Shown: positions 1 to 64,000, counted from the stretch's first letter. The stretch: 64,000 nt of DNA from Bacteroidales bacterium (GCA_965230435.1 CBDDLB010000006.1:1928270-1992269), one strand, 5' to 3'. Notes: generated from the sequence alone by a model not told the origin. Made by a program: numbers and translations.

Positions 1-161
1 TCATTTGATCTTCTGACGAATTGATATAATTTCACAGGACATTTAAAATAACAATGCCCGTATAGGTGTTCATTCACACCAAACTGCAAAATACGGAGGT
101 GTTATATATAGAATGCCCTACCCAAAGCACAAAATCGACAAACAAACTAAATACTCGAACA

Positions 162-1322
162 ATGAATAATTTTGCATTTCACAACCCAACCAAAATACTA
201 TTTGGTAAGGGACAAATTGCTCAGCTTGCTAAAGAAATCCCAGCAAATGCTAACATTCTCCTACTTTATGGAGGTGGCAGCATCAAGAAAAACGGTGTTT
301 ACGATGCCGTTCGCGAAGCTACCGCAGATTTCAACGTAATAGAAATGGGCGGCATCCCATCAAATCCAGAATACGAGGTACTAATAAAAGCCCTTCCACT
401 AATCCGCGAGCACAACATCAATTTTCTACTTGCAGTAGGTGGAGGTTCTGTAATTGATGGAACAAAATTTATTGCTGCCGCAGCTAAATACGAAGGGGAC
501 GAGCCATGGGAACTGATAAAAAATCCGGGTTCAATTAAAGATGCAATGCCGTTTGGTTCTGTATTGACACTTCCTGCAACAGGCTCAGAAATGAACTCAG
601 GTTCTGTAATCACCCGTCGCGAGTTACAAGCAAAACTACCTTTTTCTTCTCCAAAGACATTCCCTCAATTCTCGGTGCTAGACCCTGAAGTTGTGCAGAG
701 TATACCACCAGTACAAATCGCGAATGGTCTAGCAGATGCTTTTACACATGTACTTGAACAATACGCCACTTATCCAATAAATGCGCATATACAAGACCGT
801 TTTGCAGAAAGCATCCTCAAAACACTTATTGACATCGCCCCGGCAATTCAGGCCGATCCTTCCGACTACGAAGCAGCAGCTAACTTCATGTGGGCATGCA
901 CAATGGCCTTGAATGGACTAATTAGCAAAGGAGTAACAGAAGATTGGGCAGTACACATGATCGGACACGAGTTAACAGCATTGTTCAACATAGATCATGC
1001 ACGCACATTGGCAATTATCGCAGGCAACCATTACCGTCATAATTTCGAAGCTAAAAAAGCAAAACTTGCTCAGATGGCAGAACGCCTATGGAACGTAAAT
1101 TCTGGCACTATAGAAGAAAAAGCACAAGCTGCTATCGACAATATCGACGCTTTCTTCCATTCTTTGGATATTTCGACTAAGCTTTCGGATTACACAAAAG
1201 ACTACGAAGGAACAGCAGAAAAAATCGCAGAACGCTTTACAGAAAGAGGCTGGAGTGGCCTAGGCGAAAAAGGTAGTGTTACGCCTGAAAATGTTGCTGA
1301 GATTGTAAAGATGAGTTATTAA
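162..1322 (+). CDS. iron-containing (group III) alcohol dehydrogenase, YqhD/butanol-DH-like
   Basis: ORF 66..1322 carries Fe-ADH motifs AVGGGSVIDGTKF and GSEMNSGSVIT, plus His-rich metal-ligand segments AFTHVLEQY and WAVHMIGHELT. The ATG at 162 (MNNFAFHNPTKILFGKG) fits the family N-terminus better than the GTG at 66. Confidence 0.9.
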   Translation: MNNFAFHNPTKILFGKGQIAQLAKEIPANANILLLYGGGSIKKNGVYDAVREATADFNVIEMGGIPSNPEYEVLIKALPLIREHNINFLLAVGGGSVIDGTKFIAAAAKYEGDEPWELIKNPGSIKDAMPFGSVLTLPATGSEMNSGSVITRRELQAKLPFSSPKTFPQFSVLDPEVVQSIPPVQIANGLADAFTHVLEQYATYPINAHIQDRFAESILKTLIDIAPAIQADPSDYEAAANFMWACTMALNGLISKGVTEDWAVHMIGHELTALFNIDHARTLAIIAGNHYRHNFEAKKAKLAQMAERLWNVNSGTIEEKAQAAIDNIDAFFHSLDISTKLSDYTKDYEGTAEKIAERFTERGWSGLGEKGSVTPENVAEIVKMSY

Positions 1323-1340
1323 AATTTGGTCATTGGTTAT

Positions 1341-1374
1341 TAGTCATTGGTCATTTGTTTTTTGACCGATGACT
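1341..1374 (+). terminator. 13-bp hairpin just after the ADH stop (possible terminator)
   Basis: TAGTCATTGGTCA-tttgtttt-TGACCGATGACTA starts 19 nt after the stop at 1320-1322. There is no clean T-run after the stem, so this is weak. Confidence 0.3.
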
Positions 1375-2004
1375 ATGTTTCATCATATCTTCAGTCCCAG
1401 AAAAAGCATTAGAAATTTTATCATGAAAAACAAACCAAAAGATATCTAAGGCAACTTATGAGATTTAGAAATAAATATTCTATAACATAAGCAATTAAGT
1501 TCTATTCTTTTCTAAAGCCCGAATATCAAACTGCTTAACACTAGACTCAACTACTTTTGTTATAAAACACATATTCTCCTAACATAAGATATTGTATATG
1601 ATAATATTAAAAATTCTAGTACTTCTAATATTTTGGGCTGCCATGATCTGTATAATGTTTATTTTAGATTTCTTTGGTTTAATGAATTTTTTCAGCTCGT
1701 TAATACTAGTTATATTCTCAATAATTGTAACTATTTTAATTACAAAAGAAGAAAATAAAGCATAGCCCCCAACCATAGGTTAATGATCTGAAAGCGTAAA
1801 AAGATTGACATAGACATCAAACATAAATTATAAAATATTTACTAAGAGAGCAGAAAACAAGCAACAAATAGGCTCTAAAGTTTTAAACAAGAGAATATTT
1901 GGAACCGAATTAGGGCAAGAATAATTAAGCTACAAAGGGATGATTTGCTAACAACAATCATCCCTTCGACATTAAGATCCAAAAGAATATCGACTCTAAC
2001 AGAA

Positions 2005-3171
2005 CTATTTACGAATATTATAATCAGAATCAATCAAAAGCTGAGGCTGAGAAAGCTTAGCAATCTTACCCCAAGAAACCAACTTAAAGTTCTGAGGAGC
2101 AGCCTTATCACCCTCATAATTAAAGCCATCCTGAGCAATAAAAGCTCCATTCGGAAATTTATCACCCAAGCTCATGTTCAACACATCCAACCCATCAGTC
2201 TCTTCCGATCCATCAATTGTTTCACCTGTGCGCACCCCGAAATTGAATAGATATTTGTTGTTTCCATCGCGCTCAAACACTGCATATGTGTTGTTTCCTT
2301 GGCTCGATACCAACAGATATCCTTTACCATTAGCTGCATAATAAAGTGAAACGCCTTCAATATCGTAAGCTAAAGCTTTGTTTTTCTCTGGTGAGCTCAT
2401 CTCAATAAAAACCCTCTGCTCACCTGTATTAGGCTCGGCACCGTATTTCCAAACTCCTACTTCTTCTTCCCCAATGTACAAAAAGCCCATTTCATCATCG
2501 GCAACCATGCCCTCAGTTTGGGTTTTCACCTGAATAGTGCGTACCAGTTTAGCATCAATTTTTTGATTCCCATTGTCGCTAAGTTCGTACTGCTCTACAC
2601 GTCCGTTCTTCCCGTTCAGAATTGCATAAAATTTTCCTGTTTTATGGCTTTTGTACATGCAGAACCCATATACATCGTCTACTTTCGATTTTACAGGAGC
2701 TGCATTTGCTGCGCTCAGCTCTCCAGTTTTTGAATTCACTGTAAACAAATCCAGAGTTTGTGTTGTGCGGTTGGTTGTTCCCACAACATCAACTGTATCT
2801 TTCCCAATAACGAATCCATAACGCAAATCAACGTTATTTACATTACCCACAGGATAAAAATACATCTGCTTACCATCGAGTGAATACACTCCCAAGCCCT
2901 TTTTTTTGTTGGTTCCAATAATAGTGCTTTTGTTTCTATCCGTCGGGTGAATCCATATTGCCGGATCATCTGCCGCATCGTCTACAGTATCAGCATCAAC
3001 AGGTTGCGTCTGAACATCGGCATATACAATAGAATCTACCTGAGCAAAACTAACCGCAGTATCTTTCACGGTTTTAACCGAATCTACCTTATCTGTTTGC
3101 TGCCCACCCTTTGGCGCACAAGAATATAAAAGCCCTGATACTACAACTGCAATTTGAAAAAATCTGTTCAT
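2005..3171 (-). CDS. beta-propeller phytase (3-phytase), lipoprotein
   Basis: 388 aa with a lipoprotein-type signal (VVSGLLYSC). BPP-family hallmark segments are DDPAIWIHPTDRNKSTIIGTNKK and GMVADDEMGFLYIGEE. Confidence 0.85.
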   Translation of the reverse strand: MNRFFQIAVVVSGLLYSCAPKGGQQTDKVDSVKTVKDTAVSFAQVDSIVYADVQTQPVDADTVDDAADDPAIWIHPTDRNKSTIIGTNKKKGLGVYSLDGKQMYFYPVGNVNNVDLRYGFVIGKDTVDVVGTTNRTTQTLDLFTVNSKTGELSAANAAPVKSKVDDVYGFCMYKSHKTGKFYAILNGKNGRVEQYELSDNGNQKIDAKLVRTIQVKTQTEGMVADDEMGFLYIGEEEVGVWKYGAEPNTGEQRVFIEMSSPEKNKALAYDIEGVSLYYAANGKGYLLVSSQGNNTYAVFERDGNNKYLFNFGVRTGETIDGSEETDGLDVLNMSLGDKFPNGAFIAQDGFNYEGDKAAPQNFKLVSWGKIAKLSQPQLLIDSDYNIRK

Positions 3172-3408
3172 CGAATTTAGTTTGTTGTATTGTGTTAGTC
3201 ATTAATTCATTGTTATCTAAAGCATCCCTCGCACTTTCTAACATCCGTAATATTCCTTAGAGACCCAAGTTTTTGCATCTCTGCCGATATCATGAATATC
3301 ATATAGTGCAACACCTATCAGCTATTGACCAATGACTAACGTTATGTAAATCAAAAGCGGAAGTCCGAACCAGCCAGACTTCCGCAACAAGAAAAAATTA
3401 TTAGAATC

Positions 3409-6225
3409 CTAGAAGTTAAACTTAACACCCATTTTAGCTTTCAGGCCGTAATATTCTTCTTGCATTATACGATCAGTCTCACCCTGATAATAGCGAAGAG
3501 GCTGATTAGTTATATTTTTCACTGCACCATAAATGATGAAATACTTGTTCAGATACACATCAAAATTAAAGTCGAGGTGCTGCGATTTGTCGTAATAGCG
3601 ATCATAGAAAGTAGATTTACCTAAACCTTCTGACGGATCGATATAATCACTAGAGAAGTTGTATGAGATACGCGCAGACACATATTTGTGATTGTACGAA
3701 ATTGACGTATTCAATGTATGCTCTGCTGTTCCAGGTAGCTCAAGATCTTCGTCTTTTCTTTTTTCAAGTTTAAGATCGGCAGAAGAACCTGTGTAAGTAT
3801 AGTTGGCATATACTCCGAAACCCTTTAATACTCCAGGAAGAAAATCCAACTGACGCTGTATCGCTACTTCGAAGCCATATACTTTAGCATCGCCACCGTT
3901 GATTGCTTGAGTAACTTCGAAATCGTCTTGAATTGACTTGTATTCCTCTAAACCGCCAAACTGATCTACATCGTTGGTGTAATCAACAATAAAATCCTTT
4001 ACATCTTTATAAAAAACTCCTCCAGAAACAACACCTATGTTTTTGAAGAAGTGTTCGTACATCAAGTCAAAGTTCATAGAACTAGTGGCTTCAAGGTCGG
4101 AATTACCGATAGCAACTTCTTTGTCATCTTCAATAATATTGACATATGGTACAAGATCCTTGTATTTAGGACGCGCCAAGGTATTTGTCCATGCAAATCG
4201 TAAATTTGATGAAGGAGTAAACTTGTATGTAGCATGTACGCCAGGAAGTAAATTGGTATACGACTTTGTTTCGCGGCCTGTCTCCGTAAGCTCTTTTCCT
4301 TCTTCAATATCTTCATATACAAAACCCTGATATTCGTTAATAGTATGCTCTACACGCATACCTACTAACACGCTCAAATCAGAAGTAATACTTTGCTTCC
4401 ACATTGCATAACCAGCTGTTACTTGTTCCTTTGCTTCGTAATTCTCGGCAAGCACCTCTAAATCGGCTTTTTTCTCAAAAAGGTTACTACTTTCTAAATC
4501 GTAGTCAGCTACATATTCAGGTTTAATAAAAGAACCTGATTTGTAATCTCCGGCCATGTAGTCGTCTTTTGTCTCATCACGAAGGTTTTTCACTGCATCT
4601 GCAAGATATGCTTCTTCCCCTGCATCATCTTTAGCTTCGTACTCAAAGAAGTCGTTTTCTCGTTTTTTACTCTTGTCTTTAAAACGGAAACCAAGCTTGA
4701 TTGTATTTGCATAATCACCACGTTTTAAAGGAATCTCGAAGTTCAACCTTGCACTATGGTCTTTTTCGTCTGTATATTGATTCTCTTCTGAGATTTCTTT
4801 GATCGACCAGTCTCCAACTGTCGACGATAACTCATCTGTTCCTTCCCCAAGTACAACTTTTGGTTTATTCAGACTAGATAGGTCGTGCGAGAACATTAAT
4901 TTCTTATTACGCAAAGAAGCATAACGTTCATTTGGACGATCCTCAGAAGCCATTGCCCAAGAATAGCCCCAGTCCATTTTCATGAAATCAAATTCGTGAT
5001 CACCACCAAAATTAAGTGTCCGTACACGTTGATCTTCCAAGCGGGCATTTTTGTCGTTAGCCCCAGCTTTTGTCTGACGGCGCACCTGGTACTTCCATTC
5101 CGCATCATCACCATCCCATTCGTGTATATAACGCAATCTATAACGGTTTTCCCAATCGTTACGGTGGTTATACATCGCGCTTGCCTTAATTACATGTCCC
5201 TCTGCCAGCTTATAATCCAATGCCAGGGAGTAGCTCTGGCGAAGGCGCTGTAGCTCGTATTTACGAACATCCATTTCTTCTACATAAAGTTCACCCTCTT
5301 TATGAGTATCGTCAACTTCGTCGTCTTTAACTTTTCTCCAAACTGCCTCAAGGTTATCAGAACCCAAAATATTATTGTGAACCGATCCACTAATCACAAC
5401 ACCCAACTTGTTGTTGAACAAACGCTGAGCTACAACTACCGATCCTTGAGTCCGAGGCTTACCACGTAAGAAATTCCATCCCGTACCGAGAGAACCGCTC
5501 ACACGAAGGCCATACGGAGCAGAGCGCGTAACTAAGTTTACGGAACCTCCAATGGCATCAGCGTCCATATCTGGCGTAACGGCTTTGTTTACTTCAATGG
5601 CCTGAATCATTTCGGCAGGAATAAGATCCAATTGAACAGCACGCGCCTCGCTCTCCGCCGACGGAATGCGCTGACCATCTAAAGTAACAGAGTTAAGCTC
5701 AGGAGAAGTACCACGGATATGACCGAAGCGAGCCTCGCCCTGATCATATTCCACATTAATACCAGGGATACGTTTCAATGCATCTCCAACATTGTCGTCT
5801 GGGAATTTACCAACCTGATCGGCCGCAATCACGTTTGTGATGTTCACAGCATTTTTCTGCTGCATCAATGCTTTTGTCTGCCCTTGAAGCTGAGCTGTAA
5901 CGACAACTTCTTCTATTTCAACCCCAGCCTCTAACTTAAAATCGATCGAGGCTTTTTTTCCGGCTACAACTGTTACGTCTAATTCCTGACTTTTATAGCC
6001 AATATAACTTACAACAACCGTCTGCTCGCCAACAGGTACATTTCGTATGCTAAAGAAACCATTCAGGTCGGAAATAACACCGATCTCTGTTCCTTTTATA
6101 GAAATAGTAGCCGATGGTAATGCCAATTTTTGTGCATCGACAATACGTCCATGAACTGTTCCTGTTTGAGCAAATGATGCTATAGAAACAAGTAGAAATA
6201 CAATTCCAAGTAGATGTTTTTTCAT
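3409..6225 (-). CDS. TonB-dependent receptor with N-terminal carboxypeptidase-regulatory-like domain
   Basis: 938 aa. It has a signal peptide ending SFAQ, a CarbopepD_reg-like start (GTVHGRIVD), a plug region (NVGDALKRIPGINV...IRGTSPELNSVTLDGQRIPSAE), a long beta-barrel and a terminal aromatic residue (GVKFNF). Confidence 0.9.
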   Translation of the reverse strand: MKKHLLGIVFLLVSIASFAQTGTVHGRIVDAQKLALPSATISIKGTEIGVISDLNGFFSIRNVPVGEQTVVVSYIGYKSQELDVTVVAGKKASIDFKLEAGVEIEEVVVTAQLQGQTKALMQQKNAVNITNVIAADQVGKFPDDNVGDALKRIPGINVEYDQGEARFGHIRGTSPELNSVTLDGQRIPSAESEARAVQLDLIPAEMIQAIEVNKAVTPDMDADAIGGSVNLVTRSAPYGLRVSGSLGTGWNFLRGKPRTQGSVVVAQRLFNNKLGVVISGSVHNNILGSDNLEAVWRKVKDDEVDDTHKEGELYVEEMDVRKYELQRLRQSYSLALDYKLAEGHVIKASAMYNHRNDWENRYRLRYIHEWDGDDAEWKYQVRRQTKAGANDKNARLEDQRVRTLNFGGDHEFDFMKMDWGYSWAMASEDRPNERYASLRNKKLMFSHDLSSLNKPKVVLGEGTDELSSTVGDWSIKEISEENQYTDEKDHSARLNFEIPLKRGDYANTIKLGFRFKDKSKKRENDFFEYEAKDDAGEEAYLADAVKNLRDETKDDYMAGDYKSGSFIKPEYVADYDLESSNLFEKKADLEVLAENYEAKEQVTAGYAMWKQSITSDLSVLVGMRVEHTINEYQGFVYEDIEEGKELTETGRETKSYTNLLPGVHATYKFTPSSNLRFAWTNTLARPKYKDLVPYVNIIEDDKEVAIGNSDLEATSSMNFDLMYEHFFKNIGVVSGGVFYKDVKDFIVDYTNDVDQFGGLEEYKSIQDDFEVTQAINGGDAKVYGFEVAIQRQLDFLPGVLKGFGVYANYTYTGSSADLKLEKRKDEDLELPGTAEHTLNTSISYNHKYVSARISYNFSSDYIDPSEGLGKSTFYDRYYDKSQHLDFNFDVYLNKYFIIYGAVKNITNQPLRYYQGETDRIMQEEYYGLKAKMGVKFNF

Positions 6226-6896
6226 CTGTTTAATTTTTAAGAAACAGCCTCAGCCCCGACACTAAATTCTATTCAGCGACAAACGGGATCATGCGCGTTT
6301 CTTCTGTTCTTATGATTTCATTTGAGAGATGTCACGTACATACAAATCCTGCTTATTTCGTATAAAATAGGTTCAATCACAGAATCATATCATCGTTTCA
6401 CTTGAATGTTGCCCTTATGGATTGTGTCGCTCGTGAAAAATACTGTCGGACAGTTCCATTGATATAGGGGCTGATTCATTCTGCGGCAAAAATATCTTGG
6501 AATTGTATTGGTAAGGTTTACTTATACTTAAGTGTGTATTATGAATTAAAATTTTCCATATCCCTTTGTATTATCAAAAAATTCATCTAATAATCAGCAT
6601 TTTAGATAGAATTAAAATAGCTATAACAAAGTAATAAAAATTAACTGAACATTAATTTATCCTTAAAACCAGTACTTTTTGCTTTTTGAATGTGAAGTAT
6701 CATCATATTTTTTCGCCAAATGCTCAATAACAATTGACCAAACTTTATCTGATTTATGGAAGAGATCAACAGGAGAATAAACACAGAGTAATTAATGAAG
6801 TTGCTGATTTTTTTATAAAAAAGAGTGAAAATTTGTTTTACAAAACTGCTCAGGTAAGATCAAATTCGCATCAGATCTAAAGAAGAAGCAAAATAC

Positions 6897-7322
6897 TTAT
6901 TTTAGATTAATCTGTAATTTCACCTCCTTACCATCTTTCACAACAAAAGCAACCTCTTCAAAATCAGGAGGGCCAAATTTTCCATATTTATTATTCGAAA
7001 AGCCATATTTTTCGGTAGGTGCCCCGAAAAGGTTTTTATCCATCGTTTTATCATTATCAACATCGTGCCAGACAGCTATTGCATAAGTTCCCGTAGGAAT
7101 GTCTGAAAATTTGTGCGTAACACCTGTACTATTTGCAGCAGAAAAAGCACCTTTATAATTTTCCCCATATGTTGGAAACGCATCCTTGCTATTATATAAG
7201 CCTATCTGAACGCTCCCTTTACTTACTTCAATTCCAGAAATTTCAACTACAATAGTTCCTGTTTGAGCAAACGCAGGCATAGTTAAGATCAAGAACATAA
7301 TGCTAAGAACTATGTTTTTCAT
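6897..7322 (-). CDS. DUF2141 domain protein, secreted
   Basis: Signal peptide MKNIVLSIMFLILTMPAFAQ, taken from the internal ATG at 7322. DUF2141-like segments are SVQIGLYNSKDAFP and AVWHDVDNDKTMDKNLFGAPTEKYGFSNN. Confidence 0.7.
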   Translation of the reverse strand: MKNIVLSIMFLILTMPAFAQTGTIVVEISGIEVSKGSVQIGLYNSKDAFPTYGENYKGAFSAANSTGVTHKFSDIPTGTYAIAVWHDVDNDKTMDKNLFGAPTEKYGFSNNKYGKFGPPDFEEVAFVVKDGKEVKLQINLK

Positions 7323-7496
7323 TGGTCGACAAGTTATTGATTTACAGAACAAAGATCACTTACATAAATTAGGTATGCAACCTTATTGGAGAATGTTTAA
7401 AACTTGAACTGTTGTCGAACCAAAATACAAAAACATTACAACAATGAAACAACATTATTGCACAAATTATTTGCTCTAAATTAGTATTGTCTCATA

Positions 7497-8009
7497 TTAT
7501 TCAAAACAAAATTGCTGTAACTGAGACGATGTCATTGCCCCAGCATGTCTTCTAAATTCTTTTCCATCCTTTATTAAAACCAATTGCGGCAAACCTCTTA
7601 CCCCAAAATCTTCCATAATTTTTTTGTTAGAATCGGCATTTACTTTTGTTACGCACACCGCTTTATTATTTTTGGCAAATTCTTTTAAAACAGAATTCAT
7701 CATCAGACAAGGGCCACACCAATCTGTCCAGAAATCCACTAAAATCACTTTCTTCCCTTTTAAGATAAAATCTATGTTATTATCATTTAAATCGATGATT
7801 TCAGACTTTTTCTTTCGTTTGGATATAAGCTGAGTTAAAATTCTGAATGGGAAAGTAATTCCAGCAATTAAATTCGTAATAATAAATATTAGAAAAGCAA
7901 TTGCATATTTGGATGTAGATTCAAAACTCTTTTGCTTTCTGAAACTTTCCTCTGCTTTGTTTTGGTAGCTAATTATTCTCTCTCCTAAACTCATTTTAAT
8001 ACATTTCAT
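7497..8009 (-). CDS. membrane-anchored thioredoxin-domain protein
   Basis: One hydrophobic helix (YAIAFLIFIITNLIAGITFPF) is followed by a thioredoxin fold with a WCGPC active site (VDFWTDWCGPCLMM). Confidence 0.8.
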   Translation of the reverse strand: MKCIKMSLGERIISYQNKAEESFRKQKSFESTSKYAIAFLIFIITNLIAGITFPFRILTQLISKRKKKSEIIDLNDNNIDFILKGKKVILVDFWTDWCGPCLMMNSVLKEFAKNNKAVCVTKVNADSNKKIMEDFGVRGLPQLVLIKDGKEFRRHAGAMTSSQLQQFCFE

Positions 8010-8420
8010 TAAAATATACTAAAGGATGTAACAGTCAGGATAACGACAGGAATAACCTTGAACGAACCATATACCGCATATGGTTTAAGTCTAAAGGGCA
8101 CGGTTTAAGAACAGTATTGACTACAGTTATGTCTAAAAAAAGATATTGTTACTATAAAATGCACACTATTTTTCGCCAGTATCCTTCTTACATCAACAGC
8201 AACAAAACAATGAAATTAATTTAAAAGAAAAATTGCCTCAGGATAAGTCAACTTAGTACAATTAGAAAACAGCTAGACATAACCAATAAACCTGCACAAT
8301 TAATATTACAGTTGAGTAAAAGGGCTCTGTCTATTTAATTTTCAAACCCAGCTTCGAAGACTACCGATTCACAACAACCATAAGCTATAAGTATCATAGA
8401 ATCGAGATGATCTACTAATT

Positions 8421-9233
8421 TTACAATGCTTTAGTTGCCTTTTTCATAGTAGGTTCAAGTATTTTTACAAAGAAAATTGAGGCAATAGCCCCTCCAACTA
8501 TAGGAGCAAAAATGTAAACCCAAAAGAAACCACCCGAATTATCTGGAAAAGCAGCATCTCCCCAGCCAAATATCCAAGCAACCAAACGAGGTCCCAAATC
8601 ACGAGCTGGATTTAAACCTGCTTGCGTTAGAGGGCCAATGAGGCAAATTATGGAACTTACTGTTAAGCCTATGAACAACGGAGCAATAGCATTGTCTGGC
8701 CGTCCTACATTACAGCCTTCCGTAAGGGCAAAAATCAGTAGCAATAAAATAAAAGTACCAAAACACTCAGTTACCATTGCTACAGGCAATGAAACTACTG
8801 CAGAACCTGAAGGAATCGAATAATATTCACCAAACATTTTAGCAGTTTGTACCGATTCCTGCGTCCCTCTAACAATCCCATGAGCACTCTCATAAGTACT
8901 TATTGAAGCTCCAAAAAGCAAATAAAGCATTAGCCCTGCCAGAAAAGCACCAGCAAACTGTCCAACTATGTATGTTGGCAACATACGCACATTCATCCGT
9001 TTGCTTATCACCATTGCAATACTGACTGCCGGATTTAAGTGGGCATAAGAAATATGCCGGGTAAGATAAACTGCCAAAGTAACGGCTATTCCCCAAACCA
9101 AAGCTATCTGCAATAATCCTTGATGGGCGTTAAACAGAATAGAAACAGCAATAGAGCCACACCCGAACAATACAAGTAGAAAAGTACCCAGTGCTTCTCC
9201 TACCAGTTCCTTTTTATGTTTTATGCGAATCAT
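8421..9233 (-). CDS. MIP-family channel (aquaglyceroporin, GlpF-like)
   Basis: 270 aa polytopic protein with both NPA boxes (HLNPAVS and GLNPARD). Confidence 0.9.
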   Translation of the reverse strand: MIRIKHKKELVGEALGTFLLVLFGCGSIAVSILFNAHQGLLQIALVWGIAVTLAVYLTRHISYAHLNPAVSIAMVISKRMNVRMLPTYIVGQFAGAFLAGLMLYLLFGASISTYESAHGIVRGTQESVQTAKMFGEYYSIPSGSAVVSLPVAMVTECFGTFILLLLIFALTEGCNVGRPDNAIAPLFIGLTVSSIICLIGPLTQAGLNPARDLGPRLVAWIFGWGDAAFPDNSGGFFWVYIFAPIVGGAIASIFFVKILEPTMKKATKAL

Positions 9234-9433
9234 TTCTTTTGTAGTATTTTATTTTGGTTTTGTTGATAAATCATCTATCCCCTAGCGTGTTGGAAAGAAA
9301 ATGCAATGAATAAAGCACACAGCTTGCCCTTATGTCTTTACAAAACAAATATCCTTACAAAGATGAAAACTCCATAAAATAATCAAGTAAAAAAGTGCGC
9401 AAATAAATCAACCTGACAAAAACAATCTTTATA

Positions 9434-10252
9434 TCAATCAGAAGGACTTACAATGCCCGGTTTAAACAAAGCATAAGAATATGAATAGGGTTTATGGTTT
9501 TGTATCTTCTCCGCAAAACCCACAGCAAACTGAACCTCAATCCCCACATGTTCATACTTTTCATTAGGAAAGTTTGGTGGTAAACAAGGAACCCAATCCT
9601 TGGTGTTGACAAGTCTGTAGGTGTCAACTCCAAGACTTTCATAATAACGACAGAAAGCCTCGTCTCCCACTTTGGGACTCGCTTGAGTATAAACAGAAAT
9701 TGCATTGTTTGAAAAACCACAACCTAAAGCAAAGGGAACAGAAAGTATTGCCAATGCTCCACCCAAACTATGACCGCATATAATAAGTCTCTCAAATTCA
9801 ATAGACTTCAGATACACCTCCAAACCTTCGAAGCCTAAAAACACCTCAAGAAATCCTTGACTTACCTTGCCCCCGCCAGAATAAAGAACTTGCTTAATCC
9901 GTACATCTTTCATAACATCAGCAATCGTTCTTGAACCTCTGAAAACAAGATAGGCCGTTTTCTCTTTCACTACGGCAAAAGCAAAAGGTTCATATGCTTC
10001 AAAAAGCCCCAATGAAAAACGACTCCAAATCAACTTAGCTTCCGAAAAATCGAACTGTCCGAATAAATCCTGAGTATAAACGCACGTATCCCTAGGAACC
10101 CACCTGAAATCTGATTGAAACAAACGCTTGGCTTTTTTCCAATCAGATGCCATCTGACTAGCCACATTGATTAGGCAAGAGCAGTTACGTGCCACCTGCA
10201 AATAAGAAGGGAAAGGCGTTTGTGGCAAAATAAAAACCTTGAACATAAGCAC
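9434..10252 (-). CDS. class-3 lipase family protein
   Basis: Nucleophile-elbow motif GHSLGGALA sits in a Lipase_3-like context (YLVFRGSRTIADVMKD...ICGHSLGGALA). The start codon is uncertain; ATG 10153 is an alternative. Confidence 0.7.
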   Translation of the reverse strand: MLMFKVFILPQTPFPSYLQVARNCSCLINVASQMASDWKKAKRLFQSDFRWVPRDTCVYTQDLFGQFDFSEAKLIWSRFSLGLFEAYEPFAFAVVKEKTAYLVFRGSRTIADVMKDVRIKQVLYSGGGKVSQGFLEVFLGFEGLEVYLKSIEFERLIICGHSLGGALAILSVPFALGCGFSNNAISVYTQASPKVGDEAFCRYYESLGVDTYRLVNTKDWVPCLPPNFPNEKYEHVGIEVQFAVGFAEKIQNHKPYSYSYALFKPGIVSPSD

Positions 10253-10785
10253 CTAGAACTAGTTGTTGGAAGCAACAATATAGTTATCATTAGCCTTTAA
10301 CCCAACTTAAACTAGAGTGCTTTCTGTGGCAAACATGGAATTCAAATTATGAATTGGGAAAGGTTTAAAAACACCGATAATCAATTCTAAATTGGGATTA
10401 AATCGTTTTAAAAGCTACACCAAAAAAAAGACTTTGGGGTAAAAAACACGAATAAAAACATACTAATTTACTAATGAAATTGTGTATACAGAGTAGCTCG
10501 GAGAGAAGGGGAATATAATTTCTAAAGTTTTATTCCTGTCAATTCAAAATCGTATAAAACTAAGAATGAACAGAACCGTATGTACGAATAAAAATAACCT
10601 ATTCCAGTGTTGCAGCTTGCTCTTCAAACCCTTTCGTGTAAGAAATACAGCACAGATTAAGAACAAAATACACCTTTAAATAGGTTATTTCTTCTATCAC
10701 ATTTTGATTTCAATTTTCTGACCAAATAGCCCACACAAGACGTAAAATGAAATTCTAAAATCAAGATGCTTCTTTAAGGCATGTT

Positions 10786-10893
10786 AAAAAAAATAATTAG
10801 CCAAAGGCGCACAAGGCGGCTAAACCGGAGCGTACTTTTAGTACGTGAGGATTTGGCCGTCCGCAGTGGAACGAATGGATAGTTATTTTTTTT
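10786..10893. repeat. family-A imperfect-palindrome intergenic repeat, copy 1
   Basis: A-run...GGCGCACAAGGCGGCTAAACCGGAGCGTACttttAGTACGTGAGGATTTGGCCGTCCGCAGTG...T-run. It aligns with the copies at 11910, 44554 and 46916. Confidence 0.8.
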
Positions 10894-11013
10894 GATATGC
10901 CTAAAAAGGTAATCTCTAAAAACTCTGAACCATGCTTGACTCAACAAAAGTAAGTGTTTCAGAAAAATGATGAGTAAAGCAGGGGCTTCAACTTTTAGAA
11001 CTTGCCATATATT

Positions 11014-11877
11014 TTATCGCTTGTAAATAGCAACGTAGTCAATCTGATAATCAGACAATTTAGAAAAATCATCAATCCAACCCTTGAAGCCATCTCCGCC
11101 CCAAGCTCCACCAACAGCAGAGTTCAAAATAACATTGAATGTTTTGGTACGAAGTTTCTTTTTTCTATTGCCGGTAACACGGTTTACAATTCTGCCATCG
11201 AACAAAATTTTCACCTCGTTCTTCTTGATAGCCACTGCATAAGTGTGCCAATTATTGTCCAGATTATTTTTCCCTGTGACAGTGATGTGCTGAGAAGGTC
11301 TCTTGCCTTTTTCTACACCAAAATGCATGTTAGACTCATACTTCTTTTGGGGCCCCCAGCCTTTTTGCTCCATAATGTCGATTTCGTTGATGTTTGGCCA
11401 TTTGCCAACGCTGTTCAACCAGAATGCAGGCCAGATACCGTTTCTAGTTGCTAGCTTTAACCTTGCCTGAACAACCCATTCTACATTAGGATCTGAAAAA
11501 TCCAGTTTCTGACGTGCACTAATCGTACCTGTATTGTACTTCTGTCCCTGCATTCCACCTCCAGCATATAAATGAAGAATTCCATCTTCAAGTACAGCAT
11601 TTTCGGCTTTTGCAAAACCTTTGTGATTGTGAGTTTTCGATCCCCAAGGGTAACCTATTTTCCATTTAGCCATATCTAGGCTATCCCCATCGAATCCATC
11701 CGACCAGAAAAGCGTCCAGCCTTTGCGCTCTGGTACTGCTACTGTAGATGCTTTTTTGCTAACTGTTGTTGTTTCGGAAGCTGGCTCAACTTGCTGTTCT
11801 TTGGTACATGAGCCAAAAAGGAATAATGCAGATAGCCCAAAAGCCGCCACATTAAATTTCAAGAATTTAAAGTTCAT
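11014..11877 (-). CDS. glycoside hydrolase family 16 (beta-glucanase-type), lipoprotein
   Basis: GH16 catalytic motif E-I-D-I-M-E (NEIDIMEQKG) and a lipoprotein signal (LFLFGSC). Start set at ATG 11877 (MNFKFLKFNV), matching the paralog's N-terminus. Confidence 0.85.
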   Translation of the reverse strand: MNFKFLKFNVAAFGLSALFLFGSCTKEQQVEPASETTTVSKKASTVAVPERKGWTLFWSDGFDGDSLDMAKWKIGYPWGSKTHNHKGFAKAENAVLEDGILHLYAGGGMQGQKYNTGTISARQKLDFSDPNVEWVVQARLKLATRNGIWPAFWLNSVGKWPNINEIDIMEQKGWGPQKKYESNMHFGVEKGKRPSQHITVTGKNNLDNNWHTYAVAIKKNEVKILFDGRIVNRVTGNRKKKLRTKTFNVILNSAVGGAWGGDGFKGWIDDFSKLSDYQIDYVAIYKR

Positions 11878-11909
11878 TGTTTCAGGTTTTAGTAGTGTTA
11901 GAATACTGA

Positions 11910-12033
11910 GTAAAGTGTAAAAAACAATTTCCTTTGAGGCACACAAGGCGTTTAATACCGGAGCGTACTAGAGTACGTGAGGATCTGGACGACCGCAGTG
12001 CAACGAAAACCGAAGTTATTTTTTCAACTTTAC
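11910..12033. repeat. family-A repeat, copy 2
   Basis: The ends are inverted (GTAAAGTGTAAAAAACAATTTCC ... CGAAGTTATTTTTTCAACTTTAC). The core is ATACCGGAGCGTACTagAGTACGTGAGGATCTGGACGACCGCAGTGCAACGAAAA. Confidence 0.8.
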
Positions 12034-12559
12034 TAAATAATTATGTTGAGGGTACAACATAAAAAGTAAAAACAGACCTCTGCTCAAGACGAATAGGTTA
12101 CTATACGAACTGCACATTGTCTGATAGTTAGTGTTTCAGATGAAGCAAATGTAGAACATTTTTCTATCGTTACAAATAAATAATAAAAGTATAACAAACG
12201 CTTAATTACAATCTAAGTTACTTACTTCGGAAAGTTCAGATAGGTTATGTATTTGCCATTAAAAAAAGAAGGGATAGGTGTCAACAAGAACGAACCGAAC
12301 CTGCGCACACTATTACTATCAAGAAGAAAACAAGAAAGATTATGTGATAAAAAAACGGATAAAATAACCAAAGAGATATTCAAAGGGTTCGAAAATCTAC
12401 TTAACTGAATTTACTTCAACGCAGCAAACCAGAACTCAATGCATATTAGCCACAAAAATTATGACTGATAACATATAAAAAAACGCATCAAAAACGACTA
12501 TTGAAGAAGAACTGAAGCTCAATCAACATAATCTAAATTTGATGCGCCGTTTTCAGTTC

Positions 12560-13420
12560 TTATCTTTTGAAAATTGCTACATAATCAACTTGATAAACTG
12601 ACATTTGAGAGAAATCATCAATCCATTTTTTGTAGCCTTTGCCACCCCAATCGCCACCTATAGCAGAGTTTAGGATGATATTGAATGTTTTAGTGCGAAG
12701 TTTATCTTTTTTGCTGCCAGTAACACGGTTAACTGTTTGGCGATCGAACATAATTTTAACTTCGTTTTTCTTGATTGCTACAGAATATGTATGCCAGTTG
12801 TTATCAAGGTTATTGCCACCATTTTTAGTAATGTGCTGAGAAGGCCTTTTACCGCTCGAAACACCAAAGTGCATTACAGTTTCGAACACATTCTGGCTGC
12901 CCCAACCTTTTTGTTCCATAATATCAATTTCGTTGACATTTGGCCAACCACCAGTACTGTTTAGCCAGAATGCAGGCCAGATACCAGCTTTATTACCTAA
13001 TTTAAGACGAGCTTCAACAATCCACTCCACATTTGGATCGGAAAAGTCAATTTTCTTAAGACAGCTAACAACACCAGTGTTGTACTTATTGCCTTCTTTT
13101 CCTCCTCCAGCATATAAATGCAGAATTCCATTGTTAACAACTGCGTTTTCTGCTTTGGCATATCCTTGGTGGTTGTGCGTCTTCGATCCCCAAGGGTAGC
13201 CAATTTTCCAGTTGCTTGTGTTCAGACTATTTCCATTAAACTCATCAGACCAAACAAGCTGCCATCCAGAGCCATAGCCAACTACAGCCTTTTTATCAAC
13301 AGTTGTTTCTTCTGCTTCAGATACAACTGGTTCCACATTTTCTTTCGAGCACGAACCCAATACAAACATTGCCGAAAGTGCTAATGTAGCCAAATTGAAC
13401 TTCAAAAATTTTCTGTTCAT
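12560..13420 (-). CDS. glycoside hydrolase family 16, lipoprotein (tandem paralog)
   Basis: 286 aa, collinear with 11014..11877. It has the same EIDIME motif (NEIDIMEQKG) and a signal ending LGSC. Confidence 0.85.
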   Translation of the reverse strand: MNRKFLKFNLATLALSAMFVLGSCSKENVEPVVSEAEETTVDKKAVVGYGSGWQLVWSDEFNGNSLNTSNWKIGYPWGSKTHNHQGYAKAENAVVNNGILHLYAGGGKEGNKYNTGVVSCLKKIDFSDPNVEWIVEARLKLGNKAGIWPAFWLNSTGGWPNVNEIDIMEQKGWGSQNVFETVMHFGVSSGKRPSQHITKNGGNNLDNNWHTYSVAIKKNEVKIMFDRQTVNRVTGSKKDKLRTKTFNIILNSAIGGDWGGKGYKKWIDDFSQMSVYQVDYVAIFKR

Positions 13421-13677
13421 TGTTCTAGGTTTTGTTAGTGAATAATTAAAAATTGAGAATGTAGGGTTTGTTAAAAAATTTAGGGTCTAATTTCTCTATC
13501 GTCCTGCTTTTACAAGACGTATTTTGCACAATAAGTCAGTTTTTGAAATGAACCGGACTAACATAAATTCAATCGGTCAGCCCTTCAAATCCCAAGATAA
13601 GAACTGAATGGAGCGTGTTTCAATACCCCATTCAATAACTTATCCGAAAATTGATACTCAAAATTATCACCTGAACT

Positions 13678-15729
13678 TTACTGTTTGATAATTCTTTTTG
13701 GTGTTCCTCCGTCTGCCTGAATGTAGTACACTCCCGTCTTTAAATCCTGTACATCGATCTGTTTTGTATTTTGAACCTGCTTGATCATTTGTCCCGTAGA
13801 GCTAAAAACACGTACAATTTTTATATGCTTATCTGTGGTGAAATTCACAAAATCTGTTGTTGGATTAGGGTACACATCAATACTTTTTTCTTCTACAAAA
13901 GACTCTGCCGAAGAGCTCGATTTTTTAGAAGAAGAAACTCCCATAACTTCCAACTCAAAAAGCTTCACAAGACCAGACTCAGCACCACTTATCATTAAGC
14001 GAACTTTGCTTGTTGAAACTTCGGAGAATGTTCTTGAATAAGCTGCATTATTGTTACCGTTCTCACTGAAAACTGTAGACCACGACGAACCGTTCCACAC
14101 CTGAAACTCGAAGTCGGTAATTGGAGCAGAATAGCCGTTATACCCAGTCCAGAAAGAAACTTCGCTCAACGTTTTTTCTCCTTGCAAATCAACCTCGATC
14201 CATTGAGGGAATGACTGATTTCTACCTGAAAGCCATCTGCTAGAGTTTGAAGTTTTATCTCCATCCACAGCATTTGAGCCAACATATCTTGAATTGTAGC
14301 TAGAACTAACCCTTACCGGTTTATTTAGCACTACATTTTCTTTCACCGCTAAATCCGGGCTAACAGTCAACTTCAATGTGTTCACACTATAAGCACCTGC
14401 ATTAAAAACCAACTTCTTTATAGGAGAACTATAAGTTTCATTAAGCGTCTGCTGTTCGTCTCTATTCTGATCGCTCACCCATGCCTGCACTCCGTCAATG
14501 TTCATCAACGCTGAGTTTGCTCCATCCACGTCTATTGTAATGTTTTGTGCACTTCCAGAAATATTCGTGATATTCATATATACCTCATTCTCGCCTTGCT
14601 TTCTGAAACAAACAACTCTTGTTTTTCCCATCTGGCTAATTGCCTTTCCAATACAATGGGATCTGGCAGGCTGGGTGGAAGTTACTTGCTTAAATCCTGA
14701 ATACACTTTCGATTTACTTGGAGTTCCTTTTCTGGGAGTTCTCAAAAGAGCAGCATTGTTACCAGAACTATTAGATAAATTGAAAATGAAAAAATGATTT
14801 ACACCTCCATTGATAGCATCGCTAATGCGCATTGCCATAGAAACATCTCCAATATAATCTGGCTCGTTCTGTCCGAATACCTCATAAAGCCCATCTCCTT
14901 TCTGAAGCTTTCCTGTTTGTTCGTTGTTTTGAAACGGAAGGCCGTTGATATAATCATAAATTTCTTGATAATTTGCTTCATCCCAACCATTTTGGTATCC
15001 GTGTGTTGTTACAACATCAAGCTGATTGTATGCTTCTGGAAGATTAGCCTTCCATTCATCGAACCATTTTACTGTTCCGGTTACGGCCCAGCTACTTACT
15101 CCTGCAATTTCTGGAGTTGGTATGCCTGTTGGATTGTTTGTGGCCAGAATCTGCTTAAGGCGAGGCACTGCCTCTGAAAACAACCTTCCATAATAAACCG
15201 CATAACTAACGCCACCAGGTTCGTTCAAAAGATCAAGCTGATGAACTGTAACTCCCCTATCCTGAAAGCCCTTCAACACATCGTAGTAATACTGAGCTAT
15301 TTTATCGAAAATATTAGGAATGTTTGGGTCGTACTCCCCTTTCTTTGTTCCTCCTTGGCCATCGGATTTTTCCAGTTCGTCCGGTAAGTCCTGAATAGAA
15401 ATCTGCACCTTTATATTAGGATTATAAACCTTGATGTCATTTACAAAGCTTGCAAAGTTATCGTACGTTTTAGCGTGAGTTTCAGGCGTGCCATTGATAT
15501 AATTCTTTACAAAGTCCAAGTGTATATCTTGAGCTACCATTCTCGCAGCCAAATCCCTGTCTGCTGCGGACATACTCAACCAATGCCCCATGTAGCTGTC
15601 TGAAGTTCCTCCTGCCCCGTAGAAAATTTGCTTATAATCTTCCGCGTGCACAGTAATGGATTGAGCATTCGATTGAACAACCTGCATTGTGATTATTCCC
15701 AAAAACAAAAAGCGTAGATAGTGTTTCAT
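13678..15729 (-). CDS. GH30-like clan GH-A glycosidase with F5/8-type-C (CBM32-like) domain and T9SS C-terminal sorting domain
   Basis: Signal peptide, GH30-style start (KQIFYGAGGTS) and acid/base NEP (HQLDLLNEPGG). It also has a discoidin-like segment (NAVDGDKTSNSSRWLS...FPQWIEVDL) and a Por/T9SS tail (IDVYPNPTTDFVNF...GVYYIQ). Confidence 0.7.
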   Translation of the reverse strand: MKHYLRFLFLGIITMQVVQSNAQSITVHAEDYKQIFYGAGGTSDSYMGHWLSMSAADRDLAARMVAQDIHLDFVKNYINGTPETHAKTYDNFASFVNDIKVYNPNIKVQISIQDLPDELEKSDGQGGTKKGEYDPNIPNIFDKIAQYYYDVLKGFQDRGVTVHQLDLLNEPGGVSYAVYYGRLFSEAVPRLKQILATNNPTGIPTPEIAGVSSWAVTGTVKWFDEWKANLPEAYNQLDVVTTHGYQNGWDEANYQEIYDYINGLPFQNNEQTGKLQKGDGLYEVFGQNEPDYIGDVSMAMRISDAINGGVNHFFIFNLSNSSGNNAALLRTPRKGTPSKSKVYSGFKQVTSTQPARSHCIGKAISQMGKTRVVCFRKQGENEVYMNITNISGSAQNITIDVDGANSALMNIDGVQAWVSDQNRDEQQTLNETYSSPIKKLVFNAGAYSVNTLKLTVSPDLAVKENVVLNKPVRVSSSYNSRYVGSNAVDGDKTSNSSRWLSGRNQSFPQWIEVDLQGEKTLSEVSFWTGYNGYSAPITDFEFQVWNGSSWSTVFSENGNNNAAYSRTFSEVSTSKVRLMISGAESGLVKLFELEVMGVSSSKKSSSSAESFVEEKSIDVYPNPTTDFVNFTTDKHIKIVRVFSSTGQMIKQVQNTKQIDVQDLKTGVYYIQADGGTPKRIIKQ

Positions 15730-16009
15730 CTATTTCTCCGGTTTTAAAATTTAACAATCAAATGAAACTCTCCTGCAAATCCAACTATTCCTCTTTTGCA
15801 CAGAGTGAACAACTAAACTCACATGTAGTTTCAAATGTTTCTTTACATGTTTGGGTCTCAAACGAAGCCGTCGGGAGAAGCTTCATCCAACAATTTTAGA
15901 TTGTATAGGTGATGGCAATTGGTAAGAGTGAAGCCTCTGTTTCAAAAATAGGCTTCACTCAATATTTTCAACCCCTCAACAGCATTTTTTGTTGAGAAGT
16001 TTGAGAAGA

Positions 16010-17035
16010 TTAATAAAAGATTCGGTTCAATGCATTCAGTGAATTCTGACGCACATTTCCGTTATTTGGCGAAAGCAAACCGATAGCTCCACTATTGTAT
16101 CCTGAGTACCAGAAAACAGTTGTCCGTCCACCAAAATAGATTTCATTAGCCGCAACAAAACCGCGCGTACGTTTTTGTTTAGCTGTAGTTGGGTTACTTA
16201 TATAATCGTTACCAACTCCTAGTTCTGTTACAATAAAGTTTCCTTTAATGTATTTGTAGCGGTCGTTGTATGCATTGATAAATTTATCGCGCCATTGTGC
16301 TGTTGTTAAACTTGGATCTGGATTGCCACCGCCAACAAACTTCGGATAGCAGTGAACAGCCCACAAGCGGTTAGAAATAGAAGATGTTCCATTATAAAGG
16401 TTCTCACTAACTGCCTTTGCATAGGCTCCGCCATCAAGAATAATTTTTTTCCCATGCCAGTTGCTTACCCCTCTCCAAACAGCCGTATAGTATCCAGCAA
16501 GATCACTTCCATTAGTTGGCTCATTGTTAAGCTCCCAACCTTCTATCGCACCCAACAATCCTTTCTGGCTGAATTTATTTACTACCTTCTGCCAAATACC
16601 TGCGTCTTCTGATGCATTATTGAAGTTGTGTTCATTCCAAAAACAGATAATCACTTTATTCCCATGATTATTTATTGTGCGGATACTCTCAGCCCACTCG
16701 CTCAAATCAGCATCGTTGTTGGCCATGTTTTTACTAAAACCAACCCGATAAATTTTAAAGTTCGTTGTTTTTGACTCAAGTGTGTTCAGTGCAGTTGTAA
16801 GATCAGATTGATAGGTCCAATAACTCTTCCAGTCAGTTTTTCCACCAGCATTATAACTGTTATTTAAATTACATCCATATTTAGAAAACAGTGACGTTCC
16901 GTAACTAGTAGCAGTTGCAGCTTTCTTTGTCACAAGGCTCTCATCGGCAGATTCTGGCATTACAACTTTTTCTTCCTTCTCGCAAGATGTCATTAAAATG
17001 ATCAAACTACAGGCTAGCAAACAAATCTGTTTCAT
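16010..17035 (-). CDS. GH5-like glycosidase, lipoprotein
   Basis: Lipoprotein signal (ILMTSC), GH5 signature GWELNNEPTN, an H-x-Y element (AVHCYPKF) and a nucleophile context (FIVTELG). Confidence 0.7.
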   Translation of the reverse strand: MKQICLLACSLIILMTSCEKEEKVVMPESADESLVTKKAATATSYGTSLFSKYGCNLNNSYNAGGKTDWKSYWTYQSDLTTALNTLESKTTNFKIYRVGFSKNMANNDADLSEWAESIRTINNHGNKVIICFWNEHNFNNASEDAGIWQKVVNKFSQKGLLGAIEGWELNNEPTNGSDLAGYYTAVWRGVSNWHGKKIILDGGAYAKAVSENLYNGTSSISNRLWAVHCYPKFVGGGNPDPSLTTAQWRDKFINAYNDRYKYIKGNFIVTELGVGNDYISNPTTAKQKRTRGFVAANEIYFGGRTTVFWYSGYNSGAIGLLSPNNGNVRQNSLNALNRIFY

Positions 17036-17077
17036 ACCATTTGAATTTAAGGGTTATAAAAAGAGAAATTATAGTGT

Positions 17078-18097
17078 TTAATAGAAAATCCGGTTCAATG
17101 CGTTCAAGTTGTTTTCAAACTGTTTCCCGTTGTATGCGTGTATCAGACCAATATTTGCGCTGTTGTAAGCCGAGTACCAAAATACGGTTGTTGTTCCGCC
17201 GAAGTAAGCCTCTGCGGCGGCAACAAAACCGCGTTCCCTCGTCTGATTGTCTCCCACAAAATTGTCTACATAATTATTGTTGCACCCAAGTTCTGTTACA
17301 ATGAATTTTCCGCTTACGCGTGAAAGGTCGTTGTTCCATTTTTGGATGAATTTGTTTTTCCACCAACCCGAAGTCATTCCTGAGTTACCACCAATGTACT
17401 TAGCATAGCAGTGTACTGCGTACAAACTGTTAGGAATGTTTTTGGTTTTATCCACTAGGTCTTGACTAAAATGCTGAGCCCAGTTACTCCCATCAATAAG
17501 AATCTTCTTCCCATGCCAATTGCTTACGCCTGAATGTACATTCTTATAATAGTCACCCAAGTTTCCTCCGTTCATAGGCTCGTTGATGATCTCCCAGCCG
17601 TAAATATCTGAAAGCAGCCCCTGAGCAGACATTTCGTCCACAACCTTTTGCCACATTGCAGCATCGTCACTGGCATTGGAATAGTCGCCGTTTAATGGCC
17701 AATAACAAATGATCATCTTATTTCCATGATCCCTAACTGTCTTAAGATTATCTGTCCATTCTCTCAGGTCTACAGGATCGTTAGCCATTGCTTTGCTGAA
17801 ACCGACGCGGTAAATCTTGAAGTTTGTAATCTCAGCTTCGAGCTTATTAAGTGCAGTAGTTAAATCAGCATTATACGTCCAGAAACGTTTCCAGTCCGTT
17901 TTACTTTTATCTTTTGAGTGGTAACTGTTATTAAGATTGCAACCATACTTCGAGTAAAGCCAAGTTCCTTTATTGGCTACTTGTGTTGCCTTTTTAGAAG
18001 AGCTTATTTCCTCAGGTTTTGTTTTAAATTCTTCCTTTTTTTCGCAAGCCGAAAATAAAAGAAGCAAAATTATGGAAAGAATGGTGTTTCTTTTCAT
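17078..18097 (-). CDS. GH5-like glycosidase, lipoprotein (tandem paralog)
   Basis: Collinear with 16010..17035. Motifs: GWEIINEPMNG, AVHCYAKY, FIVTELG, and a signal ending LLFSAC. Confidence 0.7.
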   Translation of the reverse strand: MKRNTILSIILLLLFSACEKKEEFKTKPEEISSSKKATQVANKGTWLYSKYGCNLNNSYHSKDKSKTDWKRFWTYNADLTTALNKLEAEITNFKIYRVGFSKAMANDPVDLREWTDNLKTVRDHGNKMIICYWPLNGDYSNASDDAAMWQKVVDEMSAQGLLSDIYGWEIINEPMNGGNLGDYYKNVHSGVSNWHGKKILIDGSNWAQHFSQDLVDKTKNIPNSLYAVHCYAKYIGGNSGMTSGWWKNKFIQKWNNDLSRVSGKFIVTELGCNNNYVDNFVGDNQTRERGFVAAAEAYFGGTTTVFWYSAYNSANIGLIHAYNGKQFENNLNALNRIFY

Positions 18098-18734
18098 TTT
18101 TTTCGTGAATTTAAAAGTTCATTTAGGATACTTTACGAAAACCGCTAACAATAACCAATTAACAGCTCATAACAAACACAACAGTCAGCAATATCTATCT
18201 GATTTTCACCCTATCGTATTTAAAATAAGAGTGAAAAAAGAACTTATAGTTAAAGTGACTGTTTTGTTTTCATTTGCAAAATCTTAAATAATTTCAAACT
18301 CAACAAAAAAAATTACGTAAATAAACACCTGTATTATTTACGATTTTCGTAAAAACACATCAACCTTCTCAAAAACTCATTTTTCACACTTCTAAATGTA
18401 TATTTACATAGGTAACCCTGTAGATTTATAGTTAAAACTGACAAAAGTAATAGAAAAACTAAGGCTCGAGCGTTAAATAATAAAAAAATAACATTGACAC
18501 CTAAAGGCAATGCAAAAAAGTCAATTGATGGAAATGTAAAAAAGTTTAAATTACTCTTATATTTCCGTTACATAAAAATGCAATTTCTTATTTCCAATAG
18601 CGAAAAAGATGAAAAACCACGTCAAAAACAAAATCAAAAATGCTACACAAACTTATCGCAAGACAACTTTATTTTTTTTCAGTTTTATTTGTTTTGCAAA
18701 CGTTGAAAATTACAACTGAATAAAACCGAAACCG

Positions 18735-19793
18735 ATGAAGCTCTCTTTTTTCACTTTCTTCTTAATAATAATTGCCATGGCCAGTTCTGCCCAAATAAAA
18801 CTTGAAAGAACTTTTCAGAGTAGATCAACTTCAATCCCCTTTCCTTATGTTGGTCATTCAATAGGCATGGCTCAACTTGAAGACTTAGGCCATAAGATGT
18901 ATTATTTTGACTTACTCCACATGGAAATGAAACTGTTCAACGAAGACTCGTCTCATTACAAAACTTATACTCTTCCAAAAAAATTCAAAGAAGACTTCTA
19001 CTCCAATGGGGACTATACGTTTAAATATATAGACAAAATCGAAGTAATGGGGCTATCTCAATACCTATTCGACTTAGACGAGGGAGTAGAGTTTCTAGTA
19101 TACATTAAAATGTATGGCGGAAGTTATGAAGCTGGAGTGTATACCTATATAATAGATGACGACGCTTCTCTGATGCTGAAAATAAGAGCACACTACACCC
19201 CTCAGACTCCTCATCTAGAGAATGTCACAAATGGAACAAAGTTGTTCGTACATAAAGGCAGTCATATGTCGCAGGTATACTCTTTACCTGGAAAATTACC
19301 TAGCCTAAGAACTTCCCCTCCACAGAAAAAGCAAGTAAAACAGGCCTCTAAGGCTAAAGTTTCGCCCGAAAAAGAAGAAAAGAAAGAGGCGAAAGAAAAA
19401 TTGGTAGAAAAGCCCAAATACGACAAAATACCAGAAACACTTGAGGCTGGCGACCATATTTCCCTAAAAAACATTCTATTCAACAGAAGCAGTCACCGTT
19501 TACGATCCTCGTCGTACCAACAATTAGAGGTGTTGTTATCTACACTGAAAACGCATCCTACAATGAAAATACGGCTTGATGGGCATACCGACAACAGAGG
19601 AAATTCAGACGCTAACATTGAACTTTCAGAAAAACGAGTAGAACAGGTAAAGGAATATCTAGTTTCGAACGGAATTGAAGGCAGCCGCATTCAAATCGAA
19701 GGATACGGAGGCACACGACCAATCGCAAGTAACAAAAAGAAAGAAACACGCAGATTGAACCGTCGTGTAGAGATGGTGGTTTTGGAAATCTGA
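18735..19793 (+). CDS. OmpA-family protein with uncharacterised N-domain and K/E-rich linker
   Basis: C-terminal OmpA-like peptidoglycan-binding domain (LDGHTDNRGNSDANIELSEKRVEQVKEYL...NRRVEMVV) and a signal peptide ending SSAQ. Confidence 0.85.
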   Translation: MKLSFFTFFLIIIAMASSAQIKLERTFQSRSTSIPFPYVGHSIGMAQLEDLGHKMYYFDLLHMEMKLFNEDSSHYKTYTLPKKFKEDFYSNGDYTFKYIDKIEVMGLSQYLFDLDEGVEFLVYIKMYGGSYEAGVYTYIIDDDASLMLKIRAHYTPQTPHLENVTNGTKLFVHKGSHMSQVYSLPGKLPSLRTSPPQKKQVKQASKAKVSPEKEEKKEAKEKLVEKPKYDKIPETLEAGDHISLKNILFNRSSHRLRSSSYQQLEVLLSTLKTHPTMKIRLDGHTDNRGNSDANIELSEKRVEQVKEYLVSNGIEGSRIQIEGYGGTRPIASNKKKETRRLNRRVEMVVLEI

Positions 19794-20151
19794 TTCTTTC
19801 CGACGACCAATCTCTTGACAAATCGAAATAGATTATATAAATTTGCAGCTTATGACAAAAACTACAATACTCACCCTTTCTGCACACCTGCTGTCGGTGT
19901 AAAGGCAGGTACATTTAGTTCTGCTATCGGTGCTTTAATTCGCCGATTGTTTTGTTGTACCTGTCAGATTGCTTCCTTATAAATTCATAAATTACATAAC
20001 AAGGGAATACTTAGATTAGGAACTGCGCTTAACTGTGTACTGTTTTTCCTTTCTACTATTCCACAATTGACTCAACTGTAAGATTCATGCATTTCTTCAA
20101 GAGATATATGAAACGCATTGCAGTACCGTCAATTTCACAAATTCGAATACA

Positions 20152-21258
20152 ATGAATACTCAACATACAGACAGCAACTCTTCTACTAAAATGCACGCCC
20201 TTAAAAAACTAGGTTTCAACTCAACAGTAGAAGCACACATGAACGAAGGCAAGTACGCCCCCTTTAGCATAGGGCGCATTGCCCTTGAACACAAAGAAAG
20301 GTACGTCGTAAGAACCGCCAATGGGGATTTCAATGCAGAAATTGTAGGTAATCTAAGGTTCTCCGCGCAATCGCGAATGGATTTTCCCGCAGTAGGTGAC
20401 TGGGTTGCCGTTTCCGAATACGACGAACATAGCGTGTTGATACATGCAATTTATCCTCGCTGGAGTACAATAAAACGTAAATCAATTGGCAAAAGCACAG
20501 AACAGCTCGTTGCTTGTAATGTAGACTTTGCTTTCATTGTTCAGGCCGTGAACCGCGATTTCAGCCTCAACCGTATTGAGCGCTACCTTACGATCTGTCA
20601 AGATTCGGCAATACAGCCTATTGTTATCATAAGCAAAGTAGATCTAATCGAGGAGGAAGAGCTAAACAATCTTCTAGCTTCTGTTCGCAAGCGTATCCCA
20701 AATACTACAGTTCATGCAATCAGTAACAAAAATAGAACTGGAATTGAAGAACTAAAGAGTATGATTATAGAAGGGAAAACCTATTGCGTACTAGGTTCGT
20801 CAGGCGTTGGAAAGTCTACACTTATTAATAGCATATCGGAGGAGAAAGTTCAAAAAACAGGCGAAATTAGTGAACAAACAGACCGAGGGAAGCACGTCAC
20901 GAGCTTTCGGGAGCTTATCGCTTTGAAAAATGGAGGTATAATTATCGACACTCCGGGAATGCGCGAAGTTGGAATAACTGAAATGTCAGATGGAATTGCC
21001 CATACTTTCAGCTCAATAAATCAACTCTCTGCTCAATGCCGTTACAAAGACTGCACCCACATTCACGAACAAGGCTGTGCAGTTATAAAAGCTGTGGAAG
21101 AGGGTGAAATTGATGCCGAAATGTATAACAATTACCTAAAATTGGTACGCGAACAGTCCCATTTTGAAGCATCGTCTCTTGACAAAAAAAGAAAAGAAAA
21201 AGGTTTATCTAAAATCATAAAGAACATGAAGAAAGATAAGAAAAATGGTAAGTGGTAA
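20152..21258 (+). CDS. rsgA: ribosome small-subunit-dependent GTPase A
   Basis: Circularly permuted GTPase motifs (ISKVDL, GSSGVGKSTLIN, DTPGMRE) and a C-terminal zinc knuckle (CRYKDCTHIHEQGC). Confidence 0.9.
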   Translation: MNTQHTDSNSSTKMHALKKLGFNSTVEAHMNEGKYAPFSIGRIALEHKERYVVRTANGDFNAEIVGNLRFSAQSRMDFPAVGDWVAVSEYDEHSVLIHAIYPRWSTIKRKSIGKSTEQLVACNVDFAFIVQAVNRDFSLNRIERYLTICQDSAIQPIVIISKVDLIEEEELNNLLASVRKRIPNTTVHAISNKNRTGIEELKSMIIEGKTYCVLGSSGVGKSTLINSISEEKVQKTGEISEQTDRGKHVTSFRELIALKNGGIIIDTPGMREVGITEMSDGIAHTFSSINQLSAQCRYKDCTHIHEQGCAVIKAVEEGEIDAEMYNNYLKLVREQSHFEASSLDKKRKEKGLSKIIKNMKKDKKNGKW

Positions 21259-21325
21259 ACCTTAGTTTTACGTATTGGTTATAGTTAAAAACCAGCGTAT
21301 AGCCAATTTAAAACGAATAATTTTC

Positions 21326-21364
21326 AAAGTGCCAAAGGAGTACCTAAATGTACCCTGGCACTTT
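21326..21364 (+). terminator. intrinsic-terminator-like hairpin after rsgA
   Basis: AAAGTGCCAAAGGAGTAC-ctaaat-GTACCCTGGCACTTT followed by a T-rich tail, 68 nt after the rsgA stop. Confidence 0.6.
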
Positions 21365-21700
21365 GTATTCGTTTCTAAGAATCGCACTTTAAACATACAA
21401 CATTGCAAAAACACAACATTCTAATAATCAGAATATTTACCAAAAAGCAGAAATAAAAAGAATATACTACACTAATTTTATCTCATTTTTCTATAACAAA
21501 CTGTTTGTCAATACGTATCCTGTACCTATTACGAAGGAAGAAGAATACAAGGTTGAATATTTTTTGCAAGATTTAAGGCTACGGGCCTATTTAATGATCA
21601 AATAATCTATCAGAATATGAGCTATTTGTATTCTGAAAAGGTTAGATTAAATATGTCCACCTATCCGCTTACATTGCACTTTTTCGACAAACGAAGGAAC

Positions 21701-24700
21701 ATGAGGGAATTAATTGCTGCTGCTTTTTCTATTTGGTGTGTTATTTTTTTGGTTTTTGATGTGCATTCTCAGGATAATAATTACGTCACATCTCAATATA
21801 CGATTACTGACGGATTGCCCCATAACCGTGTAAGTTCGTTGGCTTTCGACAAACAAGGCTTCTTATGGCTTTCCACCTCTAACGGACTTTTCCGTTTCGA
21901 CAGTTATAAGTTTGAGGAGCAGGCTCAAACGGGAAAAGGAACAAAAATCATCAACAGCCCACTTATTGAATCGCTCCTGATCGATACCAAAGGAAACATC
22001 TGGGCTGGTTATTATGTGGGCGGAATCTTAAAATACGACCCCAAAACACAATCTACCGTAGATTATTTGCCAAACGACAACGACTCTAACACCATTTGTG
22101 GAGGAAGAATAAAAACCATCTGCGAAGACAAAAACGGAAACATCTGGATCGGCTCGGGATCTGGCGGTGTCTCGAAGCTCGATTTGAAAACCCAAAAGTT
22201 CAGTCACTATTTAGGGGCAAGACCTAATAAGGGATGGCAAGGTGGGAGTATTAACGAAATTATCTGTTTATCAGATTCCTCTATTTGGGCTGCTGGTATT
22301 GGCGGTTTATTTAAGCATGATAAACATACCGATTCGTTCAAAAAAATAAAACCGCCCAAAAAGTCGACAATAAAAGCCAACGAATTTGCATGTGTAGCCG
22401 AAGATACTTTACGGAACTGCCTGTGGATTGGAGCATGGAGCGATTCCTTGGCAAGGCTAGACCTACATACAGAAGAAATAACTTACAGAAGAAGCAAAGC
22501 CAACGCTACCCCAAGCATTTTGCTAGACAAACAAGGTACTCTATGGCTCGGGTCGTGGGGCCGGGGGATTTATAGGTATTATATTGATGAGAATAAATTT
22601 GAAAAGCACACTTTTGAAGGCGACAAAAAAAAGCAGAACAGTGTAAAAGTAATATTAGATTTGTTAGAACATTCATCGGGCGAAATATGGGTATCCTCGT
22701 ACAGCTCAGGAATGCTATCTATTACAAAAAGCAAAGCATTTAAAAAGGTTAAACTGCCTAAGGGAAGACGGGAAGTACACCCCCAAAGCTTCAGATATCA
22801 CAACAACAATCTTTTCATTTCAACAAATATAAATCTACTGCAACAAACAAGTTCTGGTGAATTCAGAACAATTCTGTGCAAAAAAACATTTAAAGTACTC
22901 TTGCCAGACTCCAACCAGCTATGGGCAACAGCAAATAGATTTGTTGGAAGACTTCAAGAAGGAGAAGACGGAGAATATACTTTGAACCAGATAAGGCTTT
23001 TCGAAGGTAGTAGATTTGTCGATACAAGAAAGGTAAGTGGCGCAGTTTTCAAAGACAGCCTCCTGTACATCTCTTCCATTAATTACCCTATGACAATCTT
23101 CAGGGTGAACAAAGACGGAAAATACAAGTTCATTAAAAGGCTTTGCCCCAAAAACGGTGTCGAAGGCCACCTGCCAACAGTAAGAGTAAACTGTATGCTC
23201 AAAGATTCAAAAGAAAACATCTGGGTCGGCACTATTGGTGGACTTTTTCAAATCAGGGATACCACGCAAATGATACCAGTGCATAAGTTCATTTCGGGAG
23301 GCGAACATTTAAGCAGTGATCTGATATCTGAAATAAAAGAGGACAACAGAGGGCGATTGCTCATCTGCACCAGCAGAGGACTGAACGTCTTAACGCCTAT
23401 AGGTGACGAGGACTATAAATTAACCAAATACAACACTTCTAATGGTCTGCCAGAAAACAATGTTAGATCTTGTTCCGTGGACGTTAACGGAATGATTTGG
23501 CTCAGTACCAATACGAATATTGTGCGCATTAATCCTGAAAATCAGAATGTTTTTGCTTTTGGTAGAAAAGACGGAATAAATGTTTCCAGCTTTACAGGTG
23601 CATCTACTATTGCGCCAGATGGAAAAATGATATTCGGAGCAGAAGGATGTTATATTGAATTCGATCCTACGAAAGTACAGGTACAAAGCAAAGCTCCAAC
23701 TCTGAAGATTTCTGGACTGAGTATTTTAAACAACCCCATAAAAGCAGGAGAAGAATTCCATGATAGAGTAATTCTAAAAAATGCAATCGACTACACAGAA
23801 GAACTAGAGATTACACATAAAGAAAAAGAGTTTTCTATTGAGCTAAGCCTCTTGGAATACCAAAAAGAGAAGAAAAACTTCTACGAATATAAGCTTGTTG
23901 GCTTTGATGAAGACTGGGTGCAGCTCGGAAGACAACGCACAATTTCTTTCACAAATCTTCCTCCCGGAGAGTATCAACTTCAGGCCAGAGCGATTACAAG
24001 CGAGGGCATTTATGTAGAATTATCCAAACCGCTATCCATTATAGTAACACCACCTTGGTGGAAAACAATATGGTTCCGCACAGCCTTCATCCTATTGATA
24101 ATTGCATCTGCTATTGGATATTACAGATACCGAATGCATGCGATAAAAGAGAAAAACAAGGAACTAGAGCATCAGGTTCAGTTACGGACTCAAGAAATCA
24201 GAAAGCAATCGGGAGAAATTGCCGCCCAGCGCGATCATCTTGCAAAAGCAAACTCTATGCTGCAAGAACATCAGGAAGAGATAATTTCGCAACGTGATGT
24301 GCTTTCCGAACAGAAAGACAAACTTGAAGATGCAAATTTCTTACTGAAAGAGCGCCAAGAAGAAATATTGACTCAGAATGAGGAAATAAAGCAACAGACC
24401 GAAGAAATTGCAAGTCAGCGCGATTATGTCCAAAAACAGAACGCTGAAATCGCCGAGGGGTTGATGAGCTTAGAGCTATTGAGCGATTTCGGTCAGAAAC
24501 TTACATCCACTTTACGCTTAGAAGACATTTTAGAAATGGTACACGATTACGTATCGTCTATTTTAAAAACAGATGCATTTGGGGTGGGATTATACCGCGA
24601 TACCAAACAACGGATCGACTACCATGCTTTTTACGAAAACGGTGTTGCACAGCCCTTATTCACAAAAGCTCATGCCCCAGAAACGAGTTTCTCATCATGG

Positions 24701-25750
24701 GCCATCCAGAATAAAAAAGAAATATTCGAAAACAATATCGAACAGAATTATAAATTATACTTCAAGGAGAAACCTTCTTTAAGTACAAATTTCAATGCGA
24801 AATCGCTACTCGTTTTTCCTTTATTTTCAGGAGATAAGGTCATTGGAGTATTATCGATATATAGTCAGGCAGAAAATTCGTATGCGCAAAAAAATTTCTC
24901 ATTCGTAAAAAACCTATCGGCCTATATTTCAATTGCCGTAACCAATGCCCGTCTATACGGCGAAATGAATCGGAAAAACGAAAACATCCAGAGCAGTATC
25001 GCATATGCCCGCAACATTCAAAAGGCAATACTTCCGCTCAAACGGCAAATGGATACTCTCGTGGAAACATTCACACTCTTTTTGCCTAAAGATGTGGTTT
25101 CTGGCGATTTCTATTGGCACTCAGACATTTCCTCTGCCGAAACGAACGAAGCACTGTTCGCAGTTGTCGACTGTACAGGCCACGGAGTTCCCGGCGCCTT
25201 TATGTCTCTGATAGGCAATCGCATATTAAACCGAATCGTAAACGAAAGGAAGGTTCACGAACCCGCACTTATACTAACCGAACTGCACCGTTTCATCGTT
25301 GAAGCATTGAAACAGGACAGCACAGATAACAACGACGGGATGGATGTTGCACTATGCAAAATCACCAAGACTGAAAGTGGGGCAACTATTGCTTACGCAG
25401 GAGCAAAACGCAACCTGATAATTATTGAACCTTCTGGCAACACCAACATTGTAAAAGGTACCAGAAAATCTATTGGCGGGACAAAGGCTCAAAGAAACAA
25501 AACGAACTTTGCGTCCGAAACTTTCAATGCTCCTAAAGGTACAACTCTCTACTTGAGTTCAGATGGCTACACAGACCAAAACAACATCAGCAACAAAAAA
25601 TTTGGCTCTACAGCTCTTTTAGACCTTCTGCGTCAAATTTATCAAGAAGACATAGAAAAACAGTCGCAAATTCTAAAAGAAACCCTACAACAACACATGG
25701 GCAAATATGAACAGCGAGATGATATTACGATTATGGGTATTAAAATCTGA
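21701..25750 (+). CDS. periplasmic beta-propeller/YYY sensor - TM - coiled coil - GAF - PP2C (SpoIIE-family) phosphatase, paralog 1
   Basis: Start set at ATG 21701 (MRELIAAAFSIW...), by analogy with paralog 2. Domains: Reg_prop-like repeats (GLPHNRVSSLAFDKQGFLWLST), YYY (FYEYKLVGFDEDWVQLGRQRTISFTNLPPGEYQLQARA), TM (IWFRTAFILLIIASAIGYY). PP2C motifs: GDFYWH, VDCTGHGVPGAFMS, DGMDVAL, SDGYTDQ, RDDITIMGIKI. Confidence 0.85.
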   Translation: MRELIAAAFSIWCVIFLVFDVHSQDNNYVTSQYTITDGLPHNRVSSLAFDKQGFLWLSTSNGLFRFDSYKFEEQAQTGKGTKIINSPLIESLLIDTKGNIWAGYYVGGILKYDPKTQSTVDYLPNDNDSNTICGGRIKTICEDKNGNIWIGSGSGGVSKLDLKTQKFSHYLGARPNKGWQGGSINEIICLSDSSIWAAGIGGLFKHDKHTDSFKKIKPPKKSTIKANEFACVAEDTLRNCLWIGAWSDSLARLDLHTEEITYRRSKANATPSILLDKQGTLWLGSWGRGIYRYYIDENKFEKHTFEGDKKKQNSVKVILDLLEHSSGEIWVSSYSSGMLSITKSKAFKKVKLPKGRREVHPQSFRYHNNNLFISTNINLLQQTSSGEFRTILCKKTFKVLLPDSNQLWATANRFVGRLQEGEDGEYTLNQIRLFEGSRFVDTRKVSGAVFKDSLLYISSINYPMTIFRVNKDGKYKFIKRLCPKNGVEGHLPTVRVNCMLKDSKENIWVGTIGGLFQIRDTTQMIPVHKFISGGEHLSSDLISEIKEDNRGRLLICTSRGLNVLTPIGDEDYKLTKYNTSNGLPENNVRSCSVDVNGMIWLSTNTNIVRINPENQNVFAFGRKDGINVSSFTGASTIAPDGKMIFGAEGCYIEFDPTKVQVQSKAPTLKISGLSILNNPIKAGEEFHDRVILKNAIDYTEELEITHKEKEFSIELSLLEYQKEKKNFYEYKLVGFDEDWVQLGRQRTISFTNLPPGEYQLQARAITSEGIYVELSKPLSIIVTPPWWKTIWFRTAFILLIIASAIGYYRYRMHAIKEKNKELEHQVQLRTQEIRKQSGEIAAQRDHLAKANSMLQEHQEEIISQRDVLSEQKDKLEDANFLLKERQEEILTQNEEIKQQTEEIASQRDYVQKQNAEIAEGLMSLELLSDFGQKLTSTLRLEDILEMVHDYVSSILKTDAFGVGLYRDTKQRIDYHAFYENGVAQPLFTKAHAPETSFSSWAIQNKKEIFENNIEQNYKLYFKEKPSLSTNFNAKSLLVFPLFSGDKVIGVLSIYSQAENSYAQKNFSFVKNLSAYISIAVTNARLYGEMNRKNENIQSSIAYARNIQKAILPLKRQMDTLVETFTLFLPKDVVSGDFYWHSDISSAETNEALFAVVDCTGHGVPGAFMSLIGNRILNRIVNERKVHEPALILTELHRFIVEALKQDSTDNNDGMDVALCKITKTESGATIAYAGAKRNLIIIEPSGNTNIVKGTRKSIGGTKAQRNKTNFASETFNAPKGTTLYLSSDGYTDQNNISNKKFGSTALLDLLRQIYQEDIEKQSQILKETLQQHMGKYEQRDDITIMGIKI

Positions 25751-25882
25751 TGTTTCTCAAAAGAAATTATCAATTAACTTACGCCTGAAAACCAACACGT
25801 AGTCAACTTAAGGTGAGCAATTATTAATTAGAGTGTAAAACATATTGCTCATATTTTCAACTCTATAAACCTACTTTTTGAT

Positions 25883-26098
25883 CAAACAGTCACAAAGGGC
25901 TACATGCACATTCGCAAACAAGGCCGCGCTGTTATAAGTGCAGTAGAAGAAGAAGAAATTGATGCTAGATGTATAACAATCACCTAAAATTTGTGTACGA
26001 ACAATTCCATTACAAATCATCGTCCCAGAAAAAGAAAAAGAGTTTTCAAAAATTATTAAGAACTCTAAAAAAGAAAAGTGTTAACCTTAATTTTACGG
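25883..26098 (+). pseudogene. remnant of rsgA 3' end (duplication scar)
   Basis: Aligns by eye to rsgA 21035..21270 (for example CACATTCGCAAACAAGGCCGCGCTGTTATAAGTGCAGTAGAAGAAGAAGAAATTGATGC against CACATTCACGAACAAGGCTGTGCAGTTATAAAAGCTGTGGAAGAGGGTGAAATTGATGC). A 1-nt loss after GATGC leads to a premature stop. Confidence 0.8.
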
Positions 26099-26389
26099 AG
26101 AAAAAGTAAAAAAGTGCCAAAGGCATGTGTAATAATCTTTGGTTCTTCAATACCACCTACATAATTATTCTCTCACACATAGATGTCATTAAAAGTCAAC
26201 CAACTCATCTACAACACAATAATCACTATCCAATACTTAAATAAATACATCACATCAATTTTATCTATTTTTTCTATAACAAACTGTTCACCAACTACGT
26301 ATCCTGTAGAATATCGAAGAGAGATAAAAATGCTAGTTTACAACTGATTTGTAAAATTGACTATTACACTTTCTAACAAATGAAAGGAT

Positions 26390-29300
26390 ATGAGGGGATT
26401 AATTGTTTTGATATTTTTAATTTGGAGTACTTTTTTTGTGTTTTTTGATACATATTCTCAAAATGACAATTATGTTACTTCTCAGTATACGATTACTGAC
26501 GGATTACCTCACAACCGTGTTAGTTCTCTAGCTTTCGATAAACAAGGTTTTCTGTGGCTTGCAACAGCCAATGGACTTTTCCGGTTCGATAGTTACAAGT
26601 TCGAAGAATACGCAAAAACAAAAACCAATGCAACAGCTATTAACAGCCCATACCTAGAATCCCTTCTTGTTGACTCAAAAGGGAATATCTGGGCAGGTTA
26701 TTACGTAGGTGGCCTTATAAAGTACAATACAACAGACCAGTCTATAGTATCTTATTCTCCAAGCGATAACGATTCAAGTTCAATTTGCAACACCCGCATA
26801 AAAACCATTTGCGAAGACAAACTCGGCAACATTTGGGTTGGTTCCGGTGGTAGTGGAATTGCAAAACTCGACGAAAAGACTGGCAAATTCAAACATTATC
26901 TTAGAAAAAAAACAAAAGATAATGACTGGACCGGCACTAGCGTTAACCAGCTTATCTGCACAAAAGATTCTACTATCTGGGCCGCATGTATTGGGGGGCT
27001 GTATAAGTATAATAAATCTAAAGATTCGTTCGAGAGAATAAAATCTCAAAAGAAATCTAATCACAAACAAAATGAGTTTGCGTGTTTAGTAGAAGATACT
27101 TTACGGAACTGTCTCTGGCTTGGCACTTGGAGCAGTTCGTTGGGAAAGCTAGATTTACAGACAGATGAATTGACCTTTAGAAAGAACAAAGCCACTTCTA
27201 CTGCCAGTATTCTAATAGACTCACAGGGCACCATATGGCTAGGCTCATGGGGAAAAGGACTTTATAGATATTATGCCGATTCTAATAAGTTCGAAAGGCA
27301 CACCTTCGAAGGCGATTCAACCAAAATAAAGAGTATAAAAGTAATACGAAAAATTACAGAACATTCATCGGGAGAGATATGGCTAAGCACACATAGCACA
27401 GGTATTCTGACTATTACTAAAAGTAAAGCATTCAAGAAAATAAAACACCCAAAATCGAAACGCACAACATACACTCAGGACTTAAGGTATATTGACAATA
27501 AGCTATTCATGGCAACAAATATTGGCCTGCATCAAAGAACAGATTCAGGTACATTCAAAGCGATTTCGAAAAGAAGAGTAATTACCCAGAAAATACTCAA
27601 GACAGATTCCAACCAGATTTGGATAACCAACAACCAGTACATAGAAAGACTTCAACAGACAGAAAATGGATACACACTGAAATACTTAAAGCTTTTCAAG
27701 AAAGGCAAATATAATGACACAAGAAAAGTAAGTGGTATAATCTTCAAAGACAGCCTTGCATATATTTCTACGATCCACTACCCGATGACAATCTTTAAAC
27801 TTGGCAAAGGAGGAAACTACTGGTTCAAGAAAAGGCTCAATCCTAAAATCGGAGCTGTAGGTCACCTTCCAACAGCTAGAGTAAATAACATGTTCAAAGA
27901 TTCGAAAGGGAAAATCTGGATCGGAAGTTTTGGTGGACTTTATCAAGTAAAAGGCGAAGATGAAATGTTGCCTGTAAAACAGTTCATATCCAAAGGTAAA
28001 CGCCTAAGCGGGGACCTGATTACAGAAATAGAGGAAGACAGCAAAGGACGCTTACTTGTAAGCACCACCAAAGGGCTAAACATCCTAACACCTACAGACA
28101 AAGACAATTACAATCTTACTATCTACGACACCTCCAATGGACTTCCTGAAAATTACATTAGGTCGTGTGCCGTGGACGTTAACGGGACTGTTTGGGTTAG
28201 CACAAATACAAACATCGTACGCATCGATCTGGAAAAACAAGATGTTTTTGCTTTTGGCAGAAAAGACGGAATAAACGTTCCCATCTTTACACGATCTTCT
28301 ACTGTTTCCCCAGATGGGAAAATCATATTCGGAGCCCGTGGTTGCTATGTTGAATTCGACCCTAAGAAAGTTGAGACGATCAGAAAAAAGCCTAAGCTTG
28401 AACTGTCCAGCCTAAGCATACTGAACAACCCTATAAAAGCAGGAGAAGAGTTCAACGACAGAGTAATTCTGAAAAAAGCTATTAGTTATACTAAAAAGCT
28501 AAAAATCACCTATAAGGAAAAAGAATTCTCAATAGAATTAAGCCTTCTGGAATACCAAAAAGAGAAGAAGAATTTTTATGAATATAAGCTGGTTGGCTTC
28601 GATAACGACTGGGTGCAATTAGGAAGACAACGTACGGTTTCATTTACAAACCTCCCAGCGGGTAAATACCAACTGCAAGCCAGAGCCATTACTAGCGAAG
28701 GTGTTTACGTGAATCTACCCAGCCCGCTTACGATTATTGTAACTCCGCCTTGGTGGAAAACACTTTGGTTCCGTATTACTTTCATCCTATTAATAATCGT
28801 AGGCGCTATTGGCTTCTTCAGGTACCGAATACATGCAATAAAAGAAAAAAACAGGGAACTAGAGCATCAGGTTCTTTTGCGCACACAGGAAATCAGACAA
28901 CAATCTGAAGAGATCGTTGCCCAACGCGATCACCTTGCCATGCAAAAAGAAAAGCTTGAAAAAGCAAACACACTATTGCAAGAGCATCAAGAAGAAATTA
29001 CAACTCAAAGAGATCGACTCTCTGAACAGAAAAACGAACTGGAACATACCAACAACAAACTAAACGTTCAGAATTCAGAAATAAAACAACAGTCTGAAGA
29101 AATCGCTACTCAGCGCGATGAACTCTCTAGGCAAAAAGAGAAATTGGAAAGTACAAACTACTTGCTTAAAGAACGCCAAGAAGAAATATTGGCTCAGAAT
29201 GAGGAGATAAGACAACAGACAGAGGAAATTTCGGCGCAGCGCGATTATGTACAGAAACAAAACAAAGAAATAGAAGAAGGTTTGATGAACATGGAACTAC

Positions 29301-30571
29301 TAAGCGATTTTGGTCAAAAACTAACTTCCATGCTCAGCCTAGACGACATTATGGAAATGGTATACAGCTATGTTTCGTCTATTGTTAAAACCGACGCTTT
29401 TGGAATTGGGCTTTACCGCGACCAGCAAAAACGTATCGACTACCATGCCTTCTATGAAGCTGAAAAAGCACTGGATCCATTTTCTAAGGAATATTGCCCT
29501 GAGCGTAATTTTTCGTCTTGGGCCATTGCTAATAAGAAAGAAGTCTTTGAGAACTCTATCAGCAGAAACTTCAAATTATACTTCAAGGAAGAACCTTCGC
29601 TCTGCACAAACATAAACGCAAAATCCGTACTTATTTTTCTGCTATATTCAGATGAAAAGGTAATTGGAGTCCTATCTGTTTACAACAATAAAGAGGAAGC
29701 CTTTGCTGCAAAAGATTTCTCATTCCTGAAAAACCTTTCAACCTACATTGCAATTGCAGTAGCCAATGCCCGCTTGTACGGCGAGGTAAACAGAAAAAAC
29801 GATCATATACGAAGCAGTATTTCCTATGCCCAAAACATCCAAAAGACTATACTACCTCTAAAAAAACATATGGATGATTTCGTAAAAACCTTCACCCTCT
29901 TCTTACCCAAAGATGTTGTTTCTGGAGATTTCTACTGGCACTCGGACATATCAACCCCAGACAAAAAAGAAGCTCTGTTTGCCGTTATAGATTGTACAGG
30001 ACATGGTGTTCCTGGAGCGTTCATGTCGTTAATCGGGAATCGCATCCTAAACCGCATTGTCAACGAAAGAAAAGTTTACGACCCGGCGCATATACTCACT
30101 GCCTTACACAGCTTTATTGTTGAAGCACTGAAACAGGAAAGTTCCGACAACAACGACGGAATGGATGTTGCCCTTTGTAAAATCACATACCAAAAGCATA
30201 ATGCAACAGTCCAATATGCAGGCGCAAAACGCAACCTTTATATTCTTGAACCTTCTGGAACAACAAAGACAATCAATGGTACCAGAAAATCAATTGGTGG
30301 AGCAAAGGCAAAAAGAAGCAAGGCCGAATTTACCTCTCATACAATCAACGTAGATAAAGAGACAACTCTATACTTAACTTCCGATGGGTATGCAGACCAA
30401 AACGGCGTCAATCAAAAACGGTTTGGATCCAATAAACTTGTCGAACTCCTTTCTGAAATACACAAGGACGACATGCAAAAACAAATGCGAATTCTTAAAC
30501 AAAGGCTGTTCGAACACATGGAGGGCTTTGACCAACGTGACGACATAACCATTATGGGCATTAAAATCTAA
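26390..30571 (+). CDS. beta-propeller/YYY sensor - TM - coiled coil - GAF - PP2C phosphatase, paralog 2
   Basis: 1393 aa, collinear with paralog 1 and carrying the same motif set. It has the longest coiled-coil segment of the three. Confidence 0.85.
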   Translation: MRGLIVLIFLIWSTFFVFFDTYSQNDNYVTSQYTITDGLPHNRVSSLAFDKQGFLWLATANGLFRFDSYKFEEYAKTKTNATAINSPYLESLLVDSKGNIWAGYYVGGLIKYNTTDQSIVSYSPSDNDSSSICNTRIKTICEDKLGNIWVGSGGSGIAKLDEKTGKFKHYLRKKTKDNDWTGTSVNQLICTKDSTIWAACIGGLYKYNKSKDSFERIKSQKKSNHKQNEFACLVEDTLRNCLWLGTWSSSLGKLDLQTDELTFRKNKATSTASILIDSQGTIWLGSWGKGLYRYYADSNKFERHTFEGDSTKIKSIKVIRKITEHSSGEIWLSTHSTGILTITKSKAFKKIKHPKSKRTTYTQDLRYIDNKLFMATNIGLHQRTDSGTFKAISKRRVITQKILKTDSNQIWITNNQYIERLQQTENGYTLKYLKLFKKGKYNDTRKVSGIIFKDSLAYISTIHYPMTIFKLGKGGNYWFKKRLNPKIGAVGHLPTARVNNMFKDSKGKIWIGSFGGLYQVKGEDEMLPVKQFISKGKRLSGDLITEIEEDSKGRLLVSTTKGLNILTPTDKDNYNLTIYDTSNGLPENYIRSCAVDVNGTVWVSTNTNIVRIDLEKQDVFAFGRKDGINVPIFTRSSTVSPDGKIIFGARGCYVEFDPKKVETIRKKPKLELSSLSILNNPIKAGEEFNDRVILKKAISYTKKLKITYKEKEFSIELSLLEYQKEKKNFYEYKLVGFDNDWVQLGRQRTVSFTNLPAGKYQLQARAITSEGVYVNLPSPLTIIVTPPWWKTLWFRITFILLIIVGAIGFFRYRIHAIKEKNRELEHQVLLRTQEIRQQSEEIVAQRDHLAMQKEKLEKANTLLQEHQEEITTQRDRLSEQKNELEHTNNKLNVQNSEIKQQSEEIATQRDELSRQKEKLESTNYLLKERQEEILAQNEEIRQQTEEISAQRDYVQKQNKEIEEGLMNMELLSDFGQKLTSMLSLDDIMEMVYSYVSSIVKTDAFGIGLYRDQQKRIDYHAFYEAEKALDPFSKEYCPERNFSSWAIANKKEVFENSISRNFKLYFKEEPSLCTNINAKSVLIFLLYSDEKVIGVLSVYNNKEEAFAAKDFSFLKNLSTYIAIAVANARLYGEVNRKNDHIRSSISYAQNIQKTILPLKKHMDDFVKTFTLFLPKDVVSGDFYWHSDISTPDKKEALFAVIDCTGHGVPGAFMSLIGNRILNRIVNERKVYDPAHILTALHSFIVEALKQESSDNNDGMDVALCKITYQKHNATVQYAGAKRNLYILEPSGTTKTINGTRKSIGGAKAKRSKAEFTSHTINVDKETTLYLTSDGYADQNGVNQKRFGSNKLVELLSEIHKDDMQKQMRILKQRLFEHMEGFDQRDDITIMGIKI

Positions 30572-31091
30572 CAAATTTCTAAAACCCTATTGGATAATAT
30601 TTCAAGAAGTGTATTTCAATTCAACCAACATAAACTATCTACAAAAAATGACGGTAGAGTTCTAAAACACTTTACTTAGTACTTACTCTCTTTATAAGCC
30701 AAGAGATACATAAAAGTTGTACTAAAAAATAAATCGTTCAATCAGTTATCTATAACCATATAAGAAAACATCATACAACAAAGATGCTCAAAAAACAACC
30801 TGTAAATCGACGCTTAGAAATGACTCCACCTATCAAAATAACATATTTCCCCTTTAAGCCAACTCACAGCTCGGGTTCTTCTTTAAATGAGGTGTGCGCC
30901 TGCGATTCAAACCTTGTTTTTTTACGCCCTTTCCGAAAAAAAATACCATTATCATATGACAACAAACAGAATCCACCTCCATTCCAAAGCAATTAAATTC
31001 AACCTATAAAAACATCAAACAAGACAAAAAATATTATATTGCACATTATTTGCAACTCTACGCTGAAACCCCTGTTGGATAAACGATCGAT

Positions 31092-34000
31092 ATGAAGAAA
31101 CTGAACGCTTTATATATTTGTTGTTTTGTTCTTATTGCCCTCAATACCTTTGCCCAGAACAATAATTATGTCACCTCGCGATACACGATCGCAGACGGTC
31201 TGCCGCATAACCGTGTCAGCTCATTAAAATTCGACCAACAAGGATTCTTATGGCTTGCTACTTCAAACGGACTTTTTAGGTTCGACAGCTATAAATTTAA
31301 AGAATATGCCCAGGTAAAAGCAGACACCTCATTTATAAACAGTCCATATCTAGAATCGTTGCTGGTTGATTCCAAGGGAAACATTTGGTCCGGATATTAC
31401 ATTGGTGGAATCATAAAATACAACCCCAAAGACCAATCTGTAGTATCCTATCTTCCAGACGATAAAGACTCCACCGCCATTTGCGGCAATAGAATTAGGA
31501 GCATCTGCGAAGATAAAGAAGGAAATATATGGGTAGGCTCTGGCGCAAACGGAATAGCAAAGCTTGATATAAAAACACAAACGTTCAAACATTACTTACG
31601 CAGAAAAACCAAATCTGGAGTATGGGTTGGACAAGACATAGGTGGTATTATCTGCACTCGGGACTCCAACATCTGGGCTGCAGGCATTGGAGGGCTATAT
31701 AAATACAACAAAAAGAAAGACCTATTCAAGAGAATTGGAGTTACAAAAAAAAGAAAAGGTGAAACTTTTGCCACCATAGCCGAAGACACTGTACGCAACT
31801 GCATATGGCTCGGTGGCTGGTTTAAGATGCTTGCCAGAATTGACCTAAAAACAGGCAAAGGAAAATGGAAAAGAACCCCGTTAGGACCAATAGTTGAAAT
31901 CCATCCCGACTCAAAAGGAGTATTATGGCTTGGAACTTGGGGCAATGGCATTCTCAGGTATGATGTAGATGCCAAGAAGTTCGAATCGCACACCTTTGAA
32001 GGAGACTCCACCGCATTTGCCAATGTAAAAACAATACGCAGTATTACAGAAGATACTTCTGGGGAAATATGGGTCAGCACACACTACTCTGGCATTCTTA
32101 GCATTTCGCAAAGCAAAGCATTCAAAAAACACGACCTACCTAGCTATGCAAAATCTCAGTTATACACACGCGATCTGGCCTATCTCGACAATAAACTATT
32201 CATAGCAACTCAAAAAGGATTACTGATAAAGCCAGACTCAGGCCAGTTCGAACACATAAAACGTAGAAGTTCAAAATACGACAATCTGGAACGAATATTA
32301 CGAGTAAACGACGATAAGCTATGGGTCACCAATCACGAATTCATAGATTCCCTTTATCTTAAAGACGGGAAGTATAAACTTAAAAAAATATGGTTGTTCA
32401 AAAAAGGAGCCTTTACAGACACACGTAAAGTAAGTGGAATGTTGCGTGACGGAGATTTAATCTACATCTCAACTATTCACTACCCAATAACAATATACAA
32501 ATACAACAAAAAAGGGAACCATAAATTCATAAAAAGGTTCAATCCTCAGAATAAAATAGAAGGTAGCGTATCCACCTCCAAAACAAACGATCTATTTAAA
32601 GATTCGAAAGGAAAAATCTGGATCGGCACTGTTGGCGGTCTTTATCAAATAAAGAATAAAGACAAAATGATTCCAGCACATCGGCTCATAAAAAATGGCA
32701 AGAAACTAGGCAGCGATCTTATTCTGGAAATAAAAGAAGATAACAAAGGCCGAATCTTAGTCTGCACAGGAAAAGGCTTAAACGTATTAACACCTTCTGA
32801 CAACGGGATGTATTCCCTTTCTGTTTACGATGACTCAAAGGGATTGCCCGAAAACAACGTAAGGTCGTGCGCTGTCGATCATGATGGAATCGTTTGGATC
32901 AGCACCAATACCAACATCGTCCGGATTAATCTTGATAGTGAAGAGGTTTCAGCTTTCGGCAGAAAAGACGGTATAAATGTGGAAGAGTTCACGAGATCTT
33001 CTATCGTTAAACCAGATGGGAAAATCATATTCGGAGGCAAAGGCTGTTACCTTGAATTCGATCCTTCGGAGGTGAAAATGTTAAAAAAAACGCCTAGGCT
33101 TGAACTGTCCGGTTTCAGCATTCTGAATAATCCTATAAAAGCTGGTGAAGAATTCAACAACAGGGTAATTCTAGAAAAAGCAATCAATTTTACAAAAAAG
33201 CTGAAAATAACTTATAAAGAAAAAGAATTCACAATTGAGCTGAGCTTGCTGGAATATCAGAAAAACAAAAACAATTTCTACGAATACAAACTTGTTGGTT
33301 TCGATCACGATTGGGTCCAACTGGGCAGGCAACGCTCCATATCTTTCACCAACCTTCCCGCAGGAAAATATGAGCTACAAGCCAGAGCCATCACCAGCGA
33401 AGGATATAAAATAAATCTGCCAACACCGTTAAAAATAACCGTCACCCCTCCTTGGTGGAAAACTGCCTGGTTCCGTATTTCTCTGATTATCTTCATCATT
33501 ACGACCTCGGTTTCTTTCTACCAGTATAGAATGAATGCCATTAAAGCACAAAACAGAAAACTGGAAGAACAAGTACAACAACGTACACAGGAGATCAAAC
33601 AGCAATCTGAAGAAATTAAAACCCAACGCGACAACCTTGTTGAGCAAAAATCCAAACTTGAAGATGCGAACCAACTTCTGAAAGACCGGCAGGAAGAAAT
33701 TCTGATGCGAAATGAAGAAATCCAACAACAGGCAGAGGAAATAACAGCCCAACGGGATTATGTTAAGAAGCAAAACCTTGAGATCGAAGAAGGTTTGAAG
33801 AACATGGAGCTATTAAGTGAGTTTGGTCAAAAACTCACAGCCACCCTTAGCCTCACTGTAATTTTACGCATGGTACATAATTATGTGGCCTCTATCGTAA
33901 AAACCGACGCTTTCGGGGTTGGCCTCTATCGGGACAAAAAGAAGCGGATAGATTATCATGCTTTCTACGAAGACGGGAAAGCCATAGATTTATTTTCAAA

Positions 34001-35087
34001 TGCACACGATCCACAAAAGAGTTTCTCGTCGTGGGCTATTGAAAACAAAAAAGAAATTTTCGAAAACAGTGTATTGAAGAACTTTCGGTTATACTTCAAC
34101 GAAGTACCGTCGCTTAATACTAGTTTCGAAGCAAAATCAGTTTTAGTATTTCCTTTATTTTCAGAAGAAAAAGTAATCGGGGTTTTCTCTGTTTATAGCC
34201 GCGAAGAAGATTCTTATTTGCAAAAAGACTTTGCATTCGTAAAAAGTTTGTCTGCATACATTTCTATTGCAGTGGCCAACGCCCGTTTGTATGGCGAAAT
34301 GAACCGCAAAAATGAGAACATTCAAAGTAGTATTGCTTATGCCAGAAATATTCAGAAAGCAATACTTCCACTAAAACAACATATGGACACATTTGTCCAA
34401 ACCTTTACCCTTTACATGCCGAAAGCTGTAGTATCCGGAGATTTCTACTGGCACACAGACATATCTGAGGGAGATAAAAAAGAGGCCTTCTTTGCTGTTA
34501 TAGACTGTACAGGACATGGTGTTCCCGGGGCTTTCATGTCCCTGATCGGAAACAGGATTCTGAACCGCATTGTTAACGAAAGAGGTGTCCACGAACCAGC
34601 GTCAATATTAACAGAACTAGATAAATTCATTATTGATGCTCTCAAACAACGAACAACCGAAAACAACGACGGTATGGACGTTGCCCTCTGCAAAGTCACA
34701 CAATCTGAGGAAGGGGCAACAGTGGTATATGCTGGAGCTAAACGAAACCTGATCCTTATTGATTCAAAAGGCGAAATAAACATAGCTAAAGGAACACGAA
34801 AATCTATCGGTGGAGCTAAATCCAGAAGAAACAATAAACATTTCACTTCCGAGACCATCGAACTAACCAAGGGAACCACTCTCTACTTAACTTCAGATGG
34901 CTATGCTGATCAGAACGGAGTTAACGAAAGCAAATTCGGTTCAGCCATGCTCTTGGACTATCTATCTAAAATTTATACAGAAGACATGGAAAAACAAGCC
35001 CACTTGCTGGAAAAAACCCTTCTTGAACACATGGGCGGCTTCGAACAACGCGACGACATTACCATCATGGGAGTCAAGATACTATAG
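31092..35087 (+). CDS. beta-propeller/YYY sensor - TM - coiled coil - GAF - PP2C phosphatase, paralog 3
   Basis: 1331 aa with a signal peptide ending TFAQ and the same domain order. It has the shortest coiled coil of the three. Confidence 0.85.
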   Translation: MKKLNALYICCFVLIALNTFAQNNNYVTSRYTIADGLPHNRVSSLKFDQQGFLWLATSNGLFRFDSYKFKEYAQVKADTSFINSPYLESLLVDSKGNIWSGYYIGGIIKYNPKDQSVVSYLPDDKDSTAICGNRIRSICEDKEGNIWVGSGANGIAKLDIKTQTFKHYLRRKTKSGVWVGQDIGGIICTRDSNIWAAGIGGLYKYNKKKDLFKRIGVTKKRKGETFATIAEDTVRNCIWLGGWFKMLARIDLKTGKGKWKRTPLGPIVEIHPDSKGVLWLGTWGNGILRYDVDAKKFESHTFEGDSTAFANVKTIRSITEDTSGEIWVSTHYSGILSISQSKAFKKHDLPSYAKSQLYTRDLAYLDNKLFIATQKGLLIKPDSGQFEHIKRRSSKYDNLERILRVNDDKLWVTNHEFIDSLYLKDGKYKLKKIWLFKKGAFTDTRKVSGMLRDGDLIYISTIHYPITIYKYNKKGNHKFIKRFNPQNKIEGSVSTSKTNDLFKDSKGKIWIGTVGGLYQIKNKDKMIPAHRLIKNGKKLGSDLILEIKEDNKGRILVCTGKGLNVLTPSDNGMYSLSVYDDSKGLPENNVRSCAVDHDGIVWISTNTNIVRINLDSEEVSAFGRKDGINVEEFTRSSIVKPDGKIIFGGKGCYLEFDPSEVKMLKKTPRLELSGFSILNNPIKAGEEFNNRVILEKAINFTKKLKITYKEKEFTIELSLLEYQKNKNNFYEYKLVGFDHDWVQLGRQRSISFTNLPAGKYELQARAITSEGYKINLPTPLKITVTPPWWKTAWFRISLIIFIITTSVSFYQYRMNAIKAQNRKLEEQVQQRTQEIKQQSEEIKTQRDNLVEQKSKLEDANQLLKDRQEEILMRNEEIQQQAEEITAQRDYVKKQNLEIEEGLKNMELLSEFGQKLTATLSLTVILRMVHNYVASIVKTDAFGVGLYRDKKKRIDYHAFYEDGKAIDLFSNAHDPQKSFSSWAIENKKEIFENSVLKNFRLYFNEVPSLNTSFEAKSVLVFPLFSEEKVIGVFSVYSREEDSYLQKDFAFVKSLSAYISIAVANARLYGEMNRKNENIQSSIAYARNIQKAILPLKQHMDTFVQTFTLYMPKAVVSGDFYWHTDISEGDKKEAFFAVIDCTGHGVPGAFMSLIGNRILNRIVNERGVHEPASILTELDKFIIDALKQRTTENNDGMDVALCKVTQSEEGATVVYAGAKRNLILIDSKGEINIAKGTRKSIGGAKSRRNNKHFTSETIELTKGTTLYLTSDGYADQNGVNESKFGSAMLLDYLSKIYTEDMEKQAHLLEKTLLEHMGGFEQRDDITIMGVKIL

Positions 35088-35246
35088 TCTCATTTTCTAC
35101 TTCTACAGCGAATTGAAATTCTGTAGGAAAACACATGAAATTCAATTAGGCTAAACGCATCAAAAACATTATATCCTGAAAATCTAGTGCGCACAAATAT
35201 TGAACGACTTGTGCCCTTCCGAAGTTATTTTTCACTTTACTAATAT

Positions 35247-35273
35247 AAAAAAGCTTCCCGAAGGAAGCTTTAT
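35247..35273 (-). terminator. bidirectional intrinsic terminator between convergent genes
   Basis: AAAAAGCTTCC-cgaa-GGAAGCTTTAT is a perfect 8-bp stem. An A-run on one side gives a T-run on the minus strand, directly downstream of the TPR gene stop. Confidence 0.7.
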
Positions 35274-35287
35274 AAAATCTTTTGTGC

Positions 35288-36487
35288 TTACTCTTCCAGC
35301 TTAGCTTTTATCTCATTGTACTTATCCATCATCTTAAGCTTATAGTACACTTCTTTAAGCGCCTGCATTGTTCCTTTGTCTTTAGGCTCAATTTCGTAAG
35401 CTTTTTCGAAATATGGAAGAGACTCTTTCAGTTTAGCATTAGCCTTCTCAATTAGCTCATCGTATTTTTTCTGATTTGCTGCTCCTGTTGGAGGTACTTC
35501 CTGAGCTTTTACTAGGAAATCGCGGCCTTGGTTATAGAACAACACACCAATGTTAAATTGTGCAGCGTAGAAATCCGGCTTCATTTCTGCAGTTTTTTCG
35601 TAAGCTGCTTTTGCTTCTTCTACTTTACCTTGCTTGTCGAACAAAGTACCTTTTACGTAGTGATAGATGTGTTTCTTAGGATCTTTCTTGATAGCCATAT
35701 CAAGATAGTTCAATGCCTCATCAGTCTTGTTTGTGCGTAAGTAGTAGTCGATAAGCTCGTCAATTAGAGGCTGGTTGTCTGCTGGGAATTTTTCGATACC
35801 GTCCTGAAGAACCTTGGCAACGTTTACAGAATCTTTTGTCTTAACCATAGCTTTAGCCATGTACACATACGTTTTAGCTCCTTCGTAGCCAAGTTCAGCA
35901 GCTTTCTTGTAGAATTTAACTGCTACTTCTGATTTCTCAGCATTATTCGCAGCTACAGCAGCATTGAAATAAGCAGAAGTATCGATAATACCAACCAATT
36001 CTGAAAGTTCTGTTGTACGAACAAACGCCTTCATCGCTTTATCGAAGTCTTTAGCCTCGAAACCTTTCTGTCCCTGAATAAGGTAAGCACGTTTAAGAGT
36101 ATTGCCTTGAACATTGTTATCTGCTAAGTGCTTATAAATTTTCTTCTTTTGCTTTCCTGGCTTCTTTGGGTGGTTTTTATCTAGCTCAAGAGCTTTAGTA
36201 AAGGCTTCATCTGCTTTCTCAATAGATTCATCTATAGTAGGCAATTTAGCTTTGTCTACTTTGTACATCTGACGAACGTTCTCCGGTTGAGAAAGAAGCT
36301 GAATTACATCTAAATAAGTCGTTCCACGTGAGATCCAAGTTTTTACTTTTGCACTCTTCTTCTCATTTGTGATGGCTTTGTTTGAATTCTGAATAGCGCT
36401 CTTCAATGCGCCTGGTTGCTTAAGTGTCTGGCCAAAAGCAGAGCTGATCCCTACTGCCAAAAGCAGTGTCAAAACTAAATTCTTCAT
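35288..36487 (-). CDS. tetratricopeptide-repeat protein, secreted
   Basis: Signal peptide MKNLVLTLLLAVGISSAFGQ (ATG 36487) followed by multiple TPR-like A/Y/K-rich helical repeats. It lies directly downstream of gyrA. Confidence 0.75.
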   Translation of the reverse strand: MKNLVLTLLLAVGISSAFGQTLKQPGALKSAIQNSNKAITNEKKSAKVKTWISRGTTYLDVIQLLSQPENVRQMYKVDKAKLPTIDESIEKADEAFTKALELDKNHPKKPGKQKKKIYKHLADNNVQGNTLKRAYLIQGQKGFEAKDFDKAMKAFVRTTELSELVGIIDTSAYFNAAVAANNAEKSEVAVKFYKKAAELGYEGAKTYVYMAKAMVKTKDSVNVAKVLQDGIEKFPADNQPLIDELIDYYLRTNKTDEALNYLDMAIKKDPKKHIYHYVKGTLFDKQGKVEEAKAAYEKTAEMKPDFYAAQFNIGVLFYNQGRDFLVKAQEVPPTGAANQKKYDELIEKANAKLKESLPYFEKAYEIEPKDKGTMQALKEVYYKLKMMDKYNEIKAKLEE

Positions 36488-36724
36488 TATTAAGTGATTT
36501 AGCAAGTTAATTTTTTCGAGCCAAAGGTATATAAAAAATGTACAGTTGATGAAAGCAAAAAAAGGAGAAACTGATGTTTGTAAACAGTAACATTAGAGGC
36601 AGGGACTTCACAAGGCAAAACAGCACATCCCTTCAATAATTACAGGTTATTCAGCTCCCCAAAAAAGAAAAGCACCCTACAGAGAGAGTGCTTCATATAT
36701 TATTAAATCCTAAAAAGGAAAGAG

Positions 36725-39286
36725 TTAGTCTTGACTTGGCTCTTCTGGCTGACTTTCTTCTGTAGCTGGGGCAATTGCCTCAGTTCCTTCTACAGCTTCA
36801 GTTCCTTCTAGGTTTTCATCTTCAAATCCATTTTCTTCATCTTCCTTCGCACCATCTTTCACACGGGCAACAGATGCGATAGAATCTTTTTCCTGAAGGT
36901 TGATCAAACGAACACCTTGCGCGGTTCTACCGAGCAAACGCAGTTCATTGGTTGCTAGGCGGATTGTAAGACCAGACTTGTTAATGATCATCAAGTGGTC
37001 GTCGTCAGTAACACCTTTTATTGCGATAAGCTTACCTGTCTTATCGTTGATGTTCATCGCTTTCACACCTTTACCACCACGGCTTGTACGGCGGTATTCG
37101 TCCTGTTTCGAACGTTTTCCGTATCCGTTCTCAGAAACCACAAGCACGTCGTACTCTTCGGCACGTAAGCAGACCATACCAACAACTTTGTCTCCCTCTT
37201 CTACCATCATACCGCGCACACCAGACGCTGTACGTCCCATTGGACGCACCTGCTCTTCGTTGAAACGGACTGCTTTTCCTGAGTTAGCTCCGATAATGAT
37301 ATCGCTGTTGCCATTTGTAAGTTTTGCCTCAAGAAGAATATCCCCTTCTCGGACGTTGATGGCATTGATACCATTCTGACGGGGACGTGAGTATGCTTCA
37401 AGTGTTGTTTTCTTGATAACACCATTACGTGTGATCATTACAATGTAATGATTCTTCAAGTAATCGTCGTCCTTAAGTGTTTTTACGTTGATGAACGCTT
37501 TCACTTTATCGTCCGGATCGATCTGTAATAGGTTTTGGATCGCGCGCCCTTTCGACGTTTTATTTCCTTCCGGCACTTCGTATACTTTCAGCCAGTAGCA
37601 TTTTCCCTTCTCTGTGAACAGCAAAATAGTGTTGTGCATGTCGGCTACGAACAAATAGCGCAAGAAATCCTCATCGCGCGCATCGCCACCTTTTGCTCCA
37701 CGGCCACCGCGCGACTGAGTACGGTATTCTGTAAGCACTGTACGCTTGATGTAGCCCATGTTCGAAATAGTAACAGCTACCTTTTCGTTGGCATAGAAGT
37801 CCTCTGGGTTGAACTCTTCCGATGCATAAACAATTTCTGTCTTACGCTCATCTGCATACTTGTTCTGAATCTCAAGAAGTTCCTCTTTAATGATATCCAT
37901 TCGCATGCTTTCGTTTGCTAGAATATCTTTTAGGTGGGCAATCATCTTCATCAGTTCATCGTATTCCTCTTTCAGTTTGTCTACCTCCATGTTGGTAAGT
38001 GCCTGGAGGCGCATGTCGAGGATTGCTTTTGCCTGAATCTCACTAAGACCGAAACGCTCCATCAGACCTTCCCTAGCAATATCAGGTGTTTTCGATGACT
38101 TGATGAGTTCAATAACCTCATCGATATTTTGAAGAGCAATAAGTTTACCCTCTAAGATGTGGGCATCTTTCTCTGCTTTTGCCAGTTCGAATTTCGTACG
38201 GCGTATCACTACTTCGTGACGGTGTTCTACGAAATGGTGAACAAGCTCTTTAAGGTTAAGAAGTTTTGGTCGGCCATTAACAAGGGCAATGTTATTTACG
38301 CTGAACGAAGTCTGAAGGGCGGTCATTTTGAAAAGCTTGTTCAAAACAACACTTGCCATTTCGTCGCGCTTAATGTCGAATACAATACGCATCCCTGTAC
38401 GGTCAGATTCGTCGTTCGCGTTTGTAATCCCCTCAAGTTTTTTTTCGTTAACAAGGTCTGCAACTTTAGCAATCAGTTCGGCCTTATTCACCATGTAAGG
38501 AATCTCTGTCACTACAATTTTTTCCCGACCATTTGGCTCTGTCTCAATCTCAGCTTTTGCACGGATAACAACACGTCCTCTGCCCGTTTCATAAGCATCC
38601 TTCACTCCCTCATAGCCATAAATGATACCTCCCGTTGGGAAATCCGGAGCCTTTACGTACTCCAACAGTTCTTCGATTTCGATATCGCGGTTGTCGATGT
38701 ACGCAACAGTTGCGTTGATAACCTCTCCTAAATTGTGGGGTGGCATGTTGGTTGCCATACCAACAGCAATACCCGAAGCCCCATTCACCAAAAGGTTCGG
38801 AACGCGTGTTGGCAATACGGTTGGTTCTTCTAGAGTGTCGTCGAAGTTAAGTTGAAAATCAACAGTATCTTTATCAATATCGCGAAGGGTTTCTTCCGCT
38901 ATTTTTTTAAGGCGAGCCTCGGTATAACGCATTGCCGCAGGGCTATCGCCATCCACAGAACCAAAGTTTCCCTGTCCATCGACAAGTCGGTAGCGCAACG
39001 ACCAATCCTGAGCCATACGCACCATTGCAAAATAAACCGATGAGTCACCATGTGGGTGATACTTACCTAATACCTCACCAACAATTCTGGCAGACTTCTT
39101 ATAAGGCCTATTGGAATAGACACCAAGTTCAGCCATTCCAAATAATACTCTTCTGTGTACTGGCTTTAGGCCATCGCGTACATCAGGAAGAGCACGTGAA
39201 ACAATTACCGACATCGAATAATCGATGTAGGCCGATTTCATTTCCTCTTCAATGCTAATAGGAATAATCTGTTGATTATCACTCAT
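36725..39286 (-). CDS. gyrA: DNA gyrase subunit A
   Basis: 853 aa with N-terminal GyrA motifs ([21 protein letters not shown]), the active-site Tyr context [10 protein letters not shown], and a C-terminal beta-pinwheel with an acidic tail. Confidence 0.97.
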
Positions 39287-39526
39287 CTATATTAATTTTC
39301 GTTTTTGTTGTTTCCCGTTAAACGAGGCCAAAGTTTTTGAGGCCTAAAAACGCACTAAATTAGCTAAAAATCACGAGATAGAAAGAAGTCAACTTAACTT
39401 TTTATTAACAATAAAGCAGGCTGTTAATCATTTGTTGCAGAAATTATTGCAAGACTGATTTTTTCTTGGGAAACATTTTTTATTGCTATGATCTTTCCCA
39501 TTACTTTTGTGCAAAAACAAGAAACT

Positions 39527-40189
39527 ATGGATGTGCGAATGGAAGTTTCTTGGAAAGACCGCTTAAATGATGAGTTTTCCAAGCCTTATTTTATTGAATT
39601 AGTGGAATTTGTAAAACAGGAATATACAGCACAGACTGTTTATCCTCCTGGAAGCGAGATTTTCAGGGCTTTTGATCATTGCCCGTTCAATGATACGAAG
39701 CTCGTGATTATTGGTCAGGATCCATATCATGGCCCCCAACAGGCCAATGGGCTTTGTTTTTCGGTGCGTGATGGCATAAAACATCCTCCTTCGCTAAAAA
39801 ACATCTTCAAAGAGATTCAAGATGATATGGGCACTCCAATCCCCGAATCTGGCGACCTTGAGCGTTGGGCCAAACAAGGAGTGCTTTTGTTGAATGCCAC
39901 ACTAACGGTTCGTGCTTCGTCTGCGGGGTCGCATCAGAACAAAGGCTGGGAACTGTTTACTGATGCTGTGATAAAAACACTGTCGGATGAAAAAGAAAAC
40001 CTTGTATTTCTACTGTGGGGAGCTTATGCTCAGAAAAAAGGCGTTGTGATTGATAAATCTAAACATCATGTGTTGGAATCTGCTCACCCCTCTCCTTTTT
40101 CGGTACATCGGGGGTTCTTTGGGAACAAACATTTCAGCAAGGCTAATGCGTTTTTAGAGAGCAAAGGACTTCAACCTATTGAATGGTAG
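39527..40189 (+). CDS. ung: uracil-DNA glycosylase (family 1)
   Basis: Motifs GQDPYHGPQQANGLCFSV and HPSPFS. Start set at ATG 39527 (MDVRMEVSWKD). Confidence 0.92.
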   Translation: MDVRMEVSWKDRLNDEFSKPYFIELVEFVKQEYTAQTVYPPGSEIFRAFDHCPFNDTKLVIIGQDPYHGPQQANGLCFSVRDGIKHPPSLKNIFKEIQDDMGTPIPESGDLERWAKQGVLLLNATLTVRASSAGSHQNKGWELFTDAVIKTLSDEKENLVFLLWGAYAQKKGVVIDKSKHHVLESAHPSPFSVHRGFFGNKHFSKANAFLESKGLQPIEW

Positions 40190-40295
40190 TGTCTTAAAAA
40201 TCAACAGTCTGATTAACAACAAGTTGAACAACATTATAGATCGCTGTGTTTGCTAAACAAGATGCCTCTTGAAAAATTAGCTTTAAGCAAAAACG

Positions 40296-40333
40296 AAAAA
40301 GGGTTGTGACAATTTGCCACAACCCTTATTTTA
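40296..40333. terminator. bidirectional terminator hairpin between ung and GH31 gene
   Basis: AAAAAGGGTTGTG-acaatttgc-CACAACCCTTATTTTA lies between the two convergent stops. Confidence 0.6.
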
Positions 40334-40379
40334 TGCCGTCAAATCAGGAATATTCCTGATCTGCATGTGAATTATTCCA

Positions 40380-43300
40380 CTACGGCAAAACAGGCTGGTG
40401 ATCTTCCTGACCTACAGGTCGCTCACGCTGTATCACTCCATTGTACATAAATTCGAGAGTTAGAATTCGTTCTTCAAATACTTTGATGAACGAAATGTTG
40501 AGTGTTGGGTTGAAATACCAAACGTTTTTAGTAGAAGTATTGAAATTCGCTTCTATATCTGTACCATTATTTGTTGTTGCATAGAACGGTATTGTATTGC
40601 CGTTTACTTTGATTGTGCACAGATCATCTTTCTTTTGTTGATCGTTGATGATAGGCTCATTTGGATCGTGCAATATTGCAACATAGTAGTAAGGGCAAAG
40701 ATTATAGTTTGGTAAACTTCTCTCTTCTGCCATACGTTCGATATCGATAGTTCTATTCCAATTTTCACCAAACTCTTGTTTGATGTCAATACGACGATAT
40801 TCGTCTTTTGCTTCCGGATCACCACCCATTTCCACATCGATAGTTGGCGCCGAACTTCTGCTCTGTCCATCGTCGAGATACATTCTGTGTTCCGCTTTTT
40901 TGCAGTTCGGACTTGGGTAGCAATTCAAGGTAACAGGCATCGACTCGTTATGGTCGTCGTAATAAGCACCTACGTAACGTTCTGCTTCTGTAGATGGGAT
41001 AACAGCACCTTCGCGAACAAAAAGTGGAAGAACATAGCGTGAATGAATTGAATTTGGATCTGTACATCTGCTGTCTATTGCAGCATCGTAGTTAATTGTG
41101 TATCCTCCTTTTGCTGAAGAAGTAAGACTTCTTCTATTGTGTTGGAACTGGTACCAGTTGAAACCGTATGGGAAATAGATATCGCGCTGAGCAGTGTAGT
41201 TGCCATTACCCAAATCAGTTTGCTTATCCATAATTGGAGCAATCATCATGAATTTGCCAACGAAGAACTGATTGTTCAGGAACTCAATCTTATCGCTGAA
41301 TAATTGAGGATCCTCATCATCTTGCAAGAATAGAGGCCTTACGATTGGCATACCAGTGATAGTGTTCTCGAACATAGCATCGTAAAACATCTGCATTAAC
41401 TGATAGCGTAGTTTGATGTAGATTCTACATACAGGCAATACGCTCTCGTACATGAATCGGTCTTCTTTTCCTTCTGCTACATCTTGGAAACGGTATAGCT
41501 CTTGGAATTCCTTCTGGTCTTTTTGGATGTAGTGGTTGCGGAACCAAGGCAGGAACGCTCCTAGGGTTGTCCAACGGATAATCAGTTCTGGATCTGCCCA
41601 TCTGGCATCTGAGTTTTTCGGACGCTCGAAACCTCCTGTATCGGAGCCTGTAATTGGTTGGCCAGAAAGACCAAGTGCCAGAATCTGAGCTACATTGATT
41701 TTCAAAAAGTCCCACGTGGAAGCGTTATCACCAGTCCAAAGGCCTCCAAAACGGTGCATGCCGCTGAATCCGCCACGTCCAATGATAAAGTTTCTCTCGT
41801 CCTTTCTTTTTTCCAGTTCTTTTGAATCTAGAAGAACCTGACAAATTTGAGCAATTACTTCGTTGTTAAAGTTAAAATCAACAAGGGCTTTTCTTACATC
41901 TGTTTCGATGTTTTTCGATATCACTCTATAACAGTCGTAAGCATAGGTAGAAATTTCTTCTTTTAAAATTCCATTTTGTTTCAATAATGCCTGTAGGATA
42001 TCATTCGACTCTGTTTTCGTTAAAGCCTTGTCGTCCTTAATCACCCATGTAAAAGAAAGTAGGTGTATCTTCCATAGGTTGTTCAATCCATGATAAGTGG
42101 CTTTGTGCAGGTTGTATGAGTAAAGGTTACGGATTTTTCCCGCTGGAGATTTTCTATCAGCAATCTCACCTTTTGAGTAACGCGTGTCGAAATTGTCTGT
42201 AAGGAACAAGTTGAACGGGAACGATTTGTAGTTACAGCTTAAACCATATTTAGTTACGCCACCCATAGAGAAATTGAACCAGCTTTCACCATTACTTTCA
42301 AGATCATGAATGTTCTGGTTGATTGAGATAGCTGGAGTTGTCATATCTTGCCAGACCATAGACAAACCAGCGAGGTAAAGCTCTTTGTACTGCTGTCCCC
42401 ACCACATTCTGGCATCTCTTTTACCAAAATCTGTATAGTGACCGAAAGTACCTCTGTCACCACCATAATAAACACCACCTAAGTAAACACCATTATAATT
42501 GCCCTCTTGTTTATCCCAGTTAGGATCTGGGAAAGCTTTCTCATACCTTACAAAGTAGTTGTTGTCCATTCCACTCTTGAACGTACGGTAAGGATCGTCG
42601 TTCTGGAACGTGCCCATTACGTATGGGTTACTAATTACAGGTGTGATGTTCGTACTACACTTGATTTTGTATTTCAGCCCCTCTGTACCTGACATTCCAC
42701 CTGAAGAAATAGAAAAATCTTTCAATCTCTTGAACGTATCTGGAGCAAATTTAAGATTACCGTGCTCGTCCCTTGCCCTCATCGTAAAGGTGCAGTAGTT
42801 GGTCTGAATATCAACGTCTACATGAAGGCCATCGAAAGGAATATCGTTGCCACCATATCCGTTAACAACGTTTTCAAGAGCCTGAGTGCTTTCGTATCCG
42901 TAACCACCTTGGTGATACCCGAGTACATACCTAGGCTTCAAGCGGGCTTTACCTGCAAGGGTTGTAGATTTGCTAAGAATCTCTTTACTGCTGGCTCCTG
43001 TAAAAATACAGAAATCCATGTCGCCATACATTGTGGTGAACATGTATCTGTGCGAATCAGTAAAGCCCATGTCTAGAAGGGTCTGCGATGGATTGTTTAC
43101 AAAAATACCGTAAGAGCTGCATATTTCTGCACTTTCGCCATCGTACTCAATAAAGAACGGGTTGCTGTGGTAAAGTGGTTCGCGAGGATCTAGAGGGCCT
43201 TGACCGTGCATGCTCTCGTAGCGCATATTGTCGAAGTTGAAATAAGACAGCTGCTTGCTGTTTTTGCAGAGGTTAAATCCGCCTTTTTCTCCAAAACCGA

Positions 43301-44069
43301 TGTATTTTGCTGTAGCAGGCTTCACAACAGACATTACAACAGAGCATTCTGTACATTGATCTTCGCTGATTGGTTCTGTATAAGTCAATTGCTCTTTGAA
43401 GTAAACCTGCTTAAGATCAGCTTCCCATATTTTCTTTCCCCTTCTTTCTGTTTCGCTGTTTTTCCCCTCTACTTTTGACTTATTTATGTTTTCTCCGTTA
43501 TTGACTTTGTTGTTTTGTTTATCTTCATAAGTCATGTCCAGAACAGAGATAGACAAATCCTCGCGGTTAATAACCAACTGTATGCAAACCGTACCATCTT
43601 CCGTAGTCGATTTACAAACGTATGTAGTTTCGTCGTCAAGTACTTCTGACAGATCAAACTTAGTATGAGGTTCGAAATCGAGCAGGCCAGGAAATTTATC
43701 GTGGTAATAATCAATCTTTTGCCTAGCTTTAGTGTAAGTCTGCTGAGTAACATCGTTGTCCTTAGATACATCATTTTCCTGATCCGTGAGGCTTGCACTG
43801 TCTTCTGTATAATAATCAGCATTCTGAGAAGGGTTGAATCGAACACGGAATATATCGGCAGTTATGAAGTCGACAGACATAAACCGCTGAATGTTATTGC
43901 TGTCCATTAAACTTATCAATACCTGATCTGCGGTTTTGTCCTTTTTAGGGTTAGCAATATTTTTCAGTGCGCAACTTTCTATTTTCTGGATGCCGGTCCA
44001 TTCAGATTTGTTGTTGATAAATTCTCCATAGAACTCATCTACTCTTTTGAATTGGAATTTGTCAGACAT
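40380..44069 (-). CDS. glycoside hydrolase family 31 protein, very large, no signal peptide
   Basis: 1229 aa. GH31 motifs are the nucleophile region MVWQDMTTPA, GGLWTGDNASTWDFL and the acid/base region ITGSDTGGF. The N-terminus MSDKFQFKRVDEFYG has no signal sequence. Confidence 0.8.
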   Translation of the reverse strand: MSDKFQFKRVDEFYGEFINNKSEWTGIQKIESCALKNIANPKKDKTADQVLISLMDSNNIQRFMSVDFITADIFRVRFNPSQNADYYTEDSASLTDQENDVSKDNDVTQQTYTKARQKIDYYHDKFPGLLDFEPHTKFDLSEVLDDETTYVCKSTTEDGTVCIQLVINREDLSISVLDMTYEDKQNNKVNNGENINKSKVEGKNSETERRGKKIWEADLKQVYFKEQLTYTEPISEDQCTECSVVMSVVKPATAKYIGFGEKGGFNLCKNSKQLSYFNFDNMRYESMHGQGPLDPREPLYHSNPFFIEYDGESAEICSSYGIFVNNPSQTLLDMGFTDSHRYMFTTMYGDMDFCIFTGASSKEILSKSTTLAGKARLKPRYVLGYHQGGYGYESTQALENVVNGYGGNDIPFDGLHVDVDIQTNYCTFTMRARDEHGNLKFAPDTFKRLKDFSISSGGMSGTEGLKYKIKCSTNITPVISNPYVMGTFQNDDPYRTFKSGMDNNYFVRYEKAFPDPNWDKQEGNYNGVYLGGVYYGGDRGTFGHYTDFGKRDARMWWGQQYKELYLAGLSMVWQDMTTPAISINQNIHDLESNGESWFNFSMGGVTKYGLSCNYKSFPFNLFLTDNFDTRYSKGEIADRKSPAGKIRNLYSYNLHKATYHGLNNLWKIHLLSFTWVIKDDKALTKTESNDILQALLKQNGILKEEISTYAYDCYRVISKNIETDVRKALVDFNFNNEVIAQICQVLLDSKELEKRKDERNFIIGRGGFSGMHRFGGLWTGDNASTWDFLKINVAQILALGLSGQPITGSDTGGFERPKNSDARWADPELIIRWTTLGAFLPWFRNHYIQKDQKEFQELYRFQDVAEGKEDRFMYESVLPVCRIYIKLRYQLMQMFYDAMFENTITGMPIVRPLFLQDDEDPQLFSDKIEFLNNQFFVGKFMMIAPIMDKQTDLGNGNYTAQRDIYFPYGFNWYQFQHNRRSLTSSAKGGYTINYDAAIDSRCTDPNSIHSRYVLPLFVREGAVIPSTEAERYVGAYYDDHNESMPVTLNCYPSPNCKKAEHRMYLDDGQSRSSAPTIDVEMGGDPEAKDEYRRIDIKQEFGENWNRTIDIERMAEERSLPNYNLCPYYYVAILHDPNEPIINDQQKKDDLCTIKVNGNTIPFYATTNNGTDIEANFNTSTKNVWYFNPTLNISFIKVFEERILTLEFMYNGVIQRERPVGQEDHQPVLP

Positions 44070-44553
44070 TTGTTTTGTTTTTAAATTGTGATTAGGGTGA
44101 TAGTTAAGGTCATCGACCTATTGTATTAATTCACTTTATTCATCCAATCAGCTCAAATACTAAGCATGTGTTTCTATTCAATTTCGCAACTCACTTCCAA
44201 AAACGGGTGGGTTACGATAATCTATAATGCACATCAATTTAGGATACCCACTTACTTACAAGCTCATCCATCCTAAGAGTTAGACCTGGACACGACGATC
44301 CACTGCGGCCTATTCTCAAGACAAGCTTATCATGTAGAAATACTTCAAATTGCCTGTTAACAGGGCGTAACCGATAAAAAGAAAAATGTGAACAAAGAGA
44401 ATGCAGCCATTTGGGCTGAAAAGAGAAAAAGTAGGCGCCGCAAAATAAATACAGTCTTCCCGTTGATTAACGGTTTGGATCTATTATTTATCCAGATTTA
44501 CTTTATCTTATGGCCAGCAGCTTAACAGCTTTATAAAACTAATTAATACAGCC

Positions 44554-44652
44554 GTAGAAATAACTTCAGTTTTCGTTGTACTGCGGTCGTCCAAATCCTC
44601 ACATACCGCAGTAAACTCTGGTATTGAACACCTTAATCGAAATTATTTTTAC
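44554..44652. repeat. family-A repeat, copy 3 (inverted relative to copies 1-2)
   Basis: The reverse complement reads CAATACCAGAGTTTACTGCGGTATGTGAGGATTTGGACGACCGCAGTACAACGAAAACTGAAGTTATTTCTAC. Confidence 0.75.
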
Positions 44653-45203
44653 ATGTTACTTAATTATCGCTGACCATTTATAGATTTTAAATCAGAATGA
44701 TTTCTCTAAAAGCGTTTTAAATAATAGAAAAGAAAATGTAGTTGATGGCCCATCTTAAATAGCGTCTTGCAAATACACCATGAATCATAAGAATAATCTA
44801 TTCACTAAACTCAACTAATAAAAGTGGAAAAAACGTATAAGAAAAAGAGCAGGGATACTTTACCAGCCTCAAAAAATACCATAAGGTTCTCTTCTGAACC
44901 TAACATTTCCTACAGAAACTTAGTATGCTGGTATGATTTTATTTTGCGTTGCTAATTTACAAATAAAAAATCTGAAGGCATATCATTGTCCTACTTTTTT
45001 TACCTACAGATATCAACTTCTTTCAAACTAGATAAAAATATAACGAAACAAGCTTCTGAGACAAATTTTGTCGCCAATTCCATTCCCAACTTAAAAACTA
45101 TAAAAACAGTTCATTCACGTATGAAATGGAACAAAGGAAAATGTAAATAATCAAGGACAAATTCTGTAGCATATCTCCAACAGTCAACAGAGGGTGAAAC
45201 ATT

Positions 45204-46832
45204 TTACTTCTGTACTGCATAAAGAAAATACTCGTCCTTCTGGTAGCGCTTCTCTACGAGAAAAGTAGCAAAATCGCTTCCTGCCTGTTCGTAGAAATTA
45301 TAAACATAATGAACTCCCAATGTCCTAAGCTCCTCAACTTCGTCTGGGTACTGAGCTGTTGAAGCTATTATAAAATCGCGACCTGCGGATGCAAGCTCCT
45401 GTGCAGCATTCATATTGGAGGTGTGATTGCTCATTGCCAACAGCACGATCTTTCCGTTAGGGCAACTAATGTTCTTCCAGAAGTCTATATCTGTAGCATC
45501 TGCCCAAATTGCATTTTTACCCTCACCGTTTGCCTGCTGTATCTTGTCATCATCGTAATCCAATCCTACTACATGGCCTTGGCCGTATTCTTCTTCCATG
45601 GTTTGGTATGCCGCAGTTCCTATGCGCCCCAATCCGAAAATAATGACTTCTGCATCGCCAAGGTCAATAGGAGCATCATCTAAATGATCTGCCGGCCTTT
45701 CAAAACGAGAGAAAAATGCCTCGAAATAGTCGAAAATATTGTGTACAAAACGTTCGATGGGAGCTGTTAACAAAAAAGATACAGACAGGGACAAAGCTAA
45801 AACCACAATCCAATCAGCTGTTAGTACTCCCATTTTCTGACCAATAGCAGCTACTATCAGTCCGAATTCGCTATATGTAGATAGGCTTACACCTACTAGG
45901 AATGCAGAGCGTCCGCGTATTCTGAAGCGTGTTAAAATAAAGAAGAACAACAACGATTTCAGGAACAAAACCATCCCCAAAAACACAGCTATTCCAAACT
46001 GTCCCCAAGTAGGCAGGCTGAGCATTCCTATTTGGAAAAAGAACCCAATAAGGAACATATCTTTATACCCCATTAGTGTTTTGGCAAGTTCTTCCGAACG
46101 CTGATGCCCACCCAGCATCACCCCCATAATCAAAGCACCTAAATCGGCTTTTAGCCCTACCAAATCGAAACTGCTCGCTCCTAGAACCAGTGCTGCAAAA
46201 AAACCCATCAGGGTGAAAAGCTCACCATGATCCAGTCGGTTCATCAGGTAGAAAACAACCCGCCGCATCAGCCATAGAAAAAATGGGATAGTCAGTGCCC
46301 ACAAAGTTGGTAGTTTTCCTTTTGATACTGTGAGAAAAATAACAGCAAACACATCCTGTACAATCAGTACCCCAATTGCCAACTTACCATGAAAAGATGT
46401 CATCTCGCCCTGATCTTCAAGACTTTTAACAGCAAACACAGTACTCGAAAAGCTTAGGGCAAAACCTACCAAAAGTGCTGTTTCAATAGATACCTCCGCA
46501 AAATAAATAAGCCCCAAATAAGAGGTTAACAGCACAAGCATTCCAAACCCTAAAACACTTACCAAAGTGTGTAAAGTAGCTGTTAACCAGACTTCTTTCC
46601 TGATAATGTTCTTTAGGTTCAGTTTCAGTCCGATAGTAAATAATAGAAGCATAACTCCCAGTTCTGCCATTGCCTCTAGCGCAATGGAACCTTCACGAAA
46701 ACCAGCGGCATTCAAGAAAAAGCCAGCGGCTAAAAAACCCAATAGCGGAGGTAATTTTATACTCTGTGCCAAATAACCAAGCAGAAAAGCTACACTTATC
46801 CAAACTACATCTATATATATTAAGGCTGTCAT
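45204..46832 (-). CDS. cation:proton antiporter with C-terminal RCK/TrkA-N domain (Kef-type)
   Basis: About 11 TM helices of the Na_H_Exchanger type, then a Rossmann GxGxxG (IIFGLGRIGTAAY). Confidence 0.8.
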   Translation of the reverse strand: MTALIYIDVVWISVAFLLGYLAQSIKLPPLLGFLAAGFFLNAAGFREGSIALEAMAELGVMLLLFTIGLKLNLKNIIRKEVWLTATLHTLVSVLGFGMLVLLTSYLGLIYFAEVSIETALLVGFALSFSSTVFAVKSLEDQGEMTSFHGKLAIGVLIVQDVFAVIFLTVSKGKLPTLWALTIPFFLWLMRRVVFYLMNRLDHGELFTLMGFFAALVLGASSFDLVGLKADLGALIMGVMLGGHQRSEELAKTLMGYKDMFLIGFFFQIGMLSLPTWGQFGIAVFLGMVLFLKSLLFFFILTRFRIRGRSAFLVGVSLSTYSEFGLIVAAIGQKMGVLTADWIVVLALSLSVSFLLTAPIERFVHNIFDYFEAFFSRFERPADHLDDAPIDLGDAEVIIFGLGRIGTAAYQTMEEEYGQGHVVGLDYDDDKIQQANGEGKNAIWADATDIDFWKNISCPNGKIVLLAMSNHTSNMNAAQELASAGRDFIIASTAQYPDEVEELRTLGVHYVYNFYEQAGSDFATFLVEKRYQKDEYFLYAVQK

Positions 46833-46915
46833 GGTGTCGAAAAAAATCTCTTGTTTATAAACTAATTTAAGGTCATTTTGTATTGTTTTACTTCATTCAT
46901 CCAATCAGCAACTTA

Positions 46916-47012
46916 GTAAAGCTGAAAAAATAACTTCGTTTTTTGTTGCACTGCGGCCGTTCAAATCCTCGCGTACTCCAGTGCGCTCTGGTATTGAACG
47001 TGCGGACTGCTT
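46916..47012. repeat. family-A repeat, copy 4 (inverted)
   Basis: The reverse complement reads CGTTCAATACCAGAGCGCACTGGAGTACGCGAGGATTTGAACGGCCGCAGTGCAACAAAAAACGAAGTTATTTTTTCAGCTTTAC. It abuts the histidine-kinase stop at 47021. Confidence 0.8.
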
Positions 47013-47020
47013 ATTATCGG

Positions 47021-48847
47021 TTAATCGAGATGCTTTGAGACAGTGAAAAAGAAACGGCTACCCACCTCCAATTCACTTTCTACCCAAATGTCTCCTTTGT
47101 GGAGATTTACTATTTTCTTGCAGTTTGCCAGCCCAATACCTGCTCCTGAATATTCATCGGCGCTATGGAGTTTTTCAAAAATCTCAAATATGCGCTGTGT
47201 GTGTTCTTCGGAAATGCCAATGCCATTGTCGCTGACCTCGAACAGATAATGGCTGACACGTTCCGTAGCGTATATCTTTATTTGAGGGATAACATCCGAT
47301 TTCCGGAATTTGATAGCATTCGAAATCAAATTCTGTAATAGCTGCCTGAATTCAGTAACATATACCTGTAGTTCGATATTCTGAGAGGGAAGATCAATCT
47401 GAGCTGAATTTTCATCAACAGAGCTTTTCAGGTCGAACAGAACATCTTCCATTAAACCTTTCAAGACAATGGTGTCGAGTTGGGGATTCTTACCAATCAT
47501 TGCATTATGCAAAAGAGAGTTCAGTAAACCGAACATGCGCAGAGCAGAAGTATAGGTGAGTTCGACTGTTCTTTTCAGGTTTGGGTTTTCCAGAATAATA
47601 TTGTCCTGCTTCATCAGCTCCAACATCTGAATGATTGAAGATATTGGAGAACGAAGATCATGAGATGCAATAGAAACGAAATTCTGCATTTCTGCATGCT
47701 TCTTTCTTAACTCAACCTCAATTTCTTTTTGCTCTGTAATATCCACAAAAGCCCCCATAAAACTTAGCACGTTTCCGTCAGAAGTGTACTCAAACCCCGA
47801 ATCGCGTGAGATACACCATTTCCAAGCTCCACTTTTGGCTTTGAACCGATATATAATCTCGCTTGTTTCGCCCGGTCTCAACTGCCCAACCTTTTCCATG
47901 TGTTCCTTAAGCTTTTCTCGATCATCGACATGGAAAAGCGAAAAGAATTCTTTCTGGGACAACTCGTTCATATCCTGGATTGTATACCCTAGAATATCAC
48001 TATACTGAGAGTTTACGTAGATGTTCTTGCCCAGATTGAAGTTATAAATATATATGCCGTTTATTGAGTTTTTGTCCAGCCGATCGATAAAAAGCTGCTT
48101 CTCGATCAACTGTTTCTTCATTCGGATTTCATTGGTAAGATTTCGGGAAACCAGTGTTGCTCCTGTTATTTTTCCTGCTTCTATAATGGGACAGATGATG
48201 GTTGAATAGTTTAATTGACCAACAGGGGATGGATACGAGGTTTCGTAAAGGTGCGATTTGCCCTGCTGTAACGTTGAATTCATGATTTTGCTTACAAGCT
48301 GGCGGGATTTTTCGTCCGGCTGCAAGTCAATCAGCAATGTTCCTATAACCTCATCTTTTGATAAGCCCGGAGCTGTGTGATTGATATACTCAACCACACC
48401 TTCTGTATTTATTTTAAAAACATGATCGCTTGTGTTTTCTACTATGGAAGCATAAGTGGCTCGGCTTTTTTCCAGCTCTGCCCATATAGCAACACGCTCG
48501 CTGATATCAACAACCAGTGCTATTGCCACATTTTTTTCCTGAATTTTAGCATGGCTCAATGAAACTTCGATGGGAAACGTGGTTTGGTTTTTTCTCTGAC
48601 CATGAAGAGTGCGCCCCTTTCCCATTTTTCTTTTTGCTGGAGATGAGAAAAAAACTGACATGTGCTCGAAATGCTTTCCTCTAAAATCGTAAGGTATCAG
48701 GATGTGCAAAGGTCTTCCGATAAGCTCTTCTTTGTGATAACCGAACATTTCCTCAACCGGCTCGTTGATGTACTCAATTATCCCTTTCGAATTTGCAATA
48801 AGAATAGCTTCTGATAATGTGTCCAATAGATAAGTAGAGGTATCCAT
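47021..48847 (-). CDS. multi-PAS sensor histidine kinase (cytoplasmic, orphan)
   Basis: Repeated PAS-like segments, H-box SIASHDLRSPISS, and HATPase motifs DNGIGI and GAGIGLANCKKIV. No response regulator is adjacent. Confidence 0.88.
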   Translation of the reverse strand: MDTSTYLLDTLSEAILIANSKGIIEYINEPVEEMFGYHKEELIGRPLHILIPYDFRGKHFEHMSVFFSSPAKRKMGKGRTLHGQRKNQTTFPIEVSLSHAKIQEKNVAIALVVDISERVAIWAELEKSRATYASIVENTSDHVFKINTEGVVEYINHTAPGLSKDEVIGTLLIDLQPDEKSRQLVSKIMNSTLQQGKSHLYETSYPSPVGQLNYSTIICPIIEAGKITGATLVSRNLTNEIRMKKQLIEKQLFIDRLDKNSINGIYIYNFNLGKNIYVNSQYSDILGYTIQDMNELSQKEFFSLFHVDDREKLKEHMEKVGQLRPGETSEIIYRFKAKSGAWKWCISRDSGFEYTSDGNVLSFMGAFVDITEQKEIEVELRKKHAEMQNFVSIASHDLRSPISSIIQMLELMKQDNIILENPNLKRTVELTYTSALRMFGLLNSLLHNAMIGKNPQLDTIVLKGLMEDVLFDLKSSVDENSAQIDLPSQNIELQVYVTEFRQLLQNLISNAIKFRKSDVIPQIKIYATERVSHYLFEVSDNGIGISEEHTQRIFEIFEKLHSADEYSGAGIGLANCKKIVNLHKGDIWVESELEVGSRFFFTVSKHLD

Positions 48848-49016
48848 TTCCCAATGTTTGATTGCTGGGCTTAATTTACTGAAATAATTATATCCTTGGG
48901 ATGTTTCGCTGAAGTATAAATTTTTAGGAATAAAGTCCGATTTTTAACTAGAATCTGTAAATATCGGATGCGATTTGTTAACCATAGAAACGGCAGTTGC
49001 CCGCAAATGAGATACA

Positions 49017-49170
49017 GCTTTAAAATAGTCGCGATTGTAGCGGAAAGCTCACAGCAACGCAGGCTAGAGAAATACGTTATGGCGGCTTATGGAACAAGGG
49101 TGGAATAGACCGCCGCAGCGATATTGAACAGCCTGTGAGGCTAGGACTTGTAGCAGAAAGCGGGCTGAGA
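49017..49170. repeat. family-B GC-rich structured repeat, copy 1
   Basis: GCGATTGTAGCGGAAAGCTCACAGC...GGAATAGACCGCCGCAGCGATATTGAACAGCCTGTGAGGCTAGGACTTGTAGCAGAAAGCGGGC aligns to the reverse complement of 59553..59712. Confidence 0.75.
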
Positions 49171-49300
49171 GTTGTTTTTTGCAATACAGTTGGACTCTCC
49201 AAAAAAAACAATATCTGATTTCAGTAATGTTGGACTAGTGGATATAAAAAATGGGACAAATTATTTTTCGCCCCACTTCAATAAAAAAGTTTCGGAAATA

Positions 49301-50302
49301 TCATTTTTTTATGAAATAAGCCAAAGTAAACCAATTGCGGCTATCAGTGAACACCTCTTCACTGGTCAGCTGTGCCCATTCTGCCATACGCATGATGCTC
49401 TTGATGTTGTACTTATGTGAATTCTCTGTATGTATCGTTTCTCCTTTTGCTATGTGGATAGGGTCGTCGAGTCCGTTGATGAATATCTTTATGCTGTTGA
49501 GTGCCCTCAGGTGCATTTCTATGCGTTTTTTCTTTGGATTGAAAAAAGCCTGATGCTCGAAATCTGAGGTTGAAAAATTGGATCCCACAAGCCTGTTGAC
49601 AACATTGAGAATGTTTTTGTTGAATTGTGCGGTGATGTTCTCCGCATCGTTGTACGCAGCATTCAAGGTTGCTAGGTTCTTTATCATGTCCATCCCCATT
49701 AGCAGACCATCGCCTTGGTTCATGATACTTCCGAGCGATTGCAGAAAGAATCTGGCTTCGTCCTCTGTAAGATTTCCTATCGTGCTGCCAAAGAAGCAGA
49801 ACAAACGCCTTCCATTGGAAGGAAGTACGTCTAACTGGCGGATGAAATCGGCAACAACTCCATGAATGCTTAATTCTGGGAATTTGACAGTGAGTTTATC
49901 GGCAGCCTGTTCTATTGCAGATTCGCTGATGTCGACAGGGTAATATTTCATTGTGGAACGGCTACGGGCAGGAACCTGCTCCAGAAAAAGGCTGATTTTG
50001 GAGTGATCGCCGCTGCCCAGCTCTATCAGTTGTAATCCGTCCCAACTAATGTTCATTAGCTTGCCTATATTTTTTAATATGGACTTTTCTGTGCGTGTTG
50101 GGTAGTACTCTTTTAATTGGGTTATCTGTTCAAACAGCTCTGAGCCTTTTTCGTCGTAAAAGAATTTTGATGAAATGTATTTTTTTTCGGCAAGTAAGCC
50201 TGTCAATATTTCATCTCGCACATTTTTTATGCCAATATCGGGCAAATAATTTTCTAGCCTTATCTCACCACGGATAAGGGTTTCTGCTGTAATGAAATTC
50301 AT
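49301..50302 (-). CDS. eanA: L-histidine N-alpha-methyltransferase (EgtD/EanA family)
   Basis: Start at ATG 50302 (MNFITAETL...), which avoids overlap with the upstream gene. EgtD-family segments are KYISSKFFYDEKGSELFEQITQLKEYYPTRTE and LIELGSGDHSK. Confidence 0.8.
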   Translation of the reverse strand: MNFITAETLIRGEIRLENYLPDIGIKNVRDEILTGLLAEKKYISSKFFYDEKGSELFEQITQLKEYYPTRTEKSILKNIGKLMNISWDGLQLIELGSGDHSKISLFLEQVPARSRSTMKYYPVDISESAIEQAADKLTVKFPELSIHGVVADFIRQLDVLPSNGRRLFCFFGSTIGNLTEDEARFFLQSLGSIMNQGDGLLMGMDMIKNLATLNAAYNDAENITAQFNKNILNVVNRLVGSNFSTSDFEHQAFFNPKKKRIEMHLRALNSIKIFINGLDDPIHIAKGETIHTENSHKYNIKSIMRMAEWAQLTSEEVFTDSRNWFTLAYFIKK

Positions 50303-50313
50303 AAAAGATTGGA

Positions 50314-50598
50314 TTATTCGTTCACCACTTGTACACCTTTCCAAAAGGCTACGTAATTTTTTATTTTTTCTGCCATTGCTTTGGGTTCTGGGTAATACCA
50401 GGCTCCGTCCTGATTGATTTCCCCATTTACATCGAGGGTGTAATAAGACGCAGTGCCCTTCCATGGACAAACCGTGTGAGTGTCGCTGGGTTTGAAGTAC
50501 TCTTTATGAATACTATCGGCAGGGAAATAGTGATTGTTTTCTACAACAAGTGTGTCGTTGCTTTCTGCAACGACTTGGCCATTCCAAATTGCTTTCAT
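50314..50598 (-). CDS. DUF427-domain protein
   Basis: 94 aa from ATG 50598 (MKAIWNGQVVAESNDTLVVENNHYFP...CPWKGTASYY...AFW), a typical DUF427 pattern. It sits between the eanB-like and eanA-like genes with 11-nt and 108-nt gaps. Confidence 0.75.
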   Translation of the reverse strand: MKAIWNGQVVAESNDTLVVENNHYFPADSIHKEYFKPSDTHTVCPWKGTASYYTLDVNGEINQDGAWYYPEPKAMAEKIKNYVAFWKGVQVVNE

Positions 50599-50706
50599 TG
50601 TGTTTTGGTTTGTTTTTTTGGCAAAAAGAACATTAGCACAGGATAGTTTTCTACTGAACACTATCCTGTGCTTGTTCCTATCCTCTGCTAAAACTATTTT
50701 TGGGAA

Positions 50707-52035
50707 TTAACTGGTGATAAAAAGATCTGCCAGAACAGGACTGTCTGTTGCTTGTGGCTGCCCTGTTTCGTATGGGTTTTCTGGATCGTTGCTCCATTCG
50801 AACCAACCACCGTCAAAAACAGAAACACGTGGCCAGCCCATTAGCCAAGCGTTGTAGAAGGCCTCACTGCCTCGCCATCCTGTACCGCAATAAAATGCTA
50901 GGTGCTTGTCTGGAGTTATATCTGCAATTTTCCAGATGGCTTCTACTTCGTGAAATTCGCGTGTAGTGTGGTCTACGTTACGGTAGTTTTCCATGTGATA
51001 CGCATCAGAACCGCAATTACCGAAAATAGCTCCCGGAATACGACCTTTTTTCTCTATATAGTTGTAGCCGCTTACTTCGCCAAGGTATTCTGGGTAACTA
51101 CGCACACATACAATATCGGCGTCTTTGGCAGCAATCATAGCTTTAGCTTCTGGTACATCAACAGCTAATTCTGGCTGAGCTGGAATTGTAGCTCCAAAAT
51201 CTTGTACGGGAACTTTTTGTACATCATCGGCTGCAGTTTCATAGCCTGCATCTTTCCATGACTGAAAACCTCCATTTAAAATTCTTACATCTTTCACCCC
51301 AGCATACATCATAATAAAAGCATTGCGGATGGCTCCGATATGTCCTGCTGCACTTCCCGGGAATTCGTCGTCATTATCTGGATCCATGTATTTTCCATAA
51401 AGAACTACCGTAGTATCTGCTGTTATGCCATGGGCTTCCAATGCAGCTTTCAGCTCTTGTGGCGAACGACGGTTCCAAGTTTCTGGTGCTTCTAAAGCTA
51501 ATGTATCTATGTCTATTGCTCCCGGGATATGTCCGCTAAGGTATGCTTCACGGTTGCGGTAATGGGCATGACAAATTACAGTTTTTCCGCCCGAATGCGA
51601 AGGTGGTATATTGCCATCAACAATACTCTTTACCCAATCTGGATAAACAAGGCTTTTGTGACGTGCAAGTTGATCCATCGGTAGCTTCTCATCTGCAGCC
51701 CACTCTTCTACGAAATTATTATAAATGAAAATGTGTTCATAGCCTGCTTTTGTGAATAGATAAGCTACTTTTTCACTTTCTTCTGCTGTGTAGCCATAAA
51801 TGACAAGTTTATCTTCTGGTTGAATTTGTTTTGAGCGAACAACTTCAATCCAGTCCATATAGTTTGCCCATTTTGCGGGAAGCGATTTTGCACCTTTAAT
51901 GTGTCCGCCCCGCTGTTCGCCGTTCAATTGCCAACCATTATAAGCGTCTACTGGTCGAACATCAATAAATTTTGCGGTGTTTTCTTCTAAATGCTTTAAT
52001 ACTTCCTGTGTGGAAAGCTCATTGCGGTTTGTCAT
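50707..52035 (-). CDS. eanB: multi-rhodanese sulfurtransferase, EanB-like (ergothioneine C-S bond formation)
   Basis: 442 aa with rhodanese domains. The catalytic loop FYCGTGWRGSE lies near the C-terminus. Long stretches match my recollection of Chlorobium EanB (HAHYRNREAYLSGHIPGA, EFPGSAAGHIGAIR, SYPEYLGEVSGYNYI, GGWFEWSNDPENPYETG). Confidence 0.75.
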   Translation of the reverse strand: MTNRNELSTQEVLKHLEENTAKFIDVRPVDAYNGWQLNGEQRGGHIKGAKSLPAKWANYMDWIEVVRSKQIQPEDKLVIYGYTAEESEKVAYLFTKAGYEHIFIYNNFVEEWAADEKLPMDQLARHKSLVYPDWVKSIVDGNIPPSHSGGKTVICHAHYRNREAYLSGHIPGAIDIDTLALEAPETWNRRSPQELKAALEAHGITADTTVVLYGKYMDPDNDDEFPGSAAGHIGAIRNAFIMMYAGVKDVRILNGGFQSWKDAGYETAADDVQKVPVQDFGATIPAQPELAVDVPEAKAMIAAKDADIVCVRSYPEYLGEVSGYNYIEKKGRIPGAIFGNCGSDAYHMENYRNVDHTTREFHEVEAIWKIADITPDKHLAFYCGTGWRGSEAFYNAWLMGWPRVSVFDGGWFEWSNDPENPYETGQPQATDSPVLADLFITS

Positions 52036-52198
52036 GGTTATTTATTTATGTAGAATGGATTAGATACAGCTAGTAAAATTGCTGCATGATTGGTACTCTT
52101 AGTCGGAAATGTTATAGAATCCTTAGCAAGTTAGGGCTTTTTTTTGGGGTGGCAAGTTTAAGGTTTTGTGAACTTGTGACTTTATTATTCGTTATTAT

Positions 52199-52231
52199 AG
52201 ACCCGACGGTTTTCGAAAACCCGTCGGGTCT
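52199..52231. repeat. REP-like palindromic hairpin (left flank of RAYT-like gene)
   Basis: AGACCCGACGG-ttttcgaaaa-CCCGTCGGGTCT ends 1 nt before the ORF's first ATG. Confidence 0.85.
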
Positions 52232-52882
52232 ATGAATAATGGATCAATTTCAATTTGTATGGGCAACAAAAGAGAACCTTTCTTTCCAAATACAACTTAT
52301 CACATATGGAATCACGCAATTGAACCAACCAACATATTTTGCAACAAAGAGAATTATCGCTACTTTCTAGAACGCTATGCTCACTACATCAACCCAATTG
52401 CAGATACTTTTGCTTACTGTCTGATGCCTAATCATTTTCATATTTTATTGCAAATAAAGGGTGATGTTGAGCTTCGGGATTTCTTCTTTCCTGAAGAAAA
52501 GGAATCTTTGTCCGATTCTACTTTATCCAGACAGATTTCAATGCAGTTTGGCAAATTCTTCAATGCCTACGTAAAAGCTTACAACAAAAGTTATGAGCGC
52601 AAAGGTCCGTTGTTCTGGCAGGAACTTTATCGTAGAAGTGTGGAAACAGAGGAATATTTTCGGAATTTAGTTCATTACATTCACCACAATCCAGTTCATC
52701 ACGGTTTTGTTGATGATTTTCGAGATTGGGAGCATTCTTCGTATGCTAGTTTTCTTAGTCCCAAAATGAGTAAGCTAAAGCGGCAAGAGGTTTTGAAATG
52801 GTATGGTGATATTGATGAGTTTGTGATATTTCACCAGAAGGAAATTGAAGAACGGGTGGCAATTCAATTTGATGATTTATAA
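52232..52882 (+). CDS. Y1 (HUH) transposase, IS200-like / REP-associated tyrosine transposase (RAYT)-like
   Basis: HUH motif (MPNHFHILLQ) and a C-terminal Tyr motif (LVHYIHHNPVHHG). An alternative start is ATG 52259 (MGNKREPFF). Confidence 0.8.
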   Translation: MNNGSISICMGNKREPFFPNTTYHIWNHAIEPTNIFCNKENYRYFLERYAHYINPIADTFAYCLMPNHFHILLQIKGDVELRDFFFPEEKESLSDSTLSRQISMQFGKFFNAYVKAYNKSYERKGPLFWQELYRRSVETEEYFRNLVHYIHHNPVHHGFVDDFRDWEHSSYASFLSPKMSKLKRQEVLKWYGDIDEFVIFHQKEIEERVAIQFDDL

Positions 52883-52892
52883 CGTTTAACGG

Positions 52893-52927
52893 TAGTCCCG
52901 ACGGGTTTTAAAAACCCGTCGGGACTA
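52893..52927. repeat. REP-like palindromic hairpin (right flank of RAYT-like gene)
   Basis: TAGTCCCGACGGG-ttttaaaaa-CCCGTCGGGACTA lies 10 nt after the RAYT-like stop and 5 nt before the convergent gene's stop. Confidence 0.85.
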
Positions 52928-52931
52928 AAAA

Positions 52932-55900
52932 CTATCGGGCAGCAAATTCCTCATCAGCAAACAAAACCAAATAATCACCACCAAAATTAAAATGAGGAGC
53001 ATGGTTAGTGCCGTTGGTGATAAACATACGGAATTTCTCATCATTGGCAGCAGGTAACAAGCTCATTGCTTCATCGCGGGCTTCGCTGATTTCGTTGATG
53101 CCGTTTACACCCAATTGCTTCAACAGATCAACCGACTGTTCGAAGCTTGTGCGTTCGACTTTTGCAGAGCATTCAGCCTCGAAAGTTTGGATCATCCGTT
53201 GAGTGTTGGTGTAGCTTCCGCCCTGTTCCATCGGTAAGCTGGCAGGTAAGATAATGTCTGCCATGTGGGCGGTTTCGCTCATGAAATTATCTTGTACAAC
53301 AACAAAATCCGCTTTAGTAAACCAAGATCGGGCTTCTTCCGCATCTTCGGCTGTTCCTACAGGATCTTCGCCGAATACGAACAGGTTGCGAAGTTTTTCA
53401 CCTTCAAGAAGAGCCTCAACATCATTAATATTCGTTGGTAGCGCATCCACGTTCCAGCTTTCTTGCAGTTTTCCGGTCAACTGATCAATCGCTTGCTGGC
53501 CAACACCATTTGCTTCACAGACGCCCATATCCCAAAGACCTTGACTGTTGTTCTTCTCTTTGAGTGATAACAGGCCGCTTGCAGTTTTTCCCAATTTTCC
53601 TGTAATCAGAGCCAAGTTGAACAGTTCACGTGCAGTCTGAGACGATACATGATTTTCAGAAAAAACAAGCACGGCGTTTGACTCTTCGTTAAACAAATTT
53701 GCAAAATGCACCACTGTACCACGGCAACATGGAATTGCCTTATGCACCAGCTCTTCGTAATCCTCTTTCAGCAATTCAGTTTTGTATTCCTCAAAACCTT
53801 CTACACGGCCATCAATGAAGAACTGATTTTGCAGACCTTTGCGCAGCAAATAATGATTTACGGCGCGCACAAAGTAGTAATAACTTTCGATTTCGGTATA
53901 GTGATCCACTTTGTGCTTCATCGAAGATTCCTCTTTCGTCGTTAACAGCTCAATAGGAACACCGTATTGCATACGGGCAGAGTTGATGAAGAAGCTTGCA
54001 ACGCCATTTTCGTTATTAGGCTCAGAGCCGAACACAAAAATGCGGCTTGCATATTTTAATTCAGAAAAAGGAACATTTGCCGTACTGGTAAAACCATAAT
54101 CTCCACGCCCCAAATAATGGAAACTGCTGACATTGTTGGTTTTTGCTCCTGCACGAGCCAGCTTTTGGATCATGTATTGTTCCTCGTTAGTAAGACGTGC
54201 TCCTGCAAAGAATGCATTTTCGTCTGGTGAGACGGCCTTGATTTTGTTTTTTATTGTAGTATAAGCCTCTTCGAATGAAATCTCAACGAACCCGTCACCT
54301 TGCTTTTTCAAAGGTTTTGTAATACGCTTGCTATCGTTTAAATATGTGTAGCCAAAGCGGGGCAATTTACAGATATTACCATCTGCATTTACCATACCCT
54401 CAGCTCCATCTACCTTCATCACGTAACCGTTGTGGTGCTGAACTTCAATCTTACAACCAATAGAACAGTAGTTGCAGATGGTTTCGTAGCTTTCCAGCTC
54501 AACAGGCCCAGGTTTGAAGGTAACATTCTCAGAGATAGCACCCGTCGGACAAGTTGAGATACACATGCCGCACGATTCGCACTTAGTTTCCGTTAGGGAT
54601 TTTCCCATTGCAGGAGCAACATAGGTATCGAAACCGCGATTAATCAAGCCTAAAGCATCAGCCCCCACAACATCCTTACAGATGCGGATACAACGAGAAC
54701 ACAAAATACACTTGTTGCTATCGATTTCTACAAATGGGTGCGAAAAATCAACCTTATACTCTTTGAATTCTCCAGCGTAGCGGTTTTGCTCAACTCCGTA
54801 TTCAGAGGCATATTTCTTTAGATCGCAAGTAAAAAATTCTACACAGCCGCATTCAAGACAACGTTGAGCTTCTTCGCGTACCATCGGTTCGTCGTAGCCC
54901 AATTCCACCTCGTTGAAGTTGAAACGCTCAACAGGAGCCAATACTGGCATTTCTTTACGTTTCTGTGTATCGTAATTTGTTGCGTAATCTTTAGATTCCT
55001 GTGTTTTGAAATTCGATTTCTTCGAAAGGAACTCTTGAGGTTCAGGTTTCAATTCTTCCCCAGAAAGAAACTGTTGAACACTGCGTGCCGCAATCTTGGC
55101 CTGAGCGATAGATTCGATCAAAGTTGCAGGGCCTGTTACTCCATCACCGGCGGCGAAAAGCGAAGGGATACCAGTCTGTAAAGTTGCTTCATCAGCATTG
55201 ATATTGCCCCAACGGTTTACTTTCAGTTCGCCATTTTTTGCATGAGTGTTGATGCCTTCAAGGAACTCAACCTTCGTTTTCTGACCAATTGCCGCCAGCA
55301 CATAATCCAGTTTCAGCTCAAACTCAGAACCTTCTATTGGCACAGGACGGCGACGACCAGAAGCATCTGGTTCTCCAAGTTCCATACGCAACAACGTCAT
55401 CGACTTTAGGCATCCATTTTCATCCTTGTTGATTCTTGCAGGATTCGTAAGGAAAAGATATTCAATGCCCTCTTCTTTCGATTCGTGAATTTCGATTGGG
55501 TTGGCAGGCATTTCTTTTTCGGTACGACGATAAATCACGTAAGTTTTTTCAGCACCGCAGCGCATCGAAGTACGACAACAGTCCATAGCTGTGTTTCCTC
55601 CACCTACAACAGCAACTGTTTTACCAGAGAAATCGTATTTCTGACCTGTCATTTCCATATTTCTCAGAAAATCTATTCCCGACAGAACACCCTCAGCATC
55701 ATCGCCGTCAACACCAACTTTTGTTCCTGCCTGCGATCCGATTGTCAGCACAACAGCATCGTAATTGTCCTGAAGGTTTTTGTAGCTTAGGTTGTCGCCA
55801 AGTTTTTGATTGAAGAAGATGTTCGCTCCAATCTCGCGGATACAGTTTATTTCCCGATCCAACAGATCGTTTGGCAAACGGTATTCTGGAATACCATAGC

Positions 55901-56603
55901 GCAACATTCCGCCTGCATGTGAACTGGCTTCGTAAACATCGCACTGATGACCTTTTTGTTGTAGGAAATAAGCCGTGGAAATTCCGCCCGGGCCAGCTCC
56001 GATAATCGCAACTTTCTTCCCTGTAGATGACGCAACTTCTGGTATATAATGTTTTTCTGATTGTAAATCGTAATCCGCAGCAAAACGCTTCATGTAGTCG
56101 ATGCCCACAGGTGCGCCTTCGTCCATTAAATTACGACGGCAGGCAACTTCGCAAGGACGCACGCACACACGTCCGCAGATAGCTGGAAGTGGGTTCACTT
56201 CTTTGATCAGTGCAGTGGCTTCTTCGTACATCCCCTTGTCGATAAGCGAGATGTAGCCCTGAACATCAACTCCTGCGGGACAGGTGTCTTTACACGGCGC
56301 CTGACAGTCGGCATAGTGATTACTGAGCAGTAAATCCAAAGCTGTCTTTCGCGCCTTGCGTACCTTTTCGTTATCTGTGTTGATCACCATGCCTTCCACT
56401 ACACGCGTAGAACATGATGTCTGCAAACTACGCGCCCCCTCTACCTCTACAACGCATACAAAACACGAAGAATAGGGTTCAAGGCGCGGATCGTGACATA
56501 GCGTCGGAATTTCTACTCCATGACGCTCGGCTGCTTTTAGTATGGTTTCCCCGTCGTAGGCTTTTACTATTTTGCCGTTTAGGGTTATATTTAGTTCTTT
56601 CAT
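52932..56603 (-). CDS. fusion oxidoreductase: [2Fe-2S] ferredoxin + GltD-type NAD(P)H/FAD module + [4Fe-4S] clusters + truncated molybdopterin-oxidoreductase-like (NuoG-like) domain
   Basis: Domains N- to C-terminus: 2Fe-2S (TLCHDPRLEPYSSCFVCVVEV); GltD-like Fe-S plus dinucleotide folds (KVAIIGAGPGGISTAYFL, GGMLRYGIPEYRLP, KTVAVVGGGNTAMDC); 2x[4Fe-4S] (CILCSRCIRIC, CESCGMCISTCP); MopB Fe4S4 (CNYCSIGC). The MopB body ends without an obvious C-terminal MGD-binding barrel. Confidence 0.75.
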   Translation of the reverse strand: MKELNITLNGKIVKAYDGETILKAAERHGVEIPTLCHDPRLEPYSSCFVCVVEVEGARSLQTSCSTRVVEGMVINTDNEKVRKARKTALDLLLSNHYADCQAPCKDTCPAGVDVQGYISLIDKGMYEEATALIKEVNPLPAICGRVCVRPCEVACRRNLMDEGAPVGIDYMKRFAADYDLQSEKHYIPEVASSTGKKVAIIGAGPGGISTAYFLQQKGHQCDVYEASSHAGGMLRYGIPEYRLPNDLLDREINCIREIGANIFFNQKLGDNLSYKNLQDNYDAVVLTIGSQAGTKVGVDGDDAEGVLSGIDFLRNMEMTGQKYDFSGKTVAVVGGGNTAMDCCRTSMRCGAEKTYVIYRRTEKEMPANPIEIHESKEEGIEYLFLTNPARINKDENGCLKSMTLLRMELGEPDASGRRRPVPIEGSEFELKLDYVLAAIGQKTKVEFLEGINTHAKNGELKVNRWGNINADEATLQTGIPSLFAAGDGVTGPATLIESIAQAKIAARSVQQFLSGEELKPEPQEFLSKKSNFKTQESKDYATNYDTQKRKEMPVLAPVERFNFNEVELGYDEPMVREEAQRCLECGCVEFFTCDLKKYASEYGVEQNRYAGEFKEYKVDFSHPFVEIDSNKCILCSRCIRICKDVVGADALGLINRGFDTYVAPAMGKSLTETKCESCGMCISTCPTGAISENVTFKPGPVELESYETICNYCSIGCKIEVQHHNGYVMKVDGAEGMVNADGNICKLPRFGYTYLNDSKRITKPLKKQGDGFVEISFEEAYTTIKNKIKAVSPDENAFFAGARLTNEEQYMIQKLARAGAKTNNVSSFHYLGRGDYGFTSTANVPFSELKYASRIFVFGSEPNNENGVASFFINSARMQYGVPIELLTTKEESSMKHKVDHYTEIESYYYFVRAVNHYLLRKGLQNQFFIDGRVEGFEEYKTELLKEDYEELVHKAIPCCRGTVVHFANLFNEESNAVLVFSENHVSSQTARELFNLALITGKLGKTASGLLSLKEKNNSQGLWDMGVCEANGVGQQAIDQLTGKLQESWNVDALPTNINDVEALLEGEKLRNLFVFGEDPVGTAEDAEEARSWFTKADFVVVQDNFMSETAHMADIILPASLPMEQGGSYTNTQRMIQTFEAECSAKVERTSFEQSVDLLKQLGVNGINEISEARDEAMSLLPAANDEKFRMFITNGTNHAPHFNFGGDYLVLFADEEFAAR

Positions 56604-56741
56604 GACTTTTTGATGGGTTTCTCTTCGGAATAATTACTAGTTATGAACAATGCACATCCTTGAACATTCAGATGTTTTTTGCTGATGCTTCGGGTAAGGT
56701 GTTTGAAATTGTTGGGTGATTTGTTTCTGTTAGTATTATTC

Positions 56742-56875
56742 GCCCCCTATATCCCCCTAAAGGGGGGACTCAAATACTATATGTTTCTGAAAATTCATTA
56801 CCTCAAACTATTTTCAGAAAGGCTTGTCAAGAAAAAATCACTAACCAAGTCCCCCTTCAGGGGGATATAGGGGGC
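56742..56875. mobile_element. MITE-like 134-bp element with 28-29-nt terminal inverted repeats
   Basis: Left arm GCCCCCTATATCCCCCTAAAGGGGGGACT; right arm AGTCCCCCTTCAGGGGGATATAGGGGGC. Each arm contains its own CCCCC/GGGGG hairpin. The inner part holds a second inverted pair, TTTCTGAAAAT/ATTTTCAGAAA. Confidence 0.7.
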
Positions 56876-56900
56876 AAACCAACAACCAATCAACCAAAAA

Positions 56901-58679
56901 TCAACTAAGCCCAATAGCATCAAACTTACACTTAGAATAACAAGCCCCACACTTAATACACAACTCCTGATCAATCAGGTGCACAGCCTTACGCTCACCG
57001 CTGATAGCATCCGTAGGACAATTCTTAGCACAAACCGTACAGCCCGTGCAGGCATCAGCAATAATGGTGTAAGTGAGCAGTTGAGTACAACTTTTCGCAG
57101 GACACTTCTTGTCGCGGATATGAGCCTCGTATTCATTGCGGAAATACTTGATTGTCGTCAGCACAGGATTCGGAGCAGTCTGACCAAGTCCACAGAGCGA
57201 ACTATCCTTGATCTGGTGAGAAAGCTCCTCCAATGTTTCAATATCACTCTCAACACCTTCACCTTTAGTAATGCGCGTAAGAATTTCCAACATACGCTTC
57301 GTGCCGATACGGCAGAACGTACACTTGCCACACGATTCCTTTTGCGTAAAATCCAAGAAGAAACGCGCCATATCCACCATGCACGTCGTTTCGTCCATCA
57401 CCACCATGCCACCAGAGCCCATAATCGCACCCGTCGCATTCACTTTATCATAATCCACAGGAGTATCGGCCAGATATTCAGGCACACAGCCACCAGAAGG
57501 TCCACCGAGCTGAACAGCCTTAAACTCCTTGCCGCCCTGAATACCACCGCCCAGTTTGAAGATAATATCGCGGATGCTCATTCCCATTGGCACTTCCACC
57601 AGACCGCCATGGTTCACCTTTCCAGTCAAAGCAAACACCTTTGTACCTTTGGATTTCTCAGTGCCATATTTGCTGTACGAATCAGCACCATTGAGCAGAA
57701 TGTAAGGAATGTTCGAGTACGTTTCAACATTGTTGATGTTCGTAGGCTGGCTCCAGAGCCCCTTTTCGGCAGGAAACGGAGGACGTTTTCGTGGCATACC
57801 ACGCTCACCCTCAATAGAAGCTATAAGAGCAGTTTCCTCGCCACAGACAAATGCCCCAGCACCCTCTTTCACATACAGGTCGAAGTTGAAACCTACAATT
57901 CCACAAGCATTCTCTCCAAGATACCCCTTCGCACGAGCCTGATCAAGCGCAAGGTTCAGACGCTTAATCGCCAGCGGATACTCAGCACGGCAATAAATAA
58001 CACCGCCCGTAGCCTGCATAGCATAAGCCCCAATGATCATCCCTTCGATAACAGCATGCGGGTCGCCCTCCAAAATCGAACGATCCATAAACGCCCCAGG
58101 ATCACCCTCGTCGGCATTACAGAGCACATACTTTTCGTCGGACTTATTATTGTAAGCAAACTTCCACTTCATTCCTGTTGGGAAACCGCCGCCGCCACGT
58201 CCTCGGATGCCCGAATCCAGAACAGTCTGTATCACATCCGTTGGCGGAGTTTTATCCGTTGCTATCTTTTTAATGGCCACATAGCCATCATTAGCCTCAT
58301 AATTCTCAATCGATTCGGGGTCGATGTGCCCACAGTGGCGCAATGCAATTTTCACCTGCCCCTCCCAGTAAACATCATCATCCGTCGTGAACATGTCCGA
58401 TTTCACCACATACCCCTTCACCACTTCCCCCAGATGCACATGCTTCTCAACCAATTCCGTCGCACGCATCTCATCCACCTCGCCATACAGGTAGCTGCCA
58501 TCCTCGTCAATCACCTCAACAAGAGGCTCGCGGTAACACATACCCACGCAAGAGGTCTTCTCAAGTTCAAACTCGTAATTCTCCTTGTCACGCAGCTCTT
58601 CCAGCCTAGCGTACACCTTATTGGCACCCGCAGCTATGCCGCAACTGCCAAGCCCTACAATTACTTTTGGCTTTGCCAT
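56901..58679 (-). CDS. NuoF/HydB-like NADH-binding FMN Fe-S subunit with extra N-terminal [2Fe-2S] and C-terminal 2x[4Fe-4S] domains
   Basis: Start at ATG 58679 (MAKPKVIVGLGSCGIAAG). Motifs: FMN GRGGGGFPTGMKW; N3-cluster CGKCTFCRIG; C-terminal CTGCTVCAKNCP and CIKCGACYSKC. Confidence 0.88.
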   Translation of the reverse strand: MAKPKVIVGLGSCGIAAGANKVYARLEELRDKENYEFELEKTSCVGMCYREPLVEVIDEDGSYLYGEVDEMRATELVEKHVHLGEVVKGYVVKSDMFTTDDDVYWEGQVKIALRHCGHIDPESIENYEANDGYVAIKKIATDKTPPTDVIQTVLDSGIRGRGGGGFPTGMKWKFAYNNKSDEKYVLCNADEGDPGAFMDRSILEGDPHAVIEGMIIGAYAMQATGGVIYCRAEYPLAIKRLNLALDQARAKGYLGENACGIVGFNFDLYVKEGAGAFVCGEETALIASIEGERGMPRKRPPFPAEKGLWSQPTNINNVETYSNIPYILLNGADSYSKYGTEKSKGTKVFALTGKVNHGGLVEVPMGMSIRDIIFKLGGGIQGGKEFKAVQLGGPSGGCVPEYLADTPVDYDKVNATGAIMGSGGMVVMDETTCMVDMARFFLDFTQKESCGKCTFCRIGTKRMLEILTRITKGEGVESDIETLEELSHQIKDSSLCGLGQTAPNPVLTTIKYFRNEYEAHIRDKKCPAKSCTQLLTYTIIADACTGCTVCAKNCPTDAISGERKAVHLIDQELCIKCGACYSKCKFDAIGLS

Positions 58680-58777
58680 GGTTTCGATTTTATTCGAATA
58701 ACTGAATAATAGACTCATAGAATAATTGAATGTCAGTTCGGACAATCATTCTATTATTCATTTATTCCCTTATTCAA

Positions 58778-59299
58778 TTATTGTTTTCTCCTGATGTCCT
58801 TTACCACCTTAACAGCCGCCTTGCCATCCAGCTTACCATAAGTTTCCTCTCCGATCATCATCACGGGAGCAAGAGAGCAGCACCCAAGGCAGGCAACCGA
58901 TTCCAGCGTGAACAGCCCGTCGGGCGTAGTTTCGCCATCCTCTATCTCCAAGGCATCCGCAAGCGCTTCCGTAACCTTCGATGCATTCTGCACGTGGCAG
59001 GCCGTTCCATGACACACCTTTACGATGTGCTTGCCCACAGGCTTCAACCTGAACTGAGCATAAAAAGTAGCCACACCATAAAGGTCGCTTTCCTTAAGCC
59101 CCGTTTCCGATGCAATTTTCTCGAAAGCAACAGTCGGGATATAATTGTAAATCTCCTGAACCCCCTGCAACAAAGGGATCGTACTACCTTTTTTGTTTCT
59201 GAATTTCTCTATCAGCGGATCAATCAGTTTAAGGTCTATCTCCCCATTGGCAGGCAAAGATTGGGGAGATTCGCTGGTCAACACTCGTTTTACTCGCAT
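58778..59299 (-). CDS. NuoE/HydC-like thioredoxin-fold [2Fe-2S] subunit
   Basis: Cys pattern CHGTACHV ... CLGCCSLAPV in 173 aa. Confidence 0.85.
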   Translation of the reverse strand: MRVKRVLTSESPQSLPANGEIDLKLIDPLIEKFRNKKGSTIPLLQGVQEIYNYIPTVAFEKIASETGLKESDLYGVATFYAQFRLKPVGKHIVKVCHGTACHVQNASKVTEALADALEIEDGETTPDGLFTLESVACLGCCSLAPVMMIGEETYGKLDGKAAVKVVKDIRRKQ

Positions 59300-59552
59300 G
59301 TTGTGCTATAGTTTAGTGTCCGTATATCCAAAAGTCAATCTAACGAATAAAGTAAATGAGAATTTCATTTAGAAACATTTTATATTAAGGCACTTAAGGG
59401 ACATTTCATGACACATGGGGAGTTTTGAGTTTCGGAGTTTTGAGTTTTGTTCACTTTCGCCAGCTCACTGGTCATTAACCCTGATAACTCGCCAGCCAAT
59501 TAATAATTACGAACTAATAATTAATAATTTGAGGAGCAAAGCTCCTGTGCTT

Positions 59553-59712
59553 CCCCCAGCAGCGTCGCGCTTTCCGCTACAAGTCCTCGCCACGGGAGCT
59601 GTTCCACATCGGCCCGGCAGTCTATTCCGCTCCCGCTACATAGCTGCCAGACCGTGTGTCACTAGCCCCCGTGGCTGTGGGCTTTCCGCTGCAATCGCGG
59701 CTAATTTTAGAG
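59553..59712. repeat. family-B GC-rich structured repeat, copy 2 (inverted)
   Basis: The reverse complement reads GCGATTGCAGCGGAAAGCCCACAGCCACGGGGGC...GGAATAGACTGCCGGGCCGATGTGGAACAGCTCCCGTGGCGAGGACTTGTAGCGGAAAGCGCG. Confidence 0.75.
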
Positions 59713-59770
59713 CGTTGTCCTTTGCTCCAACATTGCTTTTTTTGGTAGGGTTGATAATGATCTGATAGTT

Positions 59771-59803
59771 AGACCCGATGGGTTTTGAAAACCTATCGGG
59801 TCT
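59771..59803. repeat. orphan REP-like hairpin of the RAYT-flanking type
   Basis: AGACCCGATGGG-ttttgaaaa-CCTATCGGGTCT has the same stem family as 52199..52231. Confidence 0.8.
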
Positions 59804-60611
59804 GCTATGGGTTGCTATCGTTCATGAAAACATTTACTGGTTGATATAACTTAATGGCACTATATAAGTGTATTTTATCTACTTTAGGAGAACTAAAGCA
59901 AGAGACAGCACATACTGCAATCAACTGTTATAGTTTATTTTGACATTATTGCATAACCTAAAAAATATTATGAATACAGAAATAAAAGCTTTACAAGTAA
60001 AATATGGAGACTGTTTTATTATTAAAACATTCGATAATAAGGGCGAAGAATTTAACATTTTGATGGATGGTGGTCCCGGTAATTCATTTTTAGCGGTATT
60101 GAAAAGAGAATTACAAGACAAACCTAAAATTGACTTGTTGATAATTACTCATATAGATGATGACCATATTAAGGGGTTAAACAATTTTCTAAAGAGTTCT
60201 CTGGCTGGAAAGGTTAAAATTGAAAATGTTCTAATTAATGCAAAAAACCTAAAACGGTTTGCTGATGGAAAAGAACTATCTTATGCATCAGTAATTGATT
60301 TTGAAAAGAAAATTCTTAAAAAATATCCTGACATAAATATTTACGGTGATTGTGTATGTGACGAACCTGATAGAAATTCAGTTTTATTTCGAAATGAGAG
60401 CATTAAAATAAATATTCTTTCCCCAAATAGAGAGTGTCTGACATATTTGTACACTGAAGAGGATAAGCGTTATAAGGTTAATAAATGGCATGATGTCGAA
60501 TTAGAACATTTAAAGGAAACAGGACAGTTGAGTGAACCTGTTGAGCAGGATGAAGAAACTATTCCTGACATATATGAATTAGCTCAAGCTGATGATATTG
60601 ATAAAAATAAG

Positions 60612-61571
60612 TAGAGGTGTTTACTTAGAAACAATTATATTTGCATGAAATAAAAACAATTATGCAAGAATTTCACGGAGAAGATCTCATAAAGTTCATA
60701 GAACGTTTTCCAGACGACAATAGCTGCTATCTTTATCTGTCTGAAATCAAGTGGACTAACGGTTATAAATGTAAAAAGTGCGGTCATACACACTACAGTA
60801 GCGGAAAAAAACATGAACGTACCTGTACCCTTTGTAAACACAGGGAAAGTACAACGGCAGGCACTCTTTTCCACAAGTTGAAATTCGGCATCCGCAAAGC
60901 TTTCCTGATCTGTTTTGAGCTCAGTGCCACGACCAAAGGGATGTCCTCCTCCCAGCTTTCGGAACGTTACGGCATCTCAAGGAAAACAGCCTGGGCATTC
61001 AGCCATAAAGTCAGGCTGGCAATGGAGAGTCAAGGAGATCAGCCGGTTGAAGGGACAGTCCATGTGGACGAGTTTGTTTTCGGTGGCAAAGAGAACGGCA
61101 AACAGGGGCGCAGTTATGATACAAAAAAGAAAAAAGCGGTCTGTGCCGTGGAACTTGATGACAAACAGCAGATTAAAAGGGTGTATTCACAGAAGATCGA
61201 AGATTTTTCTTCCAAATCTCTGCGGGGGATTTTTGAAAAACATATCAGCAGGCAGGCCCAGGTGGTCACTGATGAGTGGAGGGGCTACAGACCGGTCGCT
61301 AAAGATTATAATATTGAGCAGATACCCAGTAGGAAAGGGAAGAATTTCATGCAGCTGCACAATGTGATACATCAGATCAAAAGCTGGATCAGGACGAATT
61401 TTTCCTGGATCGCACCAAAACACACCGATAAATATTTAGCTGAATATTCTTTTAGGATCAACAGATCTATTTTCAAGGGCTCTATATTTCATAAGCTCAT
61501 TGAACGTATGACAAATAGACCTCCTGTGAAATTTATTGACATAGTGGATTGTACTTAAATAAACACCTCTA
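60612..61571 (+). mobile_element. IS1595-family insertion sequence (960 bp) with 8-bp target duplication
   Basis: Inverted ends TAGAGGTGTTTACTTA / TAAATAAACACCTCTA and direct repeats AAAATAAG at 60604..60611 and 61572..61579. The element holds a single transposase ORF. Confidence 0.85.
60662..61558 (+). CDS. IS1595-family (ISXO2-like) DDE transposase with N-terminal zinc ribbon
   Basis: Zn-ribbon (CKKCGHTHY...CTLCKH) followed by an ISXO2-like region (HVDEFVFGG...VTDEWRGY). Confidence 0.85.
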   Translation: MQEFHGEDLIKFIERFPDDNSCYLYLSEIKWTNGYKCKKCGHTHYSSGKKHERTCTLCKHRESTTAGTLFHKLKFGIRKAFLICFELSATTKGMSSSQLSERYGISRKTAWAFSHKVRLAMESQGDQPVEGTVHVDEFVFGGKENGKQGRSYDTKKKKAVCAVELDDKQQIKRVYSQKIEDFSSKSLRGIFEKHISRQAQVVTDEWRGYRPVAKDYNIEQIPSRKGKNFMQLHNVIHQIKSWIRTNFSWIAPKHTDKYLAEYSFRINRSIFKGSIFHKLIERMTNRPPVKFIDIVDCT

Positions 61572-62001
61572 AAAATAAGTATTTGTCAAATGACAGGTAC
61601 AATGCTTCATCGTTAGCATTTATACTTGAAACCCCAGACTTCAAAGGTTTATTTCTTGGCGATGCTTGGCCTTCAGTGATAAAAACTTCCCTTGATAGTA
61701 TTTTTAATGACTTTCCCGTTACTTTTGATTTAATCAAAGTATCACATCATGGAAGTCATTATAACACAACAAAGTATTTAATGGAATTAATAAACAGTGA
61801 GCATTATGTTGTTTCAACCGATAGTTCTCGCTTTGGACATCCAGATATTGAGGCGATAGCAAAGATTATTTGCGCCCCTCAAAGACTTGATAAAAAGATA
61901 AAACTTTGGTTTAATTACCAATTGGAACACATTAGTAAGGTAACGAATAGTCAAGAGGATATATATAAGTTTAAATGCGAATTTGACAAACAAATCATCG
62001 A

Positions 62002-64000
62002 ATGGAAAGAGACCTGTTAAAATATATCTGTGTTAAAGTATCAATTGTGATTGACGGAAATACAAAATTGTTTGGTAGCGGAGCGATGTTTAGGCATAAC
62101 GGAAAAACTTATGTTATTACTGCAGAGCATTGTATTCATGGAGTAAATACAGAGCGATACGAAAACACAACTACTGAAAATATACAAATTCAACACAGGC
62201 TAAATGACCAAGGGGAATTTACCGAAATAGAACCATTCGAAATCGTATTCTTTGACAAAACTTCGGACACAGCATTGTTGGAAGTAAACTACGAAGGTCA
62301 AATTCCTTTTGATATTCATTTTGCAACAGAACTATATTCCAACAATCTCTTTCTAAGAGGTTACCCAAGATGGCTTAAAGGAGATGAAGCAGCAACACAT
62401 CAAGGTATTTTAAAAGAAGAACAAGTATCCAGTTTTATTCTTTTTTCAAGTGATTTTGTTGACACCACAAGATTGAAGGATACGGAAGAATTTACAAAAA
62501 ACTTATCTGGCAGCGGTGTTTTTATCAAAGAAAAAGGAAAAATAACATTAGTCGGCATTGTTTCTGAGCTTAGGGAAGAAGAAGGGATATTAGGGCAGGT
62601 AAAATGCTCAAAACTAAGTAGTATTTTTCAAGAAATAGAGGTTTTTTTTAATAATAATCCTTTGCTTTTGGCATTAAAAAGGCAGAACGATAGACAATTA
62701 GAAAAGCAGATTAATTCAACAAAATACATTAGGAACACATTTATTGAGACAAGAGAACTAAAAGATAATCTCAGATATTTCTGTGCACCTTTCGATTTTA
62801 TTGATAAAACCATTTCGGAGTACCAAAGAATTGACCTAAAACATTTTAATCGCAAACAGGAATTAGCAGGTCGGGAACCAATAGAAAACAATATCAATAG
62901 CATTTTAAAAGATGTTTCTACACTTGACTTTCGAACTTTTGGACAATACATAAATGAGCTTACGGAATACACAAAGTCTCAAATAAAGGAGTTTGAAAAA
63001 ACACCAACTAATGATGCTTCATATGCCAAGCGAAAGTTTGAAAACAAACTAAATGAATTCAAGTATTACAGCAAACGAGTGTTATTAATCCAAGACAATG
63101 CGGGACAAGGAAAAACCAATATTGTTTGTGATTTGGTTGATAAAGTAATTAGTAGAAGAAGTATTCCTTGTGTTTTCAGCACAGGTCAAGGTTACGAGTT
63201 AAATGCAGAAGAAATAAAGCAGTCATTATCAAGACAAATCTATCCTAATGATAACGTAGATTTTAATGATATACTCAAGGAAATTGCACCTTATTGTGAA
63301 CTGAACCACTCACCATTTATAATAATAATTGATGGTCTAAACGAAAATTCAAATCCGCTTTTCAATAGAAAATTAGAGGAGTTTATTTCTGCGGTATTGG
63401 AGTTTCATAATATTAAGGTTATCCTAACATGTAGAACTGAGTATTTTGCGCACACATTTAAAAATCTTCTTTCAGCATCTTTCAAGGAAGAAATAATAAC
63501 GATTACTGACCTAAAAGGACAATTCAATGAAAATCAGAATGAAATTCTTTTTAACGCCTATTTAGACCATTTTAAAGTTGAAATTGCTGAAGTTTCAGAT
63601 GAAGTCTTCAAGCAACTGACAAATAATTTCTTAATGCTAAGAATATTTAGTGAGGCTCATGAAGGTGAACAGTTGCAGAATGTAAAAGATATTTATAAAC
63701 AAAAACTATTTCAACATTATTTCAAAAATAAAATCGAAAACATTACTGAAAATAATAATGAAATTGAGAGAGAAATTTTTGTTCTATTTGAGAGATTGAT
63801 TTCTTACATGATTGTCAAACAGGAATTCACAGATATTCCAATAGATAAAGTCTTAACACCAGAAATAAATAAGGGTGTTATAGATAAGTTTGTTTATGAA
63901 AATGTTTTAATTCGAAAAGATATTAGTGAGAACCCAGGTTCATTTTTTGGAAAGAGTGAGGTTTTGAATTTCACTTTCGATGAGTTTAGGGACTATCTAA
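62002..64000 (+). CDS. trypsin-like serine protease fused to NACHT/STAND P-loop NTPase (5' partial view; ORF continues past window end)
   Basis: I translated this ORF by hand because it is not in the supplied track. It is open from ATG 62002 for 666 codons to the window edge. Protease triad contexts are VITAEHC, SDTALLEV and LSGSGVF. Walker A is QDNAGQGKTN and the NACHT-style Walker B is PFIIIIDGLNEN. The start overlaps the MBL gene's stop by 19 nt. Confidence 0.8.
   Translation, partial: MERDLLKYICVKVSIVIDGNTKLFGSGAMFRHNGKTYVITAEHCIHGVNTERYENTTTENIQIQHRLNDQGEFTEIEPFEIVFFDKTSDTALLEVNYEGQIPFDIHFATELYSNNLFLRGYPRWLKGDEAATHQGILKEEQVSSFILFSSDFVDTTRLKDTEEFTKNLSGSGVFIKEKGKITLVGIVSELREEEGILGQVKCSKLSSIFQEIEVFFNNNPLLLALKRQNDRQLEKQINSTKYIRNTFIETRELKDNLRYFCAPFDFIDKTISEYQRIDLKHFNRKQELAGREPIENNINSILKDVSTLDFRTFGQYINELTEYTKSQIKEFEKTPTNDASYAKRKFENKLNEFKYYSKRVLLIQDNAGQGKTNIVCDLVDKVISRRSIPCVFSTGQGYELNAEEIKQSLSRQIYPNDNVDFNDILKEIAPYCELNHSPFIIIIDGLNENSNPLFNRKLEEFISAVLEFHNIKVILTCRTEYFAHTFKNLLSASFKEEIITITDLKGQFNENQNEILFNAYLDHFKVEIAEVSDEVFKQLTNNFLMLRIFSEAHEGEQLQNVKDIYKQKLFQHYFKNKIENITENNNEIEREIFVLFERLISYMIVKQEFTDIPIDKVLTPEINKGVIDKFVYENVLIRKDISENPGSFFGKSEVLNFTFDEFRDYL

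Follow-up and report, generated by a model that had tools for sequence, protein, structure and literature searches.

The end of a 64,000-nucleotide stretch of Bacteroidales DNA (the window; GCA_965230435.1 CBDDLB010000006.1:1928270-1992269) carries two overlapping genes on the plus strand, the first of which is split by an insertion sequence (IS). What do these genes encode, and what has the insertion left of their function? The locus is probably a horizontally acquired, NLR-like anti-phage system, with a trypsin-MBL "gated pro-nuclease" pair as its killing module, and in this genome it is most likely inactive, its nuclease gene being split. Studies from 2025 characterised such an effector pair, a gated pro-nuclease with a fused protease, for Hachiman and for AVAST type 1 (Tuck et al., Science 2025, PMC12799240; Huang et al., bioRxiv 10.1101/2025.09.03.673762). 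Activation of the nuclease through cleavage by the partner protease was demonstrated for PflHamMAB, EpiAvs1 and Kp Hachiman-MBL, and in the characterised systems the MBL protein is the substrate of the protease and the toxic effector, not an inhibitor (PMC12799240; bioRxiv 10.1101/2025.09.03.673762).

The MBL gene and its insertion sequence

Gene 1 lies on the plus strand in two parts, codons 1-214 (59970..60611), recognised by the open reading frame, Pfam, PADLOC, NCBIfam and alignment, and codons 215-360 with the stop at 62018-62020 (61580..62020). The second part is in frame with the first once the IS and one copy of the target-site duplication (TSD) are removed; deleting 60612-61579 gives back a single 360-codon frame, with the break after codon 214. 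The preliminary description had called the product an MBL-fold protein with THIDDDH and SHHGS motifs, and both are found: T60-H61-I-D63-D-D65-H66 at 60147-60167, containing the HxDxDH metal site (H61-H66, 60150-60167), and S269-H270-H271-G-S273. Pfam Lactamase_B is matched at 7e-9. The 3' part holds the alignment's invariant N222, S225, D242, H270, H271, S273 and P302, and the metal-binding residues are intact, the invariant H61, D65, H66, D242, H270 and H271 all being present. Among the PADLOC MBL models, the LmuA type scores 1e-72, RTasMBL 2e-54 and Avs1a 3e-36. The NCBIfam Avs1a model gives 1.9e-52, with 178 bits against a cut-off of 420, which marks gene 1 as homologous and not equivalog, and ComEC_Rec2 of NCBIfam matches locally. 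The best PDB match of the predicted structure (pLDDT 81) is the ComEC MBL domain 9ic4 (E 7e-12). Judged by sequence and predicted fold, gene 1 is a ComEC-like MBL nuclease with predicted DNase activity.

Two insertions of variable length and low model confidence interrupt the MBL fold at residues ~90-120 and ~154-220. By analogy with the characterised pairs, we infer that the protein is made as an inactive proenzyme, in which these two loops would mask the active site. Alignment places a putative cleavage site in each of them, at the L103|S104 bond (60276-60281, plus strand) and at the I201|Y202 bond (60570-60575, plus strand), which align with [ILMV]-[SG] positions of the homologues. Both candidate sites are off the pattern, P1 of site 1 being Leu and not Ile and P1' of site 2 Tyr and not Ser or Gly, and compared with the IS(G)N and KSS motifs in the literature they show small differences.

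The interruption is a 960-bp IS1595-family element (60612..61571, plus strand), identified by its inverted repeats, TSD and transposase matches. Its 24-nt terminal inverted repeats (60612-60635 and 61548-61571) are 83% complementary, and the 8-bp TSD, AAAATAAG, is perfect in its left (60604..60611) and right (61572..61579) copies, with both flanking MBL halves intact. The 298-aa transposase (60662-61558), in the same orientation as the operon, scores 172 bits against the NCBIfam IS1595 cut-off of 75 and matches DDE_Tnp_IS1595 (6e-20) and Zn_ribbon_IS1595 (3e-6) of Pfam. Thus all the hallmarks of the IS1595 family are present, a Zn-ribbon and DDE transposase, inverted repeats and an 8-bp TSD. 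Transposase variants 99.3-99.7% identical occur elsewhere on the same 2.98-Mb contig; the element is multi-copy and recently active in this genome, in keeping with the recent insertion proposed at the outset.

The 5' frame of gene 1 now stops at a TAG formed by the first three IS bases (60612-60614), and the MBL effector, split after codon 214, can no longer be produced as a single chain. In the characterised relatives the MBL protein is what the protease cuts and also what kills, so the insertion has most likely disarmed the system. The preliminary description had left two outcomes side by side, an inactivated system or a protease-STAND protein left unchecked, of which the former is the most likely and the latter finds no support, the MBL protein of the characterised systems being a substrate and not a brake. 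With the transposase co-directional with the operon, gene 2 may still be transcribed.

The protease-NACHT protein

Gene 2 (62002..64000, plus strand) starts at an ATG at 62002 and overlaps gene 1, whose stop lies at 62018-62020, by 19 nt; no stop interrupts its frame over the 666 codons that remain in the window, so that both the overlap and the open frame reported earlier hold. A database protein of 915 aa (P0001) is 100% identical to it, placing 249 aa beyond the window and the expected end at ~64749. An open frame of 666 codons in DNA of 31% G+C, together with motifs invariant across the family, leaves chance no role.

The protease domain covers residues ~1-215. The trypsin-like start of gene 2 had been recognised in the preliminary description, and its triad, H43 (62128-62130), D89 (62266-62268) and S169 (62506-62508, the first Ser of LSGSGVF), aligns with those of LmuA- and HamA-fused proteases. 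The domain matches the LmuA-labelled protease model of PADLOC at 5e-24 and Pfam Trypsin_2 at 6.9e-5, which is below gathering, and it is modelled without confidence (pLDDT below 50). A conserved helical bundle follows at residues ~198-357. The Walker A motif NAGQGKTN (63097-63120; K371 at 63112-63114) and the Walker B motif FIIIIDGLNE (IIIID444GLNE448; 63316-63345) confirm the P-loop and NACHT-type Walker B of the first reading, and G368-T372 (GQGK371T) and D444-E448 are invariant in 27 homologues. Scored against Pfam gathering thresholds, the NTPase reaches 25.2/24.8 for NPHP3_N, 23.8/27.2 for nSTAND3 and 17.3/26.7 for NACHT.

The STAND module matches PADLOC Avs2 at 4e-26, residues 267-799 falling on positions 252-786 of a 1504-position model, and the family profile matches the solved Avs2 structure PDB 9o4e at 1.6e-24. 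The best fold matches to a model of residues 220-915 (pLDDT ~90) are Avs4, NLRP9 and NLRP3. No PADLOC match of gene 2 to Avs1b was found even at E <= 1. The protein ends 116 aa past the Avs2 alignment, residues 680-915 forming a compact helical region, and by both the Avs2 model alignment and the structure model the long C-terminal (TPR-like) domain for phage-protein recognition is absent. A novel sensor C-terminus had been expected outside the window; the missing part amounts to just 249 aa, which are helical throughout, conserved across the family and not long enough for a sensor of the Avs type. From its sequence features, gene 2 joins a trypsin-like protease, by way of a helical bundle, to a NACHT/STAND NTPase related to Avs2. 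The fusion, taken earlier for a two-gene variant, is the canonical arrangement in the Avs1, Hachiman and Lamassu versions, and three more conserved genes follow in the relatives.

By homology to EpiAvs1 and PflHamMAB, an infection signal would cause the STAND module to oligomerise, and the clustered protease domains would cut the two MBL loops, likely after L103 and I201. The DNase set free would then degrade DNA and abort the infection. Both the trigger and the proteolytic activation are extrapolated here from these characterised systems.

The STAND family and its downstream cassette

The N-terminal effectors among 79 members of the gene 2 STAND family include SMEK nuclease (25), trypsin (5) and TIR (3), as well as PNP and lipase, and the trypsin-MBL pair entered the family twice, independently. 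Conserved after the STAND gene in the relatives are genes for two small paralogous proteins (sA and sB) and a radical-SAM/SPASM enzyme; a ~140-aa protein and the radical-SAM gene lie directly downstream. Where at least 1.9 kb of sequence is available past the STAND gene, both sB and the radical-SAM gene follow it, in 71 of 71 loci. The radical-SAM CxxxCxxC and the SPASM cysteines are kept in every one of 72 sequences, and in L061, as in five further loci from Firmicutes, all five genes can be read directly in this order. Profile and database searches found no known family for sA and sB, and hmmscan gave no PF19902 match among 69 sB and 60 sA sequences. The sB profile does match, at 99.9%, the sole small protein of a long-form Avs2-like operon. 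The locus of the long-form Avs2-like protein P0355 (1512 aa) has precisely the three-gene layout of KpAvs2; its small protein is a homologue of sB, and its radical-SAM protein shares 46% identity with that of L010. RefSeq gives the cassette no names beyond hypothetical protein and radical SAM protein.

As this cassette follows the STAND gene in the relatives, the full system here probably comprises five genes, of which three would lie past the window's end; we infer its presence in this genome from those relatives. The accessory proteins sA, sB and radical-SAM probably take part in sensing or licensing. It is a tentative idea, and on balance a doubtful one, that the short Avs2-related NACHT lost its long recognition domain and handed sensing or licensing over to sA, sB and the radical-SAM/SPASM enzyme as an obligate cassette. 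If so, NLR-like immune activation would include, as an integral step, a radical-SAM reaction on a small protein or on the sensor itself, and sA, absent from the three-gene long-form operons, would be a trans-acting replacement of the missing sensor. The locus would then be a Bacteroidota example of a four-gene sensor independently re-armed with a nuclease-protease pair.

Known systems and rival readings

The locus shares with the published trypsin-MBL pairs the ComEC-like MBL core, the two variable insertions and intact catalytic residues in both proteins, as well as the repeated uptake of the pair by unrelated sensors. Unlike in those pairs, the sensor partner here is a short NACHT protein related to Avs2, whose family is linked to a radical-SAM cassette, and the nuclease gene is broken by an IS. 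The combination of the pair, such a NACHT and the cassette is not mentioned in the main texts of PMC12799240 and bioRxiv 10.1101/2025.09.03.673762. Experiments have shown that the KpAvs2 operon, which includes Avap1 (radical SAM) and Avap2, acts in defence (Bechon et al., Nat Commun 2024, PMC11564622). It has in common with this locus an Avs2-related STAND protein and a helical bundle between effector and NTPase, which in KpAvs2 is the Avap2-bound region, and the radical-SAM and small-protein cassette of the relatives resembles the Avap accessory genes. However, KpAvs2 has a long C-terminal recognition domain, one small protein instead of two paralogues, and a fused Mrr nuclease in place of a protease with a separate MBL protein.

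[quoted passage not shown] A canonical system of this type, with a terminase-sensing C-terminal domain on Avs1b, would account for the gene and domain order, which is that of EpiAvs from Erwinia piriflorinigrans, and for the PADLOC (3e-36) and NCBIfam (1.9e-52) Avs1a matches of gene 1; the same activation logic, sensor oligomerisation followed by nuclease proteolysis, is expected here too. We nevertheless judge it unlikely. At 915 aa against the 1924 positions of the Avs1b model, gene 2 is half as long and lacks the long terminase-sensing domain, and it has no Avs1b match at E <= 1, a profile that a distant trypsin-bearing relative (P0046) matches weakly. The Avs1a score of 178 bits is under the equivalog cut-off of 420 and the PADLOC Avs1a match is weaker than that of the LmuA-type model, and the STAND domain belongs to another clade, matching Avs2 models and the solved Avs2 structure. 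A radical-SAM cassette like that of the family is unmentioned for Avs1 in the main texts of PMC12799240 and bioRxiv 10.1101/2025.09.03.673762. Membership of Avs1 was rejected on the missing Avs1b match, the Avs2-related STAND module and the Avs1a score under cut-off. Only the slightest chance is given to a Lamassu (ABC-3C) system of the hydrolase-protease type with its other genes beyond the window, even though the MBL and protease sequences come closest to the pair that accompanies Lamassu: the best PADLOC models of both are labelled LmuA (1e-72 and 5e-24), and the closest protease by tblastn is the LmuA-type one of L004, in a locus of MBL / protease-CTD4 / MComp1 / ABC ATPase. These models reach just the MBL protein and residues 1-336 of gene 2, and the protease is fused here to a NACHT NTPase instead of a Lamassu C-terminal domain. 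The locus is without a middle component, no ABC/SMC gene was found near it within the window, and the conserved neighbours of the NTPase family are sA, sB and radical SAM, not LmuB/LmuC.

Two further readings concern the activity of the locus and its role. In one of them, the IS split mimics proteolytic activation, and fragment 1-214 with a TTG-initiated C-terminal fragment (61583) forms an ungated or partly gated nuclease, leaving the locus active or re-wired. The IS does sit in the linker just after insertion 2, 13 residues past the putative I201 site and 8 before the invariant N222; the TAG supplied by the IS gives the N-fragment a clean end, an open frame that starts with TTG picks up at 61583, and HamM made synthetically in "pre-cut" form is a nuclease both active and toxic (PMC12799240). 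But a DNase that is always active would harm the cell and be selected against, the right end of the IS shows no promoter-like signal above chance, and translation of the C-terminal fragment is putative. One characterised system needs both loops cut (bioRxiv 10.1101/2025.09.03.673762), and loop 1 would stay intact here. This reading is very unlikely beside the disarmed system preferred above. Quite improbable, too, is a role outside defence, in which the STAND protein, the small proteins and radical-SAM/SPASM form a regulatory or peptide-maturation (RiPP-like) module with the MBL protein and protease as processing enzymes. SPASM radical-SAM enzymes commonly modify peptides, a point also discussed in PMC7159879, and a cassette of hypothetical proteins and a radical SAM protein, with sA and sB of no known family, would suit such a module. 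Against it stand the swapped N-terminal domains, which are typical suicide effectors (SMEK nuclease, TIR, PNP, lipase, protease), the homology of the NTPase to Avs2, and a related Avs2 / radical-SAM / small-protein operon that protects against phage (PMC11564622).

The neighbourhoods of the relatives also argue for defence against phage. As anticipated for homologues of such a system, the trypsin-bearing P0046 adjoins AIPR and McrBC-like genes, and type I RM, AbiE, AbiJ and Tmn occur in the regions flanking 13 relatives. The G+C content of the locus itself is 30-33%, against 44% in its neighbours.

A split MBL nuclease gene and its protease-NACHT partner

The locus belongs to a known nuclease-protease effector class, is disrupted by an IS and has as its sensor a short NACHT protein related to Avs2. 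On the forward strand, gene 1 begins at 59970, and the frame of its 5' part, which holds the metal-binding motif at H61-H66, is closed by a TAG (60612-60614) that is the opening triplet of the IS. Removal of 60612-61579 restores an in-frame product of 360 aa, an MBL-fold hydrolase that belongs with the ComEC-type nucleases. The repaired product matches Pfam Lactamase_B (7e-9) and the PADLOC MBL models of LmuA type (1e-72), RT-associated MBL (2e-54) and Avs1a (3e-36), and the closest solved structure to the AlphaFold model of the protein (pLDDT 81, pTM 0.85) is the ComEC MBL domain 9ic4 (E 7e-12). All residues invariant in 39 homologues (D33, T60, H61, D65, H66, G69, N90, P152, N222, S225, D242, H270, H271, S273 and P302) are kept, so that gene 1 has not decayed since the IS was inserted. 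Against the conserved core, the protein has two low-confidence segments of variable length, at about residues 90-120 and 154-220. L103-S104 and I201-Y202 align with the hydrophobic-Ser/Gly cut sites of homologues and, from this alignment, are putative protease cut sites.

The IS is 960 bp long (60612-61571), has 24-nt terminal inverted repeats (60612-60635 and 61548-61571) and is flanked on both sides by the perfect 8-bp direct repeat AAAATAAG (60604-60611 and 61572-61579). Its transposase of 298 aa (60662-61558) combines an IS1595 zinc ribbon (Pfam 3e-6) with a DDE domain (Pfam 6e-20) and scores 172 bits with the NCBIfam model for IS1595, whose cut-off is 75. Database searches placed three further transposase variants, 99.3-99.7% identical, on the same 2.98-Mb contig, which makes this a multi-copy element that was active recently.

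Gene 2 begins with an ATG at 62002, ahead of the stop of gene 1 (62018-62020), and runs without a stop to the window's edge. Its full product is 915 aa, as given by the 100% identical database protein P0001, and the gene would end near window-equivalent position 64749. The features read from the sequence in the preliminary description, namely the THIDDDH motif, the split by the IS, the 19-nt overlap and the 666 open codons, were all present. The N-terminus is a trypsin-like protease, in which H43, D89 and S169 fall on the triad residues of the LmuA- and HamA-fused proteases in an alignment, and residues 1-336 match a PADLOC protease model (5e-24). A conserved helical bundle (about 198-357) lies between the protease and a NACHT-like NTPase with Walker A (GQGK371T), Walker B (IIIID444GLNE) and R478, invariant in 27 homologues. 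The model of residues 220-915 (pLDDT about 90) is closest in fold to Avs4, NLRP9 and NLRP3. The protease domain gave no confident model, because its alignment mixes different N-terminal domains.

The product of gene 2 matches PADLOC Avs2 (4e-26) at model positions 252-786 of 1504, and it ends 116 residues past the Avs2-aligned part, which leaves no long C-terminal sensor. The STAND family profile matches the solved Avs2 structure 9o4e (1.6e-24); P0001 alone had no match in the PDB by phmmer, and Avs2 was reached there by the family profile only. A canonical Avs1 identity was rejected, because the gene 2 product has no Avs1b match and the repaired gene 1 product, despite an E-value of 1.9e-52 on the NCBIfam Avs1a model, scores 178 bits against a cut-off of 420. 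A Lamassu identity for the locus was also considered and rejected, as was a regulatory or antitoxin role of the MBL protein.

The nuclease-protease pair and the effect of the insertion

The pairing of a trypsin-like protease with an MBL pro-nuclease was characterised in two studies of 2025, in which its partners include HamA, the Avs1 STAND protein, LmuA, DRT, short Argonaute and DSR2 (PMC12799240; bioRxiv 10.1101/2025.09.03.673762). The MBL protein is a pro-DNase with an active site blocked by two inserted loops, and the partner protease cuts both of them, either after the conserved Ile of a motif of IS(G)N type or inside KSS motifs, which frees an indiscriminate DNase and aborts the infection (PMC12799240; bioRxiv 10.1101/2025.09.03.673762). 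For AVAST the example is EpiAvs, where the nuclease role belongs to Avs1a and the protease-STAND protein is Avs1b (PMC12799240). The observations in the preliminary description held, and its interpretation was right in part: its account of AVAST type 1 is correct, while the fusion of protease and NTPase, taken there for a variant, is the rule in the characterised pair. That a protease switches on a pro-nuclease was already established in 2025, and in its core the present finding is therefore not new. By homology, a trigger would lead to oligomerisation of the STAND protein and activation of its fused protease, the protease would then cut both MBL loops, and the freed DNase would abort infection.

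The IS lies after K214, 13 residues beyond the second putative cut site and 8 ahead of the invariant N222, and has probably inactivated the MBL effector. It had been proposed earlier that the insertion could leave the protease-STAND protein unchecked; since the MBL protein is both the substrate and the killing effector, the split should disarm the system instead of unleashing the protease. It is improbable that both MBL fragments are made and assembled in a way that mimics the cut at loop 2, as selection should act against a DNase that is always active, loop 1 would be left intact, and an expression signal for the second fragment was not found at the locus, where a scan for sigma-70 promoters and terminators did no better than chance. 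Inactivation of the effector, as the preferred reading, agrees with the view that effectors of abortive infection carry a cost and are readily inactivated, with an IS inserted in the gene of the toxic component.

An Avs2-related STAND family with an obligate cassette

Among 1.84 billion representatives clustered at 50% identity, P0001 stands alone in its cluster. It has 792 matches there at E <= 1e-3, of which 212 reach E <= 1e-30, and the closest ones (34-41% identity) align solely from about residue 220 on. Relatives were collected by scanning one genome per species, which gave 165 confirmed members, and 80 loci were fetched. The N-terminal domains of 79 relatives include SMEK nuclease (25/79), trypsin (5/79), TIR (3/79) and nucleoside deoxyribosyltransferase (3/79), with one case each of PNP, DUF4062 and a lipase-like domain. 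This variety is the effector-swapping pattern of NLR-like defence proteins.

In all 71 loci with at least 1.9 kb of downstream sequence, a conserved cassette comes after the STAND gene, on its strand, and the genes overlap or are separated by very short gaps; it is obligate in the family of gene 2. The cassette encodes two small proteins, here called sA (about 125-150 aa; found by tblastn in 61/71 loci) and sB (about 137 aa, with an invariant N-terminal FVTNSSST motif; 71/71), and then a radical-SAM/SPASM enzyme of about 345 aa (71/71), as at 12006-13873 in the Odoribacter laneus locus and at 12378-14232 in a five-gene Firmicutes locus. An Agrobacterium plasmid example in RefSeq likewise reads SMEK domain-containing protein, two hypothetical proteins and radical SAM protein. 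The enzyme matches Pfam Radical_SAM (3.5e-13) and SPASM (1e-6), and its CxxxCxxC motif and eight more cysteines are kept in at least 70 of 72 sequences. The small proteins are remote paralogues of each other (hhalign 98.3%) and have no significant sequence match in Pfam, PADLOC or the PDB, nor to PF19902; an sB profile search gave a family of at least 1637 clusters, annotated as hypothetical throughout the best 120 of these matches, none of which comes from the 2.98-Mb contig. Because all 71 relatives carry the cassette, sA, sB and radical-SAM genes are predicted downstream of gene 2 as parts of the system. This accessory cassette, more than what the window itself shows, is where the value of the locus mainly lies. 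A distant radical-SAM relative, 35% identical over the N-terminal half, was seen on the Methylobacterium indicum plasmid pVL1_2 (5695-9989), where a gene for a 599-aa ATP-binding protein precedes it and three small hypothetical genes follow; this may be another NTPase, radical-SAM and small-protein arrangement.

The KpAvs2 operon, composed of Avs2, the radical-SAM protein Avap1 and Avap2, protects E. coli, and Avap2 binds the helical bundle between the effector and the NTPase of KpAvs2 (PMC11564622). A long-form protein of 1512 aa, P0355, has a Cap4-like nuclease followed by an Avs2-like region, and its locus (2805-8767 of the fetched sequence) continues with one 140-aa protein that matches the sB profile (99.9%) and with a radical-SAM protein 46% identical to that of Odoribacter laneus. 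This locus links the short family with KpAvs2, compared here by its published description, and the short family has thus most likely arisen from the Avap-associated clade of Avs2. Unlike that clade, it lacks the long sensor and has an additional small paralogue, with two small genes before the radical-SAM gene where the P0355 locus has one. Judged from this one long-form example and the published KpAvs2 operon, the additional paralogue may make up for the lack of a C-terminal sensor. A short form of this kind is a cleaner system for testing Avap1- and Avap2-related roles.

Only 6 of the 80 genome loci, all from Firmicutes, combine a trypsin N-terminus with an MBL gene immediately upstream, and the metagenomic loci of the trypsin-bearing homologue P0046 add one more example. 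These loci show the complete order of five genes, which in the Firmicutes locus cited above reads MBL (8417-9580), protease-STAND (9593-12394), sA (12378-12785), sB (12785-13201) and radical SAM (13198-14232). A neighbour-joining tree built on 594 columns of the NTPase region, without support values, groups the trypsin-bearing members from these loci in one clade and puts P0001 inside a Bacteroidota clade whose other members have no protease. The protease and MBL protein of P0001 are best matched by models of the Lamassu-associated pair and the protease of P0046 by HamA- and Avs1b-type models, a difference that fits the recurrent acquisition described previously (PMC12799240). Tree and model matches suggest that the pair entered the STAND family at least twice, once in Firmicutes and once in a Bacteroidota-like lineage. 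Two acquisitions extend the picture of recurrent acquisition to Avs2-like, Avap-associated sensors, a widespread family previously unlinked to the pair; the main texts of both 2025 studies make no mention of Avs2 or radical SAM (PMC12799240; bioRxiv 10.1101/2025.09.03.673762).

Genomic surroundings

In a qualitative check without a control set, the flanks of 13 relatives gave very strong E-values for type I restriction-modification, AbiEi/AbiEii, AbiJ, Tmn and PADLOC candidate systems, and P0046 adjoins AIPR and McrBC-like genes. The G+C content is 30-33% at the locus, 44% in the adjacent hydrogenase genes and 39% in the window. Neither the intergenic region upstream nor the window as a whole gave any match in scans for tRNA, tmRNA and Rfam families, so that a tRNA-type integration site was not identified.

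A GC-rich intergenic element of about 150 nt is present in two copies of 77-82% identity (59545-59715, forward strand; 49017-49162, reverse strand), the first of them immediately upstream of the defence locus. The element matches no Rfam family, and the long hairpin that it forms has a folding energy of -69.6 kcal/mol (z = -4.1 relative to shuffles). Beside the locus, 52932-59299 on the reverse strand resembles, as read from the sequences, a multimeric hydrogenase or NADH-dependent oxidoreductase operon, with a NuoE-like protein of 173 aa, a NuoF-like protein of 614 aa and a 1223-aa ferredoxin/GltD-like/molybdopterin-oxidoreductase-like fusion. The 1223-aa and 173-aa proteins are singletons at 90% identity, which argues that the source organism has no close sequenced relative. 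Three large tandem ORFs of similar size (1377, 1393 and 1331 aa) occupy 21617-35087 on the forward strand.
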